A stretch of DNA of 64,000 bases, taken from positions 1,393-65,392 of the forward strand of contig CAZUIY010000341.1 of the NCBI GenBank assembly GCA_964619975.1. Reading direction: 5' to 3'. Origin of the DNA: an uncultured Gemmatimonadales bacterium. Lineage in GTDB: Bacteria > Gemmatimonadota > Gemmatimonadetes > JACCXV01 > JAHWKZ01. Position 1 is the first letter of the stretch, and the number at the start of each line of letters is the position of its first letter. The notes beneath the pieces are model-generated. The model was given only the letters and a program-made list of their open reading frames with translations, was not told the origin of the DNA and ran no database searches. Shown here piece after piece: positions 1 to 64,000 of the stretch. The translations under genes were made by a program, and so were the position numbers.

Positions 1-57
1 GCCGCGCGCTACGAGGCCGTGATCGGCGCGGCCGTGAAGCGGGTCGTGGATGGCTAA
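1..57 (+). CDS. 3-prime end of an upstream virion gene (partial, enters from left edge)
   Basis: Open frame ending at TAA 55-57 that overlaps the ATG of the next gene (ATGGCTAA coupling). Confidence 0.3.
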   Translation, partial: AARYEAVIGAAVKRVVDG

Positions 58-508
58 CGCCGCGGACCTCGTCGACCAGGTCCGGGCGCACCTCGTGGCG
101 CTGGGCCTGGTCCGCCTGCCCGACGTCCCCGGCGACGAGCCGCCCGTGTGGCTGCACCCCGAGGGCGGGGCGATCGCGCCCGGCGACAAGTCCGGCGCGC
201 AGGACGACGCGAACCTCGTCCTGTCGGTCATACGGCCCACCGGCATGGCGTCTCGACCGATGGAGGCGTGGCTGCGGCGCGACATCGTCGAGGTGTGGCT
301 GCGCGCCCGAATGGCGCCGCTCGCGATGGAGTTCGAGCCGGCCCTGCGCGAGGTGTTCGTCGGCGACCCGGGGCCTCGGCGGGAGTGGGACATGGGCGCG
401 CTGCGCGTGCACTCGTCGCAGGAGTGGACGGCGTTGCAGGCGGTGCCGGGCATCGCCGGGCCGGGCCACACGTTCCGCGTGTCGTACGTGATCGACTACC
501 CGGCTTAG
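50..508 (+). CDS. hypothetical virion protein in head-to-tail joining / tail terminator position
   Basis: 152-aa ORF, ATG overlapping the upstream stop, lying two genes before the major tail gene; no diagnostic motif. Confidence 0.4.
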   Translation: MANAADLVDQVRAHLVALGLVRLPDVPGDEPPVWLHPEGGAIAPGDKSGAQDDANLVLSVIRPTGMASRPMEAWLRRDIVEVWLRARMAPLAMEFEPALREVFVGDPGPRREWDMGALRVHSSQEWTALQAVPGIAGPGHTFRVSYVIDYPA

Positions 509-689
509 GCCGGGCACCGGGGGCGCGCGCGACCGATCTTCGGAGGCGTGTTCTCGTCGCCCGACAGTCCTTGCGGTACCGTCCCCGGCGGCTGACGGCG
601 CGAGCCTCCCGGGGAGCCGGGCTCGGCGAGCGACATAGGGCCGCCGGAGAGCCGGGGGCCATCGGAACTGACCGGAGGGTCGCGCCGAT

Positions 690-1217
690 ATGAGTGACAG
701 GGAGAGGGCCTTCGCCCTCAAGGATGCCTACGCGGAGACCTTCGAGGGCGGCTCGATGGCCTACGGGCACGAGGGCAAGACGCTCGACCTCGCTCGCCTC
801 GTCGGCGAGGACGTCAGCGTGGCCGAGCTGATCGACAGGCACGCCCAGCCGACGCCGCCCGGCTACAGCCCGCCCGGCTACGTCGTGACCAGCGACGAGC
901 TAGTGATCGTGGCGCTGGAGCGGAACGACATCTTCAAGCACGTCGCGGTGGCGACCGCGCGCGGCGGCGATGTCCCCGTGCCCGAGCCGGAGCCCGACCA
1001 CGCCCAGCAGGGCGGCGGCGAGCCGCCGGCCGGGGAGCCGCCCGCCGAGGTCAACCCCGACTCCCACAACCGCGACGAGCTGGTCGCGCTTGCGCTGGAC
1101 GAGGACGTGCTGACCGACGAGCACGGCACGGAGCTGGACTTCGACGAGGGCGGCTCGACGAAGGCCGAGCTGGCCGACGCGATCAACCACGAGCGGGCCG
1201 CGAGGGCCGCCGGCTAG
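690..1217 (+). CDS. hypothetical acidic protein (structural module)
   Basis: 175-aa ORF, GGAG-like SD upstream, acidic C-terminal half; function not recognisable. Confidence 0.4.
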   Translation: MSDRERAFALKDAYAETFEGGSMAYGHEGKTLDLARLVGEDVSVAELIDRHAQPTPPGYSPPGYVVTSDELVIVALERNDIFKHVAVATARGGDVPVPEPEPDHAQQGGGEPPAGEPPAEVNPDSHNRDELVALALDEDVLTDEHGTELDFDEGGSTKAELADAINHERAARAAG

Positions 1218-1260
1218 TCGGCCGGCGCACTCGGGGACACAAGAGGAAGGTGGCTTAGAC

Positions 1261-2562
1261 ATGCCGGGCATCGAGAGTCGCGTAGAGGCGGCGTGGTTCG
1301 CCAAGCAGGCGGCGAAGGGAGCGGCCGCTGCGGCCGCCGTCAAGCGAGGCCGAAAGGTCGCCGGCGACATGACCGTCGCGCGCGAGGACTCCAATCAGAA
1401 CTGGTCCGACGGCGAGCGGTTCGCCACCGCCGAGGACTACGTCAACACGATCGTCGGAAACGGCAACCCGACGCTCCAGGCCCAGCCGGGGATCGGCGCG
1501 TACCTGTTCTACCTGATGATGGGGCAGGAGACGGTGACCGCCGTCGCGGGGCCGGCGGGTCTCCGGGACCACGTCGCAACGCCGGCCAACACGGGCGCCT
1601 TCTGGGCGTCGTGGTGGAAGAAGGTCGGCCAGGTGGTCGGGCCGGTGCGGCAGCGCTTCGACGACTGCCGCATGACGTCGCTGCGCTTCGAGGCGTCGAG
1701 CGCGCAGAAGGTCGGGCAGCTGGTGCCGACCTGGACCAGCCTTGATCCCGGCATCGTGTACGACACCGACCCGGTGCAGGCCGAGGACGTCGATCGCGCG
1801 CTGCTGTACACCGAGGGCGAGGGCCGCTTCAAGATCAACGACGTGGTCTTCCGGGGCCACTCGTCGCTCGCCTTCACGATGAACGACGCCGCGACGCCGT
1901 GGTACGGCGACTCGGTCCGCCCGCACGACGTGGTGTTCGGGCAGTCGACCGTCGACCTGGAGGGCATCACCCTTCTGGTGGATCAGCAGGGGAAGGACTT
2001 CTACGACGAGCTGATCTACGGCATGATCAACCCTGCGGCCGGCACCCGTCCTCGGGTCGACATTCCGCTGATCGGGTCGTACGAGTTCGACCTGCGGCGC
2101 GGCACGGTCGTCGACCTGGAGGTGGTCGACGCGACGGGCGGAACGCTCGACCTGGACGTGGACGGCGAGGTCGCGGCGATCGACTTCGACGCCACGGCGG
2201 AGGAGGTCCAGGCCGCGATCGAGGGGCTGACGACGGTCCTGCCCGGCGACGTGCTCGCAACGGAGGGTCCGCTCGGGACCGCCCCGGTGCGGATCGTGTT
2301 CCTGCGGTCCGGTCGGGTCGTGACCGCCGACGACACGAACATCACGGGCGCCGGCGGCGAGGCGGCGACCGCGACGGACCGAGGCCACGAGAAGGGGTTC
2401 AAGGTCGAGTTCCCCGGCGTCAAGTGGAACCCCGACGCGGCGATCGCCGGCAACCCGGACGGCGGCGCGGTCGAGCTCGCGCTGGGCGGCCAGACCCGAA
2501 AGATCGCGGGCGAGCCGATCATCCGCACGACCGTCCGCACGTCGGACGCCGCCTACACCTAG
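1261..2562 (+). CDS. major tail protein (with C-terminal Ig-like domain)
   Basis: 433 aa, immediately upstream of the chaperone pair and tape measure; beta-rich C-terminal segment (DLEVVDATGGTLDLDVDGEVAAIDFDAT) typical of Ig-like decoration domains on actinophage major tail subunits. Confidence 0.55.
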   Translation: MPGIESRVEAAWFAKQAAKGAAAAAAVKRGRKVAGDMTVAREDSNQNWSDGERFATAEDYVNTIVGNGNPTLQAQPGIGAYLFYLMMGQETVTAVAGPAGLRDHVATPANTGAFWASWWKKVGQVVGPVRQRFDDCRMTSLRFEASSAQKVGQLVPTWTSLDPGIVYDTDPVQAEDVDRALLYTEGEGRFKINDVVFRGHSSLAFTMNDAATPWYGDSVRPHDVVFGQSTVDLEGITLLVDQQGKDFYDELIYGMINPAAGTRPRVDIPLIGSYEFDLRRGTVVDLEVVDATGGTLDLDVDGEVAAIDFDATAEEVQAAIEGLTTVLPGDVLATEGPLGTAPVRIVFLRSGRVVTADDTNITGAGGEAATATDRGHEKGFKVEFPGVKWNPDAAIAGNPDGGAVELALGGQTRKIAGEPIIRTTVRTSDAAYT

Positions 2563-2571
2563 GAGGCACGC

Positions 2572-3615
2572 ATGACCGATGCACTAGCACCCACGGAGGC
2601 CCCGAGCGCAGAGGTGCGCATCGGGGACAAGATCCACAAAATCAAGCCGTTCAAGGGGAGCAAGGGCGTTCGCGCCTTCGCGATCATCAGCCGCGTCAGC
2701 CGACACATCGGCGCGGTGATGGGCGCCATCGAGGAGTTCGAGCGCGAGTACCGGCAGCGGAACGACCTAACGATCACCCGCGACCTGTGCCGGTACCGCG
2801 TGGCGACGTGCCAGAACCGGATCGCGTCGCTAGAGCGCGACCTGGCCGACCTGGCGCCGGACAAGATCGACGAGAAGCGGGAGTCCCTGACCGCGCAGCT
2901 GGCCGAGGCCGTGGCCGCCGAAGAGTCCAAGCCCGAGCCGACCGAGCGGCGGACGACGCTTGAGCGTCGGCTGAAGGACCTCGACGACGCGCCTCGGGTG
3001 CGGGAGCACGTGCAGGTGCTCATCGCGGACGAGGAGGCGTCGATTCAGGACTGGCAGCGGATGCTGACCGGGGCGCTTGCGGACACCGACTCGATCACGG
3101 TCCCGAAGTCGCCCAGCGGGCAGCAGAAGTGGATGGCCGGGTTTCCGAAGGTCTGGGAGCTCGCCGAGGCCGAGGCCACGATGCTGCTGGGCCTGCTGCT
3201 GATCGAGGACGACGACCTCAAGGCGGCGCGCGACGAGAACCGGGCCGAGAAGGCCATCATGGACATGGGCGAGCAGGCGCTGGACGAGCTGGAGGTCGAC
3301 GAGGTGGGGGACCTGGTCGTGACCGCGGCCGAGTACGCCCTTCATCGCTACCGCCCTCGGATGGCTCGCCTGGGCGACAGGGTCGAGGCGCTTCAGGGGA
3401 CCCTCACGCCTTCCCAGGACGAGCCGACGGAGCGGGCGACGCAGGACCCGGTGCTGGGGCCGGACCGGAGGCAGCTGGAGCCGTCCATCGGATCGGTGGA
3501 GAGGACGACGTCCGACTCGCCGAGTGCCGAGTCGTCGACCGATTCGCCACCTCGTACGGATGGACCGCCGATCGAATCCTCCACGGCGAGTCCTGGGCCG
3601 ATCTCCTCGCCCTGA
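2572..3615 (+). CDS. tail assembly chaperone (G-like); the C-terminal about 70 codons of this ORF are probably not translated in this frame
   Basis: The N-terminus (IGDKIHKIKPFKGSKGVRAFAIISRV) resembles phage tail assembly chaperones. The gene sits directly before the tape measure. The tail of the ORF is S/P-rich low complexity. Confidence 0.55.
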   Translation: MTDALAPTEAPSAEVRIGDKIHKIKPFKGSKGVRAFAIISRVSRHIGAVMGAIEEFEREYRQRNDLTITRDLCRYRVATCQNRIASLERDLADLAPDKIDEKRESLTAQLAEAVAAEESKPEPTERRTTLERRLKDLDDAPRVREHVQVLIADEEASIQDWQRMLTGALADTDSITVPKSPSGQQKWMAGFPKVWELAEAEATMLLGLLLIEDDDLKAARDENRAEKAIMDMGEQALDELEVDEVGDLVVTAAEYALHRYRPRMARLGDRVEALQGTLTPSQDEPTERATQDPVLGPDRRQLEPSIGSVERTTSDSPSAESSTDSPPRTDGPPIESSTASPGPISSP

Positions 3616-3773
3616 CGGAGCTGATAGACGGACGCAACGGAGCCGGCGCGGTGGTCGACGAGTCCGATGGGGGACTTGAGACCGTCGCGGCGGCCGAGGG
3701 CGGCACGCCCGCGTGGCAACGGTCGGTAGTGGCCTCCGCGCGCCAGCGCGCCGCTACCACGGGAAGGAACTAG
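3129..3773 (+). CDS. probable -1 frameshift extension of the tail assembly chaperone (G-T-like product)
   Basis: Overlapping ORF in the -1 frame whose last about 90 codons (FATSYGWTADRILHGESWADLLALTELIDGR) look protein-like. It ends 11 nt before the tape measure start, the canonical G/G-T arrangement. No slippery site was pinpointed. Confidence 0.3.
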   Translation: MDGRVSEGLGARRGRGHDAAGPAADRGRRPQGGARREPGREGHHGHGRAGAGRAGGRRGGGPGRDRGRVRPSSLPPSDGSPGRQGRGASGDPHAFPGRADGAGDAGPGAGAGPEAAGAVHRIGGEDDVRLAECRVVDRFATSYGWTADRILHGESWADLLALTELIDGRNGAGAVVDESDGGLETVAAAEGGTPAWQRSVVASARQRAATTGRN

Positions 3774-3783
3774 GCAGGGCCAC

Positions 3784-6700
3784 GTGTTCGAGGTAGGAGC
3801 CATCCGGGCGCGACTGGGCGCCGACGTCGAGGAGCTTGGCTTTAAGCGCTACGACAAGCTGCACCAGTCGGCGCAGCGCCAGGCCAGCAGGCCCGTCGTG
3901 GCGACCCTCGGCGGCGCGCTGGAGGAGGGCGACTTCCGAAAGTACGAGCGCGAGGTGGCGGAGGCGCGCCGCGAGGCGACGACGCCCGTGGAGGTGACGC
4001 TGTCCGGCGACCTGGACAACGTCGTCTTCGGAAAGTACGACAAGGCGGTGTCGGGCGCGCGCCAGAAGGCGTCGAAGCCGGTCGAGGTGACGCTGGGGGC
4101 GGACCTAGACGACGGCGGGTTCGACGACTGGGAGGCGGAGCTCGCGAAGGCGCGCACCGAGTCCAAGGCGCCGGTCGAGGCCGAGCTGGGCGCCGACGTC
4201 AACCGACGCGGCTTCCGCGCCTACGAGCGCCACGTGCGCGAGGCCGAGCAGCTGGGCCGCGAGCGCGAGGCACTGAAGGCCAAGCTGGGCGCCGACGTCG
4301 ACGAGGCCGGGTTCCGCGCGTACCGGCGCGCCGTGCGCGGCGCGGAGGGCGACTCGCACCGGCTCGGGCGGGCCGTCAGCAACATGGGCCGCCGGATCGG
4401 CGACGCCATTCCGTCGGTGAACTTTCAGACCCGCATCCCGTTCTACCTAGTGACGGCGTTCGTAGCCGCGCTGGCGGCGGGCATCCCCGTGCTGGTCGCG
4501 TTCAGCGGTGCGCTTGGGCCGATTCTCGGGCAGCTTGCGGCCATTCCGGGACTGGCCACGATCGCCGGCGGCGCGCTCGTGACGGCCATGCTGGGGCTAA
4601 AGGGCGTAATCGGCACCGTGGGCGAGGCGTGGGAGATGGAGCAGACCGCAGCCTCTGACGCCGTGGACACGTCGCGCGCGGCCGAGGCGGCCGCCGAGTC
4701 CGTGCGGGGGGCGCAGGAGGCGGCGGCCGACACCGAGCGGGACGTGACGCGCGCCAGGCGCGAGCTGACCGAGGCGACCGAGGACCAGCGCGAGGAGCTG
4801 AGCCGGATGCGCCTGGAGGCCGAGGGCGCGGTGATCGCCGAGTCCGAGGCGGCGCAGGCGCTGCGGCGCGCCCGCCAGCAGCTGATCGCCGCCGAGACGG
4901 ACCCGCGATCGACAGCGCTCGACATTCGCGAGGCCGAGACGGCCATCGACCGCGCCCGCCTCGGGCTGCGCGAGGCGCGCGGGGAGCGCGCGGACCTAGA
5001 GCGAGAGGTCCAGGCGGCTGACCAGCAGGGGGTTCGCCGCTCCGACCGCGTGGTGGCCGCGAGGGAGCGGCTGGCGGACGCCGAGCGCGCCGCCGAGCGC
5101 GCCACCCGCCGGGTGTCGATCGCGGCGCGCGACGCGAACCGCACGCTGACCGACGCGAGCGGCGGCGCCGAGAAGTTCCAGGAGGAGATGGCGAAGCTGT
5201 CGCCCGCCGGCCAAAACTTCGTCCGCCTGATCCAAAATCGCTTCTTTCCGATGCTGCGCGGGCTTCGCGCGGAGGCGCAGGAGGGCCTGCTGCCGGGGCT
5301 GGGCGACGGGCTGGTTGCCGCGTCCGCGAACTTCCCGGTCATCGAGGACATGGTGCGGAACTACTCCGACGCCCTTGGCGACGCGGCGCGCGAGCAGGGA
5401 GAGCTGTTCGGCTCGCAGAACCAGGGAAGGGACATGGCGACGATCTTCGGCTTCGGCGAGACGCTGATTCGGCGCTCGTCGCACGCGACCGCGGACTGGA
5501 CGCGCGGACTCACGCACCTGATGGTCGCGGCCGAGCCCCTGTACGACTGGCTGGGGCGGATCAACATGCGCCTGGCGGACTCGTTCGAGAGCTGGGCCGA
5601 GGGCGGTCGCCAGTCCGGCAGGCTGGAGCGCTTCTTCCGCGTCGCGACCAAGAACACGGAGCTGTTCGTGGGCACGCTCTGGGACACCGGGCGGGCGCTC
5701 ATCAACATCGGCGGCATCGGGCGGCGGGTCTGGGGCCAGGACATGCTCGGCGGGATCAGAGACGTGGCGCGCGAGTTTCGCGAGTGGACCGAGTCGGTTG
5801 AGGGGGAGCGCTCGATCGAGCGCTACTTCGTGCGCTGGCGTCGGCGATGGGAGGCGATAACCGAGTACATCGGAAGCGCGGTGAGCGAGTACCGTCGGCT
5901 GAAGCGACAGGGCATGACGACCACGGAGGCGCTTGCCACCATCTTGACCGAGCGACTGGGCGAGGCGTTCGGCGAGGTGGTCGCGATCGCCGTGAGTCAG
6001 GGTCCGCGCGTGGCGCGCGGGTTCGCCGAGGGCTTTCTGAAGGCGAACGTGTGGGGCAAGCTCATCATCGGTGCCTGGCTCATCAGCAAGCTCGGCGGCG
6101 GCCGCGCGATCAACGCGATAGGCAGCAGGATCGGTGGCCGCGTGGCCGACAGCTTCGTCGGCAGCATGATCGCCGGCGTCGAGGCGAAGCAGGGGGCGTT
6201 GCGAGGCGTGGGGCGCCGGGCCGGACGGTGGATCGGCCGCGGGCTGCTGATCGGCATCGCCGCCGGTGCCGTGCTCGGCTACGACGAGGTCAAGGACGAG
6301 CTGGCCGACGTCGCGTCCCAGATAAACGACGCCCTCTTCGGCGACAAGGTGGGCGGCTTCCTGTCGGACATTCGGAAGCGGCTCGACCCGACCGGCGGCG
6401 GCTACGGCGGCAGGGACGGCGGCGAGGTCACCCCGCGCGGCATCCAGCGGTTCGCGCTCGGCGGCCCCGTCATGCCGCTCCCGCCCGGCGAGGACACCTG
6501 GGCCGCGCTCCGCTACGGCGAGTTCGTCATGAAGCGCGAAGCGGTGCAGCGGGTGGGCCTGGCCCGGCTGCGCGCCATGAACGAGGGCCAGGGCGGCAGC
6601 GGCGCGGTCGACGCCGTGGCGGGAGACCTGATGACGATCGCGGCGGCTGGCGCGGCGGCGGGGCAGTCGGCCGCGGAAGCGCTCACCGAGGGCCTGGCCG

Positions 6701-9495
6701 GCGGACGCGCGCCGGCAAAGCGCGCGACCGGGGAGCTGCGCAAGGACGTGGGCGGCGAGCTCGATGAGCTGTCGGACGACGCCCGGGTCAGCGCCAAGCG
6801 GTTGCGGGACGGGCTGGTAGACAACGTGGGCGAGGCGTCGGTGGCCGCGGATCGCGAGGTGCGATCGATGCGCCGCGACGTGACGCGCCAGATCGACGGC
6901 CTCGCGGACGAGGCCAGCACGCGCACCCGGCGCCTGGCGACGACGTTCGATGGCGAGTTCGGCGAGATGCACGAGTCGGCCGGCGCGACCATGCGCGGGA
7001 TCGTCGGCGTGACGGGCCGGCGGCTCGCGGAGACCGAGGGCGTCACGCGGACCAGCACGCGCGGCATCCGAAACGTCCTCGCGGACTCCTACGAGTCGAT
7101 GAACCGCGCCGTGTCCACCGGCCTTGGCTACGTGCAGCGCGCCACCTCCAAGGCGCTGGTGGGCCTCGGGGGCGATCCGGTGCGCCTGGAGGTCCCGCGC
7201 CCGGGCAAGCTCGCGACGGGCGGCTACGTGGGGGTGCCGGGCGAGCGCGGCATCGACGATCAGCTGTACCTGCTGGGGCGCGGCGAGGCCGTGCTGAACC
7301 ACCACCAGCAGAGCCGCGCGGACGATCTGCTGGGCTACTTCGGCACGTCGCTTAACGACATCATCGGGAGCGACCAGCGCCTGCACTACGCGGCGACGGG
7401 CAAGGCGTCCGAGAAGGGGAGGGGCGGCGGCCTGACCGGCTCGTTCGACGTGGACGGCGCCGGGCCGGGGTTCGTGCCGATGATGCTGCACCTCAACAAG
7501 ATGTTCGGCCCGATCTACGTCATGTCGGGCATGCGGGCGGGATCGACCATCCTCGGCACCGGGCGGCCGTCGAATCACGGCATCGGGCAGGCCGTCGACA
7601 TCACGGCGCCGGGCGGCGAGTACGCGACGCAGTCGAGTCCGATGACCGGCGCGCTCGGCGCGCGCATGGACGCGCTGCACTCCTACATGGGACGGCACTA
7701 CCGGCCGATCCTCCTCGACTTCCTGTGGCGGACCATGACGGGCGGCAACCACTACAACCACATCCACGCGGGGGTCGATCGCAACTGGTCGTTCGACCCG
7801 GACAACATGCGGCAGTTCATCAGCGGCCTCCCCGGGGGCGGGTTCTTCGGCTCGATCCCGAAGGTCAAGGTGAAGGGCGACGACGGACCGCTTCGCGGCA
7901 TCGCCCAGCGCTCGATCAACAAGGTCCGGGACCGGGCGGACAAGTTCCTAAACAAGCGCATGGCGCGGCTGATGCCGAAGGGCTCGCCGGCGGGCGGGCT
8001 GCTGCACTCGGCCTACGACGGGCCGCTCAACCGAACCTTCAAGCAGCACGGCCACCCACCGCCGCCGGGCTCGGCGCAGCTGTCGTCCGGACAGGTCCGC
8101 ACGGCGGCCAGGGCCGGCGGCATTCGGCCGCCCGACGATCGCCACGCCGAGGAGATCAGCCGCGGGGAGTCGACGAACTTCCCCGGCGTCGTGTCGTGGG
8201 ACGGGGGCTACGGCCTCACGCAGATCACGCCGTCGGCGTGGCCGGGCACGTCGCCCCTGCACGGCGTCCTCGGGAAGCTAGGCGGCATCGGCCAGATGCT
8301 AAACCCCGTCAAGAACATGACGATGATGCGCGTGATGATGGGCTACGCGCAGCGCGAGACGGGCAACCGCTTCAAGCCGTGGTACGGCACGAAGTACCTG
8401 ACGGCCGGCCGCGGCCGGCCGCGGCGGGCGGCGGGCGGCAAGAAGGGCGGGATCGGCCAGGCGTTCACGAAGGCGCGCTCGCGGATTAACTCGCGGATCA
8501 AGAAGGCCGGCGGCCCGGGCGAGGGCGACTTCACGCTGGGGAAGTACGAGGGCCGCATCGAGGGCTTGCGCGATGACTATCAGCGCTGGGAGCGCCGATA
8601 CAACGTCAGCGAGGAGCAGCTAGTCCTCGCGCCGGGTGACCGCGGGTACGACGAGTCCTACGCGATCAGCATCGGCCGGTTCGAGACCGACGATGAGGGC
8701 AACCGAGTCGGCCTCAACTACATCGATGAGCGGGCGATCAAGGCGCGCGCCGATGAGCTGACGCACCTGATCGGCATCCAGCGGAAGATAGTTATGACCT
8801 ACACGCGCTACATGAAGGCGGTCGAGCGCATCATCGAGACGTACCGGCGGTCCCGCGCGCGCCTGGCCAAGGTTCTGGCGAAGGCGAAGCCGAACCGGCG
8901 CAAGCGGTACAAGGACGACATTGAGTCGATGGCCAGGCAGCAGGGGGGGTGGGAGTCCGCGCTGGCCGGCCTCGGCAACCAGCGGTTCGACGAGGAAACC
9001 AACCTTATCGCGGATCGGCAGGAGCGCGACGAGCTTCGGCCGACGGCCGAGGACTCGCTCGACGCGCCGACCGAGGTGGAGACCGACGATGCGGACACGG
9101 ACGCGCAGCTCGCGCAGCTACAGGAAAAGCTACGCATCTCGCAGGAGGAGGCGCGGCTGGCCACGGCCGCCGTCACGGCCTTCAGCGGGCCGGGCGACAT
9201 CGGGGCCGGGGGGCCGAACGCGCTGTCTGCGGCCCAAAACCCGCAGGGCGTGCCGGGCTATCAGGGGCCGGGAACTCAGGGCTACGAGATTCGCTCGGAC
9301 GGTCGCATGTACCCGGTGGGGGGATCGGAGCCCGGCTCGCCGTTCGACGGCCAGGGCACGCCGTCGCTGGTCCAGAATAACTACATGCTTTCGCCCAGCG
9401 ACCCCGGCGTCTTGGAAGAGCTCGGTCGAAGCACCGTGGCCGGCATCGGCTATCAGGGCGCGCAGGGCGCGTCGCGAGAGAGGATTGCGAGCTAG
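3784..9495 (+). CDS. tape measure protein with lytic transglycosylase (SLT) and M23 peptidase domains
   Basis: 1903 aa. About five N-terminal tandem repeats of roughly 37 aa (LGADV..GF..Y...V..AR..A..PVEVT). Central transmembrane segments. SLT-like motif (ESTNF...DGGYGLTQIT). M23 motifs (NHGIGQAVDI and NHYNHIHAG). Confidence 0.9.
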   Translation: MFEVGAIRARLGADVEELGFKRYDKLHQSAQRQASRPVVATLGGALEEGDFRKYEREVAEARREATTPVEVTLSGDLDNVVFGKYDKAVSGARQKASKPVEVTLGADLDDGGFDDWEAELAKARTESKAPVEAELGADVNRRGFRAYERHVREAEQLGREREALKAKLGADVDEAGFRAYRRAVRGAEGDSHRLGRAVSNMGRRIGDAIPSVNFQTRIPFYLVTAFVAALAAGIPVLVAFSGALGPILGQLAAIPGLATIAGGALVTAMLGLKGVIGTVGEAWEMEQTAASDAVDTSRAAEAAAESVRGAQEAAADTERDVTRARRELTEATEDQREELSRMRLEAEGAVIAESEAAQALRRARQQLIAAETDPRSTALDIREAETAIDRARLGLREARGERADLEREVQAADQQGVRRSDRVVAARERLADAERAAERATRRVSIAARDANRTLTDASGGAEKFQEEMAKLSPAGQNFVRLIQNRFFPMLRGLRAEAQEGLLPGLGDGLVAASANFPVIEDMVRNYSDALGDAAREQGELFGSQNQGRDMATIFGFGETLIRRSSHATADWTRGLTHLMVAAEPLYDWLGRINMRLADSFESWAEGGRQSGRLERFFRVATKNTELFVGTLWDTGRALINIGGIGRRVWGQDMLGGIRDVAREFREWTESVEGERSIERYFVRWRRRWEAITEYIGSAVSEYRRLKRQGMTTTEALATILTERLGEAFGEVVAIAVSQGPRVARGFAEGFLKANVWGKLIIGAWLISKLGGGRAINAIGSRIGGRVADSFVGSMIAGVEAKQGALRGVGRRAGRWIGRGLLIGIAAGAVLGYDEVKDELADVASQINDALFGDKVGGFLSDIRKRLDPTGGGYGGRDGGEVTPRGIQRFALGGPVMPLPPGEDTWAALRYGEFVMKREAVQRVGLARLRAMNEGQGGSGAVDAVAGDLMTIAAAGAAAGQSAAEALTEGLAGGRAPAKRATGELRKDVGGELDELSDDARVSAKRLRDGLVDNVGEASVAADREVRSMRRDVTRQIDGLADEASTRTRRLATTFDGEFGEMHESAGATMRGIVGVTGRRLAETEGVTRTSTRGIRNVLADSYESMNRAVSTGLGYVQRATSKALVGLGGDPVRLEVPRPGKLATGGYVGVPGERGIDDQLYLLGRGEAVLNHHQQSRADDLLGYFGTSLNDIIGSDQRLHYAATGKASEKGRGGGLTGSFDVDGAGPGFVPMMLHLNKMFGPIYVMSGMRAGSTILGTGRPSNHGIGQAVDITAPGGEYATQSSPMTGALGARMDALHSYMGRHYRPILLDFLWRTMTGGNHYNHIHAGVDRNWSFDPDNMRQFISGLPGGGFFGSIPKVKVKGDDGPLRGIAQRSINKVRDRADKFLNKRMARLMPKGSPAGGLLHSAYDGPLNRTFKQHGHPPPPGSAQLSSGQVRTAARAGGIRPPDDRHAEEISRGESTNFPGVVSWDGGYGLTQITPSAWPGTSPLHGVLGKLGGIGQMLNPVKNMTMMRVMMGYAQRETGNRFKPWYGTKYLTAGRGRPRRAAGGKKGGIGQAFTKARSRINSRIKKAGGPGEGDFTLGKYEGRIEGLRDDYQRWERRYNVSEEQLVLAPGDRGYDESYAISIGRFETDDEGNRVGLNYIDERAIKARADELTHLIGIQRKIVMTYTRYMKAVERIIETYRRSRARLAKVLAKAKPNRRKRYKDDIESMARQQGGWESALAGLGNQRFDEETNLIADRQERDELRPTAEDSLDAPTEVETDDADTDAQLAQLQEKLRISQEEARLATAAVTAFSGPGDIGAGGPNALSAAQNPQGVPGYQGPGTQGYEIRSDGRMYPVGGSEPGSPFDGQGTPSLVQNNYMLSPSDPGVLEELGRSTVAGIGYQGAQGASRERIAS
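3787..4350 (+). repeat. in-frame tandem repeats (about 111 nt per unit) at the 5-prime end of the tape measure gene
   Basis: Repeated peptide LGADxDxxGFxxYxxxVxxARxxAxxPVEVTLG about five times. Confidence 0.6.
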
Positions 9496-18628: not shown

Positions 18629-19046
18629 CGACGATGTAAGGGACGTGCTGACGACGCTGGATGAGATATCGGCCGGCGGGCAGCGCATGGTCGCGCTCGC
18701 GCACGATCGGCTGCGCGCGGCGCAGGCGGCGCTCGCGGGGGGCCGCTTCGACGCGGCCGAGGATCGGCTGGCGGAGGCCACTAGCTACGTCAGCCCGCTC
18801 GCGCACGCCGAGCGCGGGCTGGCGCAGGTCGGGCGCCACACGCGGCTCGTCGACGCCTGCGATCTGGAGGTGGGGATGCGGGTGCCCGGACAGGGCGAGG
18901 TTGAGGGCGTCAGCCAGCGGCCGGGGTCGTTCGGAAGGGTGCTGGTCGAGGTGCGCTTCGAGGGGTGCCCGCACCTGCACACGATTCCCGCCGACGCGGC
19001 GATGCCCGTGGAGATGAACTCCGACTCGGACTCCGCTCCCGCGTGA
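18621..19046 (+). CDS. hypothetical protein
   Basis: 141-aa ORF overlapping the neighbouring genes by 8 and 4 nt. Confidence 0.4.
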   Translation: MADDDVRDVLTTLDEISAGGQRMVALAHDRLRAAQAALAGGRFDAAEDRLAEATSYVSPLAHAERGLAQVGRHTRLVDACDLEVGMRVPGQGEVEGVSQRPGSFGRVLVEVRFEGCPHLHTIPADAAMPVEMNSDSDSAPA

Positions 19047-19513
19047 AGCGGGATAGGCCGCTGCGCGCCGATCCGGCCAAGACGCTCGACTGGCAGCGTC
19101 GGAGTAGGGCGCGCGCCGCCGAGCGGTCCCGGGAGAAGCCGCGCGCGCCGCTCAAGCGCGGCAGGCCAAAGCGGAAGGCGCGCATACCGCCGGAGATGCG
19201 GGCGCGGGTCTTCGCACGCTCCGACGGGCGTTGCGTGCGGCCTGGCTGCCGTCGCCGTGCGCGGCGACCGCACCACGTGCTAGAGGAGCAGCACTTCCCG
19301 GAGCTCGCTCTCGTGGAGGACAACCTGGTCGGGGTCTGCGACCGCTGCCACGCGCAGCACCACGCGGCCCTGCCAAGGCTGCCGCTCAAAGCGCTACCTT
19401 CGTGCGCCCTGGCGCTGGCGCGCCGCGTCGGTCGTCGCGCCGAGGCGTTCATGGAGAGGACGTACCCCGCGCCCGGCGGAACCGGGCAACGACGAGAGGA
19501 GCCCGATGGCTGA
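19043..19513 (+). CDS. HNH endonuclease
   Basis: HNH motif CVRPGCRRRARRPHHV...NLVGVCDRCHAQHH; GTG start overlapping the upstream stop. Confidence 0.65.
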   Translation: MKRDRPLRADPAKTLDWQRRSRARAAERSREKPRAPLKRGRPKRKARIPPEMRARVFARSDGRCVRPGCRRRARRPHHVLEEQHFPELALVEDNLVGVCDRCHAQHHAALPRLPLKALPSCALALARRVGRRAEAFMERTYPAPGGTGQRREEPDG

Positions 19514-20024
19514 CGAAGACGAGCAGGGGACGGCGGCAGAGGAGCGGCCGCTGGACGACGCGGCCTCGATCCAGGATCGCGCCGCCAACGGCGAGCACGA
19601 GCAGGACCCGGAGCCGCCCGAGCCGCCGATGGAGGGCGAGGTGCAGCTGTCGATGAACATCGGCGGCATCGTCTCCAACCGCAACGCGCGGAAGGTGGAG
19701 GAGGCGACGCTGCGCCTGCTGGGCGGCAAGCGGCCGATCGGCGGGCTGCTGGACATCGACACCGAGTACGACCTGATCGTGCGCGTGCTGCCGGACCCGC
19801 CCACGCCGAAGGCGAACCGGGACTCGGCGACGCGCAAGACGCAGTCGTTCGACCTCGACCAGCAGGCGCAGGTGCTGCACATCCGGCGCGCCGACGAGGA
19901 GGCCATCGGCGACCTGTTCGCCGGTCTGCTCGATCGAGACCAGGCGGCGGCGGGCCGTCTGCTGGAGGCCATGACGGCCGCGTTCAAGGACGGCGAGGGG
20001 GCGGGCCTGCGGGCGGCCGCCTAG
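19506..20024 (+). CDS. hypothetical acidic protein
   Basis: 172-aa ORF ending just before a double hairpin. Confidence 0.45.
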   Translation: MADEDEQGTAAEERPLDDAASIQDRAANGEHEQDPEPPEPPMEGEVQLSMNIGGIVSNRNARKVEEATLRLLGGKRPIGGLLDIDTEYDLIVRVLPDPPTPKANRDSATRKTQSFDLDQQAQVLHIRRADEEAIGDLFAGLLDRDQAAAGRLLEAMTAAFKDGEGAGLRAAA

Positions 20025-20028
20025 CCGA

Positions 20029-20100
20029 AGCGGGGGGCGGGCGCAACGGTCCCGCCCCCCAAAGCGAAGCGGCCGCCCCTGGGAGTGGGGGCGGCCGCGG
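20029..20100 (+). terminator. pair of perfect GC hairpins (candidate intrinsic terminator)
   Basis: GGGGGCGGG-9nt-CCCGCCCCC, then GCGGCCGCCCC-7nt-GGGGGCGGCCGC, immediately after the stop at 20024. Confidence 0.5.
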
Positions 20101-20179
20101 AGTCAAATCCGACGAGCAGAGGAGTTGACGTGCAGGACGATAGCGAACGGGACGTACAGAGTCGTGCGGAGGCGGACGG

Positions 20180-21034
20180 GTGAGCGATGAGGCACCTCGG
20201 CGGGACGAGGTGGCGCGCTGGATTCGCCGCCTGCGCCTGGAGCCCGCGCAGAAGCTGATGCTGATGCTGGTTTTCGATCACGCCGGCCCGCAGGAGGACG
20301 GTAGGTGGGCGGCCTGGCCCTCGATGGGCGTACTTGCCGAGGAGGCGGGCTGGTCATCGACGGCGACTCCCCGCAAGCGCCTGGCCGAGCTGGAGGAGCT
20401 AGGCCACCTGATGCGCGAGGGGCGCGAGCGCGGCAACGGCTCGACCACCTCGAACCGGGTGGTGCTGCTGCCCGTTTTGAGCGGCGAACCCGCATCGCCA
20501 AGCCCCGCCACGGGATCGGCGGGGGGCCACCACGGGATCGGCGGGGGGGCCGCCACGGGATCGGCGGCCCATAAGCCCCAAGGTGAAGCAATAACGGGGA
20601 GGGAAGCGCGCGAGCGGGCGGTGGCTAACGGAGACCCGCTGCGGCTGACCTACCGGCGCAAGGTAGTGCCCGAGCCGACAGCGCACATGGCGGTGCGAAT
20701 GTTGAGGGAGTACGCCCGCGCCGCCGACCAGACGGTGCAGGCGTGGAAGCCGAGCGGCGAGCCAACCGAGGACTTGAAGCGGGTGCTGGGGGCGGTGCTC
20801 GACCATCCGGAGGTCGATGGCCGAGAGTGGGTGGGGGTAATTCGCGCGGTGCTGGCTCGCCCGTGGTGGGAGGGCGCGCCGTCGGTGGGCGTGGTGTTCG
20901 GGCCGCGGGTGGTGGCGGACAACCTGCGCAGTCCCGGCCGGGGCGGCGGCAAGCGGAAGACGGCGGCCGTGCAGGCCGTCGACGACAAAGAGGAACGAGC
21001 GCGGCGCCGGCTGGCGGCCGCCGGGAGGTTGTGA
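20180..21034 (+). CDS. helix-turn-helix DNA-binding protein (replication-initiation or regulator-like)
   Basis: 284 aa; N-terminal HTH-like region (LMLMLVFDHAG...GVLAEEAGWSSTATPRKRLAELEELGHL); contains an in-frame tandem repeat. Confidence 0.5.
   Translation: MSDEAPRRDEVARWIRRLRLEPAQKLMLMLVFDHAGPQEDGRWAAWPSMGVLAEEAGWSSTATPRKRLAELEELGHLMREGRERGNGSTTSNRVVLLPVLSGEPASPSPATGSAGGHHGIGGGAATGSAAHKPQGEAITGREARERAVANGDPLRLTYRRKVVPEPTAHMAVRMLREYARAADQTVQAWKPSGEPTEDLKRVLGAVLDHPEVDGREWVGVIRAVLARPWWEGAPSVGVVFGPRVVADNLRSPGRGGGKRKTAAVQAVDDKEERARRRLAAAGRL
20506..20570 (+). repeat. tandem repeat CACGGGATCGGCGG (3 copies, period about 23 nt) inside the HTH protein gene
   Basis: Encodes ATGSAGGHHGIGGGAATGSAAH; the sequence repetition is visible directly. 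Confidence 0.6.
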
Positions 21035-21035
21035 G

Positions 21036-21635
21036 ATGAACGACGGGAGATGGGCCGAGTACGTGTCGGAGCTGGAGCTCGCCTTCGAGGGATCGCTGGG
21101 CGAGATGGGCGAGAAGGTCTACCGGCAGCACCTCGGCGACATGGACTACGACCTGGCCAGGGCGGCGCTGTCGCTGCTGGTGGCCGACGGCCAGAAGTGG
21201 CTGCCGAAGCCCGGCGAGGTCATGGCGGCGGCGCAGCGCGTGGTCGGGCCGCGGCGGGTGCCGTGGGGCGAGGCGTGGCCGGCGATCGTCCACGCGATGC
21301 GCCACGCCGACGACGTCGAGGTGGTGCGCGAGGTGGCTCGGACGTGCGGCGAGGGCGCGGCGCGGTTCGTGCACCGTCACGGCGTGGGGCGGCTGCGGGT
21401 CGAGCCGACCGAGCATCCCGAGTGGGGCGGCGCCGCGCTGCGTCGGCTACAGGTCGAGTACGAGGACACGTGCGACGCGGTGCGCGAGGACGGCAAGGTC
21501 GGGCTGGCGCTCGCGCAGGCCGACAGGGCGGCGCTCGCCGCCGGCAGGCCCGGCGTCCGCGCGCTGGGCCGGCCCGGCGGCGCGGTGGCGGCGCTGCTGG
21601 GGGCAGGACCCGCGCCCGCCGAGGGGGCGGCTTGA
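21036..21635 (+). CDS. hypothetical protein
   Basis: 199 aa with protein-like composition; the overlapping alternative-frame ORF 21050-21847 is judged spurious for most of its length. Confidence 0.45.
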   Translation: MNDGRWAEYVSELELAFEGSLGEMGEKVYRQHLGDMDYDLARAALSLLVADGQKWLPKPGEVMAAAQRVVGPRRVPWGEAWPAIVHAMRHADDVEVVREVARTCGEGAARFVHRHGVGRLRVEPTEHPEWGGAALRRLQVEYEDTCDAVREDGKVGLALAQADRAALAAGRPGVRALGRPGGAVAALLGAGPAPAEGAA

Positions 21636-21847
21636 GCGCCGTGGCCGAGCGCCCGCCGCCCGGCGGGCTGGCGGTGTCGGGTCACGGGGTCGAGGTGCTG
21701 CCGCTGGCGAGCGACTGGCGCGGGCAGCCGCGCCTGCACTACTTCTCCTGCCGGTGCGGGGTGTGCGGCGAGCCGCGCCGCACGCGGGCGAGGGCGCACC
21801 TGGACGGGGGGGCGCACCTGTCGGCGGCGCGGCGCGCGCGTGGCTGA
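21632..21847 (+). CDS. small Cys-containing hypothetical protein
   Basis: 71 codons from a TTG overlapping the upstream stop; FSCRCGVCGE motif. Confidence 0.25.
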   Translation: MSAVAERPPPGGLAVSGHGVEVLPLASDWRGQPRLHYFSCRCGVCGEPRRTRARAHLDGGAHLSAARRARG

Positions 21848-22406
21848 GCTCCCCGTCACCGACGACGACGCGATCGCGGTCGGGTTCGACGTGACGGCCA
21901 TGAGCGTCGCGTCGCTCAAGGCGGCGGGGGTGCGCGTGGTGCCGTCGGCCATCGTCACGGTCACGCGCAAGGACCCCGTGTGGCTGACGCACTCCGAGTA
22001 CGAGGGCCGGAGCGAGGTCGCGGATCGGATGGCGCGCGCCTACGCCCGCTACGCGGCGCGTCGGCACTTCGACGCGCAGTGCCGACGGGTGGCCTGCGCC
22101 CTGTGCCGCGCGAAGCCCGGCGAGTGGTGCCACGGGCGGCTGAACGACCAGGTCGTCTCCTCGCACCCCGCGCGCCAGGACGCCGCGCGCGCGGCGGGGC
22201 TCCTGACGCTGGAGGGCCTGACGCTGTCGCGGACGTTCCCCTGCCTCGGGAAGTACCGGGTCCGCGAGCAGCTGCGGGCGATCAAGGTCGTGGAGTGCGA
22301 CCGCTGCGGCGACGAGATGGGCGTGAGGATCGAGCCGGAGAAGCCCGACGACGACGCGTTCGACGACCGGGAGGCGTCGTGGTCTCACGACGACATTCCG
22401 CTTTGA
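21840..22406 (+). CDS. hypothetical Cys-rich protein
   Basis: 188 aa; multiple CxxC-like pairs (CRRVACALCRAKPGEWCHGR ... ECDRCGDE). Confidence 0.45.
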   Translation: MAELPVTDDDAIAVGFDVTAMSVASLKAAGVRVVPSAIVTVTRKDPVWLTHSEYEGRSEVADRMARAYARYAARRHFDAQCRRVACALCRAKPGEWCHGRLNDQVVSSHPARQDAARAAGLLTLEGLTLSRTFPCLGKYRVREQLRAIKVVECDRCGDEMGVRIEPEKPDDDAFDDREASWSHDDIPL

Positions 22407-22555
22407 GCGCGCTGGCGGTGGTGCTGGTCGTGCAGGTGGCGACGTTCGTGGCGCTGGGCGCGGCGTTCTTGGCCGAGGGCCAGTGGCGGCTGGGCACCGC
22501 GCAGCTGCTGCTGGCCGCCGTGCAGGCGGTCGTGTACGGCGGGAGGATGGCGTGA
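22403..22555 (+). CDS. small membrane peptide
   Basis: 50 codons, TTG overlapping the upstream TGA; hydrophobic (LAVVLVVQVATFVALGAAFLA); GTGA-coupled to dam. Confidence 0.25.
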   Translation: MSALAVVLVVQVATFVALGAAFLAEGQWRLGTAQLLLAAVQAVVYGGRMA

Positions 22556-23430
22556 GGACCCCGCTGACGTACTACGGGGGGAAGCAGGCGTTGGCGCGCC
22601 AGATCGTCCCGCTGTTCCCGCCGCACCGCTCGTACCTTGAGCCGTTCGCCGGCGGCGCGGCGGTGCTGTTCGCGAAGGCTCCGGCCGAGCGCGAGACGCT
22701 GAACGACCTGGACGGTCAGGTGATGCGCTTCTGGCGAGCGCTTCGCGAGCGCCCCGACGAGCTGGCGGCGGCGGTGGCGGCGACCCCCTACGGCCGTCAG
22801 GAGTGGCGGGTCGCCGAGGCGGTGCGCAAGGGCCGCGCGCCGATGCCCGAGGACGACGTTGAGGCCGCGCGGCTGCTGCTGGCGTGCATCGACCAGTCGT
22901 TCTCGCGCTCGTCGGACGGGTGGTCGGTGCCGTGCATCGGCGACGGACGAGGTCGGTGGCAGCCCGGCTCGTGGGCGAACCTGCCCCCGAAGCTGGTCGC
23001 GGCGGCCGAGCGGCTGCGCAACGTGGCGCTGGAGAGCGGCGACGCCTGCGACCTGATTCCGCGCTGGGACGAGCCCGACGCGCTGCTGTACGTGGACCCG
23101 CCGTACACGGGCGAGCACCGCCGACGCGGGAAGCACGGGTCGGGCGGGATGAACGGCTACCTCGTCGACGACGACGGCAAGCTGTGGGGCCGGCTGGTCG
23201 AGGCGCTGCTGGGCCTGGAGCGCGCGGCGGTGGTCCTGTCCGGCTACCCGTGCGAGGAGGTCGGCGCGCTCGAAGGAGCGGGGTGGCGCCGCGTGCCGCT
23301 GAGGATGAGGCGCACCGTGCAGGAGCGCGGTGGCGACGCCCTGCCGATGGCCCCCGAGGTCGTGTGGCTGAACGAGCGGGTGCCCGACGCCCCGCAGACG
23401 CTGTTCGAGGAGGACGCCCATGAGTGGTGA
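22552..23430 (+). CDS. dam: DNA N6-adenine methyltransferase, Dam (D12 class) family
   Basis: Motifs YYGGK, EPFAGGAAVLF and DPPY (YVDPPYTGEH); GTG start overlapping the upstream stop. Confidence 0.85.
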   Translation: MRTPLTYYGGKQALARQIVPLFPPHRSYLEPFAGGAAVLFAKAPAERETLNDLDGQVMRFWRALRERPDELAAAVAATPYGRQEWRVAEAVRKGRAPMPEDDVEAARLLLACIDQSFSRSSDGWSVPCIGDGRGRWQPGSWANLPPKLVAAAERLRNVALESGDACDLIPRWDEPDALLYVDPPYTGEHRRRGKHGSGGMNGYLVDDDGKLWGRLVEALLGLERAAVVLSGYPCEEVGALEGAGWRRVPLRMRRTVQERGGDALPMAPEVVWLNERVPDAPQTLFEEDAHEW

Positions 23431-23917
23431 CCCGGCACCCGTGGACCTGTTCCACGCCCGCCACCACAAGTTCAAGAGGAAGCCCGGCGGCAAGCGCGGC
23501 TGCGCGGAGTGCGGCGGGGCGAAGCTCCACATGAGCCACGTGGGCGCCCCGCCGTCGCTGAACGTCCACGGGTCTGGCGCAAACGTGTTCACCTACCAGA
23601 CCATGAAGCAGAACTGGATGGAGCGGCTGACGCAGCTGCTGAGGGAGTCCGGGCTGCCGAAGGGCCTGGCCTCGGTCCGCGCGCGCGGCCAAGTGTGCTT
23701 CCCCGACCGCCAGCGCCGCGACCAGGGGAACTTTCGGTTCCTGATCGAGAAGGCCCTGGGCGACGCGCTCGTGAAGGGAGGGTGGCTGGAGGACGACGAC
23801 TGGTCGCGCTACCAGTTCGGCGACCTCGATTACGCCTACGACAAGGGCCAGAGCTGGACGGCGCTGACGATCTTCCCGCAGGGCGTGGAGGCACCCGACG
23901 GGATAGCGGAGGTATAG
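23420..23917 (+). CDS. rusA: RusA-like Holliday junction resolvase
   Basis: RusA catalytic region (PDRQRRDQGNF..IEKALGDALVKGGWLEDDDWS) matches the E. coli RusA pattern PDRRRRDLDN..K..DAL...G...DD. Confidence 0.65.
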   Translation: MSGDPAPVDLFHARHHKFKRKPGGKRGCAECGGAKLHMSHVGAPPSLNVHGSGANVFTYQTMKQNWMERLTQLLRESGLPKGLASVRARGQVCFPDRQRRDQGNFRFLIEKALGDALVKGGWLEDDDWSRYQFGDLDYAYDKGQSWTALTIFPQGVEAPDGIAEV

Positions 23918-23934
23918 TGCGCCGCGTACCCGAT
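23890..23934 (+). promoter_or_regulatory. promoter P1 of the conserved family (-10 TATAGT, leader GTACCCGATC)
   Basis: TATAGT-7nt-GTACCCGATC, then GGGAGG, then ATG 23955; located inside the 3-prime end of rusA. Confidence 0.5.
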
Positions 23935-23954
23935 CCACCTGCTGGGAGGCTTCG

Positions 23955-24404
23955 ATGATTGACCTCGATCGCGCGCTCCACGAGGCGCGCGACAAGCTGG
24001 ACAACGGCTCGCCGGCGAGCGCCGTGGAGGTGTTGCGCGACCTGACCGAGGCGGTGCAGAGCCGACGCGCCTCGGCGCGCCACCACGCCGACCGCATCCT
24101 GCGCGCCAGTGACGGCGACGAGGAGTGCCGCGACACGGTGGTCGACGACGCGGTGGCGCTCGCGGAGGGCGTGGCGATGCTGCCGCGCGTGGAGCTGATG
24201 GGCGAGGTTGAGGTGGCGGTCGCGGCGGGAGTCGCCGTGCGGTCGACGCCGCTGGCGGCTGTTCACTACGAGCTTGACCAAATCGCAAATCTTCCCGACC
24301 CTGTCGCGACGCTGGTCGCCGGACGGGTGTGGCTGGCGGACGACATACGGGCGCTGGTGCGCGAGCGCCTGAAGACCAACAACGACGAGAAGGGAACGAG
24401 CTGA
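23955..24404 (+). CDS. hypothetical protein
   Basis: 149-aa ORF downstream of P1 with a good SD. Confidence 0.45.
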   Translation: MIDLDRALHEARDKLDNGSPASAVEVLRDLTEAVQSRRASARHHADRILRASDGDEECRDTVVDDAVALAEGVAMLPRVELMGEVEVAVAAGVAVRSTPLAAVHYELDQIANLPDPVATLVAGRVWLADDIRALVRERLKTNNDEKGTS

Positions 24405-25363
24405 TGGCCGGACAGAGGACGACCCTGTCGCTGGGCGGGGTGGCGGCAGAGGTGTCGCTGGTGAAGATGAGCGGCAAGCCGAAGGACGCGCAGCACGAGG
24501 TGAGGTGGCCGGACCCGCCGGTCGGCGCGCCCGAGGGCGAGGGCGACCCGGTCGGCGATCTGGCCATGTCGTCGTTCGAGACCAAGGGCGACGCCGGCAC
24601 GAGCGGGCCGGGTGCCCCTCCGCCGGTCGACGTCGGCAGGGGCGACCCGCTCGGGGGGACCGAGCCGGAGGACCCTGCCGCCGGCTTCGCCGCGGCCGTG
24701 GGCGTGGGCGGCTCGGTCGAGCCGCCCCCCGAGCCGGTCAAGCCGATGCACGGCGTGACGCTGGAGTCCGGCAAGTGGGTGGACCTCACGGACCGCCTGG
24801 AGCAGATCGACGAGGCGTGCAAGCTGCCGGGCATGGAGGTCGTCTCCACGGTGCCGAGCGCGTCGATCCCGCGCGAGCGGGTGGTGGCCGCCAGCTGGGT
24901 GGCCAGCACGGACCCGCGCGCGGCGCGGGTGCTCGCCCTCCTGTGGCGCGGCCTCGACTCCACGACCCGCGTGGCGGCGGTGCGCTGGACGAAGCGGACG
25001 AACCAGGCGCTCGGCGTGCTCGTGCCCCGCACGCTGCCGGGCGGCAAGCGCGCCCTGGCCCTGCTGGAGATGGAGTGGGCCGAGAACATGCGGCCCGCGC
25101 CAGCATCGGCCACCGGCCCGATGGACGCGGACGTGTCGGACGCGGAGATGGACGCGGCGAAGCGGCTGGTCGAGGCGCTGGCCGGGAAGCCGTCGGAGCT
25201 CGACGAGCTGCGCGACGAGCGGCTGGCCAAGCGCGCGGAGCTGCTCAACCTGGCCCGCGAGGGCAAGGTCGAGGGGTACGTGGCGCCGGAGCCGCCAGCC
25301 GACGCCGAGCCGGTCGAGGACGTGGTCGCGCGCTGGGAGGCGCAGGCGGCCGCGCGATCCTGA
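24404..25363 (+). CDS. ku: Ku-like DNA end-binding protein (with about 100-aa Gly/Pro-rich insertion)
   Basis: The N-terminus (TLSLGGVAAEVSLVKM) resembles the first Ku beta-strand (SIAFGLVNVPVKVY). Core similarity to Mt-Ku across GKWVDLTDRLEQI ... ALLEMEWAENMR (Ku: LLWPDEIR) is judged from memory only. Confidence 0.45.
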   Translation: MAGQRTTLSLGGVAAEVSLVKMSGKPKDAQHEVRWPDPPVGAPEGEGDPVGDLAMSSFETKGDAGTSGPGAPPPVDVGRGDPLGGTEPEDPAAGFAAAVGVGGSVEPPPEPVKPMHGVTLESGKWVDLTDRLEQIDEACKLPGMEVVSTVPSASIPRERVVAASWVASTDPRAARVLALLWRGLDSTTRVAAVRWTKRTNQALGVLVPRTLPGGKRALALLEMEWAENMRPAPASATGPMDADVSDAEMDAAKRLVEALAGKPSELDELRDERLAKRAELLNLAREGKVEGYVAPEPPADAEPVEDVVARWEAQAAARS

Positions 25364-25366
25364 CGT

Positions 25367-25621
25367 GTGCGCGGCGGTAAGCGCCCCCTGCGCGGAGGCC
25401 CCCTCGACGGGGCAGAGTCGGCCGCCGGAGGCAGCCAGAAGTGGTTCGACCGAGGGGGCCGCGCTCACGCTCGCGCGGCCCCCGATCGACACCTCTACGT
25501 CCGACACGGCGACGAGTGGCGGTGGGCCGGCTTCGGCTATCGCGAGTGCGGGGGATGCGGGGCCGTGCTCAAGCCGAGCGAGGGGCGTCGCGCGGAGGCG
25601 TGTCCGCTCTGCGGAGCGTAG
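25367..25621 (+). CDS. small zinc-ribbon protein, or first repeat unit of the downstream multi-zinc-ribbon gene separated by a frame break
   Basis: 84 aa ending YRECGGCGAVLKPSEGRRAEACPLCGA (CxxC-16-CxxC). This is the same unit architecture as the repeats in the next ORF, which is in the +1 frame with no start codon of its own. Confidence 0.4.
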   Translation: MRGGKRPLRGGPLDGAESAAGGSQKWFDRGGRAHARAAPDRHLYVRHGDEWRWAGFGYRECGGCGAVLKPSEGRRAEACPLCGA

Positions 25622-26900
25622 GTGCGCCACGTGCCGGGAGGTCAAGCCGGTGGCCGAGTACGCGGGGCCGACCGCGCGGCGCTGCATCGCGTGCACGCCG
25701 CCGCCGGGCCGCCAGTGCGCGACCTGTGGCGAGCGGAAGGCGAGCGACGCCTTCGCGCCGCGCGCCCGCAGGTGTCAGGAGTGTCGGGCCCACCCGCCCC
25801 AGCCGCCGCCGAGGGCCTGCCGGCGGTGCGGTGCCGAGCACCCGGTGGCGGACTACCGGCGGGGCGGGACGCTGGGGCCCTGCTGCGCCGGCACGCCGCC
25901 GCCGTCGGCCACTCGGCCTCGGGCGTGCCTGCGCTGCCACGAGGTGAAGGCGAATCACGACTTTCCGTGGGGGGACAAGTCGCCGAACCGCAACCCGTCG
26001 AAGACGCCGCGCATGGGCCGGTACCGCCGCCGGTCGGGCGTCTGCCAAGAGTGCTGGGATCGCGAGGCTGCCGAGCGCGCCGAGGCCGCGCGGGTGGTGG
26101 CGGAGCGCCAGCGGGCGTACAGGTGGTTGGAGGACGGCGTGTTCGTGCGTCGCTGCCGGGCGTGCGACGAGGTGAAGGTGGAGGCCGAGGGCTACTACAC
26201 GAACGGGGCGCGTCGCAAGGACGGCACGCCTCGCTATCAGGGCAAGTGCAAGGCGTGCCTAATGGCCCACAAGCGGGAGCAGCTTCGCGAGCAGATGAAG
26301 GACCCGCACCTCGCGGCCAAGATCATCGAGGGCCGGCGCGAACGTCGTCAGCGCTGGCGGAAGAACAATCCTGAAAAGTATCACGCCGCGCAGCGCCGCC
26401 ACCGCGAGCGCGTCATGGCCGATCCGGAGCGCCGGGCGCGCCACCTTGAGAACCGGCGCATAGCGGGTCGCCTGCGGCGCGAGCAGGAAGGGCACGCCCT
26501 CGCCGTGAGTCCGACGCGGACGACGGCGCCCGCGGGGCCGGAGCGTGGGCGTCGGTGGCTGCCGTTGGCACCGCTTCTCGACCTGGTGCAGGGCCGCCTT
26601 CGGCAGGCGCTGGTCACCGATGCTGGCCTCGTGGTCTCGGCGCAGAAGGGGATGCCTACGCGGCGGTTGGTGTGCGAGGACCTTGGAATCAGCGCCCGCA
26701 CGCTGAGTCGGTGGGAGAGCGAGGGCGGCAAGGTCGAGCACGACACGGCCGATAGGGTGCTGACGCGCGCCGGCCTGCTTTGGCATGACGTGTGGTTCTG
26801 CGACGAGCACCCGCACCACCATGAGGGCTGCGAGGCATGCGCGGGCGCGGAGGCCGCCGAGGACGCCTGGGAGGGCGCGGGGTGCCTGGTCGCCGCCTGA
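25622..26900 (+). CDS. protein of about 7 tandem zinc-ribbon (CxxC-x15-20-CxxC) units with C-terminal HTH; start unresolved
   Basis: Repeats RRCATCREVKP..RRCIAC / QCATCGERK..RRCQEC / CRRCGAEHP..PCCAG / CLRCHEVK..CQEC / CRACDEVK..CKAC. HTH at LVCEDLGISARTLSRWESEG. The frame carries no ATG/GTG/TTG until after the first CxxC. Confidence 0.5.
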
Positions 26901-27403
26901 CGCGCCGCGAGGGCCGGGCGCTGCTGGTGGGCGAGTCGCCGTGTCGGGGGGCCAGGCCCGGCGGCCGCGCGCTCGACGGGCCGGCGGGCGATCGGCTGGC
27001 GAGCTACCTCGGCGCGCTTCCCGGCTACATCCACTGCGACAGGCACGCGCTGCTGGAGGAGTTCGACACGGTGAACCTGCTGGGCCGGTGGCCGGGCAGC
27101 CAGGGCAAGGGCGCGGCCTGGTCGCCCACGAAGGCTAGGAGGGCGGCGGGACGACTTCCCCTCCGGGGCGTGGTGGTCCTGCTGGGCCAGCGCGTCGCCA
27201 ACGCCTATCAGCTAGGCGGCCTGTGCTGGGCGCACTGGCTGCATACCCCGGCCGGCGCTTGGGTCACGGCGATTCCCCATCCGTCGGGCGTGAACCGCCT
27301 ATACAACGATGAGGCCATGCGTGCGCTGGTGGCCGAGGTGCTGCACGGCGCGCGCGTCGCCGCCCGGGACGCCCGCCCGCCCGCGCTCGTTCGCCGCAAA
27401 TAG
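26879..27403 (+). CDS. uracil-DNA glycosylase superfamily protein (family 4/5-like)
   Basis: N-terminal GESPCRGARPGGRALDGPAGDRL (compare GEAPG...G.PF.G.AG..L) and C-terminal HPSG motif (IPHPSGVNRLYN). Confidence 0.5.
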   Translation, partial: GVPGRRLTRREGRALLVGESPCRGARPGGRALDGPAGDRLASYLGALPGYIHCDRHALLEEFDTVNLLGRWPGSQGKGAAWSPTKARRAAGRLPLRGVVVLLGQRVANAYQLGGLCWAHWLHTPAGAWVTAIPHPSGVNRLYNDEAMRALVAEVLHGARVAARDARPPALVRRK

Positions 27404-27425
27404 CGGGGCCGTCGGGCATCGTCGT

Positions 27426-27471
27426 TGCGGCGTGCGGGTGGTGGTCTGTAGCCTCGACGCCGTACCCGATT
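27426..27471 (+). promoter_or_regulatory. promoter P2 of the conserved family (-35 TTGCGG, 18-bp spacer, -10 TAGCCT, leader GTACCCGAT)
   Basis: Directly visible; SD GAGGAT, then GTG 27486. Confidence 0.6.
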
Positions 27472-27485
27472 TTGAGGATGGCTCA

Positions 27486-28728
27486 GTGCATGAACTTCCC
27501 AGCCTGCTTACCGGACCGCACGATGCGCGGCTCGACGATCCACCCCGCGTCCTGTCGGTCTGCTCGGGCGTCGGCGGCATGGACCTCGGGTTCCATCGCG
27601 CGGGCTTCCGCACGGTCGGGCTGTGCGAGTGGGAGCCGTGGCGGCGGAAGGTCCTCGCGCGCCACTGGGGCGACGGCGTCCCGATCTATCCCGACCTCGC
27701 GGCGCTCGCCGATCGCGCCGAGCGGGACCCCGACGACCTACTCGCCGAGCTCGGGGGTCGCGTAGATGTCCTCATCGGCGGTACCCCCTGCCAAGACCTC
27801 AGCCACGCCGGCAAGCGAGCCGGACTCGACGGCGAGCGCTCCGGACTCTTCTGGAGTTACTGCCGACTCCGAAACGCCCTCGGCATCGAGTGGTGCGTCT
27901 GGGAGAACGTGGCAGGGGCTCAGACCTCCAACCAGGGACTGGACTTCGCATCGGTCCTGGGCGCCTTCGTGGGAGCAACCGTCGCTGTTCCCTCCGCCGG
28001 ATGGGGAGGCGCTGGTGTGGCAGCCGGGCCGTGGGGGGGCTGCGTCTGGCGACGCCTCAACGCTCAACACTTCGGAGTCCCCCAGCGTCGGCGTCGCGTC
28101 TTCGTTGTCGGACGCCTTGGAGGCCCTTGTCCACCCGCGGTTCTCATTGAGCGCGAAGGCGTGCGCGGGAATCCTCAAGCGGGCGGTGCGGCGCGGCCGG
28201 GACCTGCCTGGGCCGCTGCGGCTCGCGCTGGAGGGCCAGGCCGGACCGAACTGGCAGGAGGTGGACGACCTGGAGGCCGAGATGGCGCTGGAGGCGCTGA
28301 CGCTGGACGTGGACCCGCCCCAGCCATCCGAGCGAGCGCCGGAAAGAACGCCTACAGCCCCGGACACTCCGGAGGCGACGAGGCAGTGTTCGCCGTCGCC
28401 GGAGCCCTCGACGCCAGCGACGGGGGAGCCGACGACAACGACGCCAGAGCCGGACGAATCGTCACAGGTGGCGCCCAGCCTGACGATGAGGTACGGGGCC
28501 AGCGGCGGCAACGATCTTCAACAGCCGAACGCGCTGGTGGAGGACCCGACGATCGGGTTTCACATCCACGAGAGGATGGACGTGCCGAGGGACGACGCGC
28601 AGGCTCCGACGCTGATGAAGTCGGCGAGTCCGGGGGCGAACGCGCCGGGCGGCCTGCGGAAGCTGACTCCGACAGAGTGCGAGCGCCTGATGGGCTGGCC
28701 GGACGGCTGGACGGTGCTGCTGAAGTAG
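27486..28728 (+). CDS. DNA (cytosine-5)-methyltransferase with interrupted reading frame: motifs I-VIII in frame 0, motif IX in frame +1
   Basis: Motif I CSGVGGMDLGF; motif IV GTPCQDLSHAGKR; motif VI ENV; motif VIII FGVPQRRRRVFVVG (all in the frame of 27486). Motif IX RKLTPTECERLMGWPDGWT sits in the +1 frame and ends at the stop at 28728. Candidate shift sites are 28100-28135 or the G4 run at about 28495-28498. Confidence 0.6.
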
Positions 28729-28793
28729 AGGCGTACACGGAGCGAACCCGCGACGGCGTGAGCACTCCCGAGCGGGTGGACCTTCCGTGCCTG

Positions 28794-29387
28794 ATGGGCC
28801 ACACGGGGAAGGGCGGCGGCGGTCACGATCACTTCATTCGTCAGCCCGCTATGCCCGTCAGCCTGCGGGGCCGCGAGGGCGGCGCGACAGCCGAGGTCGC
28901 CGCCGACGACGCCTCGCCGTCACTTCGGGGCAGCGGCGGCGGCGGCAGTCGTCAGCACGTCTTGGTCGGCTCGGACGAGGCTACGCACACGCTGACCGCC
29001 GAGGGCCACGACGCGAGCGAGGACGGCACGGGCCGAGGCGCGCCGATCGTGCTCGCGGAGAACCAGCGCGGCGAGCTCCGCACGCCGGACGTGGTGCCGT
29101 TGCTTAGCGGGCAGGGCGGGGGGAAGCCGGGCCAGGGGCGCCCGGTGACGTGGAGCAATCTGAGCAACGGCGGGGCGAACGACGACCAGGCGGCGACGCT
29201 CGACACGTCGCACGGAGGGGGTCAGGCGCTCATGGCGGGCGCGGCCGAGGGGGCGGCGTGCGGTCATGATCCCAAGCCGGATGGGCAGCGCTACGCGGCG
29301 TGCGGCGATGGGGTGGCGGCCCCGGTCGCGCACTGGATTGGACTGCGCCTCGGGCCGGCGATCGCGGAGGCGCGGAGTGATGGGTGA
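28794..29387 (+). CDS. methyltransferase C-terminal-like fragment (DASEDGTGRG block, ENQRGELR, degenerate motif IX, motif X-like)
   Basis: Frame-0 ORF after the motif-IX stop. Contains HTLTAEGHDASEDGTGRGAPIVLAENQRGELR, GQGGGKPGQGRPV and C-terminal QRYAACGDGVAAPVAHWIGLRL (motif X with GN changed to GD). May be the displaced 3-prime part of the same MTase gene. Confidence 0.4.
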   Translation: MGHTGKGGGGHDHFIRQPAMPVSLRGREGGATAEVAADDASPSLRGSGGGGSRQHVLVGSDEATHTLTAEGHDASEDGTGRGAPIVLAENQRGELRTPDVVPLLSGQGGGKPGQGRPVTWSNLSNGGANDDQAATLDTSHGGGQALMAGAAEGAACGHDPKPDGQRYAACGDGVAAPVAHWIGLRLGPAIAEARSDG

Positions 29388-29679
29388 GCCGGAGTCGCCG
29401 ACGCTCGAACGGTGCGGGTGCGGCGAGGAGGTCCTGATGGTCACGTATCGGGGCGATCGGGTGGCCGTGGAGCCCCACGAGCACGACCCGACCTACGACG
29501 GGCGGTTTCCCGAGTACGGGCTGAGGGTTGACGACGAGGGACGGGCGCGGGAGTACAAGGCGAGTCAGGGCCGGCGCGAGGGCGAGGCCGTCCACCGCTT
29601 GCACGAGTGCGAGGTCGTCGGTACGTTGGCGGGCGTACCCGATCGAGGAGCGCCCCGTGTTCGCAGCCACGCCGCCTGA
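29380..29679 (+). CDS. hypothetical protein (contains an embedded promoter)
   Basis: 99 aa; GGAGG 9 nt upstream; CGCG zinc-knuckle-like motif. Confidence 0.5.
   Translation: MGEPESPTLERCGCGEEVLMVTYRGDRVAVEPHEHDPTYDGRFPEYGLRVDDEGRAREYKASQGRREGEAVHRLHECEVVGTLAGVPDRGAPRVRSHAA
29599..29643 (+). promoter_or_regulatory. promoter P3 of the conserved family, embedded within the coding sequence of the upstream gene (-35 TTGCAC, 17 bp, -10 TACGTT, leader GTACCCGATC)
   Basis: Complete element, then GGAG, then GTG 29657. Confidence 0.55.
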
Positions 29680-30094
29680 CCCCGGCGCGGGCATCGCGTC
29701 GACAGAGCGGGCGGCGGCGTGGGAGTTGCGCGCGGCGTGGGCGCGGCATCGGGAGGTGGTGGTCGTGCTCGATCGTCAGGCGGGCCGCGTTCGGGGCTTC
29801 GTCGAGCACGTGTCGGCCACGAACGCCTACGCGCTGGTCTGGGACGGCCACGGCACGGTCCACCTCCCCTGCGCGCTCGTGCGAGCGGTGCGCGTGCCTC
29901 ACGAGCACGAGACGGCGTGGGGCGAGCCGGTAGCGCCGCCTCCGCCCCGCTCGATCGTCGCGCTGCCCTACGTCCACCCCGATCAGCTCGCCCTTCCGGT
30001 GGGCGACTGCCGACCGGACTGGTGGGCTCCAGACACGCGGGCCGAGGACGCGCGCGCGGAGTTTCGCCGGCGTCGGGTTGCGAAATCCGAGTAG
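29657..30094 (+). CDS. hypothetical protein
   Basis: 145 aa; GTG start 14 nt after the P3 leader. Confidence 0.5.
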   Translation: MFAATPPDPGAGIASTERAAAWELRAAWARHREVVVVLDRQAGRVRGFVEHVSATNAYALVWDGHGTVHLPCALVRAVRVPHEHETAWGEPVAPPPPRSIVALPYVHPDQLALPVGDCRPDWWAPDTRAEDARAEFRRRRVAKSE

Positions 30095-30122
30095 GATCGG
30101 CATACTGAGGGTCGTACCCGAT
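30078..30122 (+). promoter_or_regulatory. promoter P4 (-35 TTGCGA, 17 bp, -10 CATACT, leader GTACCCGATC)
   Basis: Directly visible; AGGAGGA SD, then ATG 30145. Confidence 0.6.
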
Positions 30123-30144
30123 CATCTACAAGCAGGAGGACGCA

Positions 30145-30795
30145 ATGGCTGACGCAACCGAAGCAGGGCGCGCCGAGGGGCGCAGCGTGAACCGAGTCGA
30201 CGACGTGACGGGCGCCGCGCTGCGGCGCGAGGGCCACAAGATCTCGGACCTCAACCCCGAGCAGCGCGAGCGCGCGGGAAACGCGGGCGACGAGAAGCCG
30301 GGCCTGCGGGGCAAGGCGCTCGTGGCGTGGATCATCGACGGCGAGGACCTGCCGCTCCAGCAGAAGAAGGCCGAGCAGGGCCGCGAGGTCCGGCAGGCGG
30401 CCGCCACCGAGAAGCGCCGCAGCGACGGGGCCAAGAAGGCGGGCACGGGCGGGAGCCGCCCGAAGTACCCCGAGGACGTGCGCGAGGCGGTCAAGATCGT
30501 GCACAAGCTCAAGGGCACGTCGAACGGATCGCCCGGTCCGAAGCAGCACGTTCACGTGCGCAACGTGGTCGCGAAGTCGCTGGGGGCCGAGGGGCCGGAC
30601 GAGATCGTCAAGGCGGCCGTGGTGGAGGCGTCGGGGGCCAAGTCGGTGGCGGCGCTCAAGCGGCTGGCGACCGGCGAGGCGGATCGCTCGGAGCTGAAGG
30701 TGCTGCACCCGCTCGCCGCCAAGATGGGCGACGACGCCTTCTGCAAGGGGCGCAACCTCGCCGCGATCCTGACCGCCTGGACCGAGCAGCTCTAG
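30145..30795 (+). CDS. hypothetical basic protein
   Basis: 216 aa with a strong SD. Confidence 0.5.
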   Translation: MADATEAGRAEGRSVNRVDDVTGAALRREGHKISDLNPEQRERAGNAGDEKPGLRGKALVAWIIDGEDLPLQQKKAEQGREVRQAAATEKRRSDGAKKAGTGGSRPKYPEDVREAVKIVHKLKGTSNGSPGPKQHVHVRNVVAKSLGAEGPDEIVKAAVVEASGAKSVAALKRLATGEADRSELKVLHPLAAKMGDDAFCKGRNLAAILTAWTEQL

Positions 30796-30886
30796 GTCCC
30801 CGCCGAACATCTCCGCATCGCCCGAGGGGGGCCGCTCAGTCGGCCCCCCTTCGCGTTGCGCAGCACATTCGCAGAACGTTCGGGGG

Positions 30887-30932
30887 TTGCCCTTCCGCCG
30901 GAGGTGCGGTTAGCATCCGACGCGTACCCGAT
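30887..30932 (+). promoter_or_regulatory. promoter P5 (-35 TTGCCC, 18 bp, -10 TAGCAT, leader GTACCCGATC)
   Basis: Directly visible; AAGGAG SD, then ATG 30949. Confidence 0.6.
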
Positions 30933-30948
30933 CGATAAGGAGCAAAAG

Positions 30949-31458
30949 ATGACAGAGCAGACGGCGTTGGAGGTGGGTGGCCCGCCCCCGCTCGACGCGT
31001 CCCCCGCGCGAGCGGCGAAGCGGCTGCGCGACGCGCTCGCGCGCGAGCTGACGGCCTGGGGCGAGGTGGTTCGCTTCGATCGCAGCGGCTACCCGCTGCC
31101 ACCCGACGTGGTGAGGCGCGTCCACCTGATCGCGGAGGGGAGCCGGTGGCCCGACTTCGAGGTGCGCCCGCCCGACGAGCCCTCGATACTGGTGCGCGCC
31201 GTGGCGGCGTCGGAGGTCAACGCGCGCCGCCCGAACCGCGAGTGGCACGTGCAGGGCGAGGCGTGGGACTTCCTGATCGTCTGCGACGCCGAGGCGCGCG
31301 CCGCGGGGTACGGCGGGGTGGTGCTGATCTTCGACAATCGCACGGCGCGGCGGCTGGCCAACATGGTCGAGGGCCGCGACTACGAGGTCGTGACCTACGG
31401 GCACTCGCGGCACGTCGCGGTTCGGCAGGGCGCGCGCCCGATGGCGGAGGTGCTGTGA
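30949..31458 (+). CDS. hypothetical protein
   Basis: 169 aa. Confidence 0.5.
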   Translation: MTEQTALEVGGPPPLDASPARAAKRLRDALARELTAWGEVVRFDRSGYPLPPDVVRRVHLIAEGSRWPDFEVRPPDEPSILVRAVAASEVNARRPNREWHVQGEAWDFLIVCDAEARAAGYGGVVLIFDNRTARRLANMVEGRDYEVVTYGHSRHVAVRQGARPMAEVL

Positions 31459-31772
31459 GGGTGGCGGGGGTCGGGCGGCCGCAGCACATGAGCGCGCTCG
31501 ACCACGCCAACCGCGTGAGGCTCGCCCGCGCGGCGCTCAAGCGGCGCGTGGCCGCCGGCAAGGTGTCGGTGGCGGACGTGGTGATGGACTGCCCGTGGGA
31601 GGTCGAGAGCATGTCGATCAGCAACCTGCTGATGAGCCAGAAGCGCTGGGGGCACGCGCGCGCTCGGCGGCTGCTGCTGATGATCGCCATCCCGGAGAAC
31701 AAGCGCATCGGGACCCTGACCGATCGGCAGCGAATGGTGATAGCCGAGATGCTGCGGGCCGGTGGTGGCTGA
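31455..31772 (+). CDS. actinobacterial integration host factor (mIHF)-like DNA-binding protein
   Basis: C-terminal half (MSISNLLMSQKRWGHARARRLLLMIAIPENKRIGTLTDRQRMVIAEML) aligns with mIHF (VSALLEALPKVGKVKAQEIMTELEIAPTRRLRGLGDRQRKALLEKF). The start may instead be ATG 31488. Confidence 0.55.
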   Translation: MRVAGVGRPQHMSALDHANRVRLARAALKRRVAAGKVSVADVVMDCPWEVESMSISNLLMSQKRWGHARARRLLLMIAIPENKRIGTLTDRQRMVIAEMLRAGGG

Positions 31773-31944
31773 GCAGTTGGGGCTGGGCGACGACCTCGGT
31801 CGCCTCGACTGCGCGCGCTGTCGGCTGCCGCTGGCGGGCATGACCTGGGAGGCGGTGGACCCGCGGGCGGGAAAGGTCGTGGAGGTGTGCGCGGCGTGCG
31901 CGCACCACTACGAGCGCAAGCGGCAGCGCCCCGTGCCCCGCTGA
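31762..31944 (+). CDS. small zinc-ribbon-like protein
   Basis: 60 aa with CARC...CAAC Cys pairs. Confidence 0.35.
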   Translation: MVAEQLGLGDDLGRLDCARCRLPLAGMTWEAVDPRAGKVVEVCAACAHHYERKRQRPVPR

Positions 31945-31946
31945 CC

Positions 31947-31991
31947 TTGCGCGCGCTCGTAGTTCGCTGTACGCTGGGCGGCGTACCCGAT
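31947..31991 (+). promoter_or_regulatory. promoter P6 (-35 TTGCGC, 17 bp, -10 TACGCT, leader GTACCCGATC)
   Basis: Directly visible; AGGAG SD, then ATG 32007. Confidence 0.6.
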
Positions 31992-32006
31992 CGTAGGAGC
32001 CTCGCG

Positions 32007-32174
32007 ATGACCACCACCGACCAGGGCCGCGCCTTGGACGATCTCATGATCGACCACGGCACCGCCTCGTGCACGCTGACCGACACGAACGACCTGCTGG
32101 TGCTGATCGACGGCGAGCGGGAGGTGCTGATCGCGCCAGACGGGGAGGTGCTGCGCGACGGCGCGACGAAGTAG
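32007..32174 (+). CDS. small hypothetical protein
   Basis: 55 aa immediately downstream of P6. Confidence 0.4.
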   Translation: MTTTDQGRALDDLMIDHGTASCTLTDTNDLLVLIDGEREVLIAPDGEVLRDGATK

Positions 32175-32235
32175 GTGCAGGGGCGCCGCGCGCGGAGGTG
32201 GCTGACGGCGTTGCCCCCGCGGGGCGCCCCCGCCG

Positions 32236-32281
32236 TTGCATCGTAAGGCCGGGAGTCGGTAGCTTCGCGGGCGTACCCGAC
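32236..32281 (+). promoter_or_regulatory. promoter P7 (-35 TTGCAT, 18 bp, -10 TAGCTT, leader GTACCCGAC)
   Basis: Directly visible; AGGAG SD, then GTG 32296. Confidence 0.55.
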
Positions 32282-32295
32282 CAGCAGGAGCCAGC

Positions 32296-32523
32296 GTGAT
32301 AGTTCCCGGTGCCCTTCGAACCGTGACGTACCAGGCGTTCGACGTGAACGTGCTCGATCTTCCGGACGGCGGAAAGGCGATGGTGGCGGTCGTGCCGCCC
32401 GGCGAGGCGCACGTGTTCATGCTCACCGACGAGGCGCGGGAGAAGGTGCACGACGCCACGGGCTCGCCGATCAAGGTCGTGGGGGCGGACCAGATGCCGA
32501 GCGGCGACGGGCGGCGGTCCTAG
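32296..32523 (+). CDS. small hypothetical protein
   Basis: 75 aa. Confidence 0.45.
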   Translation: MIVPGALRTVTYQAFDVNVLDLPDGGKAMVAVVPPGEAHVFMLTDEAREKVHDATGSPIKVVGADQMPSGDGRRS

Positions 32524-32525
32524 CC

Positions 32526-32807
32526 GTGGCGGACCTGCGGGCGGTGGATGCCGCCGACGCCGCCGAGCAGGCGCGTCAGGAGGCGTGGGCCGAGCGGGTA
32601 CACGGCCACGTTCAGCGCGAGTGGGGAAAGGCGATGTTAACGCTGGGCATCCTGTCGTTCGCCGTTGGGGGGCTGACGTGGGTACTGCTGGGCATCACGT
32701 TCGAGGGGGCGACCGCGACGGCTGCGGCCGTCACGATCGCGTGGGCTCTCCCGCATCGGGTGGCGGCGCTGGTGCGAGCGCAGCGGCTTGAGGATTTGCT
32801 CAAGTGA
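32526..32807 (+). CDS. small membrane protein (two TM helices)
   Basis: 93 aa; hydrophobic stretches LTLGILSFAVGGLTWVLLGITF and AAAVTIAWAL. Confidence 0.45.
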   Translation: MADLRAVDAADAAEQARQEAWAERVHGHVQREWGKAMLTLGILSFAVGGLTWVLLGITFEGATATAAAVTIAWALPHRVAALVRAQRLEDLLK

Positions 32808-33190
32808 GCCTGCAGAGGCTGATGATCGGCGAGGCGCGCGCGCGATCTAAGCAGCACGACAAGGCGTTTCGCCGCCGCGCTCAGGCGGTCGAGCGCAGGC
32901 CGGCGTGGGGTCCGAAGCGCGAGCGCCGGATGTCGCGCGCCCTGGAGGACCTTCAGATGGCCGTGTTCCTGCGGGTGCTGGCGGACGACTACGCCGACGA
33001 GGATCCGATGGCGACGCTCGGGTCGCTTGAGGAGGAGGCGACGATCAACGCTCGCTGGGCGGAGGCGCGGATGCGAATCAACCTGGCGGCCGCGCAGGGG
33101 GCGCTGAAGCCGAGTCGGTTCCGCGAGACGGTGGCTATCGCGGCCGAGCTCGGGCGCGCAGACCTAGTGGACAAGGGGGACGCGAGATGA
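32804..33190 (+). CDS. hypothetical protein
   Basis: 128 aa; ATGA-type overlap. Confidence 0.45.
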   Translation: MSLQRLMIGEARARSKQHDKAFRRRAQAVERRPAWGPKRERRMSRALEDLQMAVFLRVLADDYADEDPMATLGSLEEEATINARWAEARMRINLAAAQGALKPSRFRETVAIAAELGRADLVDKGDAR

Positions 33191-33507
33191 GCACGCTACG
33201 CACGGTGATCGAGCGCGAGATCGCGGCCGGCCCGGTCACTGACGGGCAGCTGGCGGCGCGTCTCGGCCACTCTCGGGCGAGCGTTCGAAACGTTCTGACG
33301 ATGACGCCGCACGCGATCGATGCCGAGGGCCGGCTGTACCCGCCGGACTCCGATGCCGGGAGGGCGGCGGGGGCGTTCGAGCACCGCCCGGTTTCTCGAC
33401 CGCCGTCCGACTCCGAGCGCGCGGAGGCGAAGGCGATCGAGGAGGTGGCGGCGCGGGTAGTCGCGACCGTGTGTGCGTCCGATAGCCCAGCGGTCGCCAG
33501 CCCCTGA
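33187..33507 (+). CDS. helix-turn-helix/winged-helix DNA-binding protein
   Basis: 106 aa; HTH-like GPVTDGQLAARLGHSRASVRNVL. Confidence 0.4.
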   Translation: MSTLRTVIEREIAAGPVTDGQLAARLGHSRASVRNVLTMTPHAIDAEGRLYPPDSDAGRAAGAFEHRPVSRPPSDSERAEAKAIEEVAARVVATVCASDSPAVASP

Positions 33508-33508
33508 A

Positions 33509-33553
33509 TTGCGCCGCGCCGGTCGGGCGTATAGCCTGCCGCGCGTACCCGAT
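33509..33553 (+). promoter_or_regulatory. promoter P8 (-35 TTGCGC, 17 bp, -10 TAGCCT, leader GTACCCGAT)
   Basis: Directly visible; AGGAGG SD, then ATG 33571. Confidence 0.6.
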
Positions 33554-33570
33554 TTCAAGCAGGAGGCACG

Positions 33571-34686
33571 ATGCCGTTTAGGAAAGAGTCTGCGCCGCGC
33601 CCTACGGCCGGCGGTGAGCGCGTGACGGGTGCGGGCGTGAGCGGGCAGGCGGGGCGGCGTTGGAAGGGTGGCCATAGGGCGCTGATCCTCGGAGGCAACC
33701 GGCCGCGCGCCGTGGTGGTGACCACGTGCCGGTCCGTGGACGGCGCGCCGCGGTTCGACTGCGACTCACTCGTCGTCGACAGTCATGGCCGGCGGTTCCT
33801 GGCGTGGACGGCGCTCCTGACCCCGTGGCGGCGCAACCAGCACGGCGAGGTGGTGGCGCAGCGAGCGCTCGTGGTGGGAGTTCGCGAGCGCGGGTGCCCG
33901 CTGTTTGCGTCGGGTGGCCACGCCGTGAGGATCGGGGAGGACTTCGCGCCCGGCGCGTTCGACCACCTCGTCCGCGACGCGGGCAGCCGCGCCGTGCCGA
34001 CGCCCGAGGACGGCGACGGCCCGATCGACCTGTCTCTCAAGATCGACGTGCCGGCGGGCGGGCCGGCCGACCGACAGCCGACGCTGCCCGAGGCCCGGGA
34101 CGTGCTCACGCTGTCCGCCCTGCCCGATGACCTGCTGCGGCTCGGCGTCGCGTGGGCGCGCGAGGCGGTCATGCTGTCCGGCCCCGGCCCCGACGAGCCC
34201 GTGCCGGGCGACGTGGTGGTCGAGGTCACGAAGCTCGGCGGGCCGGACCCCGACGCGATCGGCGTGCTGGTCAACCACGGGCTGGCGCCCTACGACGAGC
34301 GGTGCGGCCAGTGCGGCCTAGCCTTCGACGCCGAGGTGGCGGCGCGCATGAGCGAGGAGGCGTCGCAGCCTTGCCCGAGCTGCGGGTCCGAGGTCAGCCT
34401 GCGCGAGGTGTGGGACGTGCAGCCGCTGAGCGGGCGCAGCCAGCCCGGCCGAGAGCACTTTCGCTGGGACAACGCCGAGTTCGCGCGGGTGCCGGACCGC
34501 GTGGTGGTGAGCCTGCCCGACCTGATGCGGCGCGAGCCCCCCCGCAGCGCGATCGCGCTATGGAGGCCCGACGACCAGCACCCGTGGCGCGAGTGGGAGT
34601 CGGACAAGTCGGAGGAGGTCACGGGCGAGATGCGAACCTTCGTCCCCCTCGACGCGGTGGCCGCCGACTCAGGCCGGAGCTCCTGA
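33571..34686 (+). CDS. hypothetical protein (371 aa)
   Basis: Strong SD; C-terminal Cys motifs (CGQCGLAFDAE ... CPSCGSEVS). Confidence 0.5.
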   Translation: MPFRKESAPRPTAGGERVTGAGVSGQAGRRWKGGHRALILGGNRPRAVVVTTCRSVDGAPRFDCDSLVVDSHGRRFLAWTALLTPWRRNQHGEVVAQRALVVGVRERGCPLFASGGHAVRIGEDFAPGAFDHLVRDAGSRAVPTPEDGDGPIDLSLKIDVPAGGPADRQPTLPEARDVLTLSALPDDLLRLGVAWAREAVMLSGPGPDEPVPGDVVVEVTKLGGPDPDAIGVLVNHGLAPYDERCGQCGLAFDAEVAARMSEEASQPCPSCGSEVSLREVWDVQPLSGRSQPGREHFRWDNAEFARVPDRVVVSLPDLMRREPPRSAIALWRPDDQHPWREWESDKSEEVTGEMRTFVPLDAVAADSGRSS

Positions 34687-35402
34687 TGGGGTGGCACGAG
34701 CGGCCGATGGTCGCGTTCGACGTCGAGACGACGGGCGTCGATTACGAGGAGGACCGCATTGTGACGGCCGCCGCCGTGATCGTTGAGGACGGGGCCAACG
34801 TCACGGACTGGCTGGTCGATCCCGGCGTGGAGATACCGGCCGAGGCGACGGCCGTGCACGGCGTGTCGACCGAGCGCGCGCGCGACGAGGGGATGGATGC
34901 GGCCGAGGCGGTGGACGCGATGGTGGCGCTGCTGGCGCAGGAGGTCGAGCGGGGGTCGCCGGTCGTCGCCTTCAACGCGCGCTTCGACCTCACGTTCCTG
35001 GATCGGGAGGCGCGGCGGCACGGGCTGCCCACGCTGGGCGATCTGGTCGGCGAGGACGCGCTGATGGTGATCGATCCGCTGGTGCTCGACAAGGGGGTGG
35101 ACCGCTACCGCAAGGGCAGCCGGAAGCTGACCGCGTGCTGCCAGCACTACTCGGTCGTGCTCGGCGAGGACGCGGCGCACGAGGCCGGCGCGGACGCGCT
35201 GGCGGCGGCGCGCGTGGCGTACAGGATCGCCCAGCGGCACCCGCAGGTGCGCGACCTTGACCTCGCGGACCTCCACGAGCTCCAGGCGACGTGGGCGGCG
35301 GACCAGGCGGCGAGCCTGGAGAGTTACCTGCGGAGCCAGGGCAAGGCCGAGACCATCGAGGGCGCGTGGCCCGTGGTGCCGTTGTCGGCCGCCGCGGCGT
35401 GA
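34686..35402 (+). CDS. DnaQ-like 3-prime-5-prime exonuclease (DEDDh family, DNA polymerase III epsilon-like)
   Basis: Exo I FDVETTG; Exo II VVAFNARFDLTFL; Exo III HEAGADALAAARV. Confidence 0.75.
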   Translation: MGWHERPMVAFDVETTGVDYEEDRIVTAAAVIVEDGANVTDWLVDPGVEIPAEATAVHGVSTERARDEGMDAAEAVDAMVALLAQEVERGSPVVAFNARFDLTFLDREARRHGLPTLGDLVGEDALMVIDPLVLDKGVDRYRKGSRKLTACCQHYSVVLGEDAAHEAGADALAAARVAYRIAQRHPQVRDLDLADLHELQATWAADQAASLESYLRSQGKAETIEGAWPVVPLSAAAA

Positions 35403-35453
35403 GGCTCGCGCGCATCTTGCCGGTGGTCTTTCCGGACGGTCCGCCGGCCCGGG

Positions 35454-35498
35454 TTGCGAAGGCTCGTAGTTCCTGCCATACTCCTACTCGTACCCGAT
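35454..35498 (+). promoter_or_regulatory. promoter P9 (-35 TTGCGA, 17 bp, -10 CATACT, leader GTACCCGATC)
   Basis: Directly visible; AGGAGG SD, then ATG 35514. Confidence 0.6.
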
Positions 35499-35513
35499 CA
35501 GCAGGAGGTAGCT

Positions 35514-35954
35514 ATGAGGCGCGGAATCACAGTAGTGATGGCGGTTGCGGCGGTTGCGGCGGTTGCGGCGTGGGCGACGTCGGCGCAGGCGCGGGAGGCG
35601 CCGGCTCCGTACGGTCCGGCCCCGGAGTCGTTGACGTGGAGCACGCCACCTGACGGAATGGTGACGGTGCGGCCGAACGCCGAGGTCGCGTTGCCCACGT
35701 GCGTCACCGAGGTCGACGCGTGGATACTGCGACGGCGCGTCACGCGCCGCCACGGCCGCGACGTGGCTCCCGGCCGCTACCGCCTGCGCCAGCGCGTTCA
35801 GCGCCCGCGCTGGTCGTACGGGGTGCGCCAACGCGCGATGACGTTTACGCGGGCGCGCGCGCCGGAGCCGGACGCCTTCATGGCGCGCAAGCTCGGCGAG
35901 CCGGTCATCGCCGCCTACGGGCGAACGTTGCTCGTGTACTGGTGGTGCTCGTAG
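35514..35954 (+). CDS. secreted protein with signal peptide
   Basis: N-terminus MRRGITVVMAVAAVAAVAAWATSAQA with an AQA cleavage-like site; 146 aa. Confidence 0.5.
   Translation: MRRGITVVMAVAAVAAVAAWATSAQAREAPAPYGPAPESLTWSTPPDGMVTVRPNAEVALPTCVTEVDAWILRRRVTRRHGRDVAPGRYRLRQRVQRPRWSYGVRQRAMTFTRARAPEPDAFMARKLGEPVIAAYGRTLLVYWWCS
35528..35575 (+). repeat. GCGGTTGCG tandem repeat (about 3.5 copies) encoding the VAA repeats of the signal peptide
   Basis: gcggttgcggcggttgcggcggttgcggcg. Confidence 0.6.
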
Positions 35955-36178
35955 TGGGCGCGGTGAACTACAGGCAGATCCCGTCGCTGCTGCGCGCCCG
36001 CGTGCCGTTTCACGGAAGCAGCATGAGGGCGGCCGTCGAGGACGGCGACTACGTCGTGTACTCCTACGCCGTCGAGATTGCGCGCGTCACCGAGGCGGGC
36101 GAGGTCCGGCTGAACGAGGAAACGTACAGCGCGACCACTAGCAGGCAGCAAAACCTGTGCCGGGAGCACCTGGCATGA
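35954..36178 (+). CDS. small hypothetical protein
   Basis: 74 codons from a GTG overlapping the upstream TAG. Confidence 0.35.
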   Translation: MGAVNYRQIPSLLRARVPFHGSSMRAAVEDGDYVVYSYAVEIARVTEAGEVRLNEETYSATTSRQQNLCREHLA

Positions 36179-36408
36179 CCTCTGATTGCCGAAGGGTGGT
36201 GGTGGCGTTGCGTCGAGGCCCGGCCATGATGTCGGCGCTGGCGCTGTTCACCGATCTGGCACACACGCGACTCGACAAGGCGATACGAGAGGCGTTGCGC
36301 AAGGACTACGTGGTGACGAACGGCGCGATTCCGCCGGCCTACCTGTTAACGGGCGAGGGCGAGCGACAGGCGCGGGCCAGGCGCGACGAGGTGGTTAGCG
36401 ATGGGTGA
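36175..36408 (+). CDS. small winged-helix-like DNA-binding protein
   Basis: 77 aa; ATGA overlap. Confidence 0.35.
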   Translation: MTSDCRRVVVALRRGPAMMSALALFTDLAHTRLDKAIREALRKDYVVTNGAIPPAYLLTGEGERQARARRDEVVSDG

Positions 36409-37351
36409 CGGCTCCAAGATTGAGTGGACCGAGGCGACGTGGAACCCCGTCACGGGGTGCTCGAAGGTGTCGCCCGGCTGCGCCCACTGCTACGCGGAGG
36501 CGGTGACGGCCAGGTACGCCGGCTCGCCGGGCTGGATCGCGGAGCACCGGCCGTGGACCCCGGAGAACGCCGAGCACAACCTGACGGTTTGGCCCGAGCG
36601 CCTGGATCAGCCGCTGCGGTGGCGGCGGCCGCGCATGGTCTTCGTGAACTCCATGAGCGACCTGTTCCACGAGCTGCTGCCGGAGGAGTTCATCGCCGAC
36701 GTGTTCGCGGTCATGGCGATCGCGAAGCAGCACACGTTCCAAGTCCTGACTAAGCGGCCGGACCGGATGCGCGACGTGCTCAACGATGAATGCTGGCCGC
36801 TGCTGTTGAGCGCCGCCCTGCAAAAGCGCGGTGCCGAGCCGATACCGAACCTCTTTGAGGACGATCGAGTGTCGGTGCTTCCAAACGTGTGGCTCGGCAC
36901 GTCGATCGAGAACCGGCAGTTCACGCAACGCGCCGACGCGCTGCGCGCCGCGCCGGCCGCGGTCAGGTTCATCAGCGCCGAGCCCCTGCTGGGATCGCTA
37001 ATCGCCCCGCCGTGCGATCGCAACTGGTACGGCGAGTGCAAGGGGTGGGTGGAAAACGATGGCTGTCGCAGCTGCCCGCGAACGCAGCGCCAAGCCGGCA
37101 AGAGCGCCGTGCGTCGCGAGCCGACGCCCAGCCTGGACCTGACCGCGATTGATTGGCTGATCGTTGGCGGGGAGTCCGGCAAGGGTCACCGCCCCATGCG
37201 GGTCGAGTGGGCGCGCGACCTTCGCGACGCGGCGGCGCGCGCCGGCACCGCGTTTTTCTTCAAGCAGTGGGGCGGCCACACGCCGACGGCCGGCGGGCGC
37301 GTGCTCGACGGCCGGCTGCACGATGCGATGCCGGAGGGCGCGTCGTCGTGA
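36401..37351 (+). CDS. phage Gp37/Gp68 family protein (DUF5131, three-Cys motif)
   Basis: N-terminal signature KIEWTEATWNPVTGCSKVSPGCAHCYAE and the conserved WLIVGGESG region. Confidence 0.65.
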   Translation: MGDGSKIEWTEATWNPVTGCSKVSPGCAHCYAEAVTARYAGSPGWIAEHRPWTPENAEHNLTVWPERLDQPLRWRRPRMVFVNSMSDLFHELLPEEFIADVFAVMAIAKQHTFQVLTKRPDRMRDVLNDECWPLLLSAALQKRGAEPIPNLFEDDRVSVLPNVWLGTSIENRQFTQRADALRAAPAAVRFISAEPLLGSLIAPPCDRNWYGECKGWVENDGCRSCPRTQRQAGKSAVRREPTPSLDLTAIDWLIVGGESGKGHRPMRVEWARDLRDAAARAGTAFFFKQWGGHTPTAGGRVLDGRLHDAMPEGASS

Positions 37352-37575
37352 CCTCGACGTTCGCCGATCTGGAGAAGACCGAGGCGCTTCGCGAGGGCGA
37401 CGCCTGCGAGTTCCGCTACCCGGCGCGCGGGACGTGGCGCAAGGGGACCGTGGTCGAGAACGGCGGCTCGTCCTACTGGAAGATCAAGGACGACGAGACC
37501 GGCGAGGTCGACGGGTTCTTCTACATCGAGCACGTGCGCGCGCCGGGCACCGACCCGTGGGGGAGGTGGCGCTGA
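37348..37575 (+). CDS. small hypothetical protein
   Basis: 75 codons; GTGA overlap. Confidence 0.35.
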   Translation: MTSTFADLEKTEALREGDACEFRYPARGTWRKGTVVENGGSSYWKIKDDETGEVDGFFYIEHVRAPGTDPWGRWR

Positions 37576-38228
37576 TGGGCGTGCTGGACGTCGTCGACCC
37601 GTCGGAGTGCGACGAGCACGGCGTGCCGCTCGATTGGGAGCGGTGCCGGCGGTGCCGGCGGTGCGGGGGCGGCGGGGGCGTGCTGCACGTCGAGAACGGA
37701 CGGGTGCCATGCCACGTTTGCGGTGGCCTCGGCTCCCTGAAGGCGGCGGCGCTCATGCACCTGACCGTCCAGCAGCGCACCCGTTTCCCCGGCGCGTCGC
37801 CGTACACGCCGCTGCCGCCGGAGTTCCGCGTCCGCTGCGAGGACTGCGGCCACCCGATGAGCGACGGGGTGTTTGAGGGCGACCAGCCCTACTTCGGCGA
37901 GGACATGACGTTCTCGGCCGCGCTCGACGTGCTGCGCGCCGGCATCGACCCGGCGAACGTCGGCGATGGCAACTGCACTCACTACTCCCCCTGCGACGAG
38001 GGGTGCAGGCACGCCGGGCCGGGGCGCGTCTCTCACGACGGGGGCCAGTCATGGCGCGAGTCGGTATTCGATGAGAAGGGCCGTGACATGCTCGCTACCT
38101 TCAAGCAGCGCGCCTACTTCGAGGCGTCGTGGCGGCAGGTGGACGTGCGGACGCTCGGCTGGCCGCATGACCTGCGGCCGGAGAAGCTGGCGATTGTGTG
38201 CCTGCGGTGCTGGGCCGCGCGGTCGTGA
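37575..38228 (+). CDS. hypothetical Cys-rich (multi-zinc-finger) protein
   Basis: 217 aa with many CxxC pairs (CRRCRRCGGGGG, CHVCGG, CEDCGH, CDEGCRH, CLRCW). Confidence 0.5.
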   Translation: MGVLDVVDPSECDEHGVPLDWERCRRCRRCGGGGGVLHVENGRVPCHVCGGLGSLKAAALMHLTVQQRTRFPGASPYTPLPPEFRVRCEDCGHPMSDGVFEGDQPYFGEDMTFSAALDVLRAGIDPANVGDGNCTHYSPCDEGCRHAGPGRVSHDGGQSWRESVFDEKGRDMLATFKQRAYFEASWRQVDVRTLGWPHDLRPEKLAIVCLRCWAARS

Positions 38229-38238
38229 GGGTTCTGCC

Positions 38239-38514
38239 GTGACGCGCGCCCTGCGGGAGTTCGTGACCGCGCTCGACTGGGCGTGCTGGGAGAACGCCGA
38301 GGAGGGCGGCGACGGGTGGGTGCCGGCGGAGGCCGTGGCCGAGGAGTACGGCGTGACGGTGCCGTGGGCGCGGGTGCGATGCGAGCACCTGGTCCGGCTC
38401 GGCATGGCCGAGCGGCGCCACACGAGGTGGGTCGAGGGCGGGCTTAAGGGCGAGCCGGTGACCGAGTACGCGCCGACGGAGGCCGGCGCGGCGCTGGCGA
38501 ACGGGGGCGGGTGA
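38239..38514 (+). CDS. small winged-helix-like protein
   Basis: 91 codons from a GTG overlapping the upstream stop. Confidence 0.35.
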   Translation: MTRALREFVTALDWACWENAEEGGDGWVPAEAVAEEYGVTVPWARVRCEHLVRLGMAERRHTRWVEGGLKGEPVTEYAPTEAGAALANGGG

Positions 38515-38963
38515 TGGCTCTCAGGCCGGGGCCGGGGCCGGCGTCGGGGGAGCAGGCCGAGGCGATCGAGCGGTTGCGCGCGGACGTGCTGCGTCGCCGC
38601 ATGGAGGGGGCCTCGTGCCGCGAGGTGGCCACCGAGCTGGGGGTGTCGGCCAACACGGTCAGCCGCTGGTCGCGAGGCCACGACCTGCCTCCCCGCCTCG
38701 CGTGGACCCCCGAGGCGATCGTCGCCGCCCTGCGACGGTTTCACGAGGAGTTCGGGAGGACGCCGTCGGCGAGGGAGTGGAATACGACGGTGGCGCGGCG
38801 GCGCCACCCCGACCTGGCGGCTCGGCAGCGGAGCGGCGAGTGGCCGGACACGTCGATCGTCCAGCGCGTCTTCGGCTCGTGGAACGCGGGGATCGAGGCG
38901 GCCGGCTTCACGCCCCGCCCGACCGGCCACAACCGCCGGGCGTCGTCGGGGTTCTTGCTGTGA
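38511..38963 (+). CDS. HTH (sigma region-4-like) protein with homing-endonuclease-associated repeat (HEARO)
   Basis: HTH at CREVATELGVSANTVSRWSRG; HEARO-like WTPEAIVAALRRFHEEFGRTPSAREWN...GEWPDTSIVQRVFGSWNAGIEAAGF. Confidence 0.5.
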   Translation: MMALRPGPGPASGEQAEAIERLRADVLRRRMEGASCREVATELGVSANTVSRWSRGHDLPPRLAWTPEAIVAALRRFHEEFGRTPSAREWNTTVARRRHPDLAARQRSGEWPDTSIVQRVFGSWNAGIEAAGFTPRPTGHNRRASSGFLL

Positions 38964-39280
38964 GGGACGTTCGGCCCACCCCGCCCGACGCTGCCGAGCA
39001 GGTGGCGGCGCTGCCGAGGCGCACCGCCCACGCCGCCCACGCGCTGCTGGCGTGCTGCGCGGACATGCGAGGCCCGGCGAAGGTGAACGAGGTCATCATG
39101 TACGACGCGGAGGCGCTGAGCACGCGCGCCACGGCGGCGGCGCTGAGCGGCGCCAGGCGGGCCAGGCTCGCCGACTACTGGGGGCGCGGCGTGTGGGTGC
39201 CGACGATCCACGCGCACGACCTGCGCGCGGCGCTGGAGGATCGCTTCCTGGCGGATACCGAGCGCGAAGGTGACGGATGA
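38960..39280 (+). CDS. hypothetical protein
   Basis: 106 codons; GTGA overlap. Confidence 0.35.
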   Translation: MRDVRPTPPDAAEQVAALPRRTAHAAHALLACCADMRGPAKVNEVIMYDAEALSTRATAAALSGARRARLADYWGRGVWVPTIHAHDLRAALEDRFLADTEREGDG

Positions 39281-40095
39281 GCGTGGCGGCCATCGCGGAG
39301 CGCGCCACGCGTCGGGACCTCGACGGGCTGGTGCGCGGGGCGTCTCGGCTGGCTCCGAGCCGCGAGGACGCCGAGGACGCGGTGCAGGAGGCGTGGGCGC
39401 AGCTGCTTGAGCGCGAGCGGCGCGGCCACGAGTTCGACGCGGCCGGGCTGGGCCTGGTGGCGCACGGCGCGCGCAGCCGGGCGATCGACGCGCACCGCCG
39501 CCGGGTCGGCCGCGGCGAGCGGTCGCTGGACCGCATGGTCGAGGACGCGGGCGACGCCGGATCCGCGCGCGCGCCCGACGCGCTGCTGGATCAGGTGGAG
39601 GCGCGCCTGGCCCTGCGCGAGCTCGCGGCCGAGGCGCCCGGCGGGCGCGCGGCGCTCAAGCTGGCGCGCAAGCGGCTGGGGGAGTTCGTGCGCTTCGAGC
39701 CGGACGAGGTGGTGGACTCGGTGCGCGGCTTCGTGGAGCGCCACGGCTACGTGCCCACGTGCGAGCAGTTCTGCGCCGACCCGCTCTGTCCGTCGTGGAT
39801 CGTGGTCCACCGCTGCTTTACGAGGTGGTCGGCGCTGATGCGGGAGGCGGGCTACGAGGTCTACGACAAGAGCACGACGGCCGCGCGGCGCGACGACGCG
39901 CTCGTGGCGGAGGTGGCCGCGCTGGCGCGGCGCGAGGGCACCGTGTCGCAGAGGATGCTGCGCGAGAGGATGGGCCTGGGGTGGAAGTGCGCGCGCCGGC
40001 TGGTGGCCAGGCTGGAGGCCGAGGGCGTGGTGGGACCGCATCCCGGCGGCAACGCCCCGAGGAAGTTGCTCGCGCCGGCTTGCGTTTCTTCGTAG
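39277..40095 (+). CDS. fusion protein: ECF-sigma-like N-terminus + HEARO repeat + FtsK-gamma-like winged helix
   Basis: Sigma region-2-like DAEDAVQEAWAQLLE...AIDAHRRRVGRGERSLD. HEARO-like HGYVPTCEQFCADPLCPSWIVVHRCFTRWSALMREAGYEV. C-terminal SQRMLRERMGLGWKCARRLVARLEAEGVVGPHPGGNAPRKLLAP matches FtsK gamma ([40 protein letters not shown]). Confidence 0.55.
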   Translation: MSVAAIAERATRRDLDGLVRGASRLAPSREDAEDAVQEAWAQLLERERRGHEFDAAGLGLVAHGARSRAIDAHRRRVGRGERSLDRMVEDAGDAGSARAPDALLDQVEARLALRELAAEAPGGRAALKLARKRLGEFVRFEPDEVVDSVRGFVERHGYVPTCEQFCADPLCPSWIVVHRCFTRWSALMREAGYEVYDKSTTAARRDDALVAEVAALARREGTVSQRMLRERMGLGWKCARRLVARLEAEGVVGPHPGGNAPRKLLAPACVSS

Positions 40096-40123
40096 TTCCT
40101 GTATTATGAGGAACGTACCCGAT
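40080..40123 (+). promoter_or_regulatory. promoter P10 (-35 TTGCGT, 16 bp, -10 TATTAT, leader GTACCCGATC)
   Basis: Directly visible; AGGAG SD, then GTG 40139. Confidence 0.6.
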
Positions 40124-40138
40124 CGCAGGAGCCGCAAA

Positions 40139-40444
40139 GTGAGCACGATCCGCATACGCAAGATGGACGTCAGCACCGCCACCGTGGAGCTGCCCGAGGG
40201 GCCGTGGTACATGGCCACAATCTACGGGGCCGACGATGGCGACTTGGATAACGACGACACGTTCTACATGCGCGACGTGGTGGTGCTGGGAGCGGCCGAC
40301 GCCCGCGCGGCGAAGGCTGCTGCGCGGCGGGGCGTGGACGCCGCGAAGGGCGAGGTCGTAGACCGCGCCAGGAAGACCGATCGCGACATGGCGGCCTACT
40401 ACCTGCACACGGGCGACGTGGTGTACGCGGAGGCAAACGGCTGA
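40139..40444 (+). CDS. hypothetical protein
   Basis: 101 aa; first gene of a long translationally coupled operon (40.1-44.2 kb). Confidence 0.45.
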   Translation: MSTIRIRKMDVSTATVELPEGPWYMATIYGADDGDLDNDDTFYMRDVVVLGAADARAAKAAARRGVDAAKGEVVDRARKTDRDMAAYYLHTGDVVYAEANG

Positions 40445-40716
40445 TGGGTGGTCGCGTGAGCACCCTGGCCGACCCGTCGATCACCGAGGCGACCGTGATG
40501 TACGGCGAGACGGCCCGGATCGGCTCGCGGGTCAAGCACTACGGCCAGCGCTACACGGGCTCCGCGACGGCGACCGTCGTCGGCTTTCGCCGGGCGGGGC
40601 CGGACGAGGGGTATCGCGGCGACTGGATCAAGGTGCTGGTCGAGCACGACAGCGAGAAGACCGTTCACGACTTCGAGGGCGGCTGGGACTGGGACCGCAC
40701 GGAGCTGGTGCCGTGA
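40444..40716 (+). CDS. hypothetical protein
   Basis: 90 aa; coupled. Confidence 0.4.
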   Translation: MGGRVSTLADPSITEATVMYGETARIGSRVKHYGQRYTGSATATVVGFRRAGPDEGYRGDWIKVLVEHDSEKTVHDFEGGWDWDRTELVP

Positions 40717-41003
40717 GCGGCGATTCGCTGGTCCCCGAGGGCTACGTGGCGTTCGGCTGGCACACGTTTCGCAGCCTGCGGGGGCAGGCGCAGCTGACGG
40801 TGGCGCACCTGGCCCCCGCCCCGCAGGGCGAGCGGCCGTGGGAGGCGCTGTGCGGTCGCCGCCGCCGCGGCGCGGCCACCAGGCCCGACGCGCCGAGCGT
40901 CGTGGAGTCGGAGATGGGCAGGGGCGAGCGCTCGAAGTGCGCGCGCTGCTTCGCGATCGCGGCCGGGGCGGCGTACCCGCACGGCGGGGAGTTCGGGACG
41001 TGA
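40713..41003 (+). CDS. hypothetical protein
   Basis: 96 aa; KCARCF motif. Confidence 0.4.
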   Translation: MSGDSLVPEGYVAFGWHTFRSLRGQAQLTVAHLAPAPQGERPWEALCGRRRRGAATRPDAPSVVESEMGRGERSKCARCFAIAAGAAYPHGGEFGT

Positions 41004-41173
41004 GCGCCCCGCGCATCACCATGCTGGTAAGTGCCTGCGGGTTCATCGGGTCGGTGCTGTACGTGTTGACGCTCTGGGATGGGAGCGACTACGGTCTTGG
41101 ACTCGCGGTGGGGCAAACGGTGGGAATGGTCTGCGGCGCCGCGGCCTCGACGCTGCTGGGGCGGTTGTCGTGA
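41000..41173 (+). CDS. small membrane peptide
   Basis: 57 aa; hydrophobic. Confidence 0.3.
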   Translation: MSAPRITMLVSACGFIGSVLYVLTLWDGSDYGLGLAVGQTVGMVCGAAASTLLGRLS

Positions 41174-41493
41174 TGGCGATCGCCAACGGCGCGCCCGCCA
41201 GGACCTACGCGCTGGTGAAGGTCGCGGCGGGCGACTGGCTGCTGCCGTCGAACGACGCGCGCACGCTGTGGCGGTTGCAGCGCTACGAGGACGGCCCCTC
41301 GCACGGGCTGGACCCCGAGGTGTTTCCGACCGACTTCGAGGCGTGGCAGCTCTGGCGGTACAAGCGGCCGCTCGCCGCCGCGCTCTGGCGCGAGGACGTG
41401 GAGGACTGGGATCAGTGGACGCTGGTGGCCACGAACCTTGAGACGCGCGGCGAGGCGATCGATGAGGCCATGCGGATCGGGGAAGGGTCGTGA
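41170..41493 (+). CDS. hypothetical protein
   Basis: 107 aa. Confidence 0.4.
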   Translation: MMAIANGAPARTYALVKVAAGDWLLPSNDARTLWRLQRYEDGPSHGLDPEVFPTDFEAWQLWRYKRPLAAALWREDVEDWDQWTLVATNLETRGEAIDEAMRIGEGS

Positions 41494-41924
41494 ACGCGCG
41501 GGAGCCGCGCGCCACGGTGGGTCCGCCGGCCGAGCGGCCGTGCGGCTCGTGCCCGTACCGGCGCGACGTGCCGAGCGGCGTGTGGACCGAGGACGAGTAC
41601 GCGAAGCTCCCGCGCTACGACGCCGAGACGGGCGACCAGCCGACGGCGATGTTCGCGTGCCACCGCGACGACGGGCGGGCGTGCGCCGGGTGGGTGGCCA
41701 CGCACGACATGGACGGGTGCCTCGCGCTGCGGCTGGCGACGGTGCGGGGCGACGTGGACCCGCGCCCGTTCCTCGACTACCGGACGACGGTGGCCACGTG
41801 GCGCTCGGGCGCGGAGGCGGCCGCGCACGGGCTGCGCGACGTGCTGAGCCCGGGACCGGCCGCGCGCCGGCTGATCGAGAAGCTGGGCACGCGCGGCGGA
41901 CTCGGTCGAAGGGAGAGGACCTGA
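41490..41924 (+). CDS. hypothetical Cys-containing protein
   Basis: 144 aa; CGSCPYRRD ... CHRDDGRAC motif. Confidence 0.4.
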   Translation: MNAREPRATVGPPAERPCGSCPYRRDVPSGVWTEDEYAKLPRYDAETGDQPTAMFACHRDDGRACAGWVATHDMDGCLALRLATVRGDVDPRPFLDYRTTVATWRSGAEAAAHGLRDVLSPGPAARRLIEKLGTRGGLGRRERT

Positions 41925-42133
41925 TGGCGGGCGAGTCCTACGCCGCGGGGCGGGCGCGGCTCGCGGCCGAGCACGACGACGGCGCGCGCGACGCGCTCAA
42001 GGACGTGCTGGGATACGACAACCTTCCGGTCGAGTGCATGGCCTACTGCCACGGCGGCTCGGCGAAGCCGGACCTGACCGAGATCCTGGCGGACCTCACC
42101 GAGGCGGGCTGGCGGCTGGTGCGGCGTGGCTGA
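41924..42133 (+). CDS. small hypothetical protein
   Basis: 69 aa; ATGA overlap. Confidence 0.35.
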   Translation: MAGESYAAGRARLAAEHDDGARDALKDVLGYDNLPVECMAYCHGGSAKPDLTEILADLTEAGWRLVRRG

Positions 42134-42323
42134 CGCGGAGGACGTGGCGAAGGTGCGCGCCTACGTGAGGCAGATGGGCGCGCCGTGCCTGACCGACGGC
42201 GTGTCCGACGAGGCGATCGCGCTGCTGGTGGACGAGGCGCGCGCCCGGCTGCGGCACTCCGGCCGGCGCCGCGGCTGGCTGGGCGAGGTCCACGGAGCGC
42301 TCAAGCGAAGGGACAGAATCTGA
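42126..42323 (+). CDS. small hypothetical protein
   Basis: 65 aa. Confidence 0.35.
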   Translation: MADAEDVAKVRAYVRQMGAPCLTDGVSDEAIALLVDEARARLRHSGRRRGWLGEVHGALKRRDRI

Positions 42324-42589
42324 TGGCAAAGGTGGTATCCGAGGTGTTCGTCGAGTGCGTGTCCTGCGGGCACAAGCTGGTGCTCGCCGTCGAGAACGTG
42401 AGCGACGTGGAGGCGGCCGCGATCGCCAAGGCGGCGGGGTGGACGGTGCGCGGCCACTCCGGCGCGGAGCCGACGCGCTGCGGGCGGTGCCGCGAGGCGG
42501 GTCGCCAGGACCAGACCGCGCTTGACCAGGGGCGCGTCGGTCGGCGCGGCGGCTACCGCGGACCCTACGGCCCGCCCCGCCATCCGTGA
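42323..42589 (+). CDS. small zinc-ribbon protein
   Basis: 88 aa; CVSCGH ... CGRC. Confidence 0.4.
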   Translation: MAKVVSEVFVECVSCGHKLVLAVENVSDVEAAAIAKAAGWTVRGHSGAEPTRCGRCREAGRQDQTALDQGRVGRRGGYRGPYGPPRHP

Positions 42590-42792
42590 GCGCGAACCCG
42601 AACACGGACCAGCTCGGCGTGCGCGAGGCGGCCGCGCGCATCGGCGTCCACGAGAACACCGTGCGGAACATGGTGGCCCGCGGCGAGCTTCGCGTGGCGC
42701 GCAGGCTGCCGGTGAGCGGCTACGCGCGCTTCGATCCGCAGGAGGTCGAGCGGCTGCGGGTGGCCCGCCAGACGCCGGGGGGCCGGTGGTGA
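42586..42792 (+). CDS. excisionase/MerR-like HTH DNA-binding protein
   Basis: AAARIGVHENTVRNMVARGEL is an Xis/MerR-type HTH. Confidence 0.45.
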   Translation: MSANPNTDQLGVREAAARIGVHENTVRNMVARGELRVARRLPVSGYARFDPQEVERLRVARQTPGGRW

Positions 42793-43202
42793 CGCCCGAC
42801 CTTCGAGACGTGCTGCCCAACCTGGCCGCGGCGCGCGACCTCGCGGCGTGCGAGCAGGCCGCGTTCGACGAGCCCGACCTGGAGCTCCGCAAGGGCGACC
42901 GCTACGCGCTGCTGCTGGACTGGGCGCACCGGACGCGGCGCTGCCGGTGCGGCGGGACGATCGACGAGTACGAGGTGCTGACCATGCTGGCGGTCGGGCC
43001 GAACGCGGGCACCCTCGGGCGGGACGTGGATGCCTCGTGCCGGGACTGCCACTCGGCTAGAACGTCGTGCAACCTGCCGCCGGGCGCGCCGCCGTTCTCG
43101 CGCGACCCGCACTGGCCGCAGGCGCGGCTCGACGCCCTGACGCGCCTCACGGTCACGGCGCTGGGCAAGAGGGCGCGCAGGGGGCGCGCGGGGCATGGGT
43201 GA
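42789..43202 (+). CDS. hypothetical protein
   Basis: 137 codons; GTGA overlap. Confidence 0.4.
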   Translation: MTPDLRDVLPNLAAARDLAACEQAAFDEPDLELRKGDRYALLLDWAHRTRRCRCGGTIDEYEVLTMLAVGPNAGTLGRDVDASCRDCHSARTSCNLPPGAPPFSRDPHWPQARLDALTRLTVTALGKRARRGRAGHG

Positions 43203-43422
43203 GGCGACGGCGTACCGCCGCGACGCCTCGTGGAACGCGACGGGCGCGGCGTCGGGCAGCGCGGGCAAGATGCACCTGCCCCACCCCGACGACTTCGCGC
43301 TGTCGGCCTGCGGGCGCGTGGCGCTCGACAACCGGCCGCGGGACCGCCAGGGGGAGCCGGCCGCGAGCGTGGAGTCAAGGCGGCGGTGCAAGGCCCCCGG
43401 CTGCCGTGAGCTGTGGCCGTGA
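43195..43422 (+). CDS. small hypothetical protein
   Basis: 75 aa. Confidence 0.35.
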   Translation: MGEATAYRRDASWNATGAASGSAGKMHLPHPDDFALSACGRVALDNRPRDRQGEPAASVESRRRCKAPGCRELWP

Positions 43423-43700
43423 GGCGGCGGCGTAGGCGCGCGGTCGCCTTCCAAGAGTGCGAGTCGAGGCAGGGCCGGATGCTGCGGGCGCTCATCGACG
43501 GCGAGCGCGGGCGACCCGGGGTCCGTCGGTGCGACCGCTACTGGTGCGCTGCCGATCGGCCCGCGACCGGCGACGACTTCGCGGTGGCCCCGGTCTACGA
43601 CGGCACGAAGGTCCCGGACGACGCGCGGTGCGAGGAATGTGGCATCGGCATAGCCGAGCTACAGGAGGCGCTTCGCGACCTAGGGGCAGGCCGTGGGTGA
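43413..43700 (+). CDS. small hypothetical protein
   Basis: 95 aa; CEECGIG motif. Confidence 0.35.
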   Translation: MAVRRRRRRAVAFQECESRQGRMLRALIDGERGRPGVRRCDRYWCAADRPATGDDFAVAPVYDGTKVPDDARCEECGIGIAELQEALRDLGAGRG

Positions 43701-43968
43701 CGGAGTGACGGGACGACTGAAGCGCGCGGCGGCCGCGAACGCGCTTCTGGCCCTTCGTTGGGAGGCGGACGCGGTGGCCAGGAACCACTTCGGCGAGGTG
43801 GTGTGGCTGAGGCGGTTCCCGCCGCGGCCGAACTGGCCGGCGGGCGGGATCACGGATTGCTGCGGAGTGCTCGCGCCGTGCGAGCGCCACGCGGCCATGA
43901 CGCCGCCGGAGTGGGCGGTGCCGCTGGCGCGGCGGCTGGCCGACCGACCGGAGGCCGGTGGTGTGTGA
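43693..43968 (+). CDS. small hypothetical protein
   Basis: 91 aa. Confidence 0.35.
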   Translation: MGDGVTGRLKRAAAANALLALRWEADAVARNHFGEVVWLRRFPPRPNWPAGGITDCCGVLAPCERHAAMTPPEWAVPLARRLADRPEAGGV

Positions 43969-44230
43969 CCACGCGCGGGACCCCGGTGGCCGCGAGGCGG
44001 CGATGGTCGAGGCGTACCCCGGCGCGTGGTGCGATCCGTGCATCGCGCCGCTCGTGCGGGCGCTGAACGAGTGCGAGGCGCTGCCGGCGACGCCGTCGCG
44101 GCTGAACCCGGCCGGGGTGCGGACCGTGGCGTCGTGCTGCGGCCACGGCGAGCGGCCGGGCCGCGTGTCGCTGGCGGACGGGCGCGAGCTGATGATCTAC
44201 CCCGACCTTGCGAGCAGTCCTAGTTCCTAG
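43958..44230 (+). CDS. small hypothetical protein (3-prime end contains the -35 of P11)
   Basis: 90 aa. Confidence 0.35.
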   Translation: MVCDHARDPGGREAAMVEAYPGAWCDPCIAPLVRALNECEALPATPSRLNPAGVRTVASCCGHGERPGRVSLADGRELMIYPDLASSPSS

Positions 44231-44251
44231 TACGATGTAGGAGTACCCGAT
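44208..44251 (+). promoter_or_regulatory. promoter P11 (-35 TTGCGA, 17 bp, -10 TACGAT, leader GTACCCGATC)
   Basis: Directly visible. The downstream leader+SD (GTACCCGATCGCAGGAGCCGCAAAGTG) is identical to that of P10. Confidence 0.6.
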
Positions 44252-44266
44252 CGCAGGAGCCGCAAA

Positions 44267-44413
44267 GTGATCTTTATCTGCCCGACCGAAATTTACGAGG
44301 AGGACCCGGAGGTGGTCGGATGCGGGTGTCGGTTCGATGCGACGCCGGACCCTCAAGGCTACGTGCAGTGCCCCGAATGCGATATGGAGTTTCTGGTCGA
44401 GTCGCATGGGTGA
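44267..44413 (+). CDS. small zinc-ribbon peptide
   Basis: 48 aa; CGCRF...CPEC. Confidence 0.35.
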   Translation: MIFICPTEIYEEDPEVVGCGCRFDATPDPQGYVQCPECDMEFLVESHG

Positions 44414-44888
44414 GGGCGTGACGGGCTGGGACTGCGAGCGCGACGGCCACCTGTGGGCGGACGAGGATCCGTGCGAGGCGTGCGGGCTGCCGTGGTCGGA
44501 GGCGCACGACCTGGAGGTGGTGGTGAACCGCCGCGGGCCGTGGCTGGCGGCGGTGCCCGTCGAGGGCCGGCCGCACCCGTCGCGCCGGCTGGACCCGCTG
44601 GCGAACGCCCGGTGGGCGCTGAGCGTCGCGCGGTACGCGCGCCCCGCCCCGCCGCCCCGCTGGCCGTGCTGGCGCCGCCTGCGCCCGACGCTCGACGCCT
44701 GGCGCGAGGGACGGCGGCACGGCTACCCGCGCTGCTGCGTCGCGCAGTGGTGCCTGGCCCGGCTGCTGGGCGCGCGGGGGTGCGCCGCGCGCCGGGGCTC
44801 GATCCCCACCGCCGGGGGCCAGTACGTGCCGTGCCGGTGGCACGTCGGTCGAGCGCCGGGCTGGCGACCGCTGCGCCGTGCGCGGTGA
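44406..44888 (+). CDS. hypothetical Cys-rich protein
   Basis: 160 aa; CERDGHLWADEDPCEACG ... CCVAQWC. Confidence 0.4.
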   Translation: MGEGVTGWDCERDGHLWADEDPCEACGLPWSEAHDLEVVVNRRGPWLAAVPVEGRPHPSRRLDPLANARWALSVARYARPAPPPRWPCWRRLRPTLDAWREGRRHGYPRCCVAQWCLARLLGARGCAARRGSIPTAGGQYVPCRWHVGRAPGWRPLRRAR

Positions 44889-45238
44889 GGGACCCCGAGG
44901 CGCGCCTGTCGGAGGGAACGCGCCTGGTGCTCGCCAAGCTGCGCGCCCGCCGGCGGGAGGTGACGTGCCGCGAGCTCGCGGCCGACCTCGACTGGGACGA
45001 CTGGGGGCTGCTGGGCTTCAACGTGGACTACCTGCGCCGCGGCGGGCCGCGCGGGGTGCCGCCGGCCGGGCTGCCGAGCCACGCCCCGATGCGCGTCGCG
45101 GGGCGGCTGCGCCACCTGTCGAGCGTGGGGCTCGCCGGCCAGCGCATAGAGGTGCGGGAGACGCGGACGGGCGGGCTCGATCCCGTGCGCCTGTGGTGGG
45201 CAGCGCCCCGGCGGCGCTACGATTCCAGGCGTGGCTGA
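44885..45238 (+). CDS. hypothetical winged-helix-like protein
   Basis: 117 codons; GTGA overlap. Confidence 0.35.
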   Translation: MRDPEARLSEGTRLVLAKLRARRREVTCRELAADLDWDDWGLLGFNVDYLRRGGPRGVPPAGLPSHAPMRVAGRLRHLSSVGLAGQRIEVRETRTGGLDPVRLWWAAPRRRYDSRRG

Positions 45239-45839
45239 CGCCGATCGCATAGCGACGCTTGACCCCTGGGAGCCGGACCCGAAGTGGCACCCCGCGCGGG
45301 CCGAGGCGTTCATCGCGTACCGCGACATGGGCGCGGGGCGGAGTTACGCGAAGGTTGCGAAGGGGTTGGGCAAGTCCACCACCATCGTCAGTAGGTGGGG
45401 GGGCCAGGACAACTGGCCGGAGCGGGCGAGCGCGTGGGACGCGGAGCAGGACCGCCAGCTTCGTGAGGAGTTCTCGCAGGCGACCGCGGACGTGGCGCGC
45501 GCTCAGGCCGAGGACGCCGCGCAGTTCCGCGACGCGCTGCTGGCTCCGGCGCGGGCGCTGAGGGCGAAGATCCAGAGGGCGGTCGACGAGGGAAAGGACC
45601 CGTTCGAGGGGATGACGGTGGGCGAGCTCCTGCGCCTGTCGGCCACGGCGGGGCGGGCGTTCGCGCAGGTCGCGACGGTCGAGCGCCTGGCGCACGGGCT
45701 GTCGACCGAGAACGTGGCGGGCCACGACGGGGGGCCGCTGGTGCCCCCGAGCGTCAAGGACAAGTCGATCGAGGAGCTGGAGGCGTACCTGACGGGCGTG
45801 GCCGACGCGTCGCGCGAGCGGGCCGAGTCGCGGTCGTAG
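45231..45839 (+). CDS. HTH DNA-binding protein
   Basis: HTH at RSYAKVAKGLGKSTTIVSRW; 202 aa. Confidence 0.45.
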   Translation: MADADRIATLDPWEPDPKWHPARAEAFIAYRDMGAGRSYAKVAKGLGKSTTIVSRWGGQDNWPERASAWDAEQDRQLREEFSQATADVARAQAEDAAQFRDALLAPARALRAKIQRAVDEGKDPFEGMTVGELLRLSATAGRAFAQVATVERLAHGLSTENVAGHDGGPLVPPSVKDKSIEELEAYLTGVADASRERAESRS

Positions 45840-45870
45840 GCTTCCGGGGTCCCGCGACCAGGAGGCCGCC

Positions 45871-46143
45871 GTGCGTTTCGTAGTCTTCCACTGCCCCGAC
45901 CCGCAGCCCGGCGTCGCGGAGGCGTACGTCAGGGCCGGCGAGATTGAGGACGCCGTGGACGCGTCGGCGGCGTTCGGTCAGCTGATGGCCGACCCCGAGC
46001 GCGGCGGGCGGGGGAAGTACCACCTGCTGCCCTCCGAGGGCGGGGCGTGCTTCACGGTGGAGCTGACGGTGACCGAGGAGGCGGCCGCCCCCGCCCCCGC
46101 GGAGCCGATCGAAGAGGCGATCGACGCGCCGCTCGCCGAGTAG
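45871..46143 (+). CDS. small acidic hypothetical protein
   Basis: 90 aa with an SD. Confidence 0.4.
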   Translation: MRFVVFHCPDPQPGVAEAYVRAGEIEDAVDASAAFGQLMADPERGGRGKYHLLPSEGGACFTVELTVTEEAAAPAPAEPIEEAIDAPLAE

Positions 46144-46175
46144 GGCGCTGCGGTAGCCTGCCGCCGGTACCCGAG
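46131..46175 (+). promoter_or_regulatory. promoter P12 (-10 TAGCCT, leader GTACCCGAG; weak -35)
   Basis: TAGCCT-7nt-GTACCCGAG, then AGGAGG, then ATG 46191. Confidence 0.5.
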
Positions 46176-46190
46176 CAATCAGGAGGACGC

Positions 46191-46403
46191 ATGGACCGCA
46201 TGACCGTTGACGAGGCCCGCACGCTGAGGGATTCGACCCGCCGCTTCGCCGCCGCCGACCAGGCGCTCCGCAGCGCCGAGGGGCCGGACGTGCTGCCGGA
46301 GGCGGCCGAGGAGTACCTGGCCGCGCGCGCCGACCACGCCCGGATCGTGGCCGACGCCGAGGACCCCGACGGCGAGGCGCCGTCCGCCACGGCCGACGAG
46401 TAG
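46191..46403 (+). CDS. small hypothetical protein
   Basis: 70 aa. The longer ORF-track start at 46047 reads through the promoter and is rejected. Confidence 0.45.
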   Translation: MDRMTVDEARTLRDSTRRFAAADQALRSAEGPDVLPEAAEEYLAARADHARIVADAEDPDGEAPSATADE

Positions 46404-46440
46404 CGACCGGCGCGCGTGTAGGCTGCCGCCCGTACCCGAT
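46396..46440 (+). promoter_or_regulatory. promoter P13 (-10 TAGGCT, leader GTACCCGATC; weak -35)
   Basis: TAGGCT-7nt-GTACCCGATC, then AGGTGG, then ATG 46456. Confidence 0.5.
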
Positions 46441-46455
46441 CGAAAGGTGGCCTGG

Positions 46456-46872
46456 ATGGCCGAGGTGAAGTGGAGCGACGAGGACGGTGACGAGGGGCGC
46501 GTGACCGCGGGCCGCGAGGCCGTGGTGGAGCTGATGGCCGACGATCGCGGGGAAGCCGAGGAGGCGGTCGAGGCCGACCTGGCCGACGAGGTGGTGGCGC
46601 TGGTCGAGTTGACCAACGCGGCCGGCGAGGTGGTGGCGTCGTTCGTGCCGCGGGACGCGGCGGTGGAGCTCGTGCTGGCGCTCGCGCAGGCGGTGGCGGG
46701 CGACGACGACCTGACCACTCTGGCGGGGGAGCTGAGGGCGATGGCCGAGGACGCGCTGCTGCCGAGCGGGCAGCCCCTCACGGCCGAGGGGGCGGCCGCG
46801 TGGGCCGAGGGCTGGCTGCTGACGCTGGCGCAGCTGGGCGTGCGGCCCGCGGCCGAGGGCGCGCAGTCGTGA
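46456..46872 (+). CDS. hypothetical acidic protein
   Basis: 138 aa; first of about 16 translationally coupled small genes (46.4-51.5 kb). Confidence 0.45.
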   Translation: MAEVKWSDEDGDEGRVTAGREAVVELMADDRGEAEEAVEADLADEVVALVELTNAAGEVVASFVPRDAAVELVLALAQAVAGDDDLTTLAGELRAMAEDALLPSGQPLTAEGAAAWAEGWLLTLAQLGVRPAAEGAQS

Positions 46873-47213
46873 GGGTGCCGGCGCTGGACGAGCCCGAGAC
46901 CGCGGAGCTGATCGACGAGCTGTTCGCGCCGTTCGACACGTCCGACGGCTGCGACGATCCGCTGCGCGCCGAGGCGCTGGCCGCGATCGACCGGTGGCGA
47001 GGCGAATCCAGTCAGGTCCAGCCGCTCGGCACCGCGCGCATGCAGCTCGGTGGCGGGGCCGAGGACGCCGCTCGGCCGCCCGCGAGCGAGTCGTCGCCGG
47101 CGGCGGTGAAGCTGGTGCGCGTGGCGGAGCGCGTCGCGGGCGGCGGCGAGCCGGCGAGCGGCACGGAGCTGATGGCGATCGCGCGGGAGATGTTCGAGGA
47201 GGCGAAGTCGTGA
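46869..47213 (+). CDS. hypothetical protein
   Basis: 114 codons; GTGA overlap. Confidence 0.35.
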   Translation: MRVPALDEPETAELIDELFAPFDTSDGCDDPLRAEALAAIDRWRGESSQVQPLGTARMQLGGGAEDAARPPASESSPAAVKLVRVAERVAGGGEPASGTELMAIAREMFEEAKS

Positions 47214-47761
47214 GCGCCCTGGCGGACGCGGCGCGCCTGGCCGCGCGCGTGGCGGACGGGGGCGACCAGGCGACCGGGCAGGAGCTGGCGAGGCTGGTCG
47301 AGGCGATCGAGGGCGAGCTGAAGGTCGCCTACCCGTACCGCGAGGGCGGCGTGACGGTGATCGGGCCGGAGTGCTTCGTCGCGCTGGACGGGAGCGTGCT
47401 GTCGTGGAAGGGCGTCAACTACGTGACGCAGGAGGTGGCCGTCGGGGTCTCGCTGTCGCGGGAGGGGGCGGGCCAGGTGGCCGAGCTCGTGGCGCACTGC
47501 GACATGCGGGTGCTGGACGCGGGCGGCGAGTTCGTGCCGGAGCGCCTGAAGGCCGTGCTGGACCTGTACGACGCCGCCGAGGAGGCGGGCGTGCTGGGGC
47601 CGGACGCGAGGGTGGCCGTCGGGATGCGCGCCGAGCGCGACCAGCCCGCGCCGAAGCCGGGCGACGAGGTCGAGTGCTCGTGCCGGGTGGTGGAGGACGG
47701 CGACGACGTGGGCACGGAGGTCGACCCGCAGTGCCCGGCGCACGGAGTGGGGAAGTCGTGA
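47210..47761 (+). CDS. hypothetical protein
   Basis: 183 codons; GTGA overlap. Confidence 0.4.
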   Translation: MSALADAARLAARVADGGDQATGQELARLVEAIEGELKVAYPYREGGVTVIGPECFVALDGSVLSWKGVNYVTQEVAVGVSLSREGAGQVAELVAHCDMRVLDAGGEFVPERLKAVLDLYDAAEEAGVLGPDARVAVGMRAERDQPAPKPGDEVECSCRVVEDGDDVGTEVDPQCPAHGVGKS

Positions 47762-48219
47762 CCGCCAGCGACTACGGCTGGTGGCACGTCGAGGCCGAGG
47801 ACGGGCGCACCGCGTGGCGGGGCAGGGCGGTCAGCGAGGAGCACGCGATCCAGCAGGCGGGCGCGTCGTCGTTCGCCCGCGCGCCCAAGGGCGTCGGGGC
47901 CGTCAGGGTGCTCGCTTTGGCCGAGGACTACTACGGCCCGACGGGCGAGCTGCGCCACGATCCATGCCTTTCGGCCTCGTGGGTGGTAGTACGGCGCTGC
48001 CGCGACTGCGGGATGCCGATCCAGGGCGAGACGCCCTCGCAGAGTGACGGGACGGCTCGGACGCACGGCTCGGCGTTCGGCCTGCCCAACGGGTGTCAGC
48101 GCGCGGTGGTGCGCAGGCTGGAGGAAATCGATCGCGGGCTGAGGGACCTGATCGCGAAGGTCGAGCGGCTGGAGGCGCTGGTGGGCGCGGACGCCGAGGC
48201 GGGACGCGCGACGAAGTGA
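47758..48219 (+). CDS. hypothetical protein
   Basis: 153 codons; CRDCGMP motif. Confidence 0.4.
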   Translation: MTASDYGWWHVEAEDGRTAWRGRAVSEEHAIQQAGASSFARAPKGVGAVRVLALAEDYYGPTGELRHDPCLSASWVVVRRCRDCGMPIQGETPSQSDGTARTHGSAFGLPNGCQRAVVRRLEEIDRGLRDLIAKVERLEALVGADAEAGRATK

Positions 48220-48440
48220 GGCTTCTCCTGATCGTCCTGCTGGGCGTGGTCGGCGGCCTCGTGCTGGGCGTGGCGGCGGCGCGCGGCGACTCGATCGGGC
48301 TGGTCGCCGGGGCGACGCTGGCGGTCCTGGCCGTGGCGCGCGCGATGACGATGGGCGAGGAGGCGCGCCTGGTGTCCGAGATCGAGGCGGTCCTGGACGA
48401 GGGCGACCGCCCGCCCCGCAGTCGCGAGGGGCGGCCGTGA
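48216..48440 (+). CDS. small membrane protein
   Basis: 74 codons; LLLIVLLGVVGGLVLGVAAA. Confidence 0.35.
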   Translation: MRLLLIVLLGVVGGLVLGVAAARGDSIGLVAGATLAVLAVARAMTMGEEARLVSEIEAVLDEGDRPPRSREGRP

Positions 48441-49087
48441 GCGACGACGCGCGCACCGCGATCGCCAAGGCGCTCTACAGGGAGGCGCCGGGCAATCGGC
48501 GCCACGACTCGCTGCTGCCGGCCGACTGGTGGGAGCAGGTGCCGAAGCTGCTGCGGCGGACGTACGAGGCCGAGGCTGACGCGGTGCTGGCGATCGAGGG
48601 CCTGGAGGACCTGGTGCGCGCGCACTGCGAGGACGAGGGCACCCCGGCGATCAACGCGGCGCTGATGGCGGACCCGACCGCCGGCGAGTACGTCCCGCCG
48701 CGCGACGGGGGCAGCCGCTACACGATCGCGGTCGACTTCGACGGGGTGCTGCACTCGTACGTCACGCCCTGGATCGACGCGACCACGATCCCCGACCCCC
48801 CGGTGGAGGGGGCGATCGAGTGGCTGAACGGGATCGCCAGGCAGTTCGACGTGGTGATCCTCACGACGCGCGGCAAGACGGACGCGGCCCGCCAGGCGGT
48901 GTGCGGCTGGCTGCGGAAGCACGGCTACGAGGGCACGTTTCCCGAGGTGACGGACCGCAAGGTGCCGGCGCTCGTGTACGTGGACGATCGGGGCTGGCGC
49001 TTCGAGGGAAGCAACTTCCCCACGGCCGACGAGGTCCACCAGGCCCGCCCGTGGAACAAGGGAGGCCGGCGTGGCGCGGCCTCCTGA
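48437..49087 (+). CDS. HAD-superfamily phosphatase, 5-prime(3-prime)-deoxyribonucleotidase (NT5C)-like
   Basis: HAD motif I (IAVDFDGVLHSY) and VTDRKVPALVYVDDRG motif III-like. Confidence 0.55.
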   Translation: MSDDARTAIAKALYREAPGNRRHDSLLPADWWEQVPKLLRRTYEAEADAVLAIEGLEDLVRAHCEDEGTPAINAALMADPTAGEYVPPRDGGSRYTIAVDFDGVLHSYVTPWIDATTIPDPPVEGAIEWLNGIARQFDVVILTTRGKTDAARQAVCGWLRKHGYEGTFPEVTDRKVPALVYVDDRGWRFEGSNFPTADEVHQARPWNKGGRRGAAS

Positions 49088-49496
49088 CGACCTGCGGGTG
49101 ACGGTGGACGGCGTGGACGTGGGCGCGTTCGAGTTCGACATGCGGGTGACGCGGACGATCGAGCCGCGCTACGGCGATCAGGTCGCGCCGCACGACCTCG
49201 CGCAGCCGATCGAGCTGACGGGGCGGCTGACGCTGGACGAGGAGGGCATGGAGGCGTGGCGCGCGTCGCTGGCCCCGGCGTCGGCTCACCTGATCGTGGA
49301 GCAGGACGTTCCGTGGCCGGCGCTGTGGACGCGGTACACGGCGGGGCACCGCGAGCTCCGCCGGGACCGAAGGCGCCGCGGGCTGCCCGAGCCGGAGGCC
49401 CCGGTGACGTGGGTCCGCTTCGAGGTGCCGCGCGTGCGGTTCGTGGAGGCGGGCGACGGGCCGGTGGCGCTGGGCGAGGCGGAGGTGGTGCGGTGA
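49071..49496 (+). CDS. hypothetical protein
   Basis: 141 aa. Confidence 0.4.
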   Translation: MARPPDDLRVTVDGVDVGAFEFDMRVTRTIEPRYGDQVAPHDLAQPIELTGRLTLDEEGMEAWRASLAPASAHLIVEQDVPWPALWTRYTAGHRELRRDRRRRGLPEPEAPVTWVRFEVPRVRFVEAGDGPVALGEAEVVR

Positions 49497-49702
49497 GGCC
49501 GGAGGAGTACGAGCGGGTGCGGAGCGAGGACGGGTACGCGGTGCGGCGGATCGAGGCGCTGACGTCGGCGCTGACGCTGGTCCGCAACGGCTACGAGTAC
49601 CCGGCGCCGCGCCACGATCGCCGGCGACGGCTGTCGCGCCGCGCGATGCGGGCGCGGGCGGACGAGGCGCTTGACCCCGATTACCTGAGTCGGGACGACT
49701 AG
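49493..49702 (+). CDS. small hypothetical protein
   Basis: 69 codons; GTGA overlap. Confidence 0.3.
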   Translation: MRPEEYERVRSEDGYAVRRIEALTSALTLVRNGYEYPAPRHDRRRRLSRRAMRARADEALDPDYLSRDD

Positions 49703-49735
49703 GCCGGCGGGTGTAGGCTGCTGCGCGTACCCGAC
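49691..49735 (+). promoter_or_regulatory. promoter P14 (-10 TAGGCT, leader GTACCCGAC; weak -35)
   Basis: TAGGCT-7nt-GTACCCGAC, then AGGAGG, then ATG 49748. Confidence 0.5.
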
Positions 49736-49747
49736 GCAGGAGGACCG

Positions 49748-49849
49748 ATGGGAGCACTGGACGAGTTGCGCGAGGGCGTGGCGCGAGTCAAGGCCGCCGA
49801 GCGCGGCCACGACGGGCCGCCAACCGGCACGTGCGGGGCGTGGCACTGA
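49748..49849 (+). CDS. very small ORF (33 aa)
   Basis: Sits between the P14 SD and the next ATG. Confidence 0.25.
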   Translation: MGALDELREGVARVKAAERGHDGPPTGTCGAWH

Positions 49850-50136
49850 TGGCGGGCGAGGCCAAGGCGGCGCCGGACGGAGCGCCCTCGATGGCGGACA
49901 CGCTGCGCGGCGTGCTGCGCGACTTCACCTTCAGTCACGACGAGCCGCCCCACGAGACGCTGACTTACGTGCAGGCGACCGCGCTGGTGGAGTTGGCCGA
50001 CGGCGTGTGCCGGATCGCGGACGTGCTGGAGGGGGCGGGGCTGACCGCGCTGGACGACCACGGCTGGTCGGTCGGCGAGCACGCGCACGCGGCGATCGAG
50101 GCGGTGCGGGTCGCGGCGCAGGAGGTGCGACCGTGA
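49849..50136 (+). CDS. small hypothetical protein
   Basis: 95 aa. Confidence 0.4.
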   Translation: MAGEAKAAPDGAPSMADTLRGVLRDFTFSHDEPPHETLTYVQATALVELADGVCRIADVLEGAGLTALDDHGWSVGEHAHAAIEAVRVAAQEVRP

Positions 50137-50327
50137 ACTGGCCGACGGTGCAGCAGGTGGAGGAGAGCAGCGACTACGAGCAGGTGATGCGGTGGCAGCG
50201 TCGGCTGCCGACGCCGGCGAACGACGACGAGCTGACCGTCCTCAACGCGGTGATGAAGCGCTACGGCGAGCTGAGGGCGGCGGACCCCGGCGCGATGGTC
50301 GCGGCGTCCAAGGCGGTGGGCTGGTGA
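50133..50327 (+). CDS. small hypothetical protein
   Basis: 64 codons; GTGA overlap. Confidence 0.3.
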   Translation: MNWPTVQQVEESSDYEQVMRWQRRLPTPANDDELTVLNAVMKRYGELRAADPGAMVAASKAVGW

Positions 50328-50569
50328 CGGGCGAGGCGCCGGACGCCCCGGACACGGGCGCGTCGTCGCAGGTCACGGACCACGCCTTCGTGCCGAGGGT
50401 CGACGAGCCGTGGGGCCTGTGCGTGACGTGCCGGCTGAGCCGGGCGGCGCACACGAGCGGGCCGGTGTACATCCCGATCGCGGAGCGCCCGCGGGACCTG
50501 CCCGGCGGCCTGCACCCGTCGCGCCGGCACCCCGCGGCGACGTCGGGCCACCCCGAGGTCGGCCCGTGA
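50324..50569 (+). CDS. small hypothetical protein
   Basis: 81 codons; CVTCRLS motif. Confidence 0.3.
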   Translation: MTGEAPDAPDTGASSQVTDHAFVPRVDEPWGLCVTCRLSRAAHTSGPVYIPIAERPRDLPGGLHPSRRHPAATSGHPEVGP

Positions 50570-50952
50570 CGCCCGAGCGCGAGCGCCGGGACGCGGCGGC
50601 GCGCGCGCTCGCGCCGCTGGTAGGCATGGCGTTCGAGTCCGAGGAAGACAAGTGGGCGCTGCGGCGGGCGGTGGCCACGGTGCTCGTCGAGTACGGGGCG
50701 GGCGAGCACCTGCTGACGGCGGTCGGGGAGGCACGCGCGGCTGATCCCGAGAACCAGGGCTCGTGGCACGGGGCGCTGGACTGGCTGGCGCTGGAGTACC
50801 GACGCAGCGGCCTGCCGGTCGAGCCGCTGACCGCGCGCGAGCGTCGGCACGTGGCCAAGGTCATGGGCTTGTCGAGCGTCTGCGCCGACACGTGCGGCCT
50901 GTGCATGGCGGTGCTCATGAAGCTCCAGCACCGCGACGAGGCGCGGTCGTGA
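50566..50952 (+). CDS. hypothetical protein
   Basis: 128 codons. Confidence 0.35.
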   Translation: MTPERERRDAAARALAPLVGMAFESEEDKWALRRAVATVLVEYGAGEHLLTAVGEARAADPENQGSWHGALDWLALEYRRSGLPVEPLTARERRHVAKVMGLSSVCADTCGLCMAVLMKLQHRDEARS

Positions 50953-51188
50953 GCGAGGCGAACCCGAGGCGGCTGACGCTGGGGCGCGGGCTGCACGGTC
51001 GCCCGGTGCGCATCGAGAAGGACTCGCATCCGCGCGCCGACCTGCCGACCGAGGTCGTGGACGCGGCCGACTTCGACGCCGCGAGCGGGCGCGCGACTCG
51101 GCAGGCGGTGGAGCTCGTCAGGATCAAGGCCGAGCTGGAGCGCCACCGAACCCGCTGGCGAATAATGAAGCGGCTGGTGCGCAGGTGA
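50949..51188 (+). CDS. small hypothetical protein
   Basis: 79 codons. Confidence 0.3.
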   Translation: MSEANPRRLTLGRGLHGRPVRIEKDSHPRADLPTEVVDAADFDAASGRATRQAVELVRIKAELERHRTRWRIMKRLVRR

Positions 51189-51198
51189 GGGCGCTGGA

Positions 51199-51471
51199 AT
51201 GAGCGCGCGGAAGTGCGTCTGCCGACGGCACGTCTTCCATGCCCTGTCGCACGTGCTGGGGCCGTACGGGCGTCAGGACGTGCACGTGCATCCGTGCCAC
51301 ACGGAGGGCTGCGATCGGGTCTTGCTCGGCGAGGGCCGAACGTGCAAGGGCAAGGGGGGGAGGCACTGGCGCGCCACGCTGACGGAACGCGGCATCGTGC
51401 GCGAGTCGCGGGCGCTGGAGTATCCGCCGCAGCCCGACTACGGCTACGCTGCCGACGTACCCGACGATTGA
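51199..51471 (+). CDS. small Cys/His-rich protein
   Basis: 90 aa; CVCRRH...HPCHTEGCDR. Confidence 0.4.
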   Translation: MSARKCVCRRHVFHALSHVLGPYGRQDVHVHPCHTEGCDRVLLGEGRTCKGKGGRHWRATLTERGIVRESRALEYPPQPDYGYAADVPDD

Positions 51472-51482
51472 GGAGGCTGGAC

Positions 51483-52019
51483 GTGGCTGAGCGAGCGAGG
51501 CGGGCGTGGGTGACGAGGCCCCGCCCGCGGGACCTGCCGGAGTTCCTGCTGCTGGCGTTGGCGGTGTGGGTGCTGAGGGCGCTTGCCTTCGCGCTCCGGC
51601 TGTCGATCGGGGTCGCGGACGTGAGGCGTCGCCGGGCCGAGGCGCGGCGCGAGGCGGCGATCCGCGACTCGATCCACGTGAAGATGGGAGGCCAGTCTGA
51701 CCTTCGGGTGCCGCCCGAGCCGGGGCCGGCGAAGGCGAAGCCGGACCCGAGCGCGCCGCGGCGGTACGCGGCCGGCGGGATGGTGCCGCCCGACGCGGGC
51801 GACCACGTGGCGGCGTTGCTCTCGCCGGGGGTGGGGCTGATGGTCCCGGCGGGCACCAGGCCCAGCACGGCCGATCGAGCGTGCCGCGCGGCCGAGCGGG
51901 TGCTGATGGACGAGGGGGTGGAGGTGACGCTGGACGCGCGGCCGATGCCGCCCGGCGCGTTCGCGGCGCGGGCGCACTTCGGGGGCGACGACGTTGCGCG
52001 GCGTCGCGAGCGCCAGTAG
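51483..52019 (+). CDS. membrane-associated hypothetical protein
   Basis: 178 codons; hydrophobic helix LPEFLLLALAVWVLRALAFAL. Confidence 0.35.
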   Translation: MAERARRAWVTRPRPRDLPEFLLLALAVWVLRALAFALRLSIGVADVRRRRAEARREAAIRDSIHVKMGGQSDLRVPPEPGPAKAKPDPSAPRRYAAGGMVPPDAGDHVAALLSPGVGLMVPAGTRPSTADRACRAAERVLMDEGVEVTLDARPMPPGAFAARAHFGGDDVARRRERQ

Positions 52020-52038
52020 CCTGTGCGCCGTACCCGAT
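51994..52038 (+). promoter_or_regulatory. promoter P15 (-35 TTGCGC, 17 bp, -10 TAGCCT, leader GTACCCGAT)
   Basis: Directly visible; AGGAGGAT SD, then ATG 52050. Confidence 0.6.
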
Positions 52039-52049
52039 AGGAGGATGCG

Positions 52050-52523
52050 ATGGGCAACTGGAGAACCGTGACGATCGTGGGCTCGTGCCCGCCCGGCGAG
52101 GTCGAGGAGCTGCGCGACTTCCTCAAGGCGGCGGGCGACTTCATGGTGCCCGACTCGAAGAAGCCGTACGACGCCGCGGCGCTGGCGGACGCCTTCCCGC
52201 TCAACATGAGCAACGGCCTGGCGGGGCTGGGCCACTGGCTCGGCGACGGCGAGCTGATCGACGCGTCCGGCAACCTCGGCGAGCGCGACTACGGCGTGGA
52301 GAGCGTCGCGAAGGCGCTGCGGGCGATGGTCGCGTTCGCGCCGGGCCTGCGGCTCAAGGTGCACTGCGGCGACGAGTGGGAGGCGGCGAACTGCGTCGCG
52401 ACCGTCGTGCTGGAGGGCGGCGAGGTGGAGGTGCGCCCGCCGGAGGTCGAGACGGTGCGCGGCGCGTCGCCGGACGAGATGAAGGGTCGCCTGTACGACT
52501 CGCTCATGGGCGGCGGCGCGTGA
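52050..52523 (+). CDS. hypothetical protein
   Basis: 157 aa. Confidence 0.45.
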   Translation: MGNWRTVTIVGSCPPGEVEELRDFLKAAGDFMVPDSKKPYDAAALADAFPLNMSNGLAGLGHWLGDGELIDASGNLGERDYGVESVAKALRAMVAFAPGLRLKVHCGDEWEAANCVATVVLEGGEVEVRPPEVETVRGASPDEMKGRLYDSLMGGGA

Positions 52524-53098
52524 CGGGCGACGTGGCGCGGGCGCAGACGCGCACGGCGATGGAGACGGCGAGCGGCCACTTCTTCGACTTGGCCGACCCG
52601 CGGCCGGAGGACGTGTGGCTGGAGGACGTGGCGCACGCGCTGTCGCTGACGTGCCGGTACGCCGGCCAGTGCGAGCGGTTCTACTCCGTGGCCGAGCACG
52701 CCTGCCTGGTCGCGTGGCGACTGGAGGGCCTGGGATACCCGCCGAAGGTGGTGCTGCGCGGCCTGCACCACGACTCCGCGGAGGCGTACTGCGGCGACGT
52801 GACGCACCCGCTGAAGTGCGTGCTGCCGGAGTACGCGGCGATCGAGGCGCGCGTGCAGGGGGCGGTGGACGTGGGGCTGGGCCTGGCGATCCTTAGCGAT
52901 CACGAGCTCACGTCGATCAAGGACGCGGACGACTGGGCGCTGTTCGTGGAGGCGGCGCAGCTGATGCCGAGCGGCGGCCGCGACTGGTCGGACGCGCCGA
53001 GCGAGGTCGACGGGTCGCCGTGGGAGTTGGGCTGGTCGCCGGCCGAGGCCGAGACGACGTTCCTGGCTGAGCACTACCGGCTAGATCGGGGGCGCTGA
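52520..53098 (+). CDS. HD-domain metal-dependent phosphohydrolase (YfbR-like 5-prime-deoxynucleotidase family)
   Basis: HD motif LHHDSAEAYCGD preceded by YSVAEHACLVA; about 190 aa. Confidence 0.55.
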   Translation: MTGDVARAQTRTAMETASGHFFDLADPRPEDVWLEDVAHALSLTCRYAGQCERFYSVAEHACLVAWRLEGLGYPPKVVLRGLHHDSAEAYCGDVTHPLKCVLPEYAAIEARVQGAVDVGLGLAILSDHELTSIKDADDWALFVEAAQLMPSGGRDWSDAPSEVDGSPWELGWSPAEAETTFLAEHYRLDRGR

Positions 53099-53469
53099 TG
53101 GCATCGCTGAGGCCGGCGCCGGACGGCTACCCGATCAAGCTGGTCCGTGACAGGACGCGCGACATCCTGAACGCCTCGGGCGAGCCGGGCGACCTGTTCT
53201 ACGGTCCCGCGAGGGGCGACCTAATTCGGTGGCTGCGGCTGAAGCTGGCCGAGGAGGTGGGCGAGTTCCTGGTCGACGGCGGCTACGACGAGCTGCGCGA
53301 CGTGCTGGCGGTGGTCGAGGGGCTGGCCGTGGCCGTTGGGTCCAGCCTGAACGAACTGGTCGCGGCGTTGCGCGACGATCCGCGCGGGGGGTTCGTGTAC
53401 GGCGTGATGATGTACGGCCACCACCGGGAGTTCGACGGTCGCCCCGAGGCGGACATGGGGCGGGGCTAG
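53098..53469 (+). CDS. MazG/HisE-like nucleoside triphosphate pyrophosphohydrolase
   Basis: YPIKLVRDRTRDIL...LKLAEEVGEFL is the all-alpha NTP-PPase signature. Confidence 0.55.
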   Translation: MASLRPAPDGYPIKLVRDRTRDILNASGEPGDLFYGPARGDLIRWLRLKLAEEVGEFLVDGGYDELRDVLAVVEGLAVAVGSSLNELVAALRDDPRGGFVYGVMMYGHHREFDGRPEADMGRG

Positions 53470-53663
53470 TGGCGGCCATAGAGGGCGATCCGGATCACGG
53501 GCCTCTCGACAGGCCGGGGCCGGACTCGCCGTTCGAGCCGGCGCGCCAGTACGATGGGGTGTGCCGGTGCAAGGGGTGCCGCGCGCTGGTCTGGTCGAAC
53601 CCCGAGTCGCGGGAGGCGCACCTGAACCGCGCGGGCTGCCACGCGGGCGAGGGGGCGACGTGA
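53469..53663 (+). CDS. small Cys-containing hypothetical protein
   Basis: 64 codons; CRCKGCRAL. Confidence 0.3.
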   Translation: MAAIEGDPDHGPLDRPGPDSPFEPARQYDGVCRCKGCRALVWSNPESREAHLNRAGCHAGEGAT

Positions 53664-53815
53664 CGAGGGGTTGGTGGCTGGCCCCGCTGATGTGCGCGAT
53701 GCTTTGGATGTTGCTGAGCCTGATGTACGAGGACGGCTCCGGCGCCAAGCTGTTCGCGATGGGCGTCGGGGCCGCGCTCGCCGTGGGGTTGATCGCGATC
53801 CTAGACGAGGCATGA
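53660..53815 (+). CDS. small membrane peptide
   Basis: 51 codons; two hydrophobic helices. Confidence 0.3.
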   Translation: MTRGWWLAPLMCAMLWMLLSLMYEDGSGAKLFAMGVGAALAVGLIAILDEA

Positions 53816-53982
53816 TCGGCTCGAAGCGCCAGCGTCGCCGTCCCCGCTACGGGTCGCGCCACCGCGGCACGCGGACCTACTCCTGCGGCTGCTGCCACCC
53901 GCTCGACACCGACGGCAGGGAGTTCGTGAAGCCGCGCGCCACGAGGGAGCGCGCGGCGCTAAGGGACCAGGGGGCCGCGTGA
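53812..53982 (+). CDS. small basic Cys-containing peptide
   Basis: 56 aa; SCGCCHP. Confidence 0.3.
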   Translation: MIGSKRQRRRPRYGSRHRGTRTYSCGCCHPLDTDGREFVKPRATRERAALRDQGAA

Positions 53983-54170
53983 CGGGCGGGGAGCGGCCGT
54001 CCAACCCGAGGTGCCGATGCAGCCTGGTGCCGCTGGGGCAACTGCCGGACACGCCGCCCCCCGCGCTGCCGGGGACGATCGAGCAGATTCGCCGGCACTC
54101 GCGCGGCGACGAGCGCCTGTCGTGGATAAGGACGCTGGCGCACGTGCGTCGACTGCCGGAGCGGGGCTGA
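53979..54170 (+). CDS. small hypothetical protein
   Basis: 63 aa. Confidence 0.3.
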   Translation: MTGGERPSNPRCRCSLVPLGQLPDTPPPALPGTIEQIRRHSRGDERLSWIRTLAHVRRLPERG

Positions 54171-54295
54171 TGGGCCGGCGGGGGCGGCGCAGGCAGCTGG
54201 AGGCCGAGATGGCGGAGGCGCTTGCCCACTTCGAGCGTCGGCCGTCGTGGCGCGGACGGCTGCTTCGCTGGCTCGCGCGCCGCGCCGCCCGGTAG
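54170..54295 (+). CDS. very small basic peptide
   Basis: 41 aa; ATGA overlap. Confidence 0.25.
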   Translation: MGRRGRRRQLEAEMAEALAHFERRPSWRGRLLRWLARRAAR

Positions 54296-54317
54296 TCCAA
54301 GGGGTACAACTTGGGGC

Positions 54318-54419
54318 ATGAACCTCTTGCTCGTCATCCTCCTCGCGGCCCTCCAGGTCGTGGCCGTGGTGGTCGCGATCGTCGTGCTGATCACCGGCGT
54401 CGGCCGCCCGGTGCTGTAG
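54318..54419 (+). CDS. 33-aa hydrophobic membrane peptide
   Basis: MNLLLVILLAALQVVAVVVAIVVLITGVGRPVL. Confidence 0.3.
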   Translation: MNLLLVILLAALQVVAVVVAIVVLITGVGRPVL

Positions 54420-54590
54420 CCTGCCCGCGGGGCAGTCGGCGCGTCTATACCCCGAGCCTGTAGGGGTCCCAACGCGCAAACAGGTGCCAAGTGGAGCTGC
54501 GCGCCGATGAGCGACCGCCGACCGCGTCTATCTGCGAGGGAGTAATTACCCCGAGCATCCGGCGCGAGAGGCGGTACGCCCCTGCCCGAG
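54417..54590 (+). promoter_or_regulatory. unusually long intergenic region with a -10-like TAGCCT, short GC hairpins and two degenerate leader-like copies (TATACCCCGAGC, TTACCCCGAGC); candidate small RNA or regulatory region
   Basis: About 175 nt with no convincing ORF in a genome where genes otherwise overlap. Hairpins CTGCCC-gcg-GGGCAG and ACCCC-gagcctgta-GGGGT. Confidence 0.3.
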
Positions 54591-54591
54591 G

Positions 54592-54636
54592 TTGCGACCC
54601 CGGGCGCTGGCGGGTAGCCTGCGCCTCGTACCCGAT
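54592..54636 (+). promoter_or_regulatory. promoter P16 (-35 TTGCGA, 17 bp, -10 TAGCCT, leader GTACCCGATC)
   Basis: Directly visible; AGGAGGAT SD, then ATG 54651. Confidence 0.6.
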
Positions 54637-54650
54637 CCGTAGGAGGATGT

Positions 54651-54845
54651 ATGAGCGGCGAGCAGTGGGTGGCGCTGCCCTTCACGAGGGCAGACAAGCA
54701 GATCGTGCTGGAGGGGCCGAGCGACGGCTTTTACCCGCAGAAGCTGTACGTGGACTTCGACGACGTGAACCACGCCGAGGTGGAGCGTCGGCTGCCGCTG
54801 ATGCTGGAGGCGCTGAACGGGCTGGATCTGGAGCGGCCGGCGTGA
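54651..54845 (+). CDS. small hypothetical protein
   Basis: 64 aa. Confidence 0.4.
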   Translation: MSGEQWVALPFTRADKQIVLEGPSDGFYPQKLYVDFDDVNHAEVERRLPLMLEALNGLDLERPA

Positions 54846-55204
54846 GCGATCGGGTCAACAGCTACGACAAGAACGCGCGCGTTCCGGTCCTGAACACCCT
54901 GTGGGTGTGGGAGCCGCGCAACGCGGACGCCTGCGCGCTGGTGCGGGTGGTCGAGGTGATGTGGAACGGCGAGGAGTGGTGGGTGCGCGCCGAGCGGTGG
55001 CCCCAGCAGGACGGCGGGTCGTCGCTGAACGACGCGGGCCGGTTCGCCGAGGCGGCGCGTCCGGTGGTGGAGTCCGGTGGCCTCGGGAAGAACATGCACT
55101 GGCGGCAGCCGGCGCGCCCCGACGTCGAGGACGGGGTGCCGCTGTCGTGGTCGCTGGAGGCCGGCGGGCGCCAGCTGCGGCGGGGCGAGGAGGTGTCGGC
55201 GTGA
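54842..55204 (+). CDS. hypothetical Trp-rich protein
   Basis: 120 codons; GTGA overlap. Confidence 0.35.
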   Translation: MSDRVNSYDKNARVPVLNTLWVWEPRNADACALVRVVEVMWNGEEWWVRAERWPQQDGGSSLNDAGRFAEAARPVVESGGLGKNMHWRQPARPDVEDGVPLSWSLEAGGRQLRRGEEVSA

Positions 55205-55512
55205 GCGCGGAGAGGCGACGGGTCGTGTGGAAGTGCGTGCTGTCGCCGGCGCAGCCGATTGAGCACGAGATACCGCCCGGCTCGCGGCTGCTGGACCTGA
55301 AGGCGCAGGGCGACGTGCCGGTGACGTGGTGGAGCGTGCCGGCGGACCCGCCGCCCCCGCCGTGGCCGGTGGTGCGCTTCGAGGTGTTCGGCACGGGCAT
55401 GGCCTACGACTCCAAAGAGCTGCACTACGTTGGCAGCTTCCAGATTCCTAGCGCCGCGTTTGTGGGCCACGTGTTCACCCGCGACCCGTTCGAGCGGGAG
55501 GTGGCGTCGTGA
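55201..55512 (+). CDS. hypothetical protein
   Basis: 103 codons. Confidence 0.35.
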   Translation: MSAERRRVVWKCVLSPAQPIEHEIPPGSRLLDLKAQGDVPVTWWSVPADPPPPPWPVVRFEVFGTGMAYDSKELHYVGSFQIPSAAFVGHVFTRDPFEREVAS

Positions 55513-55823
55513 GGGCCGCGGCGGCGTTCGTGCTGGGCGCGGCAGCGGCCGCTGCCGTCGCGGTCGTCCTCGCCGGCTCGGTGAGCCAGTGGGCGCTTGG
55601 CCCGGAGCCGCGCCTGACGTGGAAGGAGGCCGAGACGCGGGCGCCCACGCCCGCCGAGGTGACGAACTGCCGCGATCGGCAGCGGCGCGCTCGGGTCGAG
55701 CACGCGCGGCTGCTGCCGACGTCGGAGCGAGCTCACTACTGGCGGGCGACGCGCCGCGCCGAGCGCCGCCGGCTCGCCGAATACGGCGACATCTGCCTGT
55801 ACGAGACGAGGGCCGCGCCGTGA
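55509..55823 (+). CDS. hypothetical protein with N-terminal TM/signal segment
   Basis: 104 aa; AAAFVLGAAAAAAVAVVLAG. Confidence 0.35.
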   Translation: MRAAAAFVLGAAAAAAVAVVLAGSVSQWALGPEPRLTWKEAETRAPTPAEVTNCRDRQRRARVEHARLLPTSERAHYWRATRRAERRRLAEYGDICLYETRAAP

Positions 55824-55945
55824 TGCCGGTCGAGGCGCTGCTGATCGCGATCGGGGTAGTGGCCGCGGGCTGGGCCGCGGCGGTGGCGCTGGTGCAGGTG
55901 CGCTACCGCCGCCGCGCCCGCCGCAGGGGGAGGCTGATCCCGTGA
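55823..55945 (+). CDS. 40-aa membrane peptide
   Basis: LLIAIGVVAAGWAAAVALV followed by basic residues. Confidence 0.25.
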   Translation: MPVEALLIAIGVVAAGWAAAVALVQVRYRRRARRRGRLIP

Positions 55946-56157
55946 TTGCGGTCGAGGTGACGTGCGACCAAGACGGCTGCGAGGCGCGGGCGACGGTGCG
56001 CGTCGACGACCTGGACGTGATCGTGGATACCACGAGGGGGAGCATCTTCACCCTCGACACGGGCTGGAGCGACTGGCCGGACGGGTGGGTGCACGACGGC
56101 CCGGTCGACGTGTGCCCCGCCCACGCCGACCTTGCGGGGACCGTCGATGCCGAGTAG
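55942..56157 (+). CDS. small hypothetical protein
   Basis: 71 aa; CDQDGCEA. Confidence 0.3.
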   Translation: MIAVEVTCDQDGCEARATVRVDDLDVIVDTTRGSIFTLDTGWSDWPDGWVHDGPVDVCPAHADLAGTVDAE

Positions 56158-56176
56158 CATCGCCGCCGTACCCGAT
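56132..56176 (+). promoter_or_regulatory. promoter P17 (-35 TTGCGG, 17 bp, -10 TAGCAT, leader GTACCCGATC)
   Basis: Directly visible; GGAGG SD, then ATG 56194. Confidence 0.6.
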
Positions 56177-56193
56177 CTACCTGGAGGGATTCC

Positions 56194-56391
56194 ATGGAGG
56201 CATTCGAGCAACCGACGGACCACGACGCCCGCTTGGCGGCCGCGCGCGAGCGCGCCCTGTGGGAGCTGGGCGACGCGGAGTACGCGGACGTGATCCTGGC
56301 CGCGTACGAAGACCCGGCGGCCGACGCGCGGCTGGTGACCGACGAACGCGCGAACGCGGGCCGTTCGCGTCGACTGGAGGCGGCGGCATGA
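56194..56391 (+). CDS. small acidic hypothetical protein
   Basis: 65 aa. Confidence 0.4.
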   Translation: MEAFEQPTDHDARLAAARERALWELGDAEYADVILAAYEDPAADARLVTDERANAGRSRRLEAAA

Positions 56392-58559
56392 CCGACGTGG
56401 CGAAGGTGCGGTTCGTCGTCGAGCGCTCGACGGTGGGCGGGATCACGGACCTGGCTCGCGTCGTGGACGGCGAGGACCCGGTGGAGGCCATAGTGGCGGC
56501 GGCGATGGACTCGCTAGGCGTGGACGTGCGCCTGACCGTCTCGGGCGTGACGATGCACCTGGCGGCGTGGCGCGATCCGGAGCACTGGGCCGACGACTGG
56601 CGGGAGAAGTGCGGCGACGAGGACCCGGTCGAGTTCGTCGAGCGCCTGCTGATCGAGCGGGCAGCGAAGGCGGCGTGGGACGCCCGCGAGGCTCGCCACG
56701 AGGCGTCGGGGCTGAAGCCGATCCCCTGGGAGACCGACGAGCGCCGGGACGCAAAGCGGGCATTCCGGCAGCAGTTCGCCGGGGCCTTTCCCTCGAAGCC
56801 CGACGAGCAGACCCGTGGCGGGGTGGCAGCGGCGATTGCCGACGCCTTGAACGTGGCGGGCCGGGCCGCGCTTACCGATCGTGAGGCGTTGAGGGCGGCT
56901 GACGCTGCGATCCGCGCTTTCGGCGGGGCCGTCCCCTATGGAGGGGAGCCGAGCGAGCTTGCGTTGCGTCTCGCCGACGTGCAGGCGGCCATCGCGCTCG
57001 TCGAGACCGACGAGGACGGCGAGATCAAGCCGGGCCAGCACGGCATCCTGTCGGCGCTCGACTACGCGGTTCGTGGCGACGCTGGCTGCGTCGAGCCGGA
57101 CGAGTGGGCCGCGAACCGTCGCAAGGCTCTGGCCGAGCACGGCGGCTATCTCGGTCTGGACGCCCAGCCTGAGCGGGAGGGTGGCGAGGACCCGGATGCG
57201 TCGGACCGATGGAAGTCGCTGCCAATCGAGCAGCAGCTTGCCGAGATGACGCGGGCGCGGGACTCCGCTTGGCAGCGTGCGCAGGCTCTCGGTGAGGAGG
57301 TCGGGAACCTGGAGGCCGTCATCGACAAGGCCCTCGCCACGACCTGGGAGCAGGACGACGACGGCGCGTGGTGCAACGCGGATGGCGACGTTCAGCACGC
57401 CGACCGCCTGACCGCGCTCGCCGCCCTTCAGCCGTGGTGGCAGGAGTGGGGCGACCGGGCATGGGGCCTGGCCGGGAACGCGCAGGAAAAGATTGAGCGG
57501 CTGAAGGCGGACCTCGCCGAGCAGGTCCAGAAGGGCTACGACGCTCGCAACGCGCGGGGCCTGTCTACGGACGTGCTGCGCGACCCGCCGGACGACCTTC
57601 TCGACGCCGTTGCCGCCGGCATGAACGACCGTGCTTGGATCGTCAAGGTCGACGGGCAGGGGGCCGTGTCGCTGGAGGATGCAGCGCGCGGCTTCATGAT
57701 CGACCTTGCGGATCGGGTCGACGCACGGCACTCACCCCCCTCCCTGTCTGAGCGGGGAGAGGACGGGCGAGATGATCTAGCCGCCGATCTCGCAACGTTG
57801 TTCAGCCCTGCCGTTTGGGACACAACGCAGTTCGGCCCCGTCAACTGGCGCGAGGTCGTCGGCTACGTGTTCCACAACGCCGAGAAGCGGGGATGGTCGC
57901 TGTCGCCTGCCGTGGCACTGACGGTGGAGGGCGTGACCGACGAGCAGATTAAGGCGGCGCTGGTTCGGCTCTACAACGACGGGCTCGGCGCGTCGGATCG
58001 CGATGTCAAGCGGTCGCGTGCCTTCATCGCCGCGCTGGCCGCTGTCTCTGAGGGACCAGAGCGAGACCCGCTCGAAGCAGATCGCGCGGAGGCCGAGGCT
58101 CGGTTAGGGGCGATCCATGAGTCCTCGAACACCCCGCCGCGACAGAACGCGACGGTGACGGTGAAGTGCGTGGGCTGCGGCCACCGCGACGGGGTTCGCG
58201 GAGAGAGCGGCCCGCGAGCGGACGATGCCGTGCCGATGTGCTCGAAGTGTTTCTCGCCGATGGTGGCCGTGCGCGCGCGCCGCTGGGAGGTCACGGTCGT
58301 CGACGGCTTCGGCCAATTCGTCTCGGGTCCGGATACTGCCCCGGAGGGCTCGGGCCTGACGGGCATGGACTGGGTGAAGGCGGCCGAGGTAGAGGTGGTC
58401 GAGGCCGCGCACGTGGACGAGGCGGTGCGCCGGCTGCGCGAGTGGGCGGCCTACTGCGCAACGGTCGTCGAGGGCGCGGTGGGCAGCCGCCGGGACTTGT
58501 GGCAGCGCAGGCACGACGACGCGATGGGACTCGTGGCTATGCTGGAGCGCGAGCCGTGA
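56388..58559 (+). CDS. large hypothetical protein (723 aa) with C-terminal zinc-ribbon; lower GC than surroundings
   Basis: ATG 7 nt after GGAGG; CVGCGH...CSKC near the C-terminus. GC content falls noticeably in 57.1-58.1 kb. No Walker or polymerase motifs recognised. Confidence 0.5.
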   Translation: MTDVAKVRFVVERSTVGGITDLARVVDGEDPVEAIVAAAMDSLGVDVRLTVSGVTMHLAAWRDPEHWADDWREKCGDEDPVEFVERLLIERAAKAAWDAREARHEASGLKPIPWETDERRDAKRAFRQQFAGAFPSKPDEQTRGGVAAAIADALNVAGRAALTDREALRAADAAIRAFGGAVPYGGEPSELALRLADVQAAIALVETDEDGEIKPGQHGILSALDYAVRGDAGCVEPDEWAANRRKALAEHGGYLGLDAQPEREGGEDPDASDRWKSLPIEQQLAEMTRARDSAWQRAQALGEEVGNLEAVIDKALATTWEQDDDGAWCNADGDVQHADRLTALAALQPWWQEWGDRAWGLAGNAQEKIERLKADLAEQVQKGYDARNARGLSTDVLRDPPDDLLDAVAAGMNDRAWIVKVDGQGAVSLEDAARGFMIDLADRVDARHSPPSLSERGEDGRDDLAADLATLFSPAVWDTTQFGPVNWREVVGYVFHNAEKRGWSLSPAVALTVEGVTDEQIKAALVRLYNDGLGASDRDVKRSRAFIAALAAVSEGPERDPLEADRAEAEARLGAIHESSNTPPRQNATVTVKCVGCGHRDGVRGESGPRADDAVPMCSKCFSPMVAVRARRWEVTVVDGFGQFVSGPDTAPEGSGLTGMDWVKAAEVEVVEAAHVDEAVRRLREWAAYCATVVEGAVGSRRDLWQRRHDDAMGLVAMLEREP

Positions 58560-58867
58560 CCCACGTGGGGTCAGTCGAGCGCGCGCGGCTGCTGTCTCGG
58601 CTGGATCGGCGGCTTGCGGCCGTCGCGACGGGGGCAGGCACGCCGGGCGAGCGGCTGGTGGCCTACCTACGTCGCGCCGAGTGGTTCCTGGCCGTGGGCG
58701 GCTGCCCGGAGTGCGCCACGCTGAGCGAGTCGATCGGCCGGGGGCGGTGGTGCCGCTGCGGCCGGGTGCGCGATCCGATCCTTGACCTGCTTGAGAGGCC
58801 CGCCGCGCTGCGCCGAGCGTCGACGAGCGCGGCCGAGGTGGTGCGGCGGCTGCTGGCAGACTCCTAG
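58556..58867 (+). CDS. hypothetical protein
   Basis: 103 codons; CPECA...CRCG. Confidence 0.35.
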   Translation: MTHVGSVERARLLSRLDRRLAAVATGAGTPGERLVAYLRRAEWFLAVGGCPECATLSESIGRGRWCRCGRVRDPILDLLERPAALRRASTSAAEVVRRLLADS

Positions 58868-58954
58868 CCGTAGGCTGTCCTCGGGGCGTGGCGGGACGTG
58901 AGCGCGCTGGAGGGCGGTCGAAGGGAACGGACCGCCGCGCCTCGCCTCGTCGGC

Positions 58955-59000
58955 TTGCCGCCCGCCCCGCCCTCGGGGTAGAGTGCCCGCCGTACCCGAC
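58955..59000 (+). promoter_or_regulatory. promoter P18 (-35 TTGCCG, 18 bp, -10 TAGAGT, leader GTACCCGAC)
   Basis: Directly visible; GGAGG SD, then GTG 59015. Confidence 0.55.
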
Positions 59001-59014
59001 GCCGGAGGCCGTTA

Positions 59015-59308
59015 GTGACCAGCAGCAGCGTCCAGGTCATGCTGATCTTGGATGGAGTGGACGGAGACGAGGCCCGGCGCGTCTGGCTGCCCGGCGTGCC
59101 GCGCCCCGGCGACCGCCTGGAGCTTGAGGAGGGGGTGGAGGTCGACGGCGCGCCGGAGGGATCGGACGCCGTGATGCTCTGGCGGGTGCGCGCCGTGACC
59201 TACCGCGAGCTGACGATCAGGCGCCCGAGGTACGGGGCCGGCACGAAGATATGGGAGCCGGTGCTGGCCTGCGAGCCGTGGGACGACTTCGAGCACGGGG
59301 CGGGCTGA
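59015..59308 (+). CDS. hypothetical protein
   Basis: 97 aa. Confidence 0.4.
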   Translation: MTSSSVQVMLILDGVDGDEARRVWLPGVPRPGDRLELEEGVEVDGAPEGSDAVMLWRVRAVTYRELTIRRPRYGAGTKIWEPVLACEPWDDFEHGAG

Positions 59309-59469
59309 TGGAGTTCGCGGTGCTGGGGGGCTGGCTGCTGCTGCTGGCGGGTCTCGGCTGGCTGCACCTGGCGCGGGACCTGCCGGGAGGTCGCCCGATC
59401 GGCCTGGTGGCCGTGGCGGTCGCCTCGGTCGTCCTCGCGACGGTGGCGGTCGCGGAGGTGACGGGCTGA
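59308..59469 (+). CDS. small membrane peptide
   Basis: 53 aa; two hydrophobic helices. Confidence 0.3.
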   Translation: MEFAVLGGWLLLLAGLGWLHLARDLPGGRPIGLVAVAVASVVLATVAVAEVTG

Positions 59470-59786
59470 TGCCGCACGAGCGGGTGCTGAACCGCAGGCT
59501 GCGCTCGGCGCGCGGGCGCGGCGTCTACGTGGGGCGACCGACGAAGTGGGGCAACCCGGTCAAGCTTCACAAGGACGATCGCCTGCACCGCGTGGCGTGC
59601 CTGCGCGCGTACGCCTGCTACCTAGACGGGCGCCCGCAGCTGGTCGAGGAGGCGCGCGCCGAGCTGGCGGGGCGGGAGCTGGTGTGCTGGTGCGCGCCGA
59701 AGCTATGCCACGCCGACGTGCTGGCGCGCGTGGTCGACGGCATGACGCCCGCCGAGGCGGTCGAGGACGCGATCGGTCGTGGCTGA
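59469..59786 (+). CDS. DUF4326-family protein
   Basis: VYVGRPTKWGNPV...LVCWCAPKLCHADVL matches the DUF4326 signature (VY.GR...WGNPF ... CWC.P..CH.D.L). Confidence 0.5.
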   Translation: MPHERVLNRRLRSARGRGVYVGRPTKWGNPVKLHKDDRLHRVACLRAYACYLDGRPQLVEEARAELAGRELVCWCAPKLCHADVLARVVDGMTPAEAVEDAIGRG

Positions 59787-60030
59787 GGCGCTGCCACCCG
59801 AGGACCAGCGGCCGCTCCAGCGCGCGCTGGTCGAGCTCCACGAGATGGACTTCGAGGCGGAGATGGCGGCGCTGCCGAGCGGCTGGACCTTGGAGTGGCG
59901 CCGCCGCGGCGCGCGCTGGATCACCCACGCGGCCGATCTCGACGACCTCGGACTGCTGTTGCTGGGCTGGCTCGGCGCGCGCCAGTCGGCCGACGTCGAC
60001 GAGACGGACTACGCCGAGCGCCTGTCGTGA
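59779..60030 (+). CDS. small hypothetical protein
   Basis: 83 aa. Confidence 0.35.
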   Translation: MAEALPPEDQRPLQRALVELHEMDFEAEMAALPSGWTLEWRRRGARWITHAADLDDLGLLLLGWLGARQSADVDETDYAERLS

Positions 60031-60035
60031 GGCCG

Positions 60036-60080
60036 AGGCCGGACTTGGCGCATGAGCGTAGGCTGCCGGGCGTACCCGAT
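60036..60080 (+). promoter_or_regulatory. promoter P19 (-10 TAGGCT, leader GTACCCGATC; weak -35)
   Basis: TAGGCT-7nt-GTACCCGATC; weak SD; GTG 60099. Confidence 0.45.
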
Positions 60081-60098
60081 CGACAGGCCGTCGAAGAT

Positions 60099-60533
60099 GT
60101 GCTGACCGACCCGGGGTGGCCGCGCCCCTACGTGTGGATCGACGGTCGACCGACTCCCGTGCCGTGGGTGTCGCCGTCGGACAACCTCGCGGCGGGCGCG
60201 ATGGTGCGCCGGCAGGAGATGTTCGAGAACGAGCTGTGCCACGTGTGCGGCGAGGGCTTCGACGGGCGGGTGGCGTTCTTCGTGAACGAGCGCCCGCCCC
60301 GCGACCTGCGGGGCAAGATCATCCTCCCCATGACGGACGCGCTGCTGCACGAGCGCTGCGCGCGGCTGGCGCTCGGGCACTGCCCGGTGCTGCGCGGGAT
60401 GCGCGGCGGGCCGGAGCTGTTCGCCGTGTCGGCACCGTGCGAAGACCTGTGGGTGACGGAGGTCGACGGGGAGCGCCGCTTCGTGGTGGGCCTCGATCGA
60501 GCGCGACTGGAGCCGAGGCTTGCCGCGGGCTGA
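60099..60533 (+). CDS. hypothetical protein
   Basis: 144 codons; CHVCGEGFD ... CPVLRG. Confidence 0.4.
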   Translation: MLTDPGWPRPYVWIDGRPTPVPWVSPSDNLAAGAMVRRQEMFENELCHVCGEGFDGRVAFFVNERPPRDLRGKIILPMTDALLHERCARLALGHCPVLRGMRGGPELFAVSAPCEDLWVTEVDGERRFVVGLDRARLEPRLAAG

Positions 60534-61266
60534 GAGGGGGCCGTGGCTGGTGTCGTCGTACCCGCCGCGCGACAGGTGCTGGGAGTGCAACGCGCGCAGC
60601 GGCCTGCTGACGATCTACCACGTGTCCCCGCGCCCGACAGACGCCGTGCACTGGCCGGAGGGCGCGCGCTGGTCGCAGCACCATCGGACCGTCTGCTGCG
60701 GGGCGGCGGCCTGCCGGGCGCGCATCGTCAAGCGCAAGGCGCGCGCGAGGCAGCGCAGCAGCGTCCTGTTCGTGCTGGTTGAGCCGAGGTGCCCCGACGC
60801 GCCGGGGGGCACGTGCAAGTGGTGCGGGGAGGCGATCTACTCGTCCGACGGTAAGGGGGTCGATCGGCGGCGGCGCTACCACTACGGGCCGCTGAACCGC
60901 CACGAGCTGCGCGGCCGGCCACCGATGCTCGACGAGCCCGACTGCGTCTACTGGTACCACCACTGGCGCACGATGGACTCGCGGGTCGCGCTCCAGCGGG
61001 AGGCCGAGGCGCTGGGCCGGACGGTGCTGCGGTGCGCGGACTGCGGGCGGGAGTGCTCGCGGCAGCGGCCGCTCCGGCAGAGCGGGCAGGCGGGGTGGTG
61101 GTGGGACTCGCGGCCGTGGGAGGCCGATCACGAGCTGGCGCTGGAGGACGGCGGCGAGCACCGCCTTGAGAACCTGGCGGTTCGGTGCGCGCCGTGCCAC
61201 CGCGCCAAGACGGCCGAGGAGAACCGGGCGCGCGCAGCGGAGCGCCGAAGGCTCAGGGCCTCGTGA
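60520..61266 (+). CDS. HNH endonuclease (terminase-associated position)
   Basis: C-terminal HNH motif CADCGRE...WEADHELALEDGGEHRLENLAVRCAPCHRAKT; lies about 2 kb upstream of the terminase large subunit. Confidence 0.65.
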   Translation: MPRAERGPWLVSSYPPRDRCWECNARSGLLTIYHVSPRPTDAVHWPEGARWSQHHRTVCCGAAACRARIVKRKARARQRSSVLFVLVEPRCPDAPGGTCKWCGEAIYSSDGKGVDRRRRYHYGPLNRHELRGRPPMLDEPDCVYWYHHWRTMDSRVALQREAEALGRTVLRCADCGRECSRQRPLRQSGQAGWWWDSRPWEADHELALEDGGEHRLENLAVRCAPCHRAKTAEENRARAAERRRLRAS

Positions 61267-61433
61267 GCGGGCGGCGCTTCTGGCTCGTGGTCGCGTCGGC
61301 GTGGCTGGCGGCGCAGGGCTGGGCGAACCTGTGCTTCGCCGGGTGGACCGCGCAGGGCGTGATGAGCCTGCTGATCGGATCGGCGATGGCCACCGCCGCG
61401 GGCGTCGCGTGGGAGCGCGCCTGGCGGTCGTAA
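61263..61433 (+). CDS. small membrane peptide
   Basis: 56 codons; WLVVASAWLAAQGWANLCFAGW. Confidence 0.3.
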   Translation: MSGRRFWLVVASAWLAAQGWANLCFAGWTAQGVMSLLIGSAMATAAGVAWERAWRS

Positions 61434-61464
61434 CGACGCGATCACGGGGGTAGCCTTCTCGGCC

Positions 61465-61836
61465 ATGCCCGCCGCCTACTTCGTCGCGCCGTACAAGCTG
61501 CGCCCCAACGACAAGGGTCGGCCGTTCCCGATCCGCTACTGCGCGATGGACGACCACACCGCGGCGATCGACGCCGACGGTGGCTGCTGGTCTGAGGTCG
61601 AGATCGCCGGGGACCAGGCGGTCGTGGTGGTGGAGGCGTCGGCAAAGACGCTCGCGACGCTGGCCGGCGAGTTCGAGCAGGTAGACCGCGAGGCGGCCGC
61701 ACGCCGGATCGCCGACGAGCCACGCCGCACGCCGCGCCTGGTCGACGGCGAGATCGTTTTCGACGGGCCGGTGGTCGCGGCGGCGAAGCGCGGCACCATC
61801 GACCGCCTCGACGCCGAGCTCGCGAGGGGCCGCTGA
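61465..61836 (+). CDS. hypothetical protein
   Basis: 123 aa. Confidence 0.45.
   Translation: MPAAYFVAPYKLRPNDKGRPFPIRYCAMDDHTAAIDADGGCWSEVEIAGDQAVVVVEASAKTLATLAGEFEQVDREAAARRIADEPRRTPRLVDGEIVFDGPVVAAAKRGTIDRLDAELARGR

Positions 61837-64000: not shown

Follow-up and report, generated by a model that had tools for sequence, protein, structure and literature searches.

In Ku of Mycobacterium tuberculosis (Mtb), the canonical bridge is built from three beta-hairpins (residues 23-91) and carries an inter-protomer site made up of His35, Cys48 and Cys51 (PMC12784962, PMC12658125). The loop of the N-terminal hairpin mediates dimer-dimer synapsis (PMC12784962), and the residues that contact LigD are described in bioRxiv 10.64898/2025.12.12.693941. 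Related proteins also occur in phages. Omega and Corndog circularise via their own Ku and the LigD of the host, as stated in PMC12848934 with reference to Pitcher et al. (2006). Phage Mu encodes a Ku homologue, Gam, which prevents RecBCD from loading, and such end-binding proteins are common phage tools (PMC12407980). Phage-encoded Ku of the bacterial type has until now been a curiosity of two mycobacteriophage clusters.

Here, we analyzed a DNA stretch of 64,000 nucleotides (the window), in which a preliminary description had noted a Ku-like protein with a large low-complexity insertion. The gene at 24404-25363 indeed encodes a real but unusual and divergent member of the Ku family, with a similarity that is far beyond chance. 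The features of the gene and its surroundings are collected in Table 1.

Table 1. Features of the Ku-family gene and neighbouring genes in the window; residue numbers refer to the Ku-family protein.
Feature	Coordinates	Strand	Basis or remark
RecT annealase	15953-17224	+	Pfam RecT E=1.6e-20
PD-(D/E)XK Cas4-like exonuclease, four invariant Cys	17267-18628	+	Pfam PDDEXK_1 E=1.7e-16
Lambda-O-like replication initiator	20180-21034		
RusA-like Holliday junction resolvase	23420..23917	+	PHROG 34, E=8e-9
Ku-family gene, 319 aa + stop	24404..25363	+	PF02735, PHROG 4873, Mtb Ku, Foldseek
N-terminal beta-hairpin 1, residues 4-19, TTLSLGGVAAEVSLV	24413..24460	+	AF2 strands 4-10 and 13-19, pLDDT ~90
Predicted disordered acidic Pro/Gly-rich linker, residues 36-114	24509..24745	+	Composition, charge, pLDDT, alignments
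DPVG, residues 48-51, first copy of the DP[LFVMI][GA] linear motif	24545..24556	+	Motif census, shuffle test
DPLG, residues 81-84, second motif copy	24644..24655	+	Motif census, shuffle test
Conserved Ku core, residues 115-260: beta-barrel strands, helices, invariant VRWTKRTNQALG strand pair	24746..25183	+	pLDDT 92-98, Pfam, hhalign
C-terminal helical region, final helix residues 307-318 EDVVARWEAQAAARS	25184..25360	+	phmmer/hhalign reach the last residue
Cys-rich protein (repeated CxxC), C-terminal HTH-like segment	25944..26900	+	Start uncertain, ORF open from 25365

A divergent Ku-family protein encoded by an uncultured phage

The gene is a single ORF that runs from an ATG at 24404 to a stop codon at 25361-25363, exactly as given before. 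The ATG shares the sequence TGATG with the stop of the preceding ORF, and a Shine-Dalgarno-like element (AAGGGA) lies about 9 nt 5' of it. Since Met1 and the N-terminal sequence are kept in 38 of 38 homologues, 24404 is the true start; an upstream GTG at 24329 was rejected for the same reason.

Membership in the Ku family is supported by profile, pairwise and structural comparisons, all in agreement with the earlier assignment. The Pfam profile PF02735 (Ku70/Ku80 beta-barrel), which had been proposed as a check, gave a significant match of 40.7 bits (gathering threshold 25; E=3.2e-10), in which residues 126-249 align with positions 64-188 of the 190 profile positions. A precomputed match to this profile is also found in 36 of 39 other homologues. 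PHROG 4873, annotated as Ku-like DNA end binding, matched with E=2.2e-10. Comparison with the solved Mtb Ku using phmmer yielded E=4.6e-6 over residues 134-319, an alignment that includes the pairing of the core segments 'LEMEWAENMR' and 'LLWPDEIR' on which the first assignment had been based, and hhalign covered Mtb Ku residues 66-260 with a probability of 92.5%. The AF2 model (pLDDT 84.6) retrieved only Ku chains among the top 50 Foldseek matches in the PDB, the best of these being apo Mtb Ku (E=4.2e-10, TM 0.54 on target), to which the phage protein is 23% identical across 214 structurally aligned columns. Among viral structures (BFVD) the only significant match was the Corndog-type Ku of phage Dylan. 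Identity with Mu Gam at the family level was rejected, as the Pfam, PHROG and BFVD results contained no Gam. The divergence of the protein is evident from NCBIfam TIGR02772, the bacterial Ku equivalog, which aligned over residues 115-296 only and scored 46.3 bits against a cut-off of 150.

The final helix is aligned with the stretch through which Mtb Ku binds LigD. The phage C-terminus corresponds to Mtb residues 244-263 and retains the equivalents of E246, V248, D250, A261, R262 and S263, while two residues important for LigD binding are altered (S258 to Q and K260 to A) and the chain stops short of the N266 equivalent. Within the clade of related proteins the C-terminal consensus DLAxALAAxA corresponds to the canonical DLLAKLEAS. 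The phage protein has no basic Lys-rich C-terminal tail, in contrast to the Ku proteins of Omega and Corndog.

The window contains about 106 predicted genes, all on the same strand and including genes for a tape measure protein, an endolysin and the large terminase subunit. The Ku gene is thus phage-borne, as had been assumed. A tRNA scan of the window returned one dubious call. The neighbours that had been named before, RecT, the Cas4-like nuclease of the PD-(D/E)XK type, the RusA-like resolvase and a DnaQ-like exonuclease, were all found. Relatives of the phage Ku usually lie beside a module of RecT, Cas4-like nuclease and RusA. The RecT and Cas4-like pair (15953..18628 in the window) co-occurs with Ku in the related loci L001, L003, L004/L005 and L009, and RusA is located 0.8-2.4 kb upstream of Ku in four (L001, L002, L003 and L006). 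In L001, L002 and L006, the gene that immediately follows Ku encodes a homologue of the Cys-rich protein, which has no Pfam or PHROG match.

No DNA polymerase family was detected among 109 window ORFs, consistent with the preliminary description; phages of this size often do not encode their own polymerase. The reading built on this, a life cycle dependent on recombination and end joining, went too far, since it is weakened by the lambda-O-like initiator, which points to ordinary origin-dependent replication via the host replisome. An HNH endonuclease gene adjoins the terminase, an arrangement familiar from cos-packaging phages such as HK97. A cos site would be expected between the two genes, at about 61.3-63.4 kb of the window. 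Ligase families were likewise not detected among the 109 window ORFs or among ten more compared with PHROGs, and about 8 kb of the 72,337-bp source contig beyond the window could encode one. The flanks of related Ku loci contained no ligase genes, and no ligD adjoins the window Ku. Because no phage ligase was found, a host ligase would be needed, as with Omega and Corndog.

Ku is rare in phages, as had been stated: it was found in 88 of 50,697 phage records, 87 of them from mycobacteriophages. A tblastn search of these records gave a single weak match, WXIN (30% identity, E=3e-4). The 50,697 phage genomes gave no match to 20-30 kb of the window in megablast or, in tblastn, to the endolysin, the Cas4-like nuclease and one of the tail proteins, and hence the phage has no cultured relative in this collection. 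Scans with the Ku and the nuclease alignments of 185,579 bacterial and archaeal species, one genome each, found no relatives either, so that no prophage copy exists among these genomes. In a plasmid collection the only matches were weak ones to canonical Streptomyces Ku (28-34% identity across the core only). At 50% identity, the clade to which the window protein belongs (E<=1e-30) falls into at least 201 clusters, whose proteins are 268-425 aa long. It is known only from uncultured high-GC phages, its members being found in phage-like contigs. The profile hits number 1,118.

A predicted disordered linker in the bridge region

An alignment of the window protein with 38 homologues (39 sequences) revealed the same organization in all of them: a conserved N-terminal hairpin, a hypervariable linker and a conserved core. 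Similarity of the N-terminal strand to Ku, as claimed in the preliminary description, received no support from sequence statistics. With hhalign and hmmsearch, alignments to canonical Ku started at residue ~115-120 and left the N-terminal ~115 residues unaligned; evidence for similarity in this part comes instead from the structure model and a MAFFT alignment. These support the claim: hairpin 1 is confidently modelled as the equivalent of Mtb Ku residues ~5-21, and Gly11, invariant across the clade, aligns with Mtb Gly12, which is invariant in canonical Ku.

The linker is rich in Pro and Gly (P17, G16, A9, V8, D7 and E7 among 79 aa), has a net charge of -11 and is predicted to be disordered, with block-mean pLDDT values of 42-60 across residues 41-100. 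It is encoded in frame with a GC3 of 0.95, and the coding signal is unbroken across it. A mis-joined ORF or a reading from another frame was rejected on this basis and on that of the conserved single-ORF architecture. Across the clade the linkers are acidic (median net charge -9), range from ~35 to 190 aa and vary strongly in both length and sequence; those of the 39 aligned proteins measure 39-189 aa and cannot be aligned with each other. The size first put at about 100 aa is correct when measured from the end of hairpin 1 to the core; the disordered segment itself, however, is 79 aa long, and the net excess over Mtb Ku amounts to ~54 aa.

Contrary to the preliminary description, the segment is not a simple insertion, since it replaces part of the bridge. 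It stands in for the return strand of bridge hairpin 2 and for the His35/Cys48/Cys51 site of mycobacterial Ku, and the Cys pair of this site is absent in the alignment of the phage protein with Mtb, Omega and Corndog Ku. In the AF2 model only the first strand (32-34) and the last hairpin (115-127) of the bridge are ordered, residues 36-114 being disordered, although strands that form only in the dimer cannot appear in a monomer model. The linker was also disordered in a second AF2 model, that of the divergent member P0039; even its canonical-looking strands (RYRRVLVEE...) did not fold into bridge hairpins in the monomer. Because part of the bridge has no ordered counterpart in these two monomer models and the His35/Cys48/Cys51 site is missing, ring closure by the phage Ku is hypothetical. 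It is solely from the conserved core and the 'sling' helices that we infer a homodimeric ring on duplex DNA ends.

Despite its variability, the linker carries a recurrent short motif of the DP[LF]G type. We counted 40 occurrences in 32 of 39 linkers, compared to 2.2 +/- 1.5 in shuffled sequences, and the result was replicated in 100 further clade representatives (47 occurrences versus 3.6 +/- 1.9), an enrichment of more than 10-fold. DPLG at residues 81-84 is the sole copy of DP[LF]G in ~20,300 aa translated from the window ORFs, so that no other window protein hints at a shared docking partner. The motif is lacking in about half of the clade representatives and can therefore not be essential to the core function.

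Possible roles at phage DNA ends

On balance, we favor the view that the protein is a divergent, phage-specific Ku which binds, protects and bridges phage DNA ends and probably recruits a host ligase via its partly conserved C-terminal helix. By homology, a homodimer would load onto double-stranded ends, either those of the linear genome after its injection or ends that arise later through host nucleases or as replication and packaging intermediates. Bound Ku would shield these ends from host exonucleases and hold two of them together, and the C-terminal helix may recruit a host ATP-dependent ligase of the LigD or LigC type that seals them. Sealing could provide the circular template that the O-like initiator of the phage would need. 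More speculatively, the acidic linker and its motif might form a flexible arm on which a further partner docks, or the linker might act as an electrostatic regulator of DNA entry beside the ring opening. End joining would fit the fold, the C-terminal alignment, the lack of a detected phage ligase, the O-like initiator, the HNH/terminase pair and the precedent of Omega and Corndog. The shortfall against NCBIfam, the unordered bridge, the changed S258 and K260 positions and the chain end before N266 count against it.

A serious rival, which we consider possible though not the likelier outcome, is a role restricted to end protection in the manner of Gam. The protein would then, like Mu Gam, cap ends against host helicase-nucleases such as RecBCD or AdnAB and recruit no ligase. 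It would guard the injected genome and rolling-circle tails and favor the RecT/exonuclease pathway of the phage, as lambda Gam does beside Exo and Bet. The consistent linkage of Ku with RecT, RusA and the PD-(D/E)XK exonuclease, seen in relatives as well as in the window, agrees with such a role, as do the ability of Mu Gam to block RecBCD loading (PMC12407980), the partial conservation of the LigD-contact residues and the missing basic tail. Nevertheless, the protein is a full-length bacterial-type Ku without a Pfam Gam match, its sole viral structural match is a mycobacteriophage Ku, and the clade retains the C-terminal helix that bacterial Ku uses for ligase recruitment. Moreover, ligase recruitment and end protection can coexist.

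The altered bridge raises another alternative, in which the protein is a re-purposed open-ring scaffold. Without an ordered bridge the dimer need not thread onto an end; it might clamp DNA from the side or serve as a hub, its acidic arm and DP[LF]G motif capturing a host repair or defence factor for hijacking or counter-defence rather than for end joining. That a disordered linker has taken the place of both the metal site and the return strand of hairpin 2 throughout the clade speaks for this, and an acidic, hypervariable linker that is nonetheless more than 10-fold enriched in one short motif bears the hallmark of disordered regions with a docking motif. We regard it as improbable, however, given that the motif is lacking in about half of the clade, that dimer-only strands escape monomer models, that the core and the remaining bridge hairpin are strongly conserved and that the partner of the arm is hypothetical. 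Finally, a host-derived passenger or annotation artefact, in which a bacterial ku had been captured recently or two ORFs had fused and the product had no phage-specific role, is largely refuted already and highly improbable: among plasmid proteins the most similar canonical Ku are indeed those of Streptomyces, similar in the core only, but one genome from each of 185,579 species yielded no close relative, the clade is deep and consistently phage-borne, and start codon, single-ORF architecture and a continuous coding signal through the linker are all conserved or intact.

A wider proposal concerns the clade as a whole. It might represent an undescribed architectural class of Ku, in which the ordered, metal-stapled and ring-closing bridge has given way to a tether that is disordered, acidic and fast-evolving and contains DP[LF]G as a docking motif. 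A passive end-binding ring would thereby have become a hub for recruitment, or else a clamp that is gated or loads from the side, and uncultured actinophages would use it to hijack a specific repair or defence factor of the host or to neutralise it. We put this forward tentatively and think it rather unlikely in this full form. The linker clade is in any case a separate and much more diverse lineage of phage Ku, with at least 200 clusters from phages without a cultured relative, and its structural departure is consistent and located exactly at the ring-closing element. If these proteins still ring DNA ends, the strategy in which the phage brings Ku and the host brings the ligase would extend well beyond mycobacteria. 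If they do not, they would offer a natural experiment on the purpose of the Ku bridge. As a recurrent element of a disordered acidic arm, DP[LF]G provides a concrete, testable handle for identifying the host partner, and minimal end-binding proteins are useful as tools, e.g. for break labelling or for better end joining in actinomycete genome editing.

Comparison with known Ku and Gam proteins

With bacterial Ku, such as M. tuberculosis Rv0937c (PDB 8V53/9I91/9IG8) and B. subtilis YkoV (PDB 9VNQ), the phage protein has the fold in common and the domain order as well, from the N-terminal hairpin through the beta-barrel core and the helical 'sling' to the C-terminal helix. It differs in being ~54 residues longer, in having a disordered acidic linker as the equivalent of Mtb ~36-60 in the bridge, in the absence of the H35/C48/C51 site and of a basic C-terminal extension, and in staying below the NCBIfam equivalog cut-off. 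Its gene is phage-borne and has no adjacent ligD.

Mu Gam likewise belongs to the Ku superfamily; this phage protein binds DNA ends, shields them from RecBCD and may be a functional analogue. At ~174 aa it is much shorter. The full architecture of bacterial Ku is present in the window protein, and none of the sequence and structure searches (Pfam, PHROG, BFVD) recovered Gam.

The mycobacteriophage proteins Omega gp206 (cluster J) and Corndog gp87 (cluster O) are also phage-encoded Ku of the bacterial type, and a similar role at phage genome ends is expected. The rationale for end joining in Omega and Corndog rests on very short overhangs. Their Ku proteins are collinear with Mtb Ku over residues 1-262 (34-51% identity) and have no insertion. 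They retain the CxxC, an essentially host-identical C-terminal DVSDLLAKLEAS motif and basic tails, whereas in the window protein the linker replaces the CxxC segment. They are remote from the window protein, WXIN alone having been detected, and are found in other contexts than the RecT/Cas4-like/RusA module. Given this remote kinship, a LigD-dependent circularisation role for the window protein is something we infer rather than a finding.

The window protein and its genome

The gene encoding the Ku-family protein of the window (the window protein) has its ATG in overlap with the stop codon of the preceding ORF (TGATG), downstream of an RBS-like AAGGGA element. A GTG at 24329 would allow a longer reading, but all homologues in the alignment (38/38) start at the corresponding Met and share the MA(ER)GQRTTL sequence, and 24404 is therefore the true start.

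At the superfamily level, the window protein is a Ku protein. It matched Pfam PF02735 with 40.7 bits (cut-off 25, E=3.2e-10) and PHROG 4873, "Ku-like DNA end binding" (E=2.2e-10), and phmmer aligned residues 134-319 with the solved Ku of Mycobacterium tuberculosis (Mtb Ku, E=4.6e-6). This alignment contains the pairing of LEMEWAENMR with LLWPDEIR that the preliminary description had proposed. A family profile sharpened the Mtb Ku match to 1.2e-10 and also reached B. subtilis Ku and human Ku80. An AlphaFold2 model based on 39 sequences (mean pLDDT 84.6; core 92-98) retrieved only Ku chains among its top 50 PDB matches, with apo Mtb Ku first; the sole significant viral structural match was the Ku of the Corndog-type phage Dylan. 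Pfam, PHROG, phmmer and the structural comparison thus agree with the earlier identification as Ku, and the accompanying account of the neighbouring genes was also correct. With 46 bits against a cut-off of 150 for the NCBIfam bacterial Ku equivalog, the protein falls far short of an ordinary bacterial Ku and is not one.

The window has a G+C content of 72% and about 106 predicted genes, all on the plus strand. Since these include genes for a putative tape measure protein, an amidase endolysin, a RecT/Cas4-like nuclease pair, methylases and an HNH/terminase group, we conclude that the window is a tailed-phage genome. A search for a family match to the tape measure candidate found none, and four DNA or protein probes from the window, searched against 50,697 deposited phage genomes, found no relative. 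The window opens in tail genes and closes with the HNH/terminase group (60622-63998). Therefore, the ends of the physical genome (cos or pac) probably fall within the window, around 61.3-63.4 kb, and the source sequence would be permuted or assembled across joined ends.

Features of the window, with the basis of each assignment
Feature	Position	Strand	Basis or remark
Putative tape measure protein, 1,903-aa ORF	3784-9495	+	size and position alone
PD-(D/E)XK nuclease	17267-18628	+	adjoins RecT
tRNA-like element	19797-19868	-	ARAGORN; undetermined two-base anticodon, inside plus-strand ORF
HTH_36 protein, lambda-O-like initiator	20180-21034	+	several PHROG "replication initiation protein / O-like" families, best E=8e-9
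Ku-family ORF	24404-25363	+	single ORF, 319 codons and stop
Low-complexity linker (residues 36-114)	24509-24745	+	composition, GC3, predicted disorder
Cys-rich protein	25365-26900, likely start 25944	+	many repeated CxxC pairs, C-terminal HTH-like stretch
Cytosine-C5 methylase region	27309-29387		coding frame switches twice
DUF5131 gene	36401-37351	+	DUF5131
Putative regulator	39277-40095	+	weak sigma-70 region 2 match; C-terminal FtsK-gamma winged-helix domain, E=6.7e-9
Deoxyribonucleoside 5'-monophosphate phosphatase	52520-53098	+	PHROG 318, E=8e-47, strong match
HNH endonuclease	60622-61266	+	followed by small ORFs, then large terminase subunit
Large terminase subunit, N-terminus	63429 to window end	+	after HNH endonuclease and small ORFs

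In the methylase region, GC3 places the coding sequence in frame 0 up to about 27,950 (the N-terminal half, with a Pfam DNA_methylase match at residues 80-269), in frame 1 at about 27,975-28,728, where SAKACAGILKRA and TECERLMGWPDGWT are found, and again in frame 0 at about 28,730-29,387, with AENQRGE and GDGVAAPVAHWIG. The 692-aa frame 0 ORF is open throughout, with a low-complexity reading in its middle. The related locus L001 also conserves the frame 1 segment, in a different frame from the methylase gene annotated there. Possible explanations are a methylase that is split or has several subunits, a conserved frameshift pair and an inserted gene. Together with the Dam, Dcm and DUF5131 genes, the phosphatase hints at nucleotide-pool or DNA-modification functions. 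The two domains of the putative regulator are an unusual pairing for a phage regulator. The tRNA-like element is probably a false positive.

The linker and the Ku bridge

In Mtb Ku, cryo-EM revealed a "bridge" (residues 23-91) of three hairpins that interdigitate with the other protomer (PMC12784962), and a probable metal site between the protomers, to which one contributes His35 and its partner Cys48/Cys51 (PMC12658125). Profile alignments of the window protein to canonical Ku begin only at about residue 115-120, equivalent to Mtb residue 66. The preceding linker of 79 aa (P17, G16, A9, V8, D7, E7; net charge -11) is clearly coding in the Ku frame, with a GC3 of 0.95, and is disordered by AlphaFold2 prediction. 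We aligned the window protein with Mtb Ku and the mycobacteriophage Kus Omega gp206 and Corndog gp87. Canonical hairpin 1 corresponds to a confident N-terminal hairpin (residues 4-19; Gly11 equals Mtb Gly12), HEVRW aligns with the first strand of canonical hairpin 2, and the linker occupies the place of the return strand and the CExCGE segment. The linker therefore stands in for part of the ring-closing bridge, with loss of the Cys pair, and is no mere appendage after a "first strand". Hence, the low-complexity segment described earlier is real, coding and predicted to be disordered, but its reading as a simple insertion went too far. The region is unstructured in the models of both the window protein and the divergent clade member P0039; as these are monomer models, strands that form only in the dimer are conceivable.

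Within the linkers we found a recurrent short motif with the consensus [AVG]-D-P-[LF]-G-[EDG]-[PD]. It occurs 40 times in 32 of 39 proteins, compared to 2.2 +/- 1.5 in composition-preserving shuffles (0/2000 reach 40), and 47 times in 100 further representatives that took no part in motif discovery, compared to 3.6 +/- 1.9, although relatedness of the proteins inflates these counts. The strict form DP[LF]G occurs 29 times in the same 100 (0.5 expected) and in none of the other window ORFs. The window protein carries DPVG (48-51) and DPLG (81-84). Short linear docking motifs typically stand out in this way from unalignable surroundings, and such a role may apply here. About half of the clade representatives lack it, and it is therefore not essential to core function.

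The clade and its gene neighbourhood

A word-indexed search returned 39 relatives (33-54% identity, 212-440 aa), all metagenomic. When 1.84 billion representatives were searched exhaustively with a profile, 201 clusters reached E<=1e-30 and 367 reached E<=1e-10; the best 150 matches are 166-425 aa long. In the alignment, a conserved N-terminus of about 40 aa is followed by an unalignable linker of 39-189 aa (Ala/Pro/Glu/Asp-rich, median net charge -9) and by a well conserved core and C-terminal region, in which, for example, VRWTKRTNQALG is invariant. Genomes of 185,579 bacterial and archaeal species, one per species, contained no relative of the Ku clade or of the nuclease; hence, no prophage of this lineage is known. 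A plasmid collection yielded only weak matches, all canonical Streptomyces Ku.

The Ku homologues lie in phage-like contigs with gene arrays on one strand. The window, L003, L004 and L009 each combine Ku with both RecT and the Cas4-like nuclease. L001 and L005 show Ku with the nuclease but without RecT, because the stored stretch starts at or just upstream of the nuclease gene. Two other nuclease-bearing IMG/VR loci have no Ku within 10 kb. C89, C333, C336 and C342 of the nuclease are invariant across the window, L001, L003 and L004 homologues, consistent with a Cas4/AddB-type iron-sulfur cluster nuclease that would be the exonuclease partner of RecT. In four loci, a gene for a RusA-like resolvase precedes Ku by 0.8-2.4 kb. 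The Cys-rich protein, for which Pfam and PHROG gave no family, also directly follows Ku in L001, L002 and L006; given this conserved position, the two proteins may be functional partners. In L004 (6664-8078) and L005 (5400-6814), which are the most divergent loci with Ku, an SSB gene abuts Ku with a stop/start overlap. Both also have, at most 3 kb downstream of Ku, genes for PTPS and GTP cyclohydrolase I, enzymes of the queuosine/7-deazaguanine precursor pathway.

Possible function and the known phage Kus

By homology, the window protein would form a homodimer via its barrel and "sling" helices, load onto duplex ends and bridge them, possibly via the conserved hairpin 1 loop, which mediates synapsis in Mtb Ku (PMC12784962). 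NMR and mutagenesis showed that a C-terminal stretch of Mtb Ku contacts LigD, the bacterial NHEJ ligase (bioRxiv 10.64898/2025.12.12.693941). The C-terminal helix of the window protein aligns with this stretch and keeps the equivalents of E246, V248, D250, A261, R262 and S263; other residues stand at the positions of S258 and K260, and the protein ends ahead of N266. Family searches of the window ORFs detected no ligase or polymerase. With its lambda-O-like initiator, the phage probably directs the host replisome to an origin, and an HNH endonuclease beside the terminase is the arrangement of cos-packaging phages such as HK97. Thus, the phage plausibly needs a circular template from its linear injected genome.

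The most economical reading, by analogy with Omega and Corndog, is that Ku would shield and align the genome ends and bring in a host ligase. In those phages, their own Ku was shown to play this part with a host ligase, according to Pitcher et al. (2006) as cited in PMC12848934. The chief alternative is that Ku, like Gam, only protects ends and thereby supports the RecT/exonuclease pathway (PMC12407980), although protection and ligase recruitment are not mutually exclusive. More radically, loss of the ordered bridge might have altered DNA engagement, with the acidic arm as a recruitment device. The "recombination and end-joining dependent life cycle" of the preliminary description was over-read, as the phage encodes an O-like initiator.

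Canonical Ku is present in 88 of the 50,697 phage records, 87 of them mycobacteriophages, and among the 41 records listed, every Ku is collinear with Mtb Ku apart from an N-terminal fragment in phage Nebkiss. The preliminary description also went too far in implying that the window protein is equivalent to Omega and Corndog Ku, which, unlike it, keep the bridge segment and the Cys pair. New beyond the mycobacteriophage precedent is a Ku clade that is deep, confined to phages and marked by a disordered linker with a recurrent motif in place of part of the bridge. Its function is inferred, and it represents a clear, testable structural departure within a well-studied family.

Follow-up and report, generated by a model that had tools for sequence, protein, structure and literature searches.

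A candidate nested gene pair, encoding a small zinc-ribbon protein and a multi-zinc-ribbon regulator, next to a Ku-like gene in an uncultured high-GC phage-like genome

The stretch of DNA analysed here (the window, 64,000 nucleotides) appears to come from an uncultured phage-like genome of high GC content (72%) and to include its early/recombination module, in which a Ku-like DNA-end-binding gene, a small gene and a long frame encoding an array of zinc ribbons follow one another on the forward strand (Table 1). The same order of Ku (or Ku-like) gene, small gene and regulator is found at the loci L004, L005, L007, L016 and L017. As the original prediction had it, the long frame ends at 26900 and an 84-aa ORF, 25367–25621, closes with its own TAG at 25619–25621. 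The TGA stop of the Ku-like gene (25361–25363) lies 1 nt ahead of GTG 25365, a start codon in the long frame, and this GTG overlaps the GTG that opens the small gene at 25367 in the string GTGTG.

Table 1. Features of the Ku-like, small-gene and zinc-ribbon array region (positions in the window)
Feature	Position	Strand	Evidence or remark
Ku-like DNA-end-binding gene	24404..25363 (alternative start 24329)	+	Pfam Ku E 3.7e-10; PHROG Ku-like E 2.2e-10
GTG, proposed start of 511-aa long ORF	25365..25367	+	sole canonical start in frame, 24759 to 25650
Overlap region	25365..25616	+	long frame: 84-aa Ala/Ser/Thr/Pro/Gly-rich extension before first ribbon
Small gene, 84 aa	25367..25621	+	GGPLDG motif and all-beta domain ending in Cys4 zinc ribbon
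Conserved body of array protein, 427 aa and stop	25617..26900	+	homologue N-termini align here
Zinc-ribbon unit 1, CATC-x16-CIAC	25623..25694	+	unit profile 39.7 bits
Alternative internal start: GGGAGG (25636–41), 8 nt, GTG 25650	25636..25652	+	public 416-aa gene model
Zinc-ribbon unit 2, CATC-x15-CQEC	25716..25784	+	unit profile 30.5 bits
Zinc-ribbon unit 3, CRRC...GPCC	25818..25889	+	second knuckle CC, not CxxC
Zinc-ribbon unit 4, long loop, CLRC-x35-CQEC	25926..26054	+	four (nearly) invariant Cys in family alignments
Zinc-ribbon unit 5, CRAC-x27-CKAC	26154..26258	+	invariant Cys
Four long helices, signature WRKxNPE...RVMADPERRAR...	26250..26486	+	AF2 helices 212–290
Tentative helix-turn-helix domain, RRLVCEDLGISARTLSRWESEG...	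26658..26792	+	weak profile and fold matches
C-terminal tail ...LVAA	26886..26897	+	C-terminus -AA in 64/151 family proteins

The protein encoded by the small gene ends in ...ECGGCGAVLKPSEGRRAEACPLCGA, with a C-terminal ribbon of the form CGGC-x14-CPLC. All 38 of its homologues (best E 3.7e-24) are stand-alone proteins of 81–145 aa, to which it aligns over its full length at 30–54% identity. Five positions, G15, C61, C64, C79 and C82, are invariant in this family, and the window ORF carries the family pattern of an N-terminal GGPxDG and a C-terminal C..C-x13-17-CPLCG within the typical length of about 90 aa. The usual C-terminus is CPLCG followed by 0–10 residues; in nearly all of the alignment rows shown, the chain ends a few residues past CPLCG. 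The AF2 model (pLDDT 91.5, pTM 0.79) predicts a complete autonomous domain, and this predicted fold, together with the family-typical C-terminus, leads us to regard TAG 25619–25621 as authentic. Pfam, NCBIfam and PHROG hold no family match to the small protein, which belongs to an undescribed conserved family of stand-alone proteins. The small gene also has a composition of its own, with a GC3 of 0.82 against 0.91–0.97 in the adjacent genes, and 7 of 10 loci use CCT for the Pro of the GGPxDG motif. GGA, a rare Gly codon, is enriched in it, making up 33% of Gly codons against 7% in the window reference genes.

The long frame encodes a member of a large family without a name, 814 proteins at E<=1e-3, in whose alignment RRCATC at 25617 matches the N-termini of homologues (MRRCRTC..., MNATRRCGAC...). 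AF2 models the conserved body at pLDDT 89.3, and in the model most CxxC positions of the array units carry short strands or bridges (pLDDT >90). Where about seven units had been claimed, we count five of the CxxC...CxxC type, with the two knuckles on predicted beta hairpins and the K/aromatic spacing of a Cys4 ribbon, for which metal binding is predicted. The consensus of the family's ribbons, taken over 100 units, is TRRCRRCGEEKPASEFAGRRGRVCEACRE. The CC knuckle of unit 3 is common to the homologue P0016, both proteins having the motif LGPCCAGTP, and unit 5 is the array unit found in almost all family members; its region gives weak PHROG matches to endonuclease VII and Lar-like families. The four-helix region that follows provides the most conserved columns of the family alignments, and the frequent -AA C-terminus suggests controlled proteolysis.

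The C-terminal helix-turn-helix (HTH) of the original prediction can be kept as a tentative assignment only. In the window protein this region matches Pfam MerR at E 0.051 and the PADLOC mad1 HTH at E 0.0018, and among 44 relatives HTH_Tnp_1, HTH_23 and HTH_3 are found in 7, 4 and 2 proteins, respectively, with whole-protein E values no better than 1e-4. Foldseek returns weak matches to the XRE-type HipB, C.Esp1396I and ClgR at TM ~0.5, that to HipB at probability 0.75 and TM 0.52. The Stc1 profile matches 2 of the 44 relatives at ~1e-3, and PHROG endonuclease VII matches the window protein at E 0.002. Neither the HNH nor the Endonuclease_7 Pfam family matches the window protein or any of the 44 relatives; as the weak MerR hit is the only Pfam match at an E cut-off of 0.1, no nuclease domain was found. 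The array protein is best read as a regulator-type DNA-binding protein with five Cys4 ribbons, a four-helix region and a putative C-terminal HTH, and we infer that it serves as a phage transcription factor or DNA-binding factor. We agree with the earlier view that such a protein has no characterised counterpart.

A profile built from the 100 array-family units allowed us to score the ribbon of the small gene against those of the array. It reaches 8.0 bits, against the 39.7 and 30.5 bits of units 1 and 2, and does not bear out the claim that the upstream unit is of exactly the same design; four unrelated ribbons in the window give 3.2–3.9 bits in three cases and −3.2 in the fourth. The small-gene ribbon was also considered as a unit 0 of the array, an assignment ruled out by the unit profile and by the stand-alone family. 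Among the best 150 of the 814 array-family proteins none carries the GGPxDG motif, and neither there nor among the 38 small homologues is there an in-frame fusion of the two proteins. At L005 a stop and another ORF separate the small gene from the array gene. Only 15 instances of CxxC-x8-25-CxxC exist across the six frames of the 64-kb window, so a ribbon abutting the array is not a chance feature. Codon statistics change over at about 25600–25620, favouring the small-ORF frame before this point and the long frame after it. The small ORF and the array ORF are two real overlapping genes; the 38 stand-alone homologues, the complete predicted domain and the authentic TAG contradict the single gene with a frame break at about 25620 that had been proposed.

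How the array gene begins is less obvious. Between 25365 and 25650 the long frame contains no ATG, GTG or TTG, and in the window as at two independent metagenome loci, L016 and L004, no canonical start lies near the first CxxC. At L016 no in-frame start appears for 85 codons past the first Cys, and three intact ribbons lie inside 260 nt devoid of a start; L004 likewise has intact ribbons and no start within the 50 codons scanned past its first Cys. This recurrence at L016 and L004 rules out a sequencing error. Homologues that are not accompanied by the small gene have an M(x)RRCxxC N-terminus and a normal start codon, and those of L001, L002 and L019 gain their M(x)RRC starts through GTGA or TGATG overlaps or an ATG. 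At L008 the sole start of the family member follows a GAGGAG Shine–Dalgarno sequence and stands 85 codons ahead of the first CxxC. At L005, L007, L011, L015 and L017 a normal start is also present near the end of the small gene, so a long form is not strictly needed there. The claim that the downstream frame lacks a start therefore holds for the surroundings of the first CxxC, here and at L016 and L004, but not farther upstream: the frame is open from 24759, and GTG 25365 stands 86 codons before the first Cys.

Read from GTG 25365, the long ORF (25365–26900) wholly contains the small ORF, which lies in a different frame and has its own start. To place this geometry in context we compared 11 loci that carry the small gene, naming frames relative to that of the small gene. 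The next gene lies in the +1 frame in 10 of the 11, against a baseline of 21 of 76 gene pairs, and a +1-frame start is found 2–14 nt upstream of the small-gene start in 10 of the 11, against 28 of 96 window genes (29%); comparable upstream starts occur at one locus in the +2 frame and at one in frame 0. The loci with the +1 start are the same ten whose next gene is in +1, and L014 is the lone locus lacking either. Eight loci have this start as NTGA on the upstream stop; the window has TGAcGTGTG, and L006 an independent GTG. The spacers from TGA to start measure 1, 4, 4, 4, 7, 7, 10 and 10 nt, all of them 1 modulo 3. All 11 loci keep the +1 frame open across the entire small gene, which holds for 2 of 50 small genes in the window. 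The product over 10 lineages of the probability of openness given the amino-acid sequence is 1.6e-4, an optimistic value, as are the other P values, because the loci are related by descent. L004, L006 and L007 were found via proteins whose gene models were already extended upstream and are biased towards the pattern; six unbiased lineages show openness in 6/6 (conditional P ~0.04), the start in 5/6 (P ~0.009) and a +1 neighbour in 5/6. Synonymous conservation in the overlap is in modest excess, z being 2.55 there and 1.28 over the array.

Searches of 50,697 phage records for closer relatives, as required for a dN/dS test of the overlap, matched nothing at the DNA or protein level. IMG/VR yielded distant loci only, and scanning a single genome of each GTDB species for the protein pattern yielded no relative. 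The broad array-family alignments are too diverse for locus scans, and [D/E]RRC is too weak as a signature of the first unit (16% vs 5%).

The conserved upstream +1 start and the openness of the +1 frame across the small gene point to nested overlapping genes. We consider it probable, at roughly 0.6 on the sequence evidence, that the 511-aa ORF from GTG 25365 is a real gene with the small gene nested inside it. In the mechanism we propose, translation of this second gene would begin at GTG 25365, one base past the Ku stop and two bases before the small-gene GTG, and would cross the whole small gene in the +1 frame, yielding a 511-aa product with an 84-aa low-complexity N-terminal extension; the first gene would thereby lie nested in the 5' part of the second. 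GTG 25365 has no Shine–Dalgarno sequence of its own, so initiation would depend on coupling to Ku termination, and ribosomes reaching or terminating at the Ku stop would split between two adjacent start codons. A shorter, 416-aa product from GTG 25650 (Shine–Dalgarno GGGAGG) may also be made. The long-frame extension includes the peptide SGSTEGAALTLAR, and the codon log-odds of the long frame over 25500–25590 are as poor as those of an ordinary off-frame. Low complexity of this kind is expected of any +1 reading of GC-rich DNA.

That shorter product is the subject of an alternative that we regard as unlikely, in which the array gene would start only at GTG 25650, leaving out the first CxxC, and the half-unit RRCATCREVKP would have dropped out of translation when a start was recently lost. 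A good Shine–Dalgarno sequence, GGGAGG, precedes GTG 25650 by 8 nt, the resulting protein corresponds to the public record P0001 (416 aa, 100% identical), and GAG 25614–25616 is one substitution from GTG, the change at 25615 being silent in the small gene. Yet the half-unit is intact and aligns residue for residue with homologue N-termini, coding statistics are already strong from 25620, and the GGAGG follows from the coding of the conserved R-E-V(K) peptide. Moreover, L016 and L004 have intact ribbons where no in-frame start appears, over 85 codons at L016 and the 50 scanned at L004, so that internal initiation is not the general answer. GTG 25650 may nonetheless be the main start in this genome, and internal initiation may coexist with the long form. 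Initiation on a codon other than ATG, GTG or TTG just before RRC, possibly after termination at the TAG, is very doubtful. Termination–reinitiation is common in tightly packed phage operons, and GGAG (25613–25616) lies just upstream; however, none of the long-frame codons GCG GAG CGT AGG is a position-1 or position-3 near-cognate, and no candidate codon is common to the three start-less loci.

A programmed +1 (or −2) frameshift near GCG_UAG_G (25616–25622), the recoding option of the original prediction, would yield mostly the small protein and, less often, a fusion of ~510 aa. It has little to recommend it in our judgement. The absence of a near start for the downstream ORF at three loci (the window, L016 and L004) and the +1 position of the next gene in 10 of 11 loci would suit it, as would the junction CTGCGGAGCGTAGG with its rare GGA codon and TAG stop, which the window and L016 share; the junction of L006, ACG_TAA_G, is similar, and that of L004 is not conserved. 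The 14-nt identity between window and L016 is nevertheless within chance at 68% overall identity, and at L004 the small-gene stop lies 15 codons past the first array Cys, none being present at the junction. The P-site codon, GCG (window, L016) or ACG (L006), is not slippery and could not re-pair on shifting to CGU, and GGAG overlaps the P-site codon instead of lying 3 nt upstream, the spacing that the prfB frameshift site requires of its Shine–Dalgarno sequence. RNA folding of 101-nt junction windows from four loci gave z values from −1.15 to +1.16, in which nothing stands out. The junction pattern TGYCCNNNNTGCGGAGCGTAGG has 19 matches in IMG/VR and GTDB genomes, all attributable to chance, with no further instance, and the region shows no Rfam match, promoter or relevant terminator. 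In-frame fusions are absent from the 38 small homologues and the best 150 of 814 array proteins, a frameshift leaves unexplained both the conserved upstream +1 start and the openness of the whole +1 frame, and the start-less array ORF does have an in-frame start 86–91 codons upstream. If it were true, a non-slippery GCG_UAG_G would be a type of site not described in bacteria or phages, and several uncultured high-GC phages would use the same device. It is scarcely credible that the frame relation at about 25620 stems from an indel introduced by sequencing or assembly, or marks a gene that has recently decayed into a pseudogene. The same contig does have alternating coding frames in a C5 methylase (27309–29387), but the independent metagenome assemblies of L016 and L004 repeat the frame relation, and the L016 junction is identical, only a 3-nt indel apart, which tells against the error or pseudogenisation first suspected. 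The TAG, moreover, falls where members of the small-protein family typically end, and both ORFs are intact and confidently folded by AF2.

If the nested arrangement is correct, public gene models here are wrong in both directions, some being cut short at 25650 and others extended over an uncalled small gene, and an overlap of ~250 nt is conserved in high-GC phages. Near-adjacent starts at a stop codon would then split ribosomes between the small protein and the regulator; in little space, this would fix the ratio of the two and tie the synthesis of both to that of Ku. Two protein families that Pfam, NCBIfam and PHROGs lack also emerge from the analysis, both adjoining phage Ku and RusA genes; one of them is a nuclease-less array of ribbons otherwise found on HNH nucleases, joined to a putative HTH. 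A caution for sequence scans also follows: what looks like a frameshift, where a short ORF meets one lacking a start, can in GC-rich DNA be a nested gene.

Known +1 programmed frameshift sites include CUU_UGA_C of prfB and CCC_UGA of Listeria phage PSA. The locus resembles them in placing the stop of the upstream ORF at the junction (window, L016) ahead of a +1 downstream ORF without a near start, and departs from them in having no slippery P-site codon, correctly spaced Shine–Dalgarno sequence or significant structure, and no conserved junction at L004. The CxxC-x3-K-x4-aromatic...CxxC units of the array recall the N-termini of phage and giant-virus HNH, endonuclease VII and Hpy99I-type beta-beta-alpha-Me nucleases, as well as Stc1. 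Hpy99I is the best PDB match to the array protein by fold and by sequence, and Foldseek against BFVD gives matches at E 9e-8 to 1e-2, some of them named HNH endonuclease, endonuclease VII or beta-beta-alpha-Me restriction endonuclease. In contrast to these nucleases, the array protein joins five ribbons to a helical region and a putative HTH, and no nuclease domain was found. The tentative C-terminal three-helix HTH with its G-I-S-x-R-T-L-x-R-W motif recalls that of XRE, HTH_23 and IS3-OrfA-type phage regulators, with matches that are weak and probably below curated thresholds, but here a large zinc-ribbon and helical region precedes it. Among nested or overprinted phage genes, lambda Rz/Rz1 offers a comparison in geometry. 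The candidate pair described here differs in that the embedded gene is the conserved, well-folded one and the enclosing frame a low-complexity extension, and in that the starts lie 2–14 nt apart at the preceding Ku stop; as in Rz/Rz1, one complete gene would be enclosed by another that runs on the same strand in a second frame, and each would have its own start.

The small and long open reading frames at this locus (coordinates of these and other features are tabulated below) are two overlapping genes, one encoding an 84-aa zinc-ribbon protein and the other an array of CxxC...CxxC ribbons (units) followed by a putative helix-turn-helix (HTH). Searched alone, the 84-aa ORF gave no homologue. 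Array-family proteins P0021, P0024 and P0041 (loci L004, L006 and L007) have 'N-terminal extensions' whose other frame encodes homologues that the gene callers had left uncalled, and another such homologue lay in a further locus, L005. With the window ORF these made a five-sequence profile, which recovered 38 stand-alone proteins already annotated, 81-145 aa long. Nearly every member in the rows of the alignment shown carries GGPxDG near the N-terminus and stops 0-10 residues beyond a CPLCG knuckle, so that the TAG in the window falls at a family-typical position. The protein is predicted to fold as a single compact all-beta domain (pLDDT 91.5, pTM 0.79), with no structural or family match. 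Its ribbon scores 8.0 bits against a profile built from 100 array units, versus 39.7 and 30.5 bits for units of the window; four unrelated ribbons of the window give 3.2-3.9 bits in three cases and -3.2 in the other. No in-frame fusion was seen among the 38 small homologues and the array-family proteins listed. The original prediction had regarded the small ribbon as the array's first unit in another frame, and both ORFs as one gene; given the profile scores, the stand-alone family and the lack of fusions, both ideas are wrong.

Coordinates of the features discussed (window positions unless a locus is named)
Feature	Coordinates	Strand	Remarks
Long (array) ORF, 511 aa	25365-26900	+	GTG start; from the ORF listing
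Small ORF, 84 aa	25367-25621	+	frame different from long ORF; ends ...CGGCGAVLKPSEGRRAEACPLCGA, then TAG 25619-25621
C-terminal LVAA of array protein	26886-26897
UDG-superfamily gene	26837-27403		Pfam E 1e-4; PHROG 12275
C5 cytosine methylase region	27309-29387		several changes of coding frame
Nested 320-aa ORF, +1 frame	27766-28728		methylase motif IX (LTPTECERLMGWPDGWT), E 0.0043
Short helical ORFs, 34-56 aa as called	L005 551-721; L011 ~1250-1395; L017 2954-3058		after the small gene, in its +1 frame
Next genes without CxxC units	L014 3276-3863; L015 3239-4554; L017 3062-4009		follow the small gene
N-terminal extension of P0144	L008 2596-2850		85 aa, Ser/Thr/Gly/Pro/Lys-rich; also in L009, L010
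73-aa protein	L039 2932-3153		viral contig; array-core helix motif YYERVMADPERRAAL; ORF region AT-rich by look

How the array gene is started is a separate matter. By codon log-odds, 25500-25590 is best read in the small-ORF frame, and the sequence from ~25600 in the long frame. Relatives in three loci that lack the small gene (L001, L002 and L019) begin M(x)RRCxxC with GTGA, TGATG and ATG, canonical codons overlapping the preceding stop, and their N-termini align exactly to window position 25617. No canonical start lies near the first CxxC in the window, L016 or L004, as originally claimed for the downstream frame, although GTG 25365 does open that same ORF; between it and position 25650 the long frame holds no ATG, GTG or TTG. 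In L016, 260 nt left empty by the gene caller hold three intact ribbons, and in L004 the small-gene stop lies 15 codons past the first Cys of the array.

Three regularities among the 11 loci carrying the small gene, with genes of this window as baselines, point to nesting. Ten of the 11 have their next gene in the +1 frame, versus 21 of 76 adjacent gene pairs in the window, and the same 10 loci have a canonical +1-frame start 2-14 nt upstream of the small-gene start (baseline 28/96 genes), versus one locus each for the +2 frame and frame 0; L014 is the sole exception to both. This upstream start is the NTG of an NTGA on the preceding stop in eight loci; the window has GTG 25365, within TGAcGTGTG, and L006 an independent GTG preceded by GGAG. 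The spacers that separate TGA from the small-gene start (1, 4, 4, 4, 7, 7, 10 and 10 nt) differ only by multiples of three. Finally, the +1 frame is open over the entire small gene in all 11 loci, versus 2 of 50 small genes of the window (joint probability 1.6e-4 for 10 lineages, given each amino-acid sequence and window codon usage, and optimistic, as are the values below, since the loci share descent). Gene models extended upstream had led to L004, L006 and L007, which are biased towards the pattern. It still holds in the six unbiased lineages, with openness in 6/6 (conditional P ~0.04), the upstream start in 5/6 (P ~0.009) and the +1 neighbour in 5/6. Small-gene GC3 is depressed (0.82 in the window versus 0.91-0.97 in neighbours), the rare Gly codon GGA makes up 33% in small genes of array-linked loci versus 7% in reference genes, in 7 of 10 loci the Pro of GGPxDG is encoded by the rare codon CCT, and there is modestly more synonymous conservation than expected (z 2.55).

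We therefore favor, at a probability of about 0.6, a nested pair in which ribosomes would start at GTG 25365, read across the small gene and continue into the zinc-ribbon array and HTH. GTG 25365 has no Shine-Dalgarno sequence (SD) of its own. Initiation inside the long ORF at GTG 25650 is a possible though rather unlikely route, additional or alternative, and may give a second, shorter product; GGGAGG sits 8 nt upstream of this codon, and the public model P0001 (416 aa, 100% identical to the window protein) starts there. The +1 frame break near 25620 originally proposed fares less well. As recoding, a +1 frameshift joining the small ORF to the array is possible but unsupported, and we consider it highly doubtful: there is no slippery codon (GCG to CGU allows no re-pairing), no correctly spaced SD and no site common to L004, RNA folding is unremarkable (z -1.15 to +1.16), and chance can account for the identity at the junction where overall identity is 68%. 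As a sequencing error or pseudogene it is very improbable; L016, from an independent metagenome, has the identical junction CTGCGGAGCGTAGG, differing only by a 3-nt indel, which excludes an assembly error there.

Long N-termini also occur without overlap. The only start of P0144, a family member in L008, is GTG 2596, 85 codons before the first CxxC and preceded by a GAGGAG SD, and the extension carries no overlapping ORF or gene; long low-complexity N-termini therefore do occur in the array family. The extension has a GC3 of 0.67 versus 0.90 for the rest of the gene, and might be what is left of a nested arrangement. The short helical ORFs of L005, L011 and L017 are continuous with the +1 frame crossing the small gene, giving possible ~140-aa proteins; they are followed by an array-family gene in L005 and L011, and in L017 by a 315-aa protein with only faint HTH matches.

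The window (72% G+C, every gene on the + strand) is a phage or prophage, as judged from its content: amidase, RecT, PD-(D/E)XK nuclease, methyltransferases, RusA, a Ku-like gene, a UDG-like gene, DUF5131 and a 1903-aa ORF that is tape-measure-like by size and position alone. Synteny links the small gene to Ku or a Ku-like gene (in the window and five loci, with RusA called upstream only in the window and L017/L018) and to a downstream regulator gene. Where the next protein lacks CxxC units, its Pfam matches, to HTH or sigma-70 region 4 families, are faint or weak (several families for L015 and L017, a single one for L014), and what the small gene appears to be associated with is more generally a DNA-binding regulator. 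Downstream, the UDG-superfamily gene overlaps the array gene 3' end by 19-64 nt, depending on the start, and is overlapped in turn by the methylase ORF starting at 27309. Within the C5 methylase region, Pfam profile positions 2-156 match a 692-aa frame-0 ORF, motif IX falls in the nested ORF, and a motif-X-like stretch returns to frame 0 near 29290, codon log-odds alternating in step; gene decay, indels in the assembly or a second nested ORF could account for this.

From RRCATC (25617), the array protein comprises five Cys4 units, so that the 'about 7' originally counted was too many, the third having an atypical 'CC' second knuckle common to P0016. Four long helices with the signature RVMADPERRAR follow, then the putative C-terminal HTH, in a confident AF2 model (pLDDT 89.3). 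An exhaustive profile search found 814 relatives at E<=1e-3 (186-544 aa) with 0 to 15 CxxC knuckles (up to ~7 ribbon units) ahead of the conserved core. The helix motif in L039 may be a mobile helical module. The earlier description as an uncharacterised multi-ribbon/HTH protein was right. The protein has no significant match in Pfam, NCBIfam or PADLOC, and its relatives give weak HTH_Tnp_1, HTH_23, HTH_3 and Stc1 matches. C-termini in -AA (VAA, EAA, AAA, LAA and others) occur in 64 of 151 family proteins (P0002-P0152) and resemble ssrA-type ClpXP degrons. Foldseek gave no PDB match at E<=1e-3, the best being HTH proteins of the XRE type and the part of Hpy99I that holds its zinc ribbon; no nuclease domain was detected in the protein. 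Among viral models, it matched phage and giant-virus proteins (E 9e-8 to 1e-2), several uncharacterised and several named HNH endonuclease, endonuclease VII or beta-beta-alpha-Me restriction endonuclease. We infer a phage DNA-binding regulator that would combine nuclease-type zinc ribbons with an HTH.

Follow-up and report, generated by a model that had tools for sequence, protein, structure and literature searches.

What is encoded by a cytosine-5 DNA methyltransferase locus whose conserved motifs are distributed over two reading frames? The locus lies in the window, by which we mean the whole 64,000-nucleotide stretch from an uncultured Gemmatimonadales bacterium that was analysed. A sequence-only reading had placed motifs I, IV, VI and VIII in frame 0 and motif IX, directly followed by a stop, in frame +1, and had left the choice between a frameshifted or misassembled gene, two polypeptides, and programmed frameshifting. 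We consider it likely that the locus consists of two same-strand overlapping genes, alpha and a beta nested within it, which jointly specify one enzyme, as in M.EcoHK31I.

The alpha gene has the following layout:

27486..29387, + strand: alpha gene, frame 0, 633 aa; large C5-methyltransferase polypeptide with motifs I-VIII, recognition-type blocks and motif X, and without motif IX
27561..27593, + strand: motif I, CSGVGGMDLGF, AdoMet binding; frame 0
27777..27803, + strand: motif IV, GGTPCQDLS, with the catalytic cysteine inside; frame 0
27900..27917, + strand: motif VI, WENVAG; frame 0
28083..28112, + strand: motif VIII, QRRRRVFVVG, frame 0; the frame +1 reading of the same bases is ...SPSVGVASSLSD
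28161..28781, + strand: alpha linker, the Gly/Ala/Arg/Asp-rich frame-0 reading of beta-coding DNA, broken only by the block at 28401-28463
28401..28463, + strand: alpha block, GALDASDGGADDNDARAGRIV, frame 0; conserved family block
28782..29237, + strand: alpha C-terminal recognition-type blocks, ..PSLRGSGGGGSRQHVLV; THTLTAEGHDASEDGTGRGAPIV; AENQRGELR..GGGKPGQGRPV; AATLDTSHGGGQALMA
29268..29351, + strand: motif X region, DPKPDGQRYAACGDGVAAPVAHWIGLRL, frame 0; GD replaces GN, as throughout the subfamily

All of these elements belong to a single frame-0 open frame that runs without a stop from 27309 to 29387, and the second ORF that had been proposed at 28794-29387 is simply its continuation. The GTG at 27486 lines up with the N-termini of P0001 and P0003. 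We found in alpha the N-terminal core of the C5-methyltransferases (PF00145 / Dcm superfamily), with motifs I, IV, VI and VIII where they had been read and a PF00145 match over profile positions 2-161 (E 8.6e-30). The TIGR00675 score, 99.2 bits, falls just under the cut-off of 100.65 because alpha holds only half of the profile. AF2 models residues 20-225 and 600-632, corresponding to motifs I-VIII and motif X, at pLDDT 84-98 and the remainder below 50; a Foldseek search with this model matched M.HaeIII (E 1.6e-11) and also the M.HhaI fold. The motif-X-like end holds up as well: it is modelled as a helix (pLDDT 91-93) and aligns by tblastn to motif X of P0159 and P0183, a motif that itself can be aligned to those of DNMT3 and M.HhaI, with Asp in alpha at the position where canonical C5-methyltransferases have Asn. 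A Pfam and motif search found no motif IX anywhere in alpha, and the degenerate IX-like stretch that had been suspected in frame 0 was not seen; motifs IX and X do not share a polypeptide with the core, since IX is in frame +1 and X in frame 0.

Between motifs VIII and X, alpha alternates between low-complexity sequence and conserved blocks. The linker has pLDDT 30-43 and a frame-0 third-position GC of 0.45-0.68, and the C-terminal blocks have a frame-0 GC3 of 0.83-0.93. The Gly/Asp-rich repeats, previously taken for repeat expansion, are instead conserved family blocks, and GALDASDGGADDNDARAGRIV matches the ALD..GG.DDN.AQAG..V block of P0001, P0005, P0009 and P0016. Nor do such blocks keep the fixed order, between VIII and IX, that had been proposed for related enzymes: AENQRGE..GGGKPGQG follows motif IX in several relatives (P0007, P0020) and precedes it in others.

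The missing motif is encoded in the DNA underlying the alpha linker, in a second gene with these features:

28004..28008, + strand: Shine-Dalgarno-like site, GGAGG, 6 nt upstream of the beta GTG
28015..28728, + strand: beta gene, frame +1, GTG start, 237 aa; wholly inside alpha
28102..28305, + strand: beta N-terminal helical module, SLSDALE..FSLSAKACAGILKRAVRRGRDLPGPLRLALE..AGPNWQEVDDLEAEMALEALTL; invariant residues in the homologue alignment
28312..28467, + strand: beta linker, Ser/Thr/Pro-rich, AF2 pLDDT ~50; overlies the alpha block at 28401-28463
28471..28641, + strand: beta recognition-type blocks, APSLTMRYGASGGNDLQQPNALV; IGFHIHERMDVPRDDAQAPTLMKSASPGAN
28654..28713, + strand: motif IX, frame +1, LRKLTPTECERLMGWPDGWT, with RKLTPTECERLMGWPDGWT at 28657-28713; the beta stop is TAG at 28726-28728

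Codon-position GC identifies +1 as the coding phase over 28080-28720 and frame 0 on both sides, in agreement with the earlier third-position GC argument, and the coding phase along the locus thus runs 0, +1, 0. The beta sequence is identical to database protein P0121 (sources NCBI and Logan); we counted 106 homologues, and 12,030 cluster representatives at E <= 1e-10. AF2 models its helical module with confidence (pLDDT 86-93; helices at 47-60, 66-76 and 85-97) and its motif IX with moderate confidence. The beta proteins of P0122, P0123 and L003 conserve the recognition-type blocks, the first of which has a counterpart that L003 reads in frame 0. Disorder is predicted by AF2 for about 370 alpha residues and about 110 beta residues. 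The structured segments of the two chains interdigitate along the DNA, each chain's linker overlying the other's structured block.

Checking both frames against PF00145 gave a mixed answer for motif IX. Taken alone, the frame +1 motif scores 17 bits (E 0.004), below the Pfam cut-off of 22, but it has PHROG DNA-methyltransferase matches at E 3e-8, matches motif IX of M.HhaI, and is near-invariant among homologues, and for these reasons we take it as real. The helical module is of another kind. Beta profiles found no match to it among solved-structure sequences, where only motifs IX and X matched; Foldseek of the beta model against the PDB returned nothing below E = 3.8; and no Pfam, PHROG or NCBIfam model covers it.

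From the sequence of the GGAGG and GTG pair, which is also found in relative L003, we infer that beta is translated from its own start. An ATG at 27766 was considered as the beta start and set aside; in L006, frame +1 runs into a stop after the corresponding ATG. The start varies in the high-GC subgroup (GTG at -153, ATG at -183/-189), with no clear start in L002 and L009.

At least 12 assemblies that are independent and come from different samples have the same dual-frame layout, at 45-75% identity. In L002-L009, L054, L055, L089, L094 and L095, frame 0 is open end to end, and frame +1 of the same relatives reads helix ... VRRLTPTECERLMGWPDGWT and then a stop. For the window alone, the chance of frame 0 staying open over the beta-coding region is P(open) = 0.061; across 12 of 13 relatives, no frame-0 stop was observed against about 17 expected. 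L174 has alpha split into separate ORFs, with four frame-0 stops in the linker. When full-length relatives were aligned to the window by gapped tblastn, the alignments ran through the frame-0 low-complexity linker, and the frames were resolved by block-level and codon-phase analysis. A DNA search among phage records gave no close relatives, only short matches over conserved motifs.

The out-of-frame motif IX varies at its own third codon positions: column entropy by codon position is 7.7 / 5.5 / 28.9 over 35 loci, compared with 6.4 / 4.1 / 28.9 for in-frame copies. Where the two frames do meet, both are conserved, a +1 'SLSDxLE' segment overlying a frame-0 'VFVVGxLGG' segment in which the codon for the variable residue (R, H, Y or C) always begins with C or T; this restriction preserves the +1 Asp. 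Judged from such composition and substitution signatures, both frames are under purifying selection.

These data bear directly on the proposal of a pseudogene, or of a sequencing or assembly indel in a once single-frame methylase gene. The motifs are formally out of frame, homopolymer runs are present (G7 at 28033, G5 at 28422 and 28632), and some relatives do look damaged, such as L072 with a stop inside motif VIII. However, the frame layout recurs in independent assemblies, and both frames keep coding-type signatures; stops are missing where they would be expected, and the beta stop lies 2-5 codons past the end of motif IX in most relatives. The candidate indel sites that had been named (a G4 run at about 28495-28498, and 28100-28135) gave no signal. 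We regard this explanation as almost certainly wrong.

Programmed ribosomal frameshifting or transcriptional slippage would instead produce one chain, passing from frame 0 to +1 after motif VIII and back after motif IX, with up to four shifts needed to join every structured block. Read in DNA order, the structured blocks do give a canonical-looking long methylase, like in-frame relatives such as P0020, and the blocks of the two frames barely overlap. Such a mechanism calls for a slippery site and for an alternative frame that is closed or unconstrained upstream; the slippery heptamer (X XXY YYZ) is absent at both junctions, and frame +1 is kept stop-free from motif VI on, about 60 codons before a shift could be of use. 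Furthermore, the SLSDxLE and VFVVGxLGG segments overlap while each is conserved, the +1 ORF has conserved starts with Shine-Dalgarno-like sites, and the junction positions vary from relative to relative. We know of no precedent for two to four efficient frameshifts in one gene. Frameshifting as the source of the enzyme is therefore very unlikely, whereas the earlier alternative of two polypeptides is supported, with the correction that it is the nested frame +1 ORF, and not 28794-29387, that encodes the second protein.

The C-terminal module (about 28794-29387, blocks plus motif X) could still be made also, or instead, as a separate protein, giving three or more polypeptides and making the frame-0 linker incidental. 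In L174 the C-terminal ORF is called separately, starting at an ATG inside the motif IX DNA; at the P0122 locus the gene caller made a separate downstream ORF overlapping the end of beta; and an ATG is present at 28794. The methylase of Mycobacteriophage Omega is split into gp127 and gp128, and complementation between C5-methylase fragments is known (PMC3404938). Yet any ribosome starting at 27486 of the window meets no frame-0 stop and reads to 29387, frame-0 continuity is statistically maintained in 12 of the 13 relatives, and the window has CTG GAC in place of the L174-type ATG. A separate C-terminal protein here is unlikely.

The nested frame extends far beyond the relatives that share the window's layout. 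Of 142 relatives (GC 0.35-0.74), essentially all have a +1 helical module 85-94 nt downstream of motif VIII; these relatives include enzymes with motif IX in frame and phage P1 dmt and belong to many bacterial phyla. Frame +1 holds the helix at all 59 genomic loci and at 82 of 83 viral and metagenomic loci, the one exception having an assembly gap. Frame +1 is open from ENV to the helix end in all 57 non-redundant loci (mean shuffle probability 0.18). The signal is sharpest in the 42 loci with GC below 0.58, where no +1 stop was observed between ENV and VIII against 58.8 expected, and none between VIII and the helix end against 34.3 expected; stop counts in the flanking regions and in the +2 frame are as expected. 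Over the helix, frame-0 synonymous codon identity rises from 0.29-0.40 to 0.86-0.88, and the most variable codon phase switches to +1 third positions and then returns. A conserved RNA structure was considered as the source of this synonymous constraint and rejected, as the constraint has a clean +1 codon periodicity. An ATG with an upstream Shine-Dalgarno-like site is conserved 10 codons before ENV in 26 of the 42 low-GC loci.

In most relatives the +1 ORF comprises the helical module only, with motifs IX and X in frame within alpha. This helix-only form, together with a module showing no detectable similarity to solved structures or curated families, could suggest that beta, or its helical module, is an overprinted protein with a role of its own, for instance in regulation or anti-defence, and that alpha works without motif IX. 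But at this locus and about 20 others a single chain joins the module to motif IX, or to IX and X, which are essential parts of the enzyme, and the window alpha is wholly devoid of motif IX. Moreover, deletion of the beta N-terminus of M.EcoHK31I weakens its binding to alpha (PMC2836561). An independent function is, in our view, highly improbable.

In the two-gene arrangement that we favour, alpha would contribute the catalytic large domain (motifs I-VIII) and the C-terminal motif X helix, joined by a low-complexity linker and recognition-type blocks. Beta, made from its own GGAGG-GTG and consisting of the helical module, a disordered linker, two recognition-type blocks, motif IX and a stop, would form the core of the small domain that recognises DNA and may bind alpha through the helical module at its N-terminus. 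By analogy with M.EcoHK31I, the two polypeptides probably assemble into one active enzyme. We infer that this is an orphan phage methylase, which would shield phage DNA from host restriction.

More broadly, we lean towards the view that a cross-phylum phage and prophage C5-methyltransferase family, including P1 Dmt, carries an unrecognised +1 gene over motifs VI-VIII that encodes a required helical subunit. Because both frames would be translated, indels could shuttle recognition blocks and motifs IX/X between chains, and the family design may comprise three interconvertible architectures (helix only, M.AquI-like, and the M.EcoHK31I-like form of the window), M.EcoHK31I being one member of a general design. 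In the literature searched, we found no description of a family-wide nested ORF or of an internal gene in P1 dmt.

Gene finders disallow long same-strand overlaps, so nested loci end up as one long ORF containing a nonsense linker, as a set of fragments, or as pseudogenes with frameshifts. If our reading is correct, a required small subunit would alter both the prediction and the reconstitution of the activity and specificity of phage orphan methylases, and a recoded synthetic methylase gene would lose its nested subunit. The locus would also be a rare case, among bacteria and phages, of a long gene overlap with good statistical support, in which protein modules hop between two chains through frameshifts. 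Natural heterodimeric methylases serve as scaffolds for targeted methylation (PMC2836561), and the family would then offer thousands of variants for this use.

Several known systems share part of this design. The orphan multispecific C5-methyltransferases of the Bacillus phage SPR/phi3T type have a tandem series of short recognition modules separating motif VIII from motif IX (PMC12707154). The window has many short conserved blocks of 'TL...V' type, which might be independent target-recognition domains and to which AF2 gives low confidence; in the SPR/phi3T-type enzymes every module is in one polypeptide. Phage P1 Dmt and prophage orphan C5-methyltransferases (PHROG 116 / PF00145) have a homologous catalytic domain and the same +1 ORF over motifs VI-VIII and the helix (165 codons in P1, L093 2198-2695), the frame +1 sequence including ...FSLSAKACAGILK... 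in the window and ...YFLSSKACAGILR... in P1. They differ in having motifs IX and X in the catalytic-domain frame and only the helical module in the nested ORF. P1-type methylase DNA with the +1 ORF occurs in 517 of 5,426 complete E. coli genomes, annotated solely as methylase; in these genomes and in 139 phage records, among the matches listed, the methylase is the sole annotation under the nested ORF. The lambda spanin pair Rz/Rz1 likewise has one gene encoded within the other, on the same strand and in frame +1, and the two products bind into one functional complex; these proteins and their function are unrelated to the window, and the inner gene does not specify part of a shared enzyme fold.

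M.AquI of Agmenellum quadruplicatum is split in the variable region, and its two polypeptides assemble (PMC3404938). We found an M.AquI-like partition in L053, L100, L101, L160 and P0159, where alpha has motifs I-VIII and the +1 ORF has the helix, TRD, IX and X. The window departs from this partition: the small subunit of M.AquI holds both motifs IX and X, whereas here motif X is in the alpha frame and alpha runs on past motif VIII.

The closest parallel is M.EcoHK31I (E. coli HK31, YGGCCR), a heterodimer with motifs I-VIII, the TRD and motif X in alpha and motif IX in a beta encoded inside alpha in another frame; activity needs both polypeptides, and beta associates with alpha through its N-terminus (PMC2836561, PMC3404938). 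In the literature searched, it is treated as an oddity rather than as a member of a large family. L006 has an alpha of 383 aa and a beta of about 198 aa, and the plasmid names pET3a-M38 and pET3a-C23 might denote M.EcoHK31I chains of about 38 and 23 kDa, near the sizes of shorter relatives such as L006, going by the names only. M.EcoHK31I is part of a restriction-modification pair, whereas the window enzyme is an orphan in a high-GC phage-like region, with an alpha that is far longer and has a disordered linker of about 200 aa. The likeness extends to both the motif partition and the nesting: the large ORF carries motifs I-VIII and X without IX, and the small motif IX ORF (28015-28728) lies wholly inside it (27486-29387), on the same strand and in another frame.

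Frame 0 of the window is open without interruption from 27309 to 29387, and alignment with homologue N-termini places the start of its product, alpha, at GTG 27486. As the sequence-only reading had stated, this frame carries motifs I, IV, VI and VIII; it matches Pfam PF00145 with E 8.6e-30, over profile positions 2-161 only. The ORF that had been set apart at 28794-29387 is the continuation of the same frame-0 ORF. The open stretch of frame +1 runs from 27766 to 28728, and its C-terminal end is indeed a motif IX, LRKLTPTECERLMGWPDGWTVLLK, followed by a stop. GC by codon position assigns the coding phase to frame 0 at 27540-28000 and 28800-29340, and to frame +1 at 28080-28720, where frame-0 third-position GC drops to 0.45-0.57 and first-position GC rises to ~0.9. 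Because the coding phases follow the order 0 / +1 / 0, the initial observation that third-position GC marks frame +1 as coding was correct.

Features of the methylase locus (window coordinates)
27486-29387, alpha, frame 0, 633 aa
28015-28728, beta, frame +1, 237 aa, nested in alpha
27561, motif I, frame 0
27777, motif IV, frame 0
27900, motif VI, frame 0
28083, motif VIII, frame 0
27486-28160, alpha segment with motifs I-VIII
28102-28305, helical module of beta
28401-28463, alpha block within the Ser/Thr/Pro linker of beta
28471-28713, beta blocks and motif IX
28782-29351, alpha blocks and motif X

When the structured segments of both products are placed along the DNA, those of alpha and beta take turns, and the Gly/Ala/Arg/Asp-rich linker of alpha is beta-coding DNA read off-frame. 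The AlphaFold2 models agree with this block partition. For alpha, pLDDT is 84-98 at residues 20-225, 91-93 at 610-630 and below 50 nearly everywhere between; the confident part of the model resembles M.HaeIII, M.HhaI and DNMT1, and corresponds to the C5 methylase large domain, formed in M.HhaI by motifs I-VIII and X. Beta is modelled with a three-helix N-terminal module (pLDDT 86-93), a disordered middle and motif IX at ~75.

Homologues of the frame +1 peptide number 106 in the database; one, P0121, is 100% identical to beta over 237 aa, starts at GTG 28015, and has NCBI and Logan as listed sources. A GGAGG at 28004-28008 lies 6 nt 5' of this GTG, a pair also present in the relative L003, while other high-GC relatives have instead an ATG located 30-36 nt further upstream. 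The beta GTG needs the alpha Gly codon GGT (GGT/GTG; 28014-28019), expected to be uncommon at the GC content of the locus, and, of ten high-GC relatives, six have GGT at the beta-start site (sites compared including L003, L004, L006, L010 and L012). Beta would have its own start within the alpha gene, from which it is probably translated. The next gene begins at ATG 29380, overlapping the alpha stop at 29380-29387 (ATGGGTGA); this suggests that its 99-aa product, which is without family match, may be translationally coupled to alpha.

A pseudogene or an assembly/sequencing error had also been considered. Database proteins P0001-P0010, from independent metagenomes, were called as single long ORFs, are 45-75% identical, and all contain a peptide like PDADGVRAPDGMAGRVDG, which is motif IX in its -1 reading. 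We examined the DNA of six such loci (L002-L009): frame 0 is open end to end in all six, and frame +1 invariably encodes SSLSD[IV]LE..VHPRFFLS.RAAAGILRRAE.RGR.LP ... VRRLTPTECERLMGWPDGWT, and the stop comes 17 codons past motif IX in L002 and no more than a few codons past it in the other five. Column entropy by own codon position is 7.7 / 5.5 / 28.9 where motif IX is read in another frame than motif VIII (35 distinct sequences) and 6.4 / 4.1 / 28.9 for in-frame motif IX (52 copies), so protein-level selection is the same on the two. Recurrence of the dual-frame layout in independent relatives, with selection on motif IX intact, refutes both readings. Unlike these conserved loci, L072 (IMG/VR UViG_3300037484_000565) is probably a truly decayed copy, with a stop within motif VIII and motif I in a different frame from motif IV (~2400-2600).

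The +1 helical module extends over a large family. A beta profile search retrieved 80 viral loci and 80 loci from bacterial genomes, with hosts in Actinomycetota, Bacillota, Pseudomonadota, Bacteroidota, Spirochaetota, Cyanobacteria and Verrucomicrobiota, and locus GC of 0.35-0.74. The helix motif GIL.RA..RG[RK].LP lies 85-94 nt downstream of the motif VIII Q. With the frame of motifs IV and VIII as reference, 82 of 83 loci have it in frame +1, the sole exception having an assembly gap, as do 59/59 loci of a second set from bacterial genomes; none of the 83 + 59 loci has it in frame 0. For motif IX, most loci use frame 0 and ~25 use frame +1. In the majority architecture the nested ORF encodes the helix only and motifs IX and X belong to alpha (e.g. 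L010/P0020, L011/P0016). In an AquI-like architecture alpha terminates after motif VIII, with the +1 ORF running on through TRD, IX and X (L053, L100, L101, L160 with GC 0.35, and P0159), and the third, EcoHK31I-like, is that of the window. One recognition-type block can belong to either chain: L006, L008, P0137 and P0165 have AENQRGE..GGGKPGQG in beta, whereas the window, L004 and L009 have it in alpha, and A.SLT.R.G...D...LV, read in frame +1 in the window, is read in frame 0 in L003. As both frames are presumably translated, single indels could interconvert the three architectures.

Is the +1 frame a real gene? From ENV (motif VI) to the helix end it is open in 57/57 non-redundant loci (under 85% identity), with a mean probability of 0.18 in shuffles that keep the alpha protein and codon composition, and of 0.0005-0.1 below GC 0.47; the summed log10 P of -60 is overstated owing to phylogenetic non-independence. 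Among 42 loci of GC below 0.58, stops are absent over the putative nested gene, and the +2 frame of these loci has no comparable depletion in any region.

Frame +1 stops in 42 loci of GC below 0.58
ENV to VIII: 0 observed, 58.8 expected
VIII to helix end: 0 observed, 34.3 expected
Upstream flank: 67 observed, 86 expected
Downstream flank: 95 observed, 89 expected

Synonymous constraint, measured as codon identity among pairs with the same alpha residue, is 0.29-0.40 over motifs I-V, 0.45-0.55 from VI to VIII, 0.61-0.88 from VFVVG through the helix and 0.35 after. Up to motif VIII the most variable phase is frame-0 position 3 (1.6-1.9 bits); over the helix it is frame-0 position 1, that is +1 position 3 (1.1-1.6 bits), with frame-0 position 3 falling to 0.56-0.8 bits, and downstream it reverts to frame-0 position 3. 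Since this periodicity follows +1 codons over the helix, RNA structure is excluded as the cause of the constraint. In 28/42 low-GC loci the +1 ORF opens 14 codons upstream of ENV, and 26 of these 28 have an ATG 10 codons upstream of ENV preceded by an SD-like site. Programmed frameshifting, also proposed from the sequence, would produce the +1 product by a shift after motif VIII; the stop, synonymous, phase and start-site tests speak against it and make it unlikely, arguing that the nested gene would initiate independently near motif VI.

Continuity of alpha was assessed by shuffling beta synonymous codons from the helix end to the motif IX end: frame 0 stays open in 6% (window), 0.2% (L094) and 2% (L095) of shuffles. 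Twelve of 13 same-layout relatives lack frame-0 stops, against ~17 expected in total. The exception, L174 (encoding P0123), has four, and a separately called C-terminal ORF whose start ATG lies inside motif IX DNA. Covalent continuity of alpha is thus usual, not obligatory, and the split argues that the enzyme can assemble from pieces. This L174 ORF (3744-5060; blocks and motif X) carries a Cys-rich HNH-like insert (CDQCG...CEECG...HHRDGN...N...H) absent from the window. In Mycobacterium phage Omega (L001) the methylase is split by a stop into gp127 (motifs I-VIII, 688-1431) and gp128 (motif IX onward, 1438-1992), in the same frame; among phage records, its C-terminal half matches window 28850-29350 most closely.

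Among 1.84 billion cluster representatives the beta profile matches 27,589 at E <= 1e-3 and 12,030 at E <= 1e-10, and ten long matches inspected contain no in-frame catalytic core. The +1 helix occurs in 139 annotated phage records, where, among the matches listed, only methylase or hypothetical protein is annotated under it. Phage P1 dmt has an open +1 frame of 165 codons (L093 2198-2695), with SD-preceded ATGs at 2216 and 2495; the segment is present in 517/5,426 complete E. coli genomes, annotated, among the matches listed, only as methylase. Neither the P1 nested peptide nor the helical part of beta matches any Pfam, PHROG or NCBIfam model or any solved structure, and in the library searched we found no paper that describes the nested frame as common to a methylase family or as a feature of P1 dmt. 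In the P1 isolate OP279344 (L093), dmt (877-3918, 1013 aa) has motif IV interrupted (GGTPC/FTAGHMVL ... GAVVHN/CQAFSIAG; ~1100-2110) by an insert of ~335 aa with intein-like boundaries, and its catalytic Cys-Gln pair would be restored only by protein splicing. Mycobacterium phage Schatzie (L092, MK524521) has a same-family methylase (333-1856) annotated only as misc_feature, noted 'coding region not determined; unable to determine intron boundaries', and an HNH endonuclease gene inside it (833-1450), suggesting an intron or homing element.

The surrounding DNA is phage-like and has high GC (0.72), with genes for an HNH endonuclease, an HTH_36 protein, a phage zinc-finger protein and a weak UDG-like protein before the methylase locus, together with the following:

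22483-23427, D12-class N6-adenine methylase (PF02086, E 1.5e-18), 4 kb upstream of the C5 methylase
24329-25360, Ku homologue (PF02735), a few genes upstream of the methylase

The phage therefore has at least two orphan methylases. Ku occurs in some actinophages, and its synteny with the methylase is conserved, being also upstream in L002 (1-515), L174 (79-924) and the P0122 locus. A 511-aa ORF (25365-26900), without Pfam or PHROG match, has many CxxC pairs in repeated C..C...C..C units and is Arg-rich in its C-terminal half. No restriction enzyme adjoining the methylase is evident in this neighbourhood, from which we infer an orphan enzyme with an anti-restriction role, protecting phage DNA (for orphan phage methylases and anti-restriction in general, see PMC12707154).

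Both frames are under purifying selection, in a conserved layout with independent start signals. Of the explanations offered from the sequence, two polypeptides is the best-supported, the second chain being the nested +1 ORF and not 28794-29387, in the form of a nested two-gene, EcoHK31I-like heteromeric methylase. In M.EcoHK31I, motifs I-VIII, TRD and motif X belong to alpha, whereas motif IX belongs to beta, which is encoded wholly within alpha in a different frame; activity needs both, and beta binds alpha less well when its N-terminus is deleted (PMC2836561, PMC3404938). The window has the same motif partition and the same nesting, a likeness of architecture drawn from the published description; its alpha and beta may likewise assemble into one methylase, with the helical module as the putative alpha-binding element of beta. 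M.AquI, the other natural two-chain C5 methylase, is divided I-VIII / IX-X, a partition unlike that of the window, although some relatives fit it.

Follow-up and report, generated by a model that had tools for sequence, protein, structure and literature searches.

A sigma-like gene in a novel phage

The window analyzed here, the whole 64-kb stretch of DNA, belongs to the genome of a novel phage of roughly 72% GC, and all of its genes lie on one strand. At positions 39277..40095 of the + strand it carries a gene for a protein of 272 aa, which consists of a sigma region-2-like domain, a linker, an HNH_repeat, and an FtsK-gamma winged helix. The gene closes an operon that begins at a promoter near position 35454. 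GC contents of 0.78, 0.54, and 0.95 at the three codon positions are typical of coding sequence at such a GC content, and the GC3 of 0.95, together with a start that overlaps the upstream stop, indicates that the ORF is a real gene. Start and stop share the sequence ATGA, and a ribosome-binding site, GAAGGTGA, is found 5′ of the ATG. The overlapping stop belongs to a 106-aa ORF without any family match (38960..39280, + strand), which separates the gene from one encoding a 150-aa protein with a helix-turn-helix (HTH) and an HNH_repeat (38511..38963, + strand). The packaging genes lie about 20 kb away, and a scan of the window with Rfam gave no family matches.

Queries with the DNA of the region, the 272-aa protein, two other proteins of the window, and two members of the protein family described below detected no relatives among 50,697 deposited phage genomes. 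The family marks a group of actinobacterial phages that is without detectable relatives in that collection.

Domain architecture of the encoded protein

A first-pass annotation, made from the sequence alone, had read the protein as three segments and as related to sigma factors, and profile searches confirmed all three segments. Residues 1–81 (39277..39519, + strand) form a three-helix domain like region 2 of ECF sigma factors. The Pfam model Sigma70_r2 matched residues 15–52 with E = 1e-4 and a borderline 22.4 bits, slightly below the cut-off of 24 bits, which relatives of the protein exceeded (24.3, 27.4, 28.8, and 29.4 bits). When a profile of the N-terminal family that included no bona fide sigma factor was searched against the PDB, it matched 11 entries, all of them ECF sigma factors, with Mycobacterium tuberculosis SigE as the best (E = 5.4e-5). 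When aligned to a real ECF sigma factor with hhalign, the domain scored a probability of 97.5 (E = 8e-12). AlphaFold2 modeled residues 1–80 with a pLDDT of 82–96, and the top ranks of a Foldseek search of the PDB were taken by ECF sigma chains, with weak E-values of 0.2–2.6 and a large whole-chain rmsd. The region-2 signature proposed for the N-terminus was borne out. In addition, residues 3–91 are 40% identical to an ECF sigma factor of Brevibacterium, whose C-terminal tail, as we read its sequence, presumably resembles the SnoaL-type extension of ECF41/SigJ sigma factors.

The best-conserved stretch in the family is the region 2.2 motif DAEDAVQEAW (residues 31–40; 39367..39396, + strand), which pairs with DAEDLTQETF of M. 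tuberculosis SigE in the alignment. Among 14 aligned members, A32, E33, and A39 are invariant, and at least 90% have D31 and A35. In ECF sigma factors, the D-x-x-Q-E residues of this region touch the clamp helices of the β′ subunit of RNA polymerase, where sigma-2 and the linker dock in the holoenzyme. Regions 2.3 and 2.4 are degenerate: where SigE has GWLHRITTN, the phage protein has GLGLVAHGARSRA, with Trp changed to Leu/Val and Asn to Arg. Most relatives also have Leu or Val at the position of the region 2.3 Trp, and only a few keep W/Y or ARN. With this Trp and Asn both replaced, promoter melting may have been lost, and it is uncertain whether the sigma-2 domain retains this activity at a −10 element.

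Residues 82–139 (39520..39693, + strand) form an acidic linker with two low-confidence helices (pLDDT 44–65) and an SLD motif, of which S83 and L84 are conserved. This segment occupies the place of the sigma2–sigma4 linker and region 4.1. The protein keeps a sigma-2 domain with an intact region 2.2 motif and an acidic linker of the sigma2–sigma4 type. M. tuberculosis SigE and SigH and the actinobacterial ECF41/SigJ proteins (all group 4) have a homologous sigma-2 domain with a DAEDxxQExW/F region 2.2 motif, likewise followed by a linker. In contrast to these ECF sigma factors, the phage protein lacks sigma-4, as well as the Trp of region 2.3 and the Asn of region 2.4, and has gained two unrelated DNA-binding domains.

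The region-4 signature that had also been proposed for the N-terminal part did not hold up. Sigma70_r4, Sigma70_r4_2, and Sigma70_ECF gave no match in the Pfam scan of the protein, even at E ≤ 10, and the segment quoted in its favor, AIDAHRRRVGRGERSLD, corresponds to the end of region 2.4 and the beginning of the sigma2–sigma4 linker when aligned to SigE. Relatives of the protein contain an HTH that hhalign places at the sigma-4.2 position of a real ECF sigma factor, and it is precisely at this HTH that the phage protein is gapped. Judging from these alignments, the sigma-4 HTH has been deleted from the protein. In ECF sigma factors, this HTH (region 4.2) reads the −35 element, and sigma-4 binds the β flap; it is the joint work of sigma-2 and sigma-4 that defines a sigma factor.

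In its place stand an HNH_repeat and an FtsK-gamma winged helix. The former (residues 140–196; 39694..39864, + strand) is a small helical domain that had been recognized as a repeat, under the name of HEARO. HEARO is the name of an RNA motif; the protein domain is the homing-endonuclease-associated repeat HNH_repeat (PF18780). The Pfam model itself matched residues 143–194 only at E = 0.06, which is below the cut-off, while an HMM derived from the family matched at E = 9e-22. Dozens of HNH_repeat proteins covered residues 140–196 in an exhaustive protein search, residues 141–195 were modeled with a pLDDT of 92–96, and the signature of the repeat aligns with those of the neighboring 150-aa protein and of the family. 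The module is shared with HNH homing endonucleases, but their nuclease domain is absent from the phage protein: Pfam and PHROGs scans detected neither an HNH nor any other nuclease domain. That the repeat binds DNA is assumed from its associations.

Residues 205–266 (39889..40074, + strand) form a winged helix of the FtsK-gamma type. Its assignment to the FtsK gamma domain had been correct, although the domain is longer than the 45 aa first proposed and spans about 61 aa (residues 206–266). The Pfam score of 35.8 bits exceeds the cut-off of 30.6, and a profile of the domain retrieved the FtsK gamma structures 2ve8, 2j5o, and 2j5p from the PDB at E-values around 1e-20. In a Foldseek search with the model, 2j5p and 2ve9 were the top matches, with an rmsd of 1.5–2 Å and TM-scores of 0.77–0.84. 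Profile, structure, and alignment thus agree on a bona fide DNA-binding fold. Alignment to FtsK gamma of Escherichia coli and Pseudomonas aeruginosa predicts that GWKCARRLVARLE (residues 235–247; 39979..40017, + strand) is the DNA-recognition helix, which is intact and more basic than that of FtsK. The residues with which FtsK reads its KOPS sequences are R1300, E1303, and E1306 (PMC2680272). Of these, the first and last are kept as R241 and E247, while E1303 is replaced by A244; N1296 and R1297 of FtsK have changed to Lys and Cys. The protein therefore shares the fold and sequence family of FtsK/SpoIIIE gamma, but differs from these translocases in the exchanged glutamate and the absence of a motor domain.

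Structures were predicted in two AlphaFold2 models, one of the full length, in which the alignment covered the N-terminal and gamma domains, and one of residues 1–200 with the family, since MAFFT had placed the HTH and linker of relatives on the gamma domain and their repeats into insertions. Matches to symfoil, a designed beta-trefoil, in a first PDB search were discarded, as they summed sub-threshold repeat matches.

A family with variable DNA-binding modules

The first-pass annotation knew of no described protein with this combination of domains, and the protein is indeed unique among 1.84 billion representative proteins: among 198 matches, it alone joins the N-terminal domain or the repeat to a gamma domain. 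It belongs to an undescribed and unnamed family with the order sigma2-linker-[sigma4-like HTH]-HNH_repeat(s), whose members are encoded on phage contigs from metagenomes and on one integrated element of Actinomycetota. The N-terminal domain, the SLD motif of the linker, and the first HNH_repeat align across the family at 24–37% identity, and phmmer matched the protein to members with E-values of 1e-15 to 1e-8, calculated against a small set of matches only. D31, A32, E33, A35, A39, S83, L84, and the core of the HNH_repeat are the best-conserved positions; the pattern in region 2.2 and at S83 and L84 is the one expected if polymerase docking is under selection.

While the N-terminal domain and linker are constant, the C-terminal DNA-binding modules vary. 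Members carry an HTH with 2 repeats, 2 or 3 repeats without an HTH, an N-terminal repeat, or a repeat with gamma. Sigma-4 is also missing from P0017, P0042, P0158, P0160, and the protein of locus L008. The phage protein thus shares the absence of the HTH with the first four of these, and differs from the whole family in that an FtsK-gamma domain replaces the second repeat.

The family genes reside in phages or integrated elements of high-GC bacteria, and in five phage contigs they have early, non-structural genes of the same strand around them. Loci L003–L008 carry genes for Baseplate_J, GpA terminase, PDDEXK, RusA, or DUF5131 proteins, and in an Actinomycetota MAG the member at L011 has an integrase and a 5-hmdU DNA kinase as neighbors. 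The setting of L001, with a tyrosinase as neighbor, is ambiguous as to a mobile element. A downstream partner gene that is conserved in L003, L006, and L008 is not present in the window; its conservation reflects the overall kinship of those phages.

The repeat had also been noted in the 150-aa protein encoded two genes upstream (38511..38963, + strand), and Pfam detected an HNH_repeat there at E = 2.5e-11, along with an HTH_23 domain and weak similarity to Sigma70_r4_2 and Sigma70_ECF. The protein aligned to columns 142–251 of the family with an hhalign probability of 98.8 (E = 1.3e-16), and blastp gave 33% identity over 138 aa to the member from L003. By sequence, then, this gene encodes the HTH-HNH_repeat module of full-length members that is missing from the 272-aa protein. 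A division of sigma functions over two adjacent genes is known from SigO-RsoA of Bacillus subtilis (PMC7826278). Similarly, the phage has genes for a sigma-2 protein and an HTH-HNH_repeat protein, two apart, whose products may associate, although gene order and extra domains differ from the Bacillus pair. Around the sigma-4-less members of L005 and L008, no separate HTH-HNH_repeat gene was detected, so that support for a split sigma factor comes from this phage alone.

Promoters in the window and possible roles of the protein

The window contains a family of promoter-like elements with leaders, in 20 copies with the consensus TTGCG-N17-(G)TAGCCT-N7-GTACCCGATC-N2-8-GGAGG-start. The conserved 10-mer GTACCCGATC lies 3′ of the −10 element, at about +1 to +10, and has 26 matches with at most 1 mismatch, against 3.45 expected; GTACCCGA occurs in 20 copies on the coding strand. 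We take the TTGCG/TANNNT pair to be the −35 and −10 elements of the actinobacterial housekeeping-sigma type rather than those of an ECF promoter. One element, TTGCGA-N17-CATACT-N7-GTACCCGATC (35454..35499, + strand), heads the operon that ends with the gene for the 272-aa protein. The next, TTGCGT-N16-TATTAT-N7-GTACCCGATC (40080..40124, + strand), overlaps that gene at its final codons and its TAG stop (40093–40095). The spacer CGTAGTTCCTG sets apart a sub-class at 35467, 40093, and 44221. All promoter-like elements seen in the window belong to one class, including the pair that precedes the packaging genes (58992 and 60072). Cognate promoters of ECF sigma factors are GGAAC-N16-17-CGT-like and often autoregulatory. 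A search for this canonical motif only, as GGAACN{15,18}CGTY, found 2 copies in the window, both on the minus (non-coding) strand, against 5.35 expected. Neither this search nor one for 9-mers common to the motif-free intergenic gaps revealed a second promoter class in the 64 kb, which make up all but about 8 kb of the 72,337-bp contig.

Tentatively, and at slightly less than an even chance, we read the 272-aa protein as a phage-encoded descendant of an ECF sigma factor from which sigma-4 has been lost, serving as a sigma-like adaptor with DNA-targeting C-terminal modules. Divergence is common among phage sigma factors, which may have core domains replaced or retain sigma-2 alone (PMC7826278). 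The N-terminal part of the protein would dock on the core of the host RNA polymerase at the β′ clamp helices, while the C-terminal modules would bind double-stranded DNA sequence-specifically and assume the targeting role of sigma-4. In this way, the protein could recruit or redirect the host polymerase to particular sites on the phage DNA during the early-to-middle phase, possibly with the HTH-HNH_repeat protein as a partner that supplies the missing sigma-4-like half.

A somewhat unlikely alternative is that the protein is an ordinary sequence-specific regulator or architectural protein, such as a repressor, a partition protein, or a packaging accessory, in which the sigma-2-like fold is an inherited scaffold or oligomerization domain without polymerase contact. 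Such a role would fit the loss of the Asn of region 2.4 and of the aromatic residue used in melting, and likewise the two DNA-binding modules and the position of the L011 member next to an integrase, which is typical of regulators. FtsK-gamma domains in phages, moreover, stand alone or are fused to a small terminase, with a role given as unknown (PMC8190038). However, conservation peaks at the region 2.2 motif and the sigma-type linker, not at a hydrophobic dimer interface, and it is not obvious what such a linker would do in a simple repressor. Were the fold a mere scaffold, the finding would shrink to a DNA-binding protein of unusual build. The protein may also act in an anti-sigma-like way or as a competitor. 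In the latter case, which we regard as quite unlikely, it would be a host shut-off factor that occupies the sigma-2 and linker sites on the core and blocks host sigma factors, while the C-terminal modules would hold the trapped enzyme on DNA or be accessory. Docking determinants that are conserved beside degenerate promoter-melting features are consistent with such a competitor, and so is the failure to find a cognate promoter class in the window. Yet transcription of the phage seems to depend on host-type promoters across the window, so a general competitor would harm the phage unless it were selective, and conserved sequence-specific DNA-binding modules favor targeting over plain sequestration.

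The other two candidate roles concern particular sequences in the phage genome, and both had been raised by the first-pass annotation. If it were the sigma factor or specificity subunit dedicated to the GTACCCGATC family, the protein would read the TAGCCT −10 element with sigma-2 and the 10-mer with the winged helix or the repeat. In its favor, the motif family is genuine and occurs in many copies, one copy of the element lies immediately next to the gene, and the protein has two DNA-binding modules to spare. Still, we hold this role to be very unlikely, and the promoters lend it no support: the TTGCG and TANNNT pair suits the actinobacterial housekeeping-sigma consensus and not ECF promoters, and the 10-mer occupies a position at which no sigma domain, sigma-4 included, is known to bind. 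Expression of the gene itself, mid-genome, starts from such a promoter (35454–35499), which must fire before the protein exists. With a single promoter class throughout the window, the host polymerase must read at least the first promoters unaided. The motif family is also absent from seven loci of relatives, in which a single GTACCCGA on the minus strand was found. A role as the guide of a DNA translocase, either FtsK-like or a terminase, that reads oriented octamers on the phage genome is the least credible, and we consider it highly improbable. It could draw on the genuine FtsK-gamma domain and on a precedent, the fusion of gamma to a small terminase subunit (PMC8190038). Against it, Pfam found no FtsK_SpoIIIE motor domain in the protein, the window encodes no Walker-A ATPase fit to serve as an FtsK-like motor, and the packaging genes are distant. 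KOPS (GGGNAGGG) is not enriched in the window, with 12 copies against 15.6 expected, and E1303 is replaced. Strand-skewed octamers are uninformative, as all genes lie on one strand and the skew is driven mainly by codon usage.

For the sigma-like adaptor, a more specific version, which we consider unlikely, can be formulated. Here, the protein would be the polymerase-docking half of a sigma factor in which sigma-4 has been exchanged, maybe split over two genes, with the HNH_repeat and FtsK-gamma reading a positioning element and the adjacent HTH-HNH_repeat protein possibly contributing. If true, it would be the first case of a sigma family that leaves recognition of the upstream element to homing-endonuclease-type repeats and a KOPS-reader fold, with a reading head that is swapped modularly between phages. 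A sigma-2 domain and linker with unrelated DNA readers in place of sigma-4 would reveal the extent to which promoter recognition can be re-engineered. Natural modular variants exist within the family, with an HTH, with repeats only, or with a repeat and gamma, and can be compared directly. The family would also give a first functional handle on the HNH_repeat and the stand-alone FtsK-gamma domain, two poorly understood phage modules.

Parts of this arrangement have counterparts elsewhere. In phage T4, the late sigma factor gp55 acts with the co-activator gp33 and the sliding clamp gp45. Like the protein described here, gp55 is phage-encoded and highly divergent, and has only a region-2-like part, with other components standing in for sigma-4 (PMC2988020, PMC7892883). 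It differs in lacking fused DNA-binding domains, being targeted by the DNA-loaded clamp instead; the likeness is one of organization, and no sequence kinship is claimed. Gamma is reused outside a translocase in the small terminase of the Bacillus phages Sam46 and Sam112 (PMC8190038), where its partner is Terminase_2 instead of a sigma-2 domain and an HNH_repeat. Finally, in SigI-type sigma factors of Clostridium thermocellum (8i23 and 8i24), a non-canonical C-terminal domain takes the place of sigma-4 behind the sigma-2 domain. Their C-terminal domains are unrelated to those of the phage protein, and both structures were among its Foldseek matches, at ranks 10 and 15 with weak scores (E = 1.9–3.9).

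Domains of the protein encoded at 39277-40095

The ORF at 39277-40095 (+), encoding a 272-aa protein, is clearly coding (GC3 of 0.95). Its ATG overlaps the upstream stop codon (ATGA) and is preceded by a GAAGGTGA ribosome-binding site. The gene is the last of an operon that starts at a promoter-like element near 35454, and a further element of this kind, at 40080-40124, comes next and overlaps the final codons.

Pfam placed Sigma70_r2 at residues 15-52 (E = 1e-4; 22.4 bits against a cut-off of 24, which several relatives pass). HMMER, run exhaustively against 1.84 billion representative proteins, gave 198 hits in three disjoint classes, covering residues ~8-122, ~140-200 and ~200-268. When an N-terminal profile built from 14 proteins, with no canonical sigma among them, was compared with the PDB, it matched eleven sequences, all of them ECF sigma factors, with M. 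tuberculosis SigE as the best (5.4e-5), followed by SigH/E, SigR, RpoE, SigJ and SigW. The alignment spans region 2 and continues into the sigma2-sigma4 linker. The closest cellular sequence was a Brevibacterium ECF sigma (40% identity over residues 3-91), whose C-terminal tail resembles, in our own reading, the SnoaL-type extension of ECF41 sigmas. In an AlphaFold2 model of residues 1-200, pLDDT was 82-96 for residues 1-80 and 92-96 for 141-195, and low in the linker; its top Foldseek matches in the PDB came almost entirely from initiation complexes and were chains of ECF sigmas, with weak E-values. The sigma region-2 signature proposed in the first-pass annotation is borne out by Pfam and by a profile that, in the PDB, matches ECF sigmas exclusively. 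The region-4 signature proposed with it did not hold: Sigma70_r4 was absent from the Pfam results at E ≤ 10, and AIDAHRRRVGRGERSLD, quoted in that annotation, aligned with the end of region 2.4 and the start of the linker.

An HNH_repeat was detected at residues 143-194 (E = 0.06). A repeat had been predicted here and in the neighbouring protein, and Pfam found it in both; the name given to it, HEARO, which we take to be that of an RNA motif, was wrong, as the protein repeat is HNH_repeat (PF18780). The predicted FtsK-gamma similarity of the C-terminus was confirmed by Pfam (residues 206-266; 35.8 bits, cut-off 30.6), by a domain profile matching FtsK gamma structures at E~1e-20, and by superposition of the modelled domain on 2j5p and 2ve9 at 1.5-2 Å. 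The winged helix at residues 210-260 is fitted about as well by PDB entry 9sgv, the 66-aa protein Ap3 (E = 0.004). Judged by these profile alignments, the N-terminal half is homologous to ECF sigma-2 and the linker, with sigma-4 lost and two domains added.

Related proteins in phages and an integrated element

The N-terminal class of hits consists mostly of 280-330-aa proteins, in which a sigma-2-like domain comes first, then a linker that is acidic and conserved (SLD...D...APVELAV...), then an HTH, and finally between one and three HNH_repeats. Conservation is highest in the region 2.2 motif (D31, A32, E33, A35, A39), at linker residues S83 and L84, and in the core of the repeat. When the family profile was compared with that of a genuine ECF sigma, the sigma-2 domains aligned and the family HTH fell on sigma-4.2 (probability 97.5, E = 8e-12), where the row of the 272-aa protein is gapped; by this alignment, the family is best described as ECF sigmas extended C-terminally by HNH_repeats. 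The sigma-4-like HTH is lost in family members P0017, P0042, P0158 and P0160, in the protein of phage contig L008, and in the 272-aa protein, which alone carries a gamma domain; other members have a second repeat in the same place.

Two genes upstream, 38511-38963 (+) encodes a 150-aa protein with HTH_23 and HNH_repeat and weak Sigma70_r4_2 and ECF similarity in Pfam. In hhalign it matched the part of the family profile that covers HTH and HNH_repeat (probability 98.8, E = 1.3e-16), and it shares 33% identity over 138 aa with the corresponding part of the member on contig L003. These two genes are the only HNH_repeat ORFs in the window, and as the neighbour is an HTH-HNH_repeat module, the full-length architecture appears to be split here over two genes, with a 106-aa ORF between them. 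Such a neighbour gene was not found within loci L005 and L008, which carry sigma-4-less members, so the two-gene split is a lead rather than a rule.

The family is modular and located on phage and integrated-element DNA. Its members are encoded on phage contigs, among series of small genes on one strand; these contigs also carry a baseplate gene, terminase, PD-(D/E)XK, RusA or DUF5131. The phages of L003, L006 and L008 are related to each other, and share with the window phage only a protein of the 272-aa type and the module of its neighbour. In an Actinomycetota MAG (L011, 8396-15768), a member with Sigma70_r2 (29.4 bits) and HNH_repeat is the sole plus-strand gene amid a minus-strand run encoding a phage-type integrase, a 5-hmdU DNA kinase and a metallophosphoesterase. 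This region resembles an integrated element that carries genes for DNA hypermodification, and 2.4 kb from the family member there is an ordinary ECF sigma.

Promoter-like elements and possible modes of action

The window contains 20 coding-strand copies of GTACCCGA between 23926 and 60081 (e.g. at 35490, 40115, 44243, 54628 and 58992), most of them intergenic; for the conserved 10-mer with up to one mismatch, 26 matches were observed against 3.45 expected. The aligned consensus reads TTGCG-N17-(G)TAGCCT-N7-GTACCCGATC-N2-8-GGAGG-start. The 10-mer is nearly invariant, as are T, A and the last T in the -10 element, and a -35 element is discernible in about twelve to fourteen copies. As the 10-mer is better conserved than either hexamer, every transcript would start with nearly identical ~10 nt. 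We take the hexamer pair to be of the actinobacterial housekeeping-sigma type, in which case the 10-mer would start at or beside the transcription start. Three promoters, those of the operon ending in the 272-aa protein, just after that protein and at 44243, share the spacer C(G/C)TAGTTCCT(G/A) (35467-35474, 40093-40100 and 44221-44228, +); a variant lies near 31961 and a reverse copy at 3765-3772. With up to one mismatch, TAGTTCCT occurs 20 times against 7.9 expected, and the shared spacer may be the operator of a promoter sub-class.

Our tentative reading, held at somewhat below even confidence, is that the 272-aa protein acts as a sigma-like adaptor, redirecting host polymerase. Its N-terminal half would dock on core polymerase in the manner seen in ECF holoenzymes, DNA targeting would be supplied by the C-terminal modules (the gamma fold is known to bind DNA), and the neighbouring HTH-HNH_repeat protein possibly acts with it. 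The residues of regions 2.3 and 2.4 are degenerate, which leaves room for promoter opening by the protein, for competition with host sigmas, which we regard as improbable, or for a plain DNA-binding regulator, an unlikely outcome to which we give rather more weight. That it is the sigma of the promoter/leader family, as first suggested, found no support in the window and is doubtful at best: the hexamers look to be of housekeeping type, its own operon runs from a promoter of that class, the 10-mer, which would lie at the transcription start or adjoin it, is a misfit for a sigma-4 substitute, expected to bind upstream, and the motif was not found in the loci of relatives. Canonical ECF promoters were not enriched in the window, nor was a second shared motif found in its motif-free gaps. 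Some regulatory contact between the protein and the 10-mer is conceivable.

The suggestion that it guides a DNA translocase was not upheld and is very improbable: Pfam finds no motor domain in it, no FtsK-like ATPase is encoded in the window, and the KOPS octamer is not enriched there. FtsK reads KOPS through R1300, E1303 and E1306 (PMC2680272). The protein keeps R241 and E247, but A244 replaces E1303 and neighbouring helix positions are Lys, Cys and Arg, so its DNA specificity probably differs from KOPS. Phage gamma domains outside translocases occur alone or fused to small terminase, in a role that is not known (PMC8190038).

Phage sigmas with sigma-2 alone or with replaced core domains have been noted before (PMC7826278), T4 gp55 being the classic sigma-2-only case (PMC2988020, PMC7892883). 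SigI-type sigmas, of which chains 8i23 and 8i24 were among the Foldseek matches, likewise have sigma-4 replaced, and SigO-RsoA is a sigma made from two genes (PMC7826278). Unlike the 272-aa protein, all of these sigmas lack HNH_repeats and the FtsK-gamma fold. Neither domain is mentioned in the ECF reclassification paper, and a single paper in the literature searched mentions PF18780. The protein falls outside the ECF sigmas for want of sigma-4 and outside FtsK for want of the motor; it may work like a sigma despite the missing domain.

The phage and its gene order

The window DNA is phage: recognisable genes encode a lysin amidase, RecT, a PD-(D/E)XK nuclease, an exonuclease, DUF5131 and DUF6283, and at the right end come an HNH endonuclease gene and the beginning of a large terminase gene. 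GC content is ~72% throughout, and by codon-position GC essentially all genes lie densely packed on the plus strand, often with overlapping stop and start codons. A search of 50,697 deposited phage genomes gave no match to the region's DNA or to 3-4 of its proteins (including the 272-aa protein, a 433-aa ORF located among tail genes and one of 723 aa), and Pfam returned no family for several of the large ORFs examined. The lineage appears uncharacterised.

DUF5131 (36401-37351, E = 5.5e-88) and DUF6283 (41490-41924, E = 2.6e-30) flank the neighbourhood of the 272-aa protein, and DUF5131 also occurs on phage contig L005, which has a family member. A tRNA-like structure at 19797-19868 (-), called by ARAGORN with a two-base anticodon that is undetermined, is probably spurious, lying on the non-coding strand inside a plus-strand gene. 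The 177-nt gap between lysin and RecT (15776-15980) marks the switch from lysin/tail to recombination/replication genes; it holds an inverted leader copy, GATCGGGTAC (15884-15893, minus strand), and GTACCCGGTC, a near-copy, is at 15971, a short way into the RecT ORF. The GC3-based caller left most of ~27483-28728 uncalled, where, on reading the sequence, the ORF at 27309-29387 carries CSGVGGMDLGF and GTPCQDLS, motifs of a putative cytosine-5 DNA methyltransferase; the stretch from ~27483 comes after a GTACCCGATT promoter copy at 27462.
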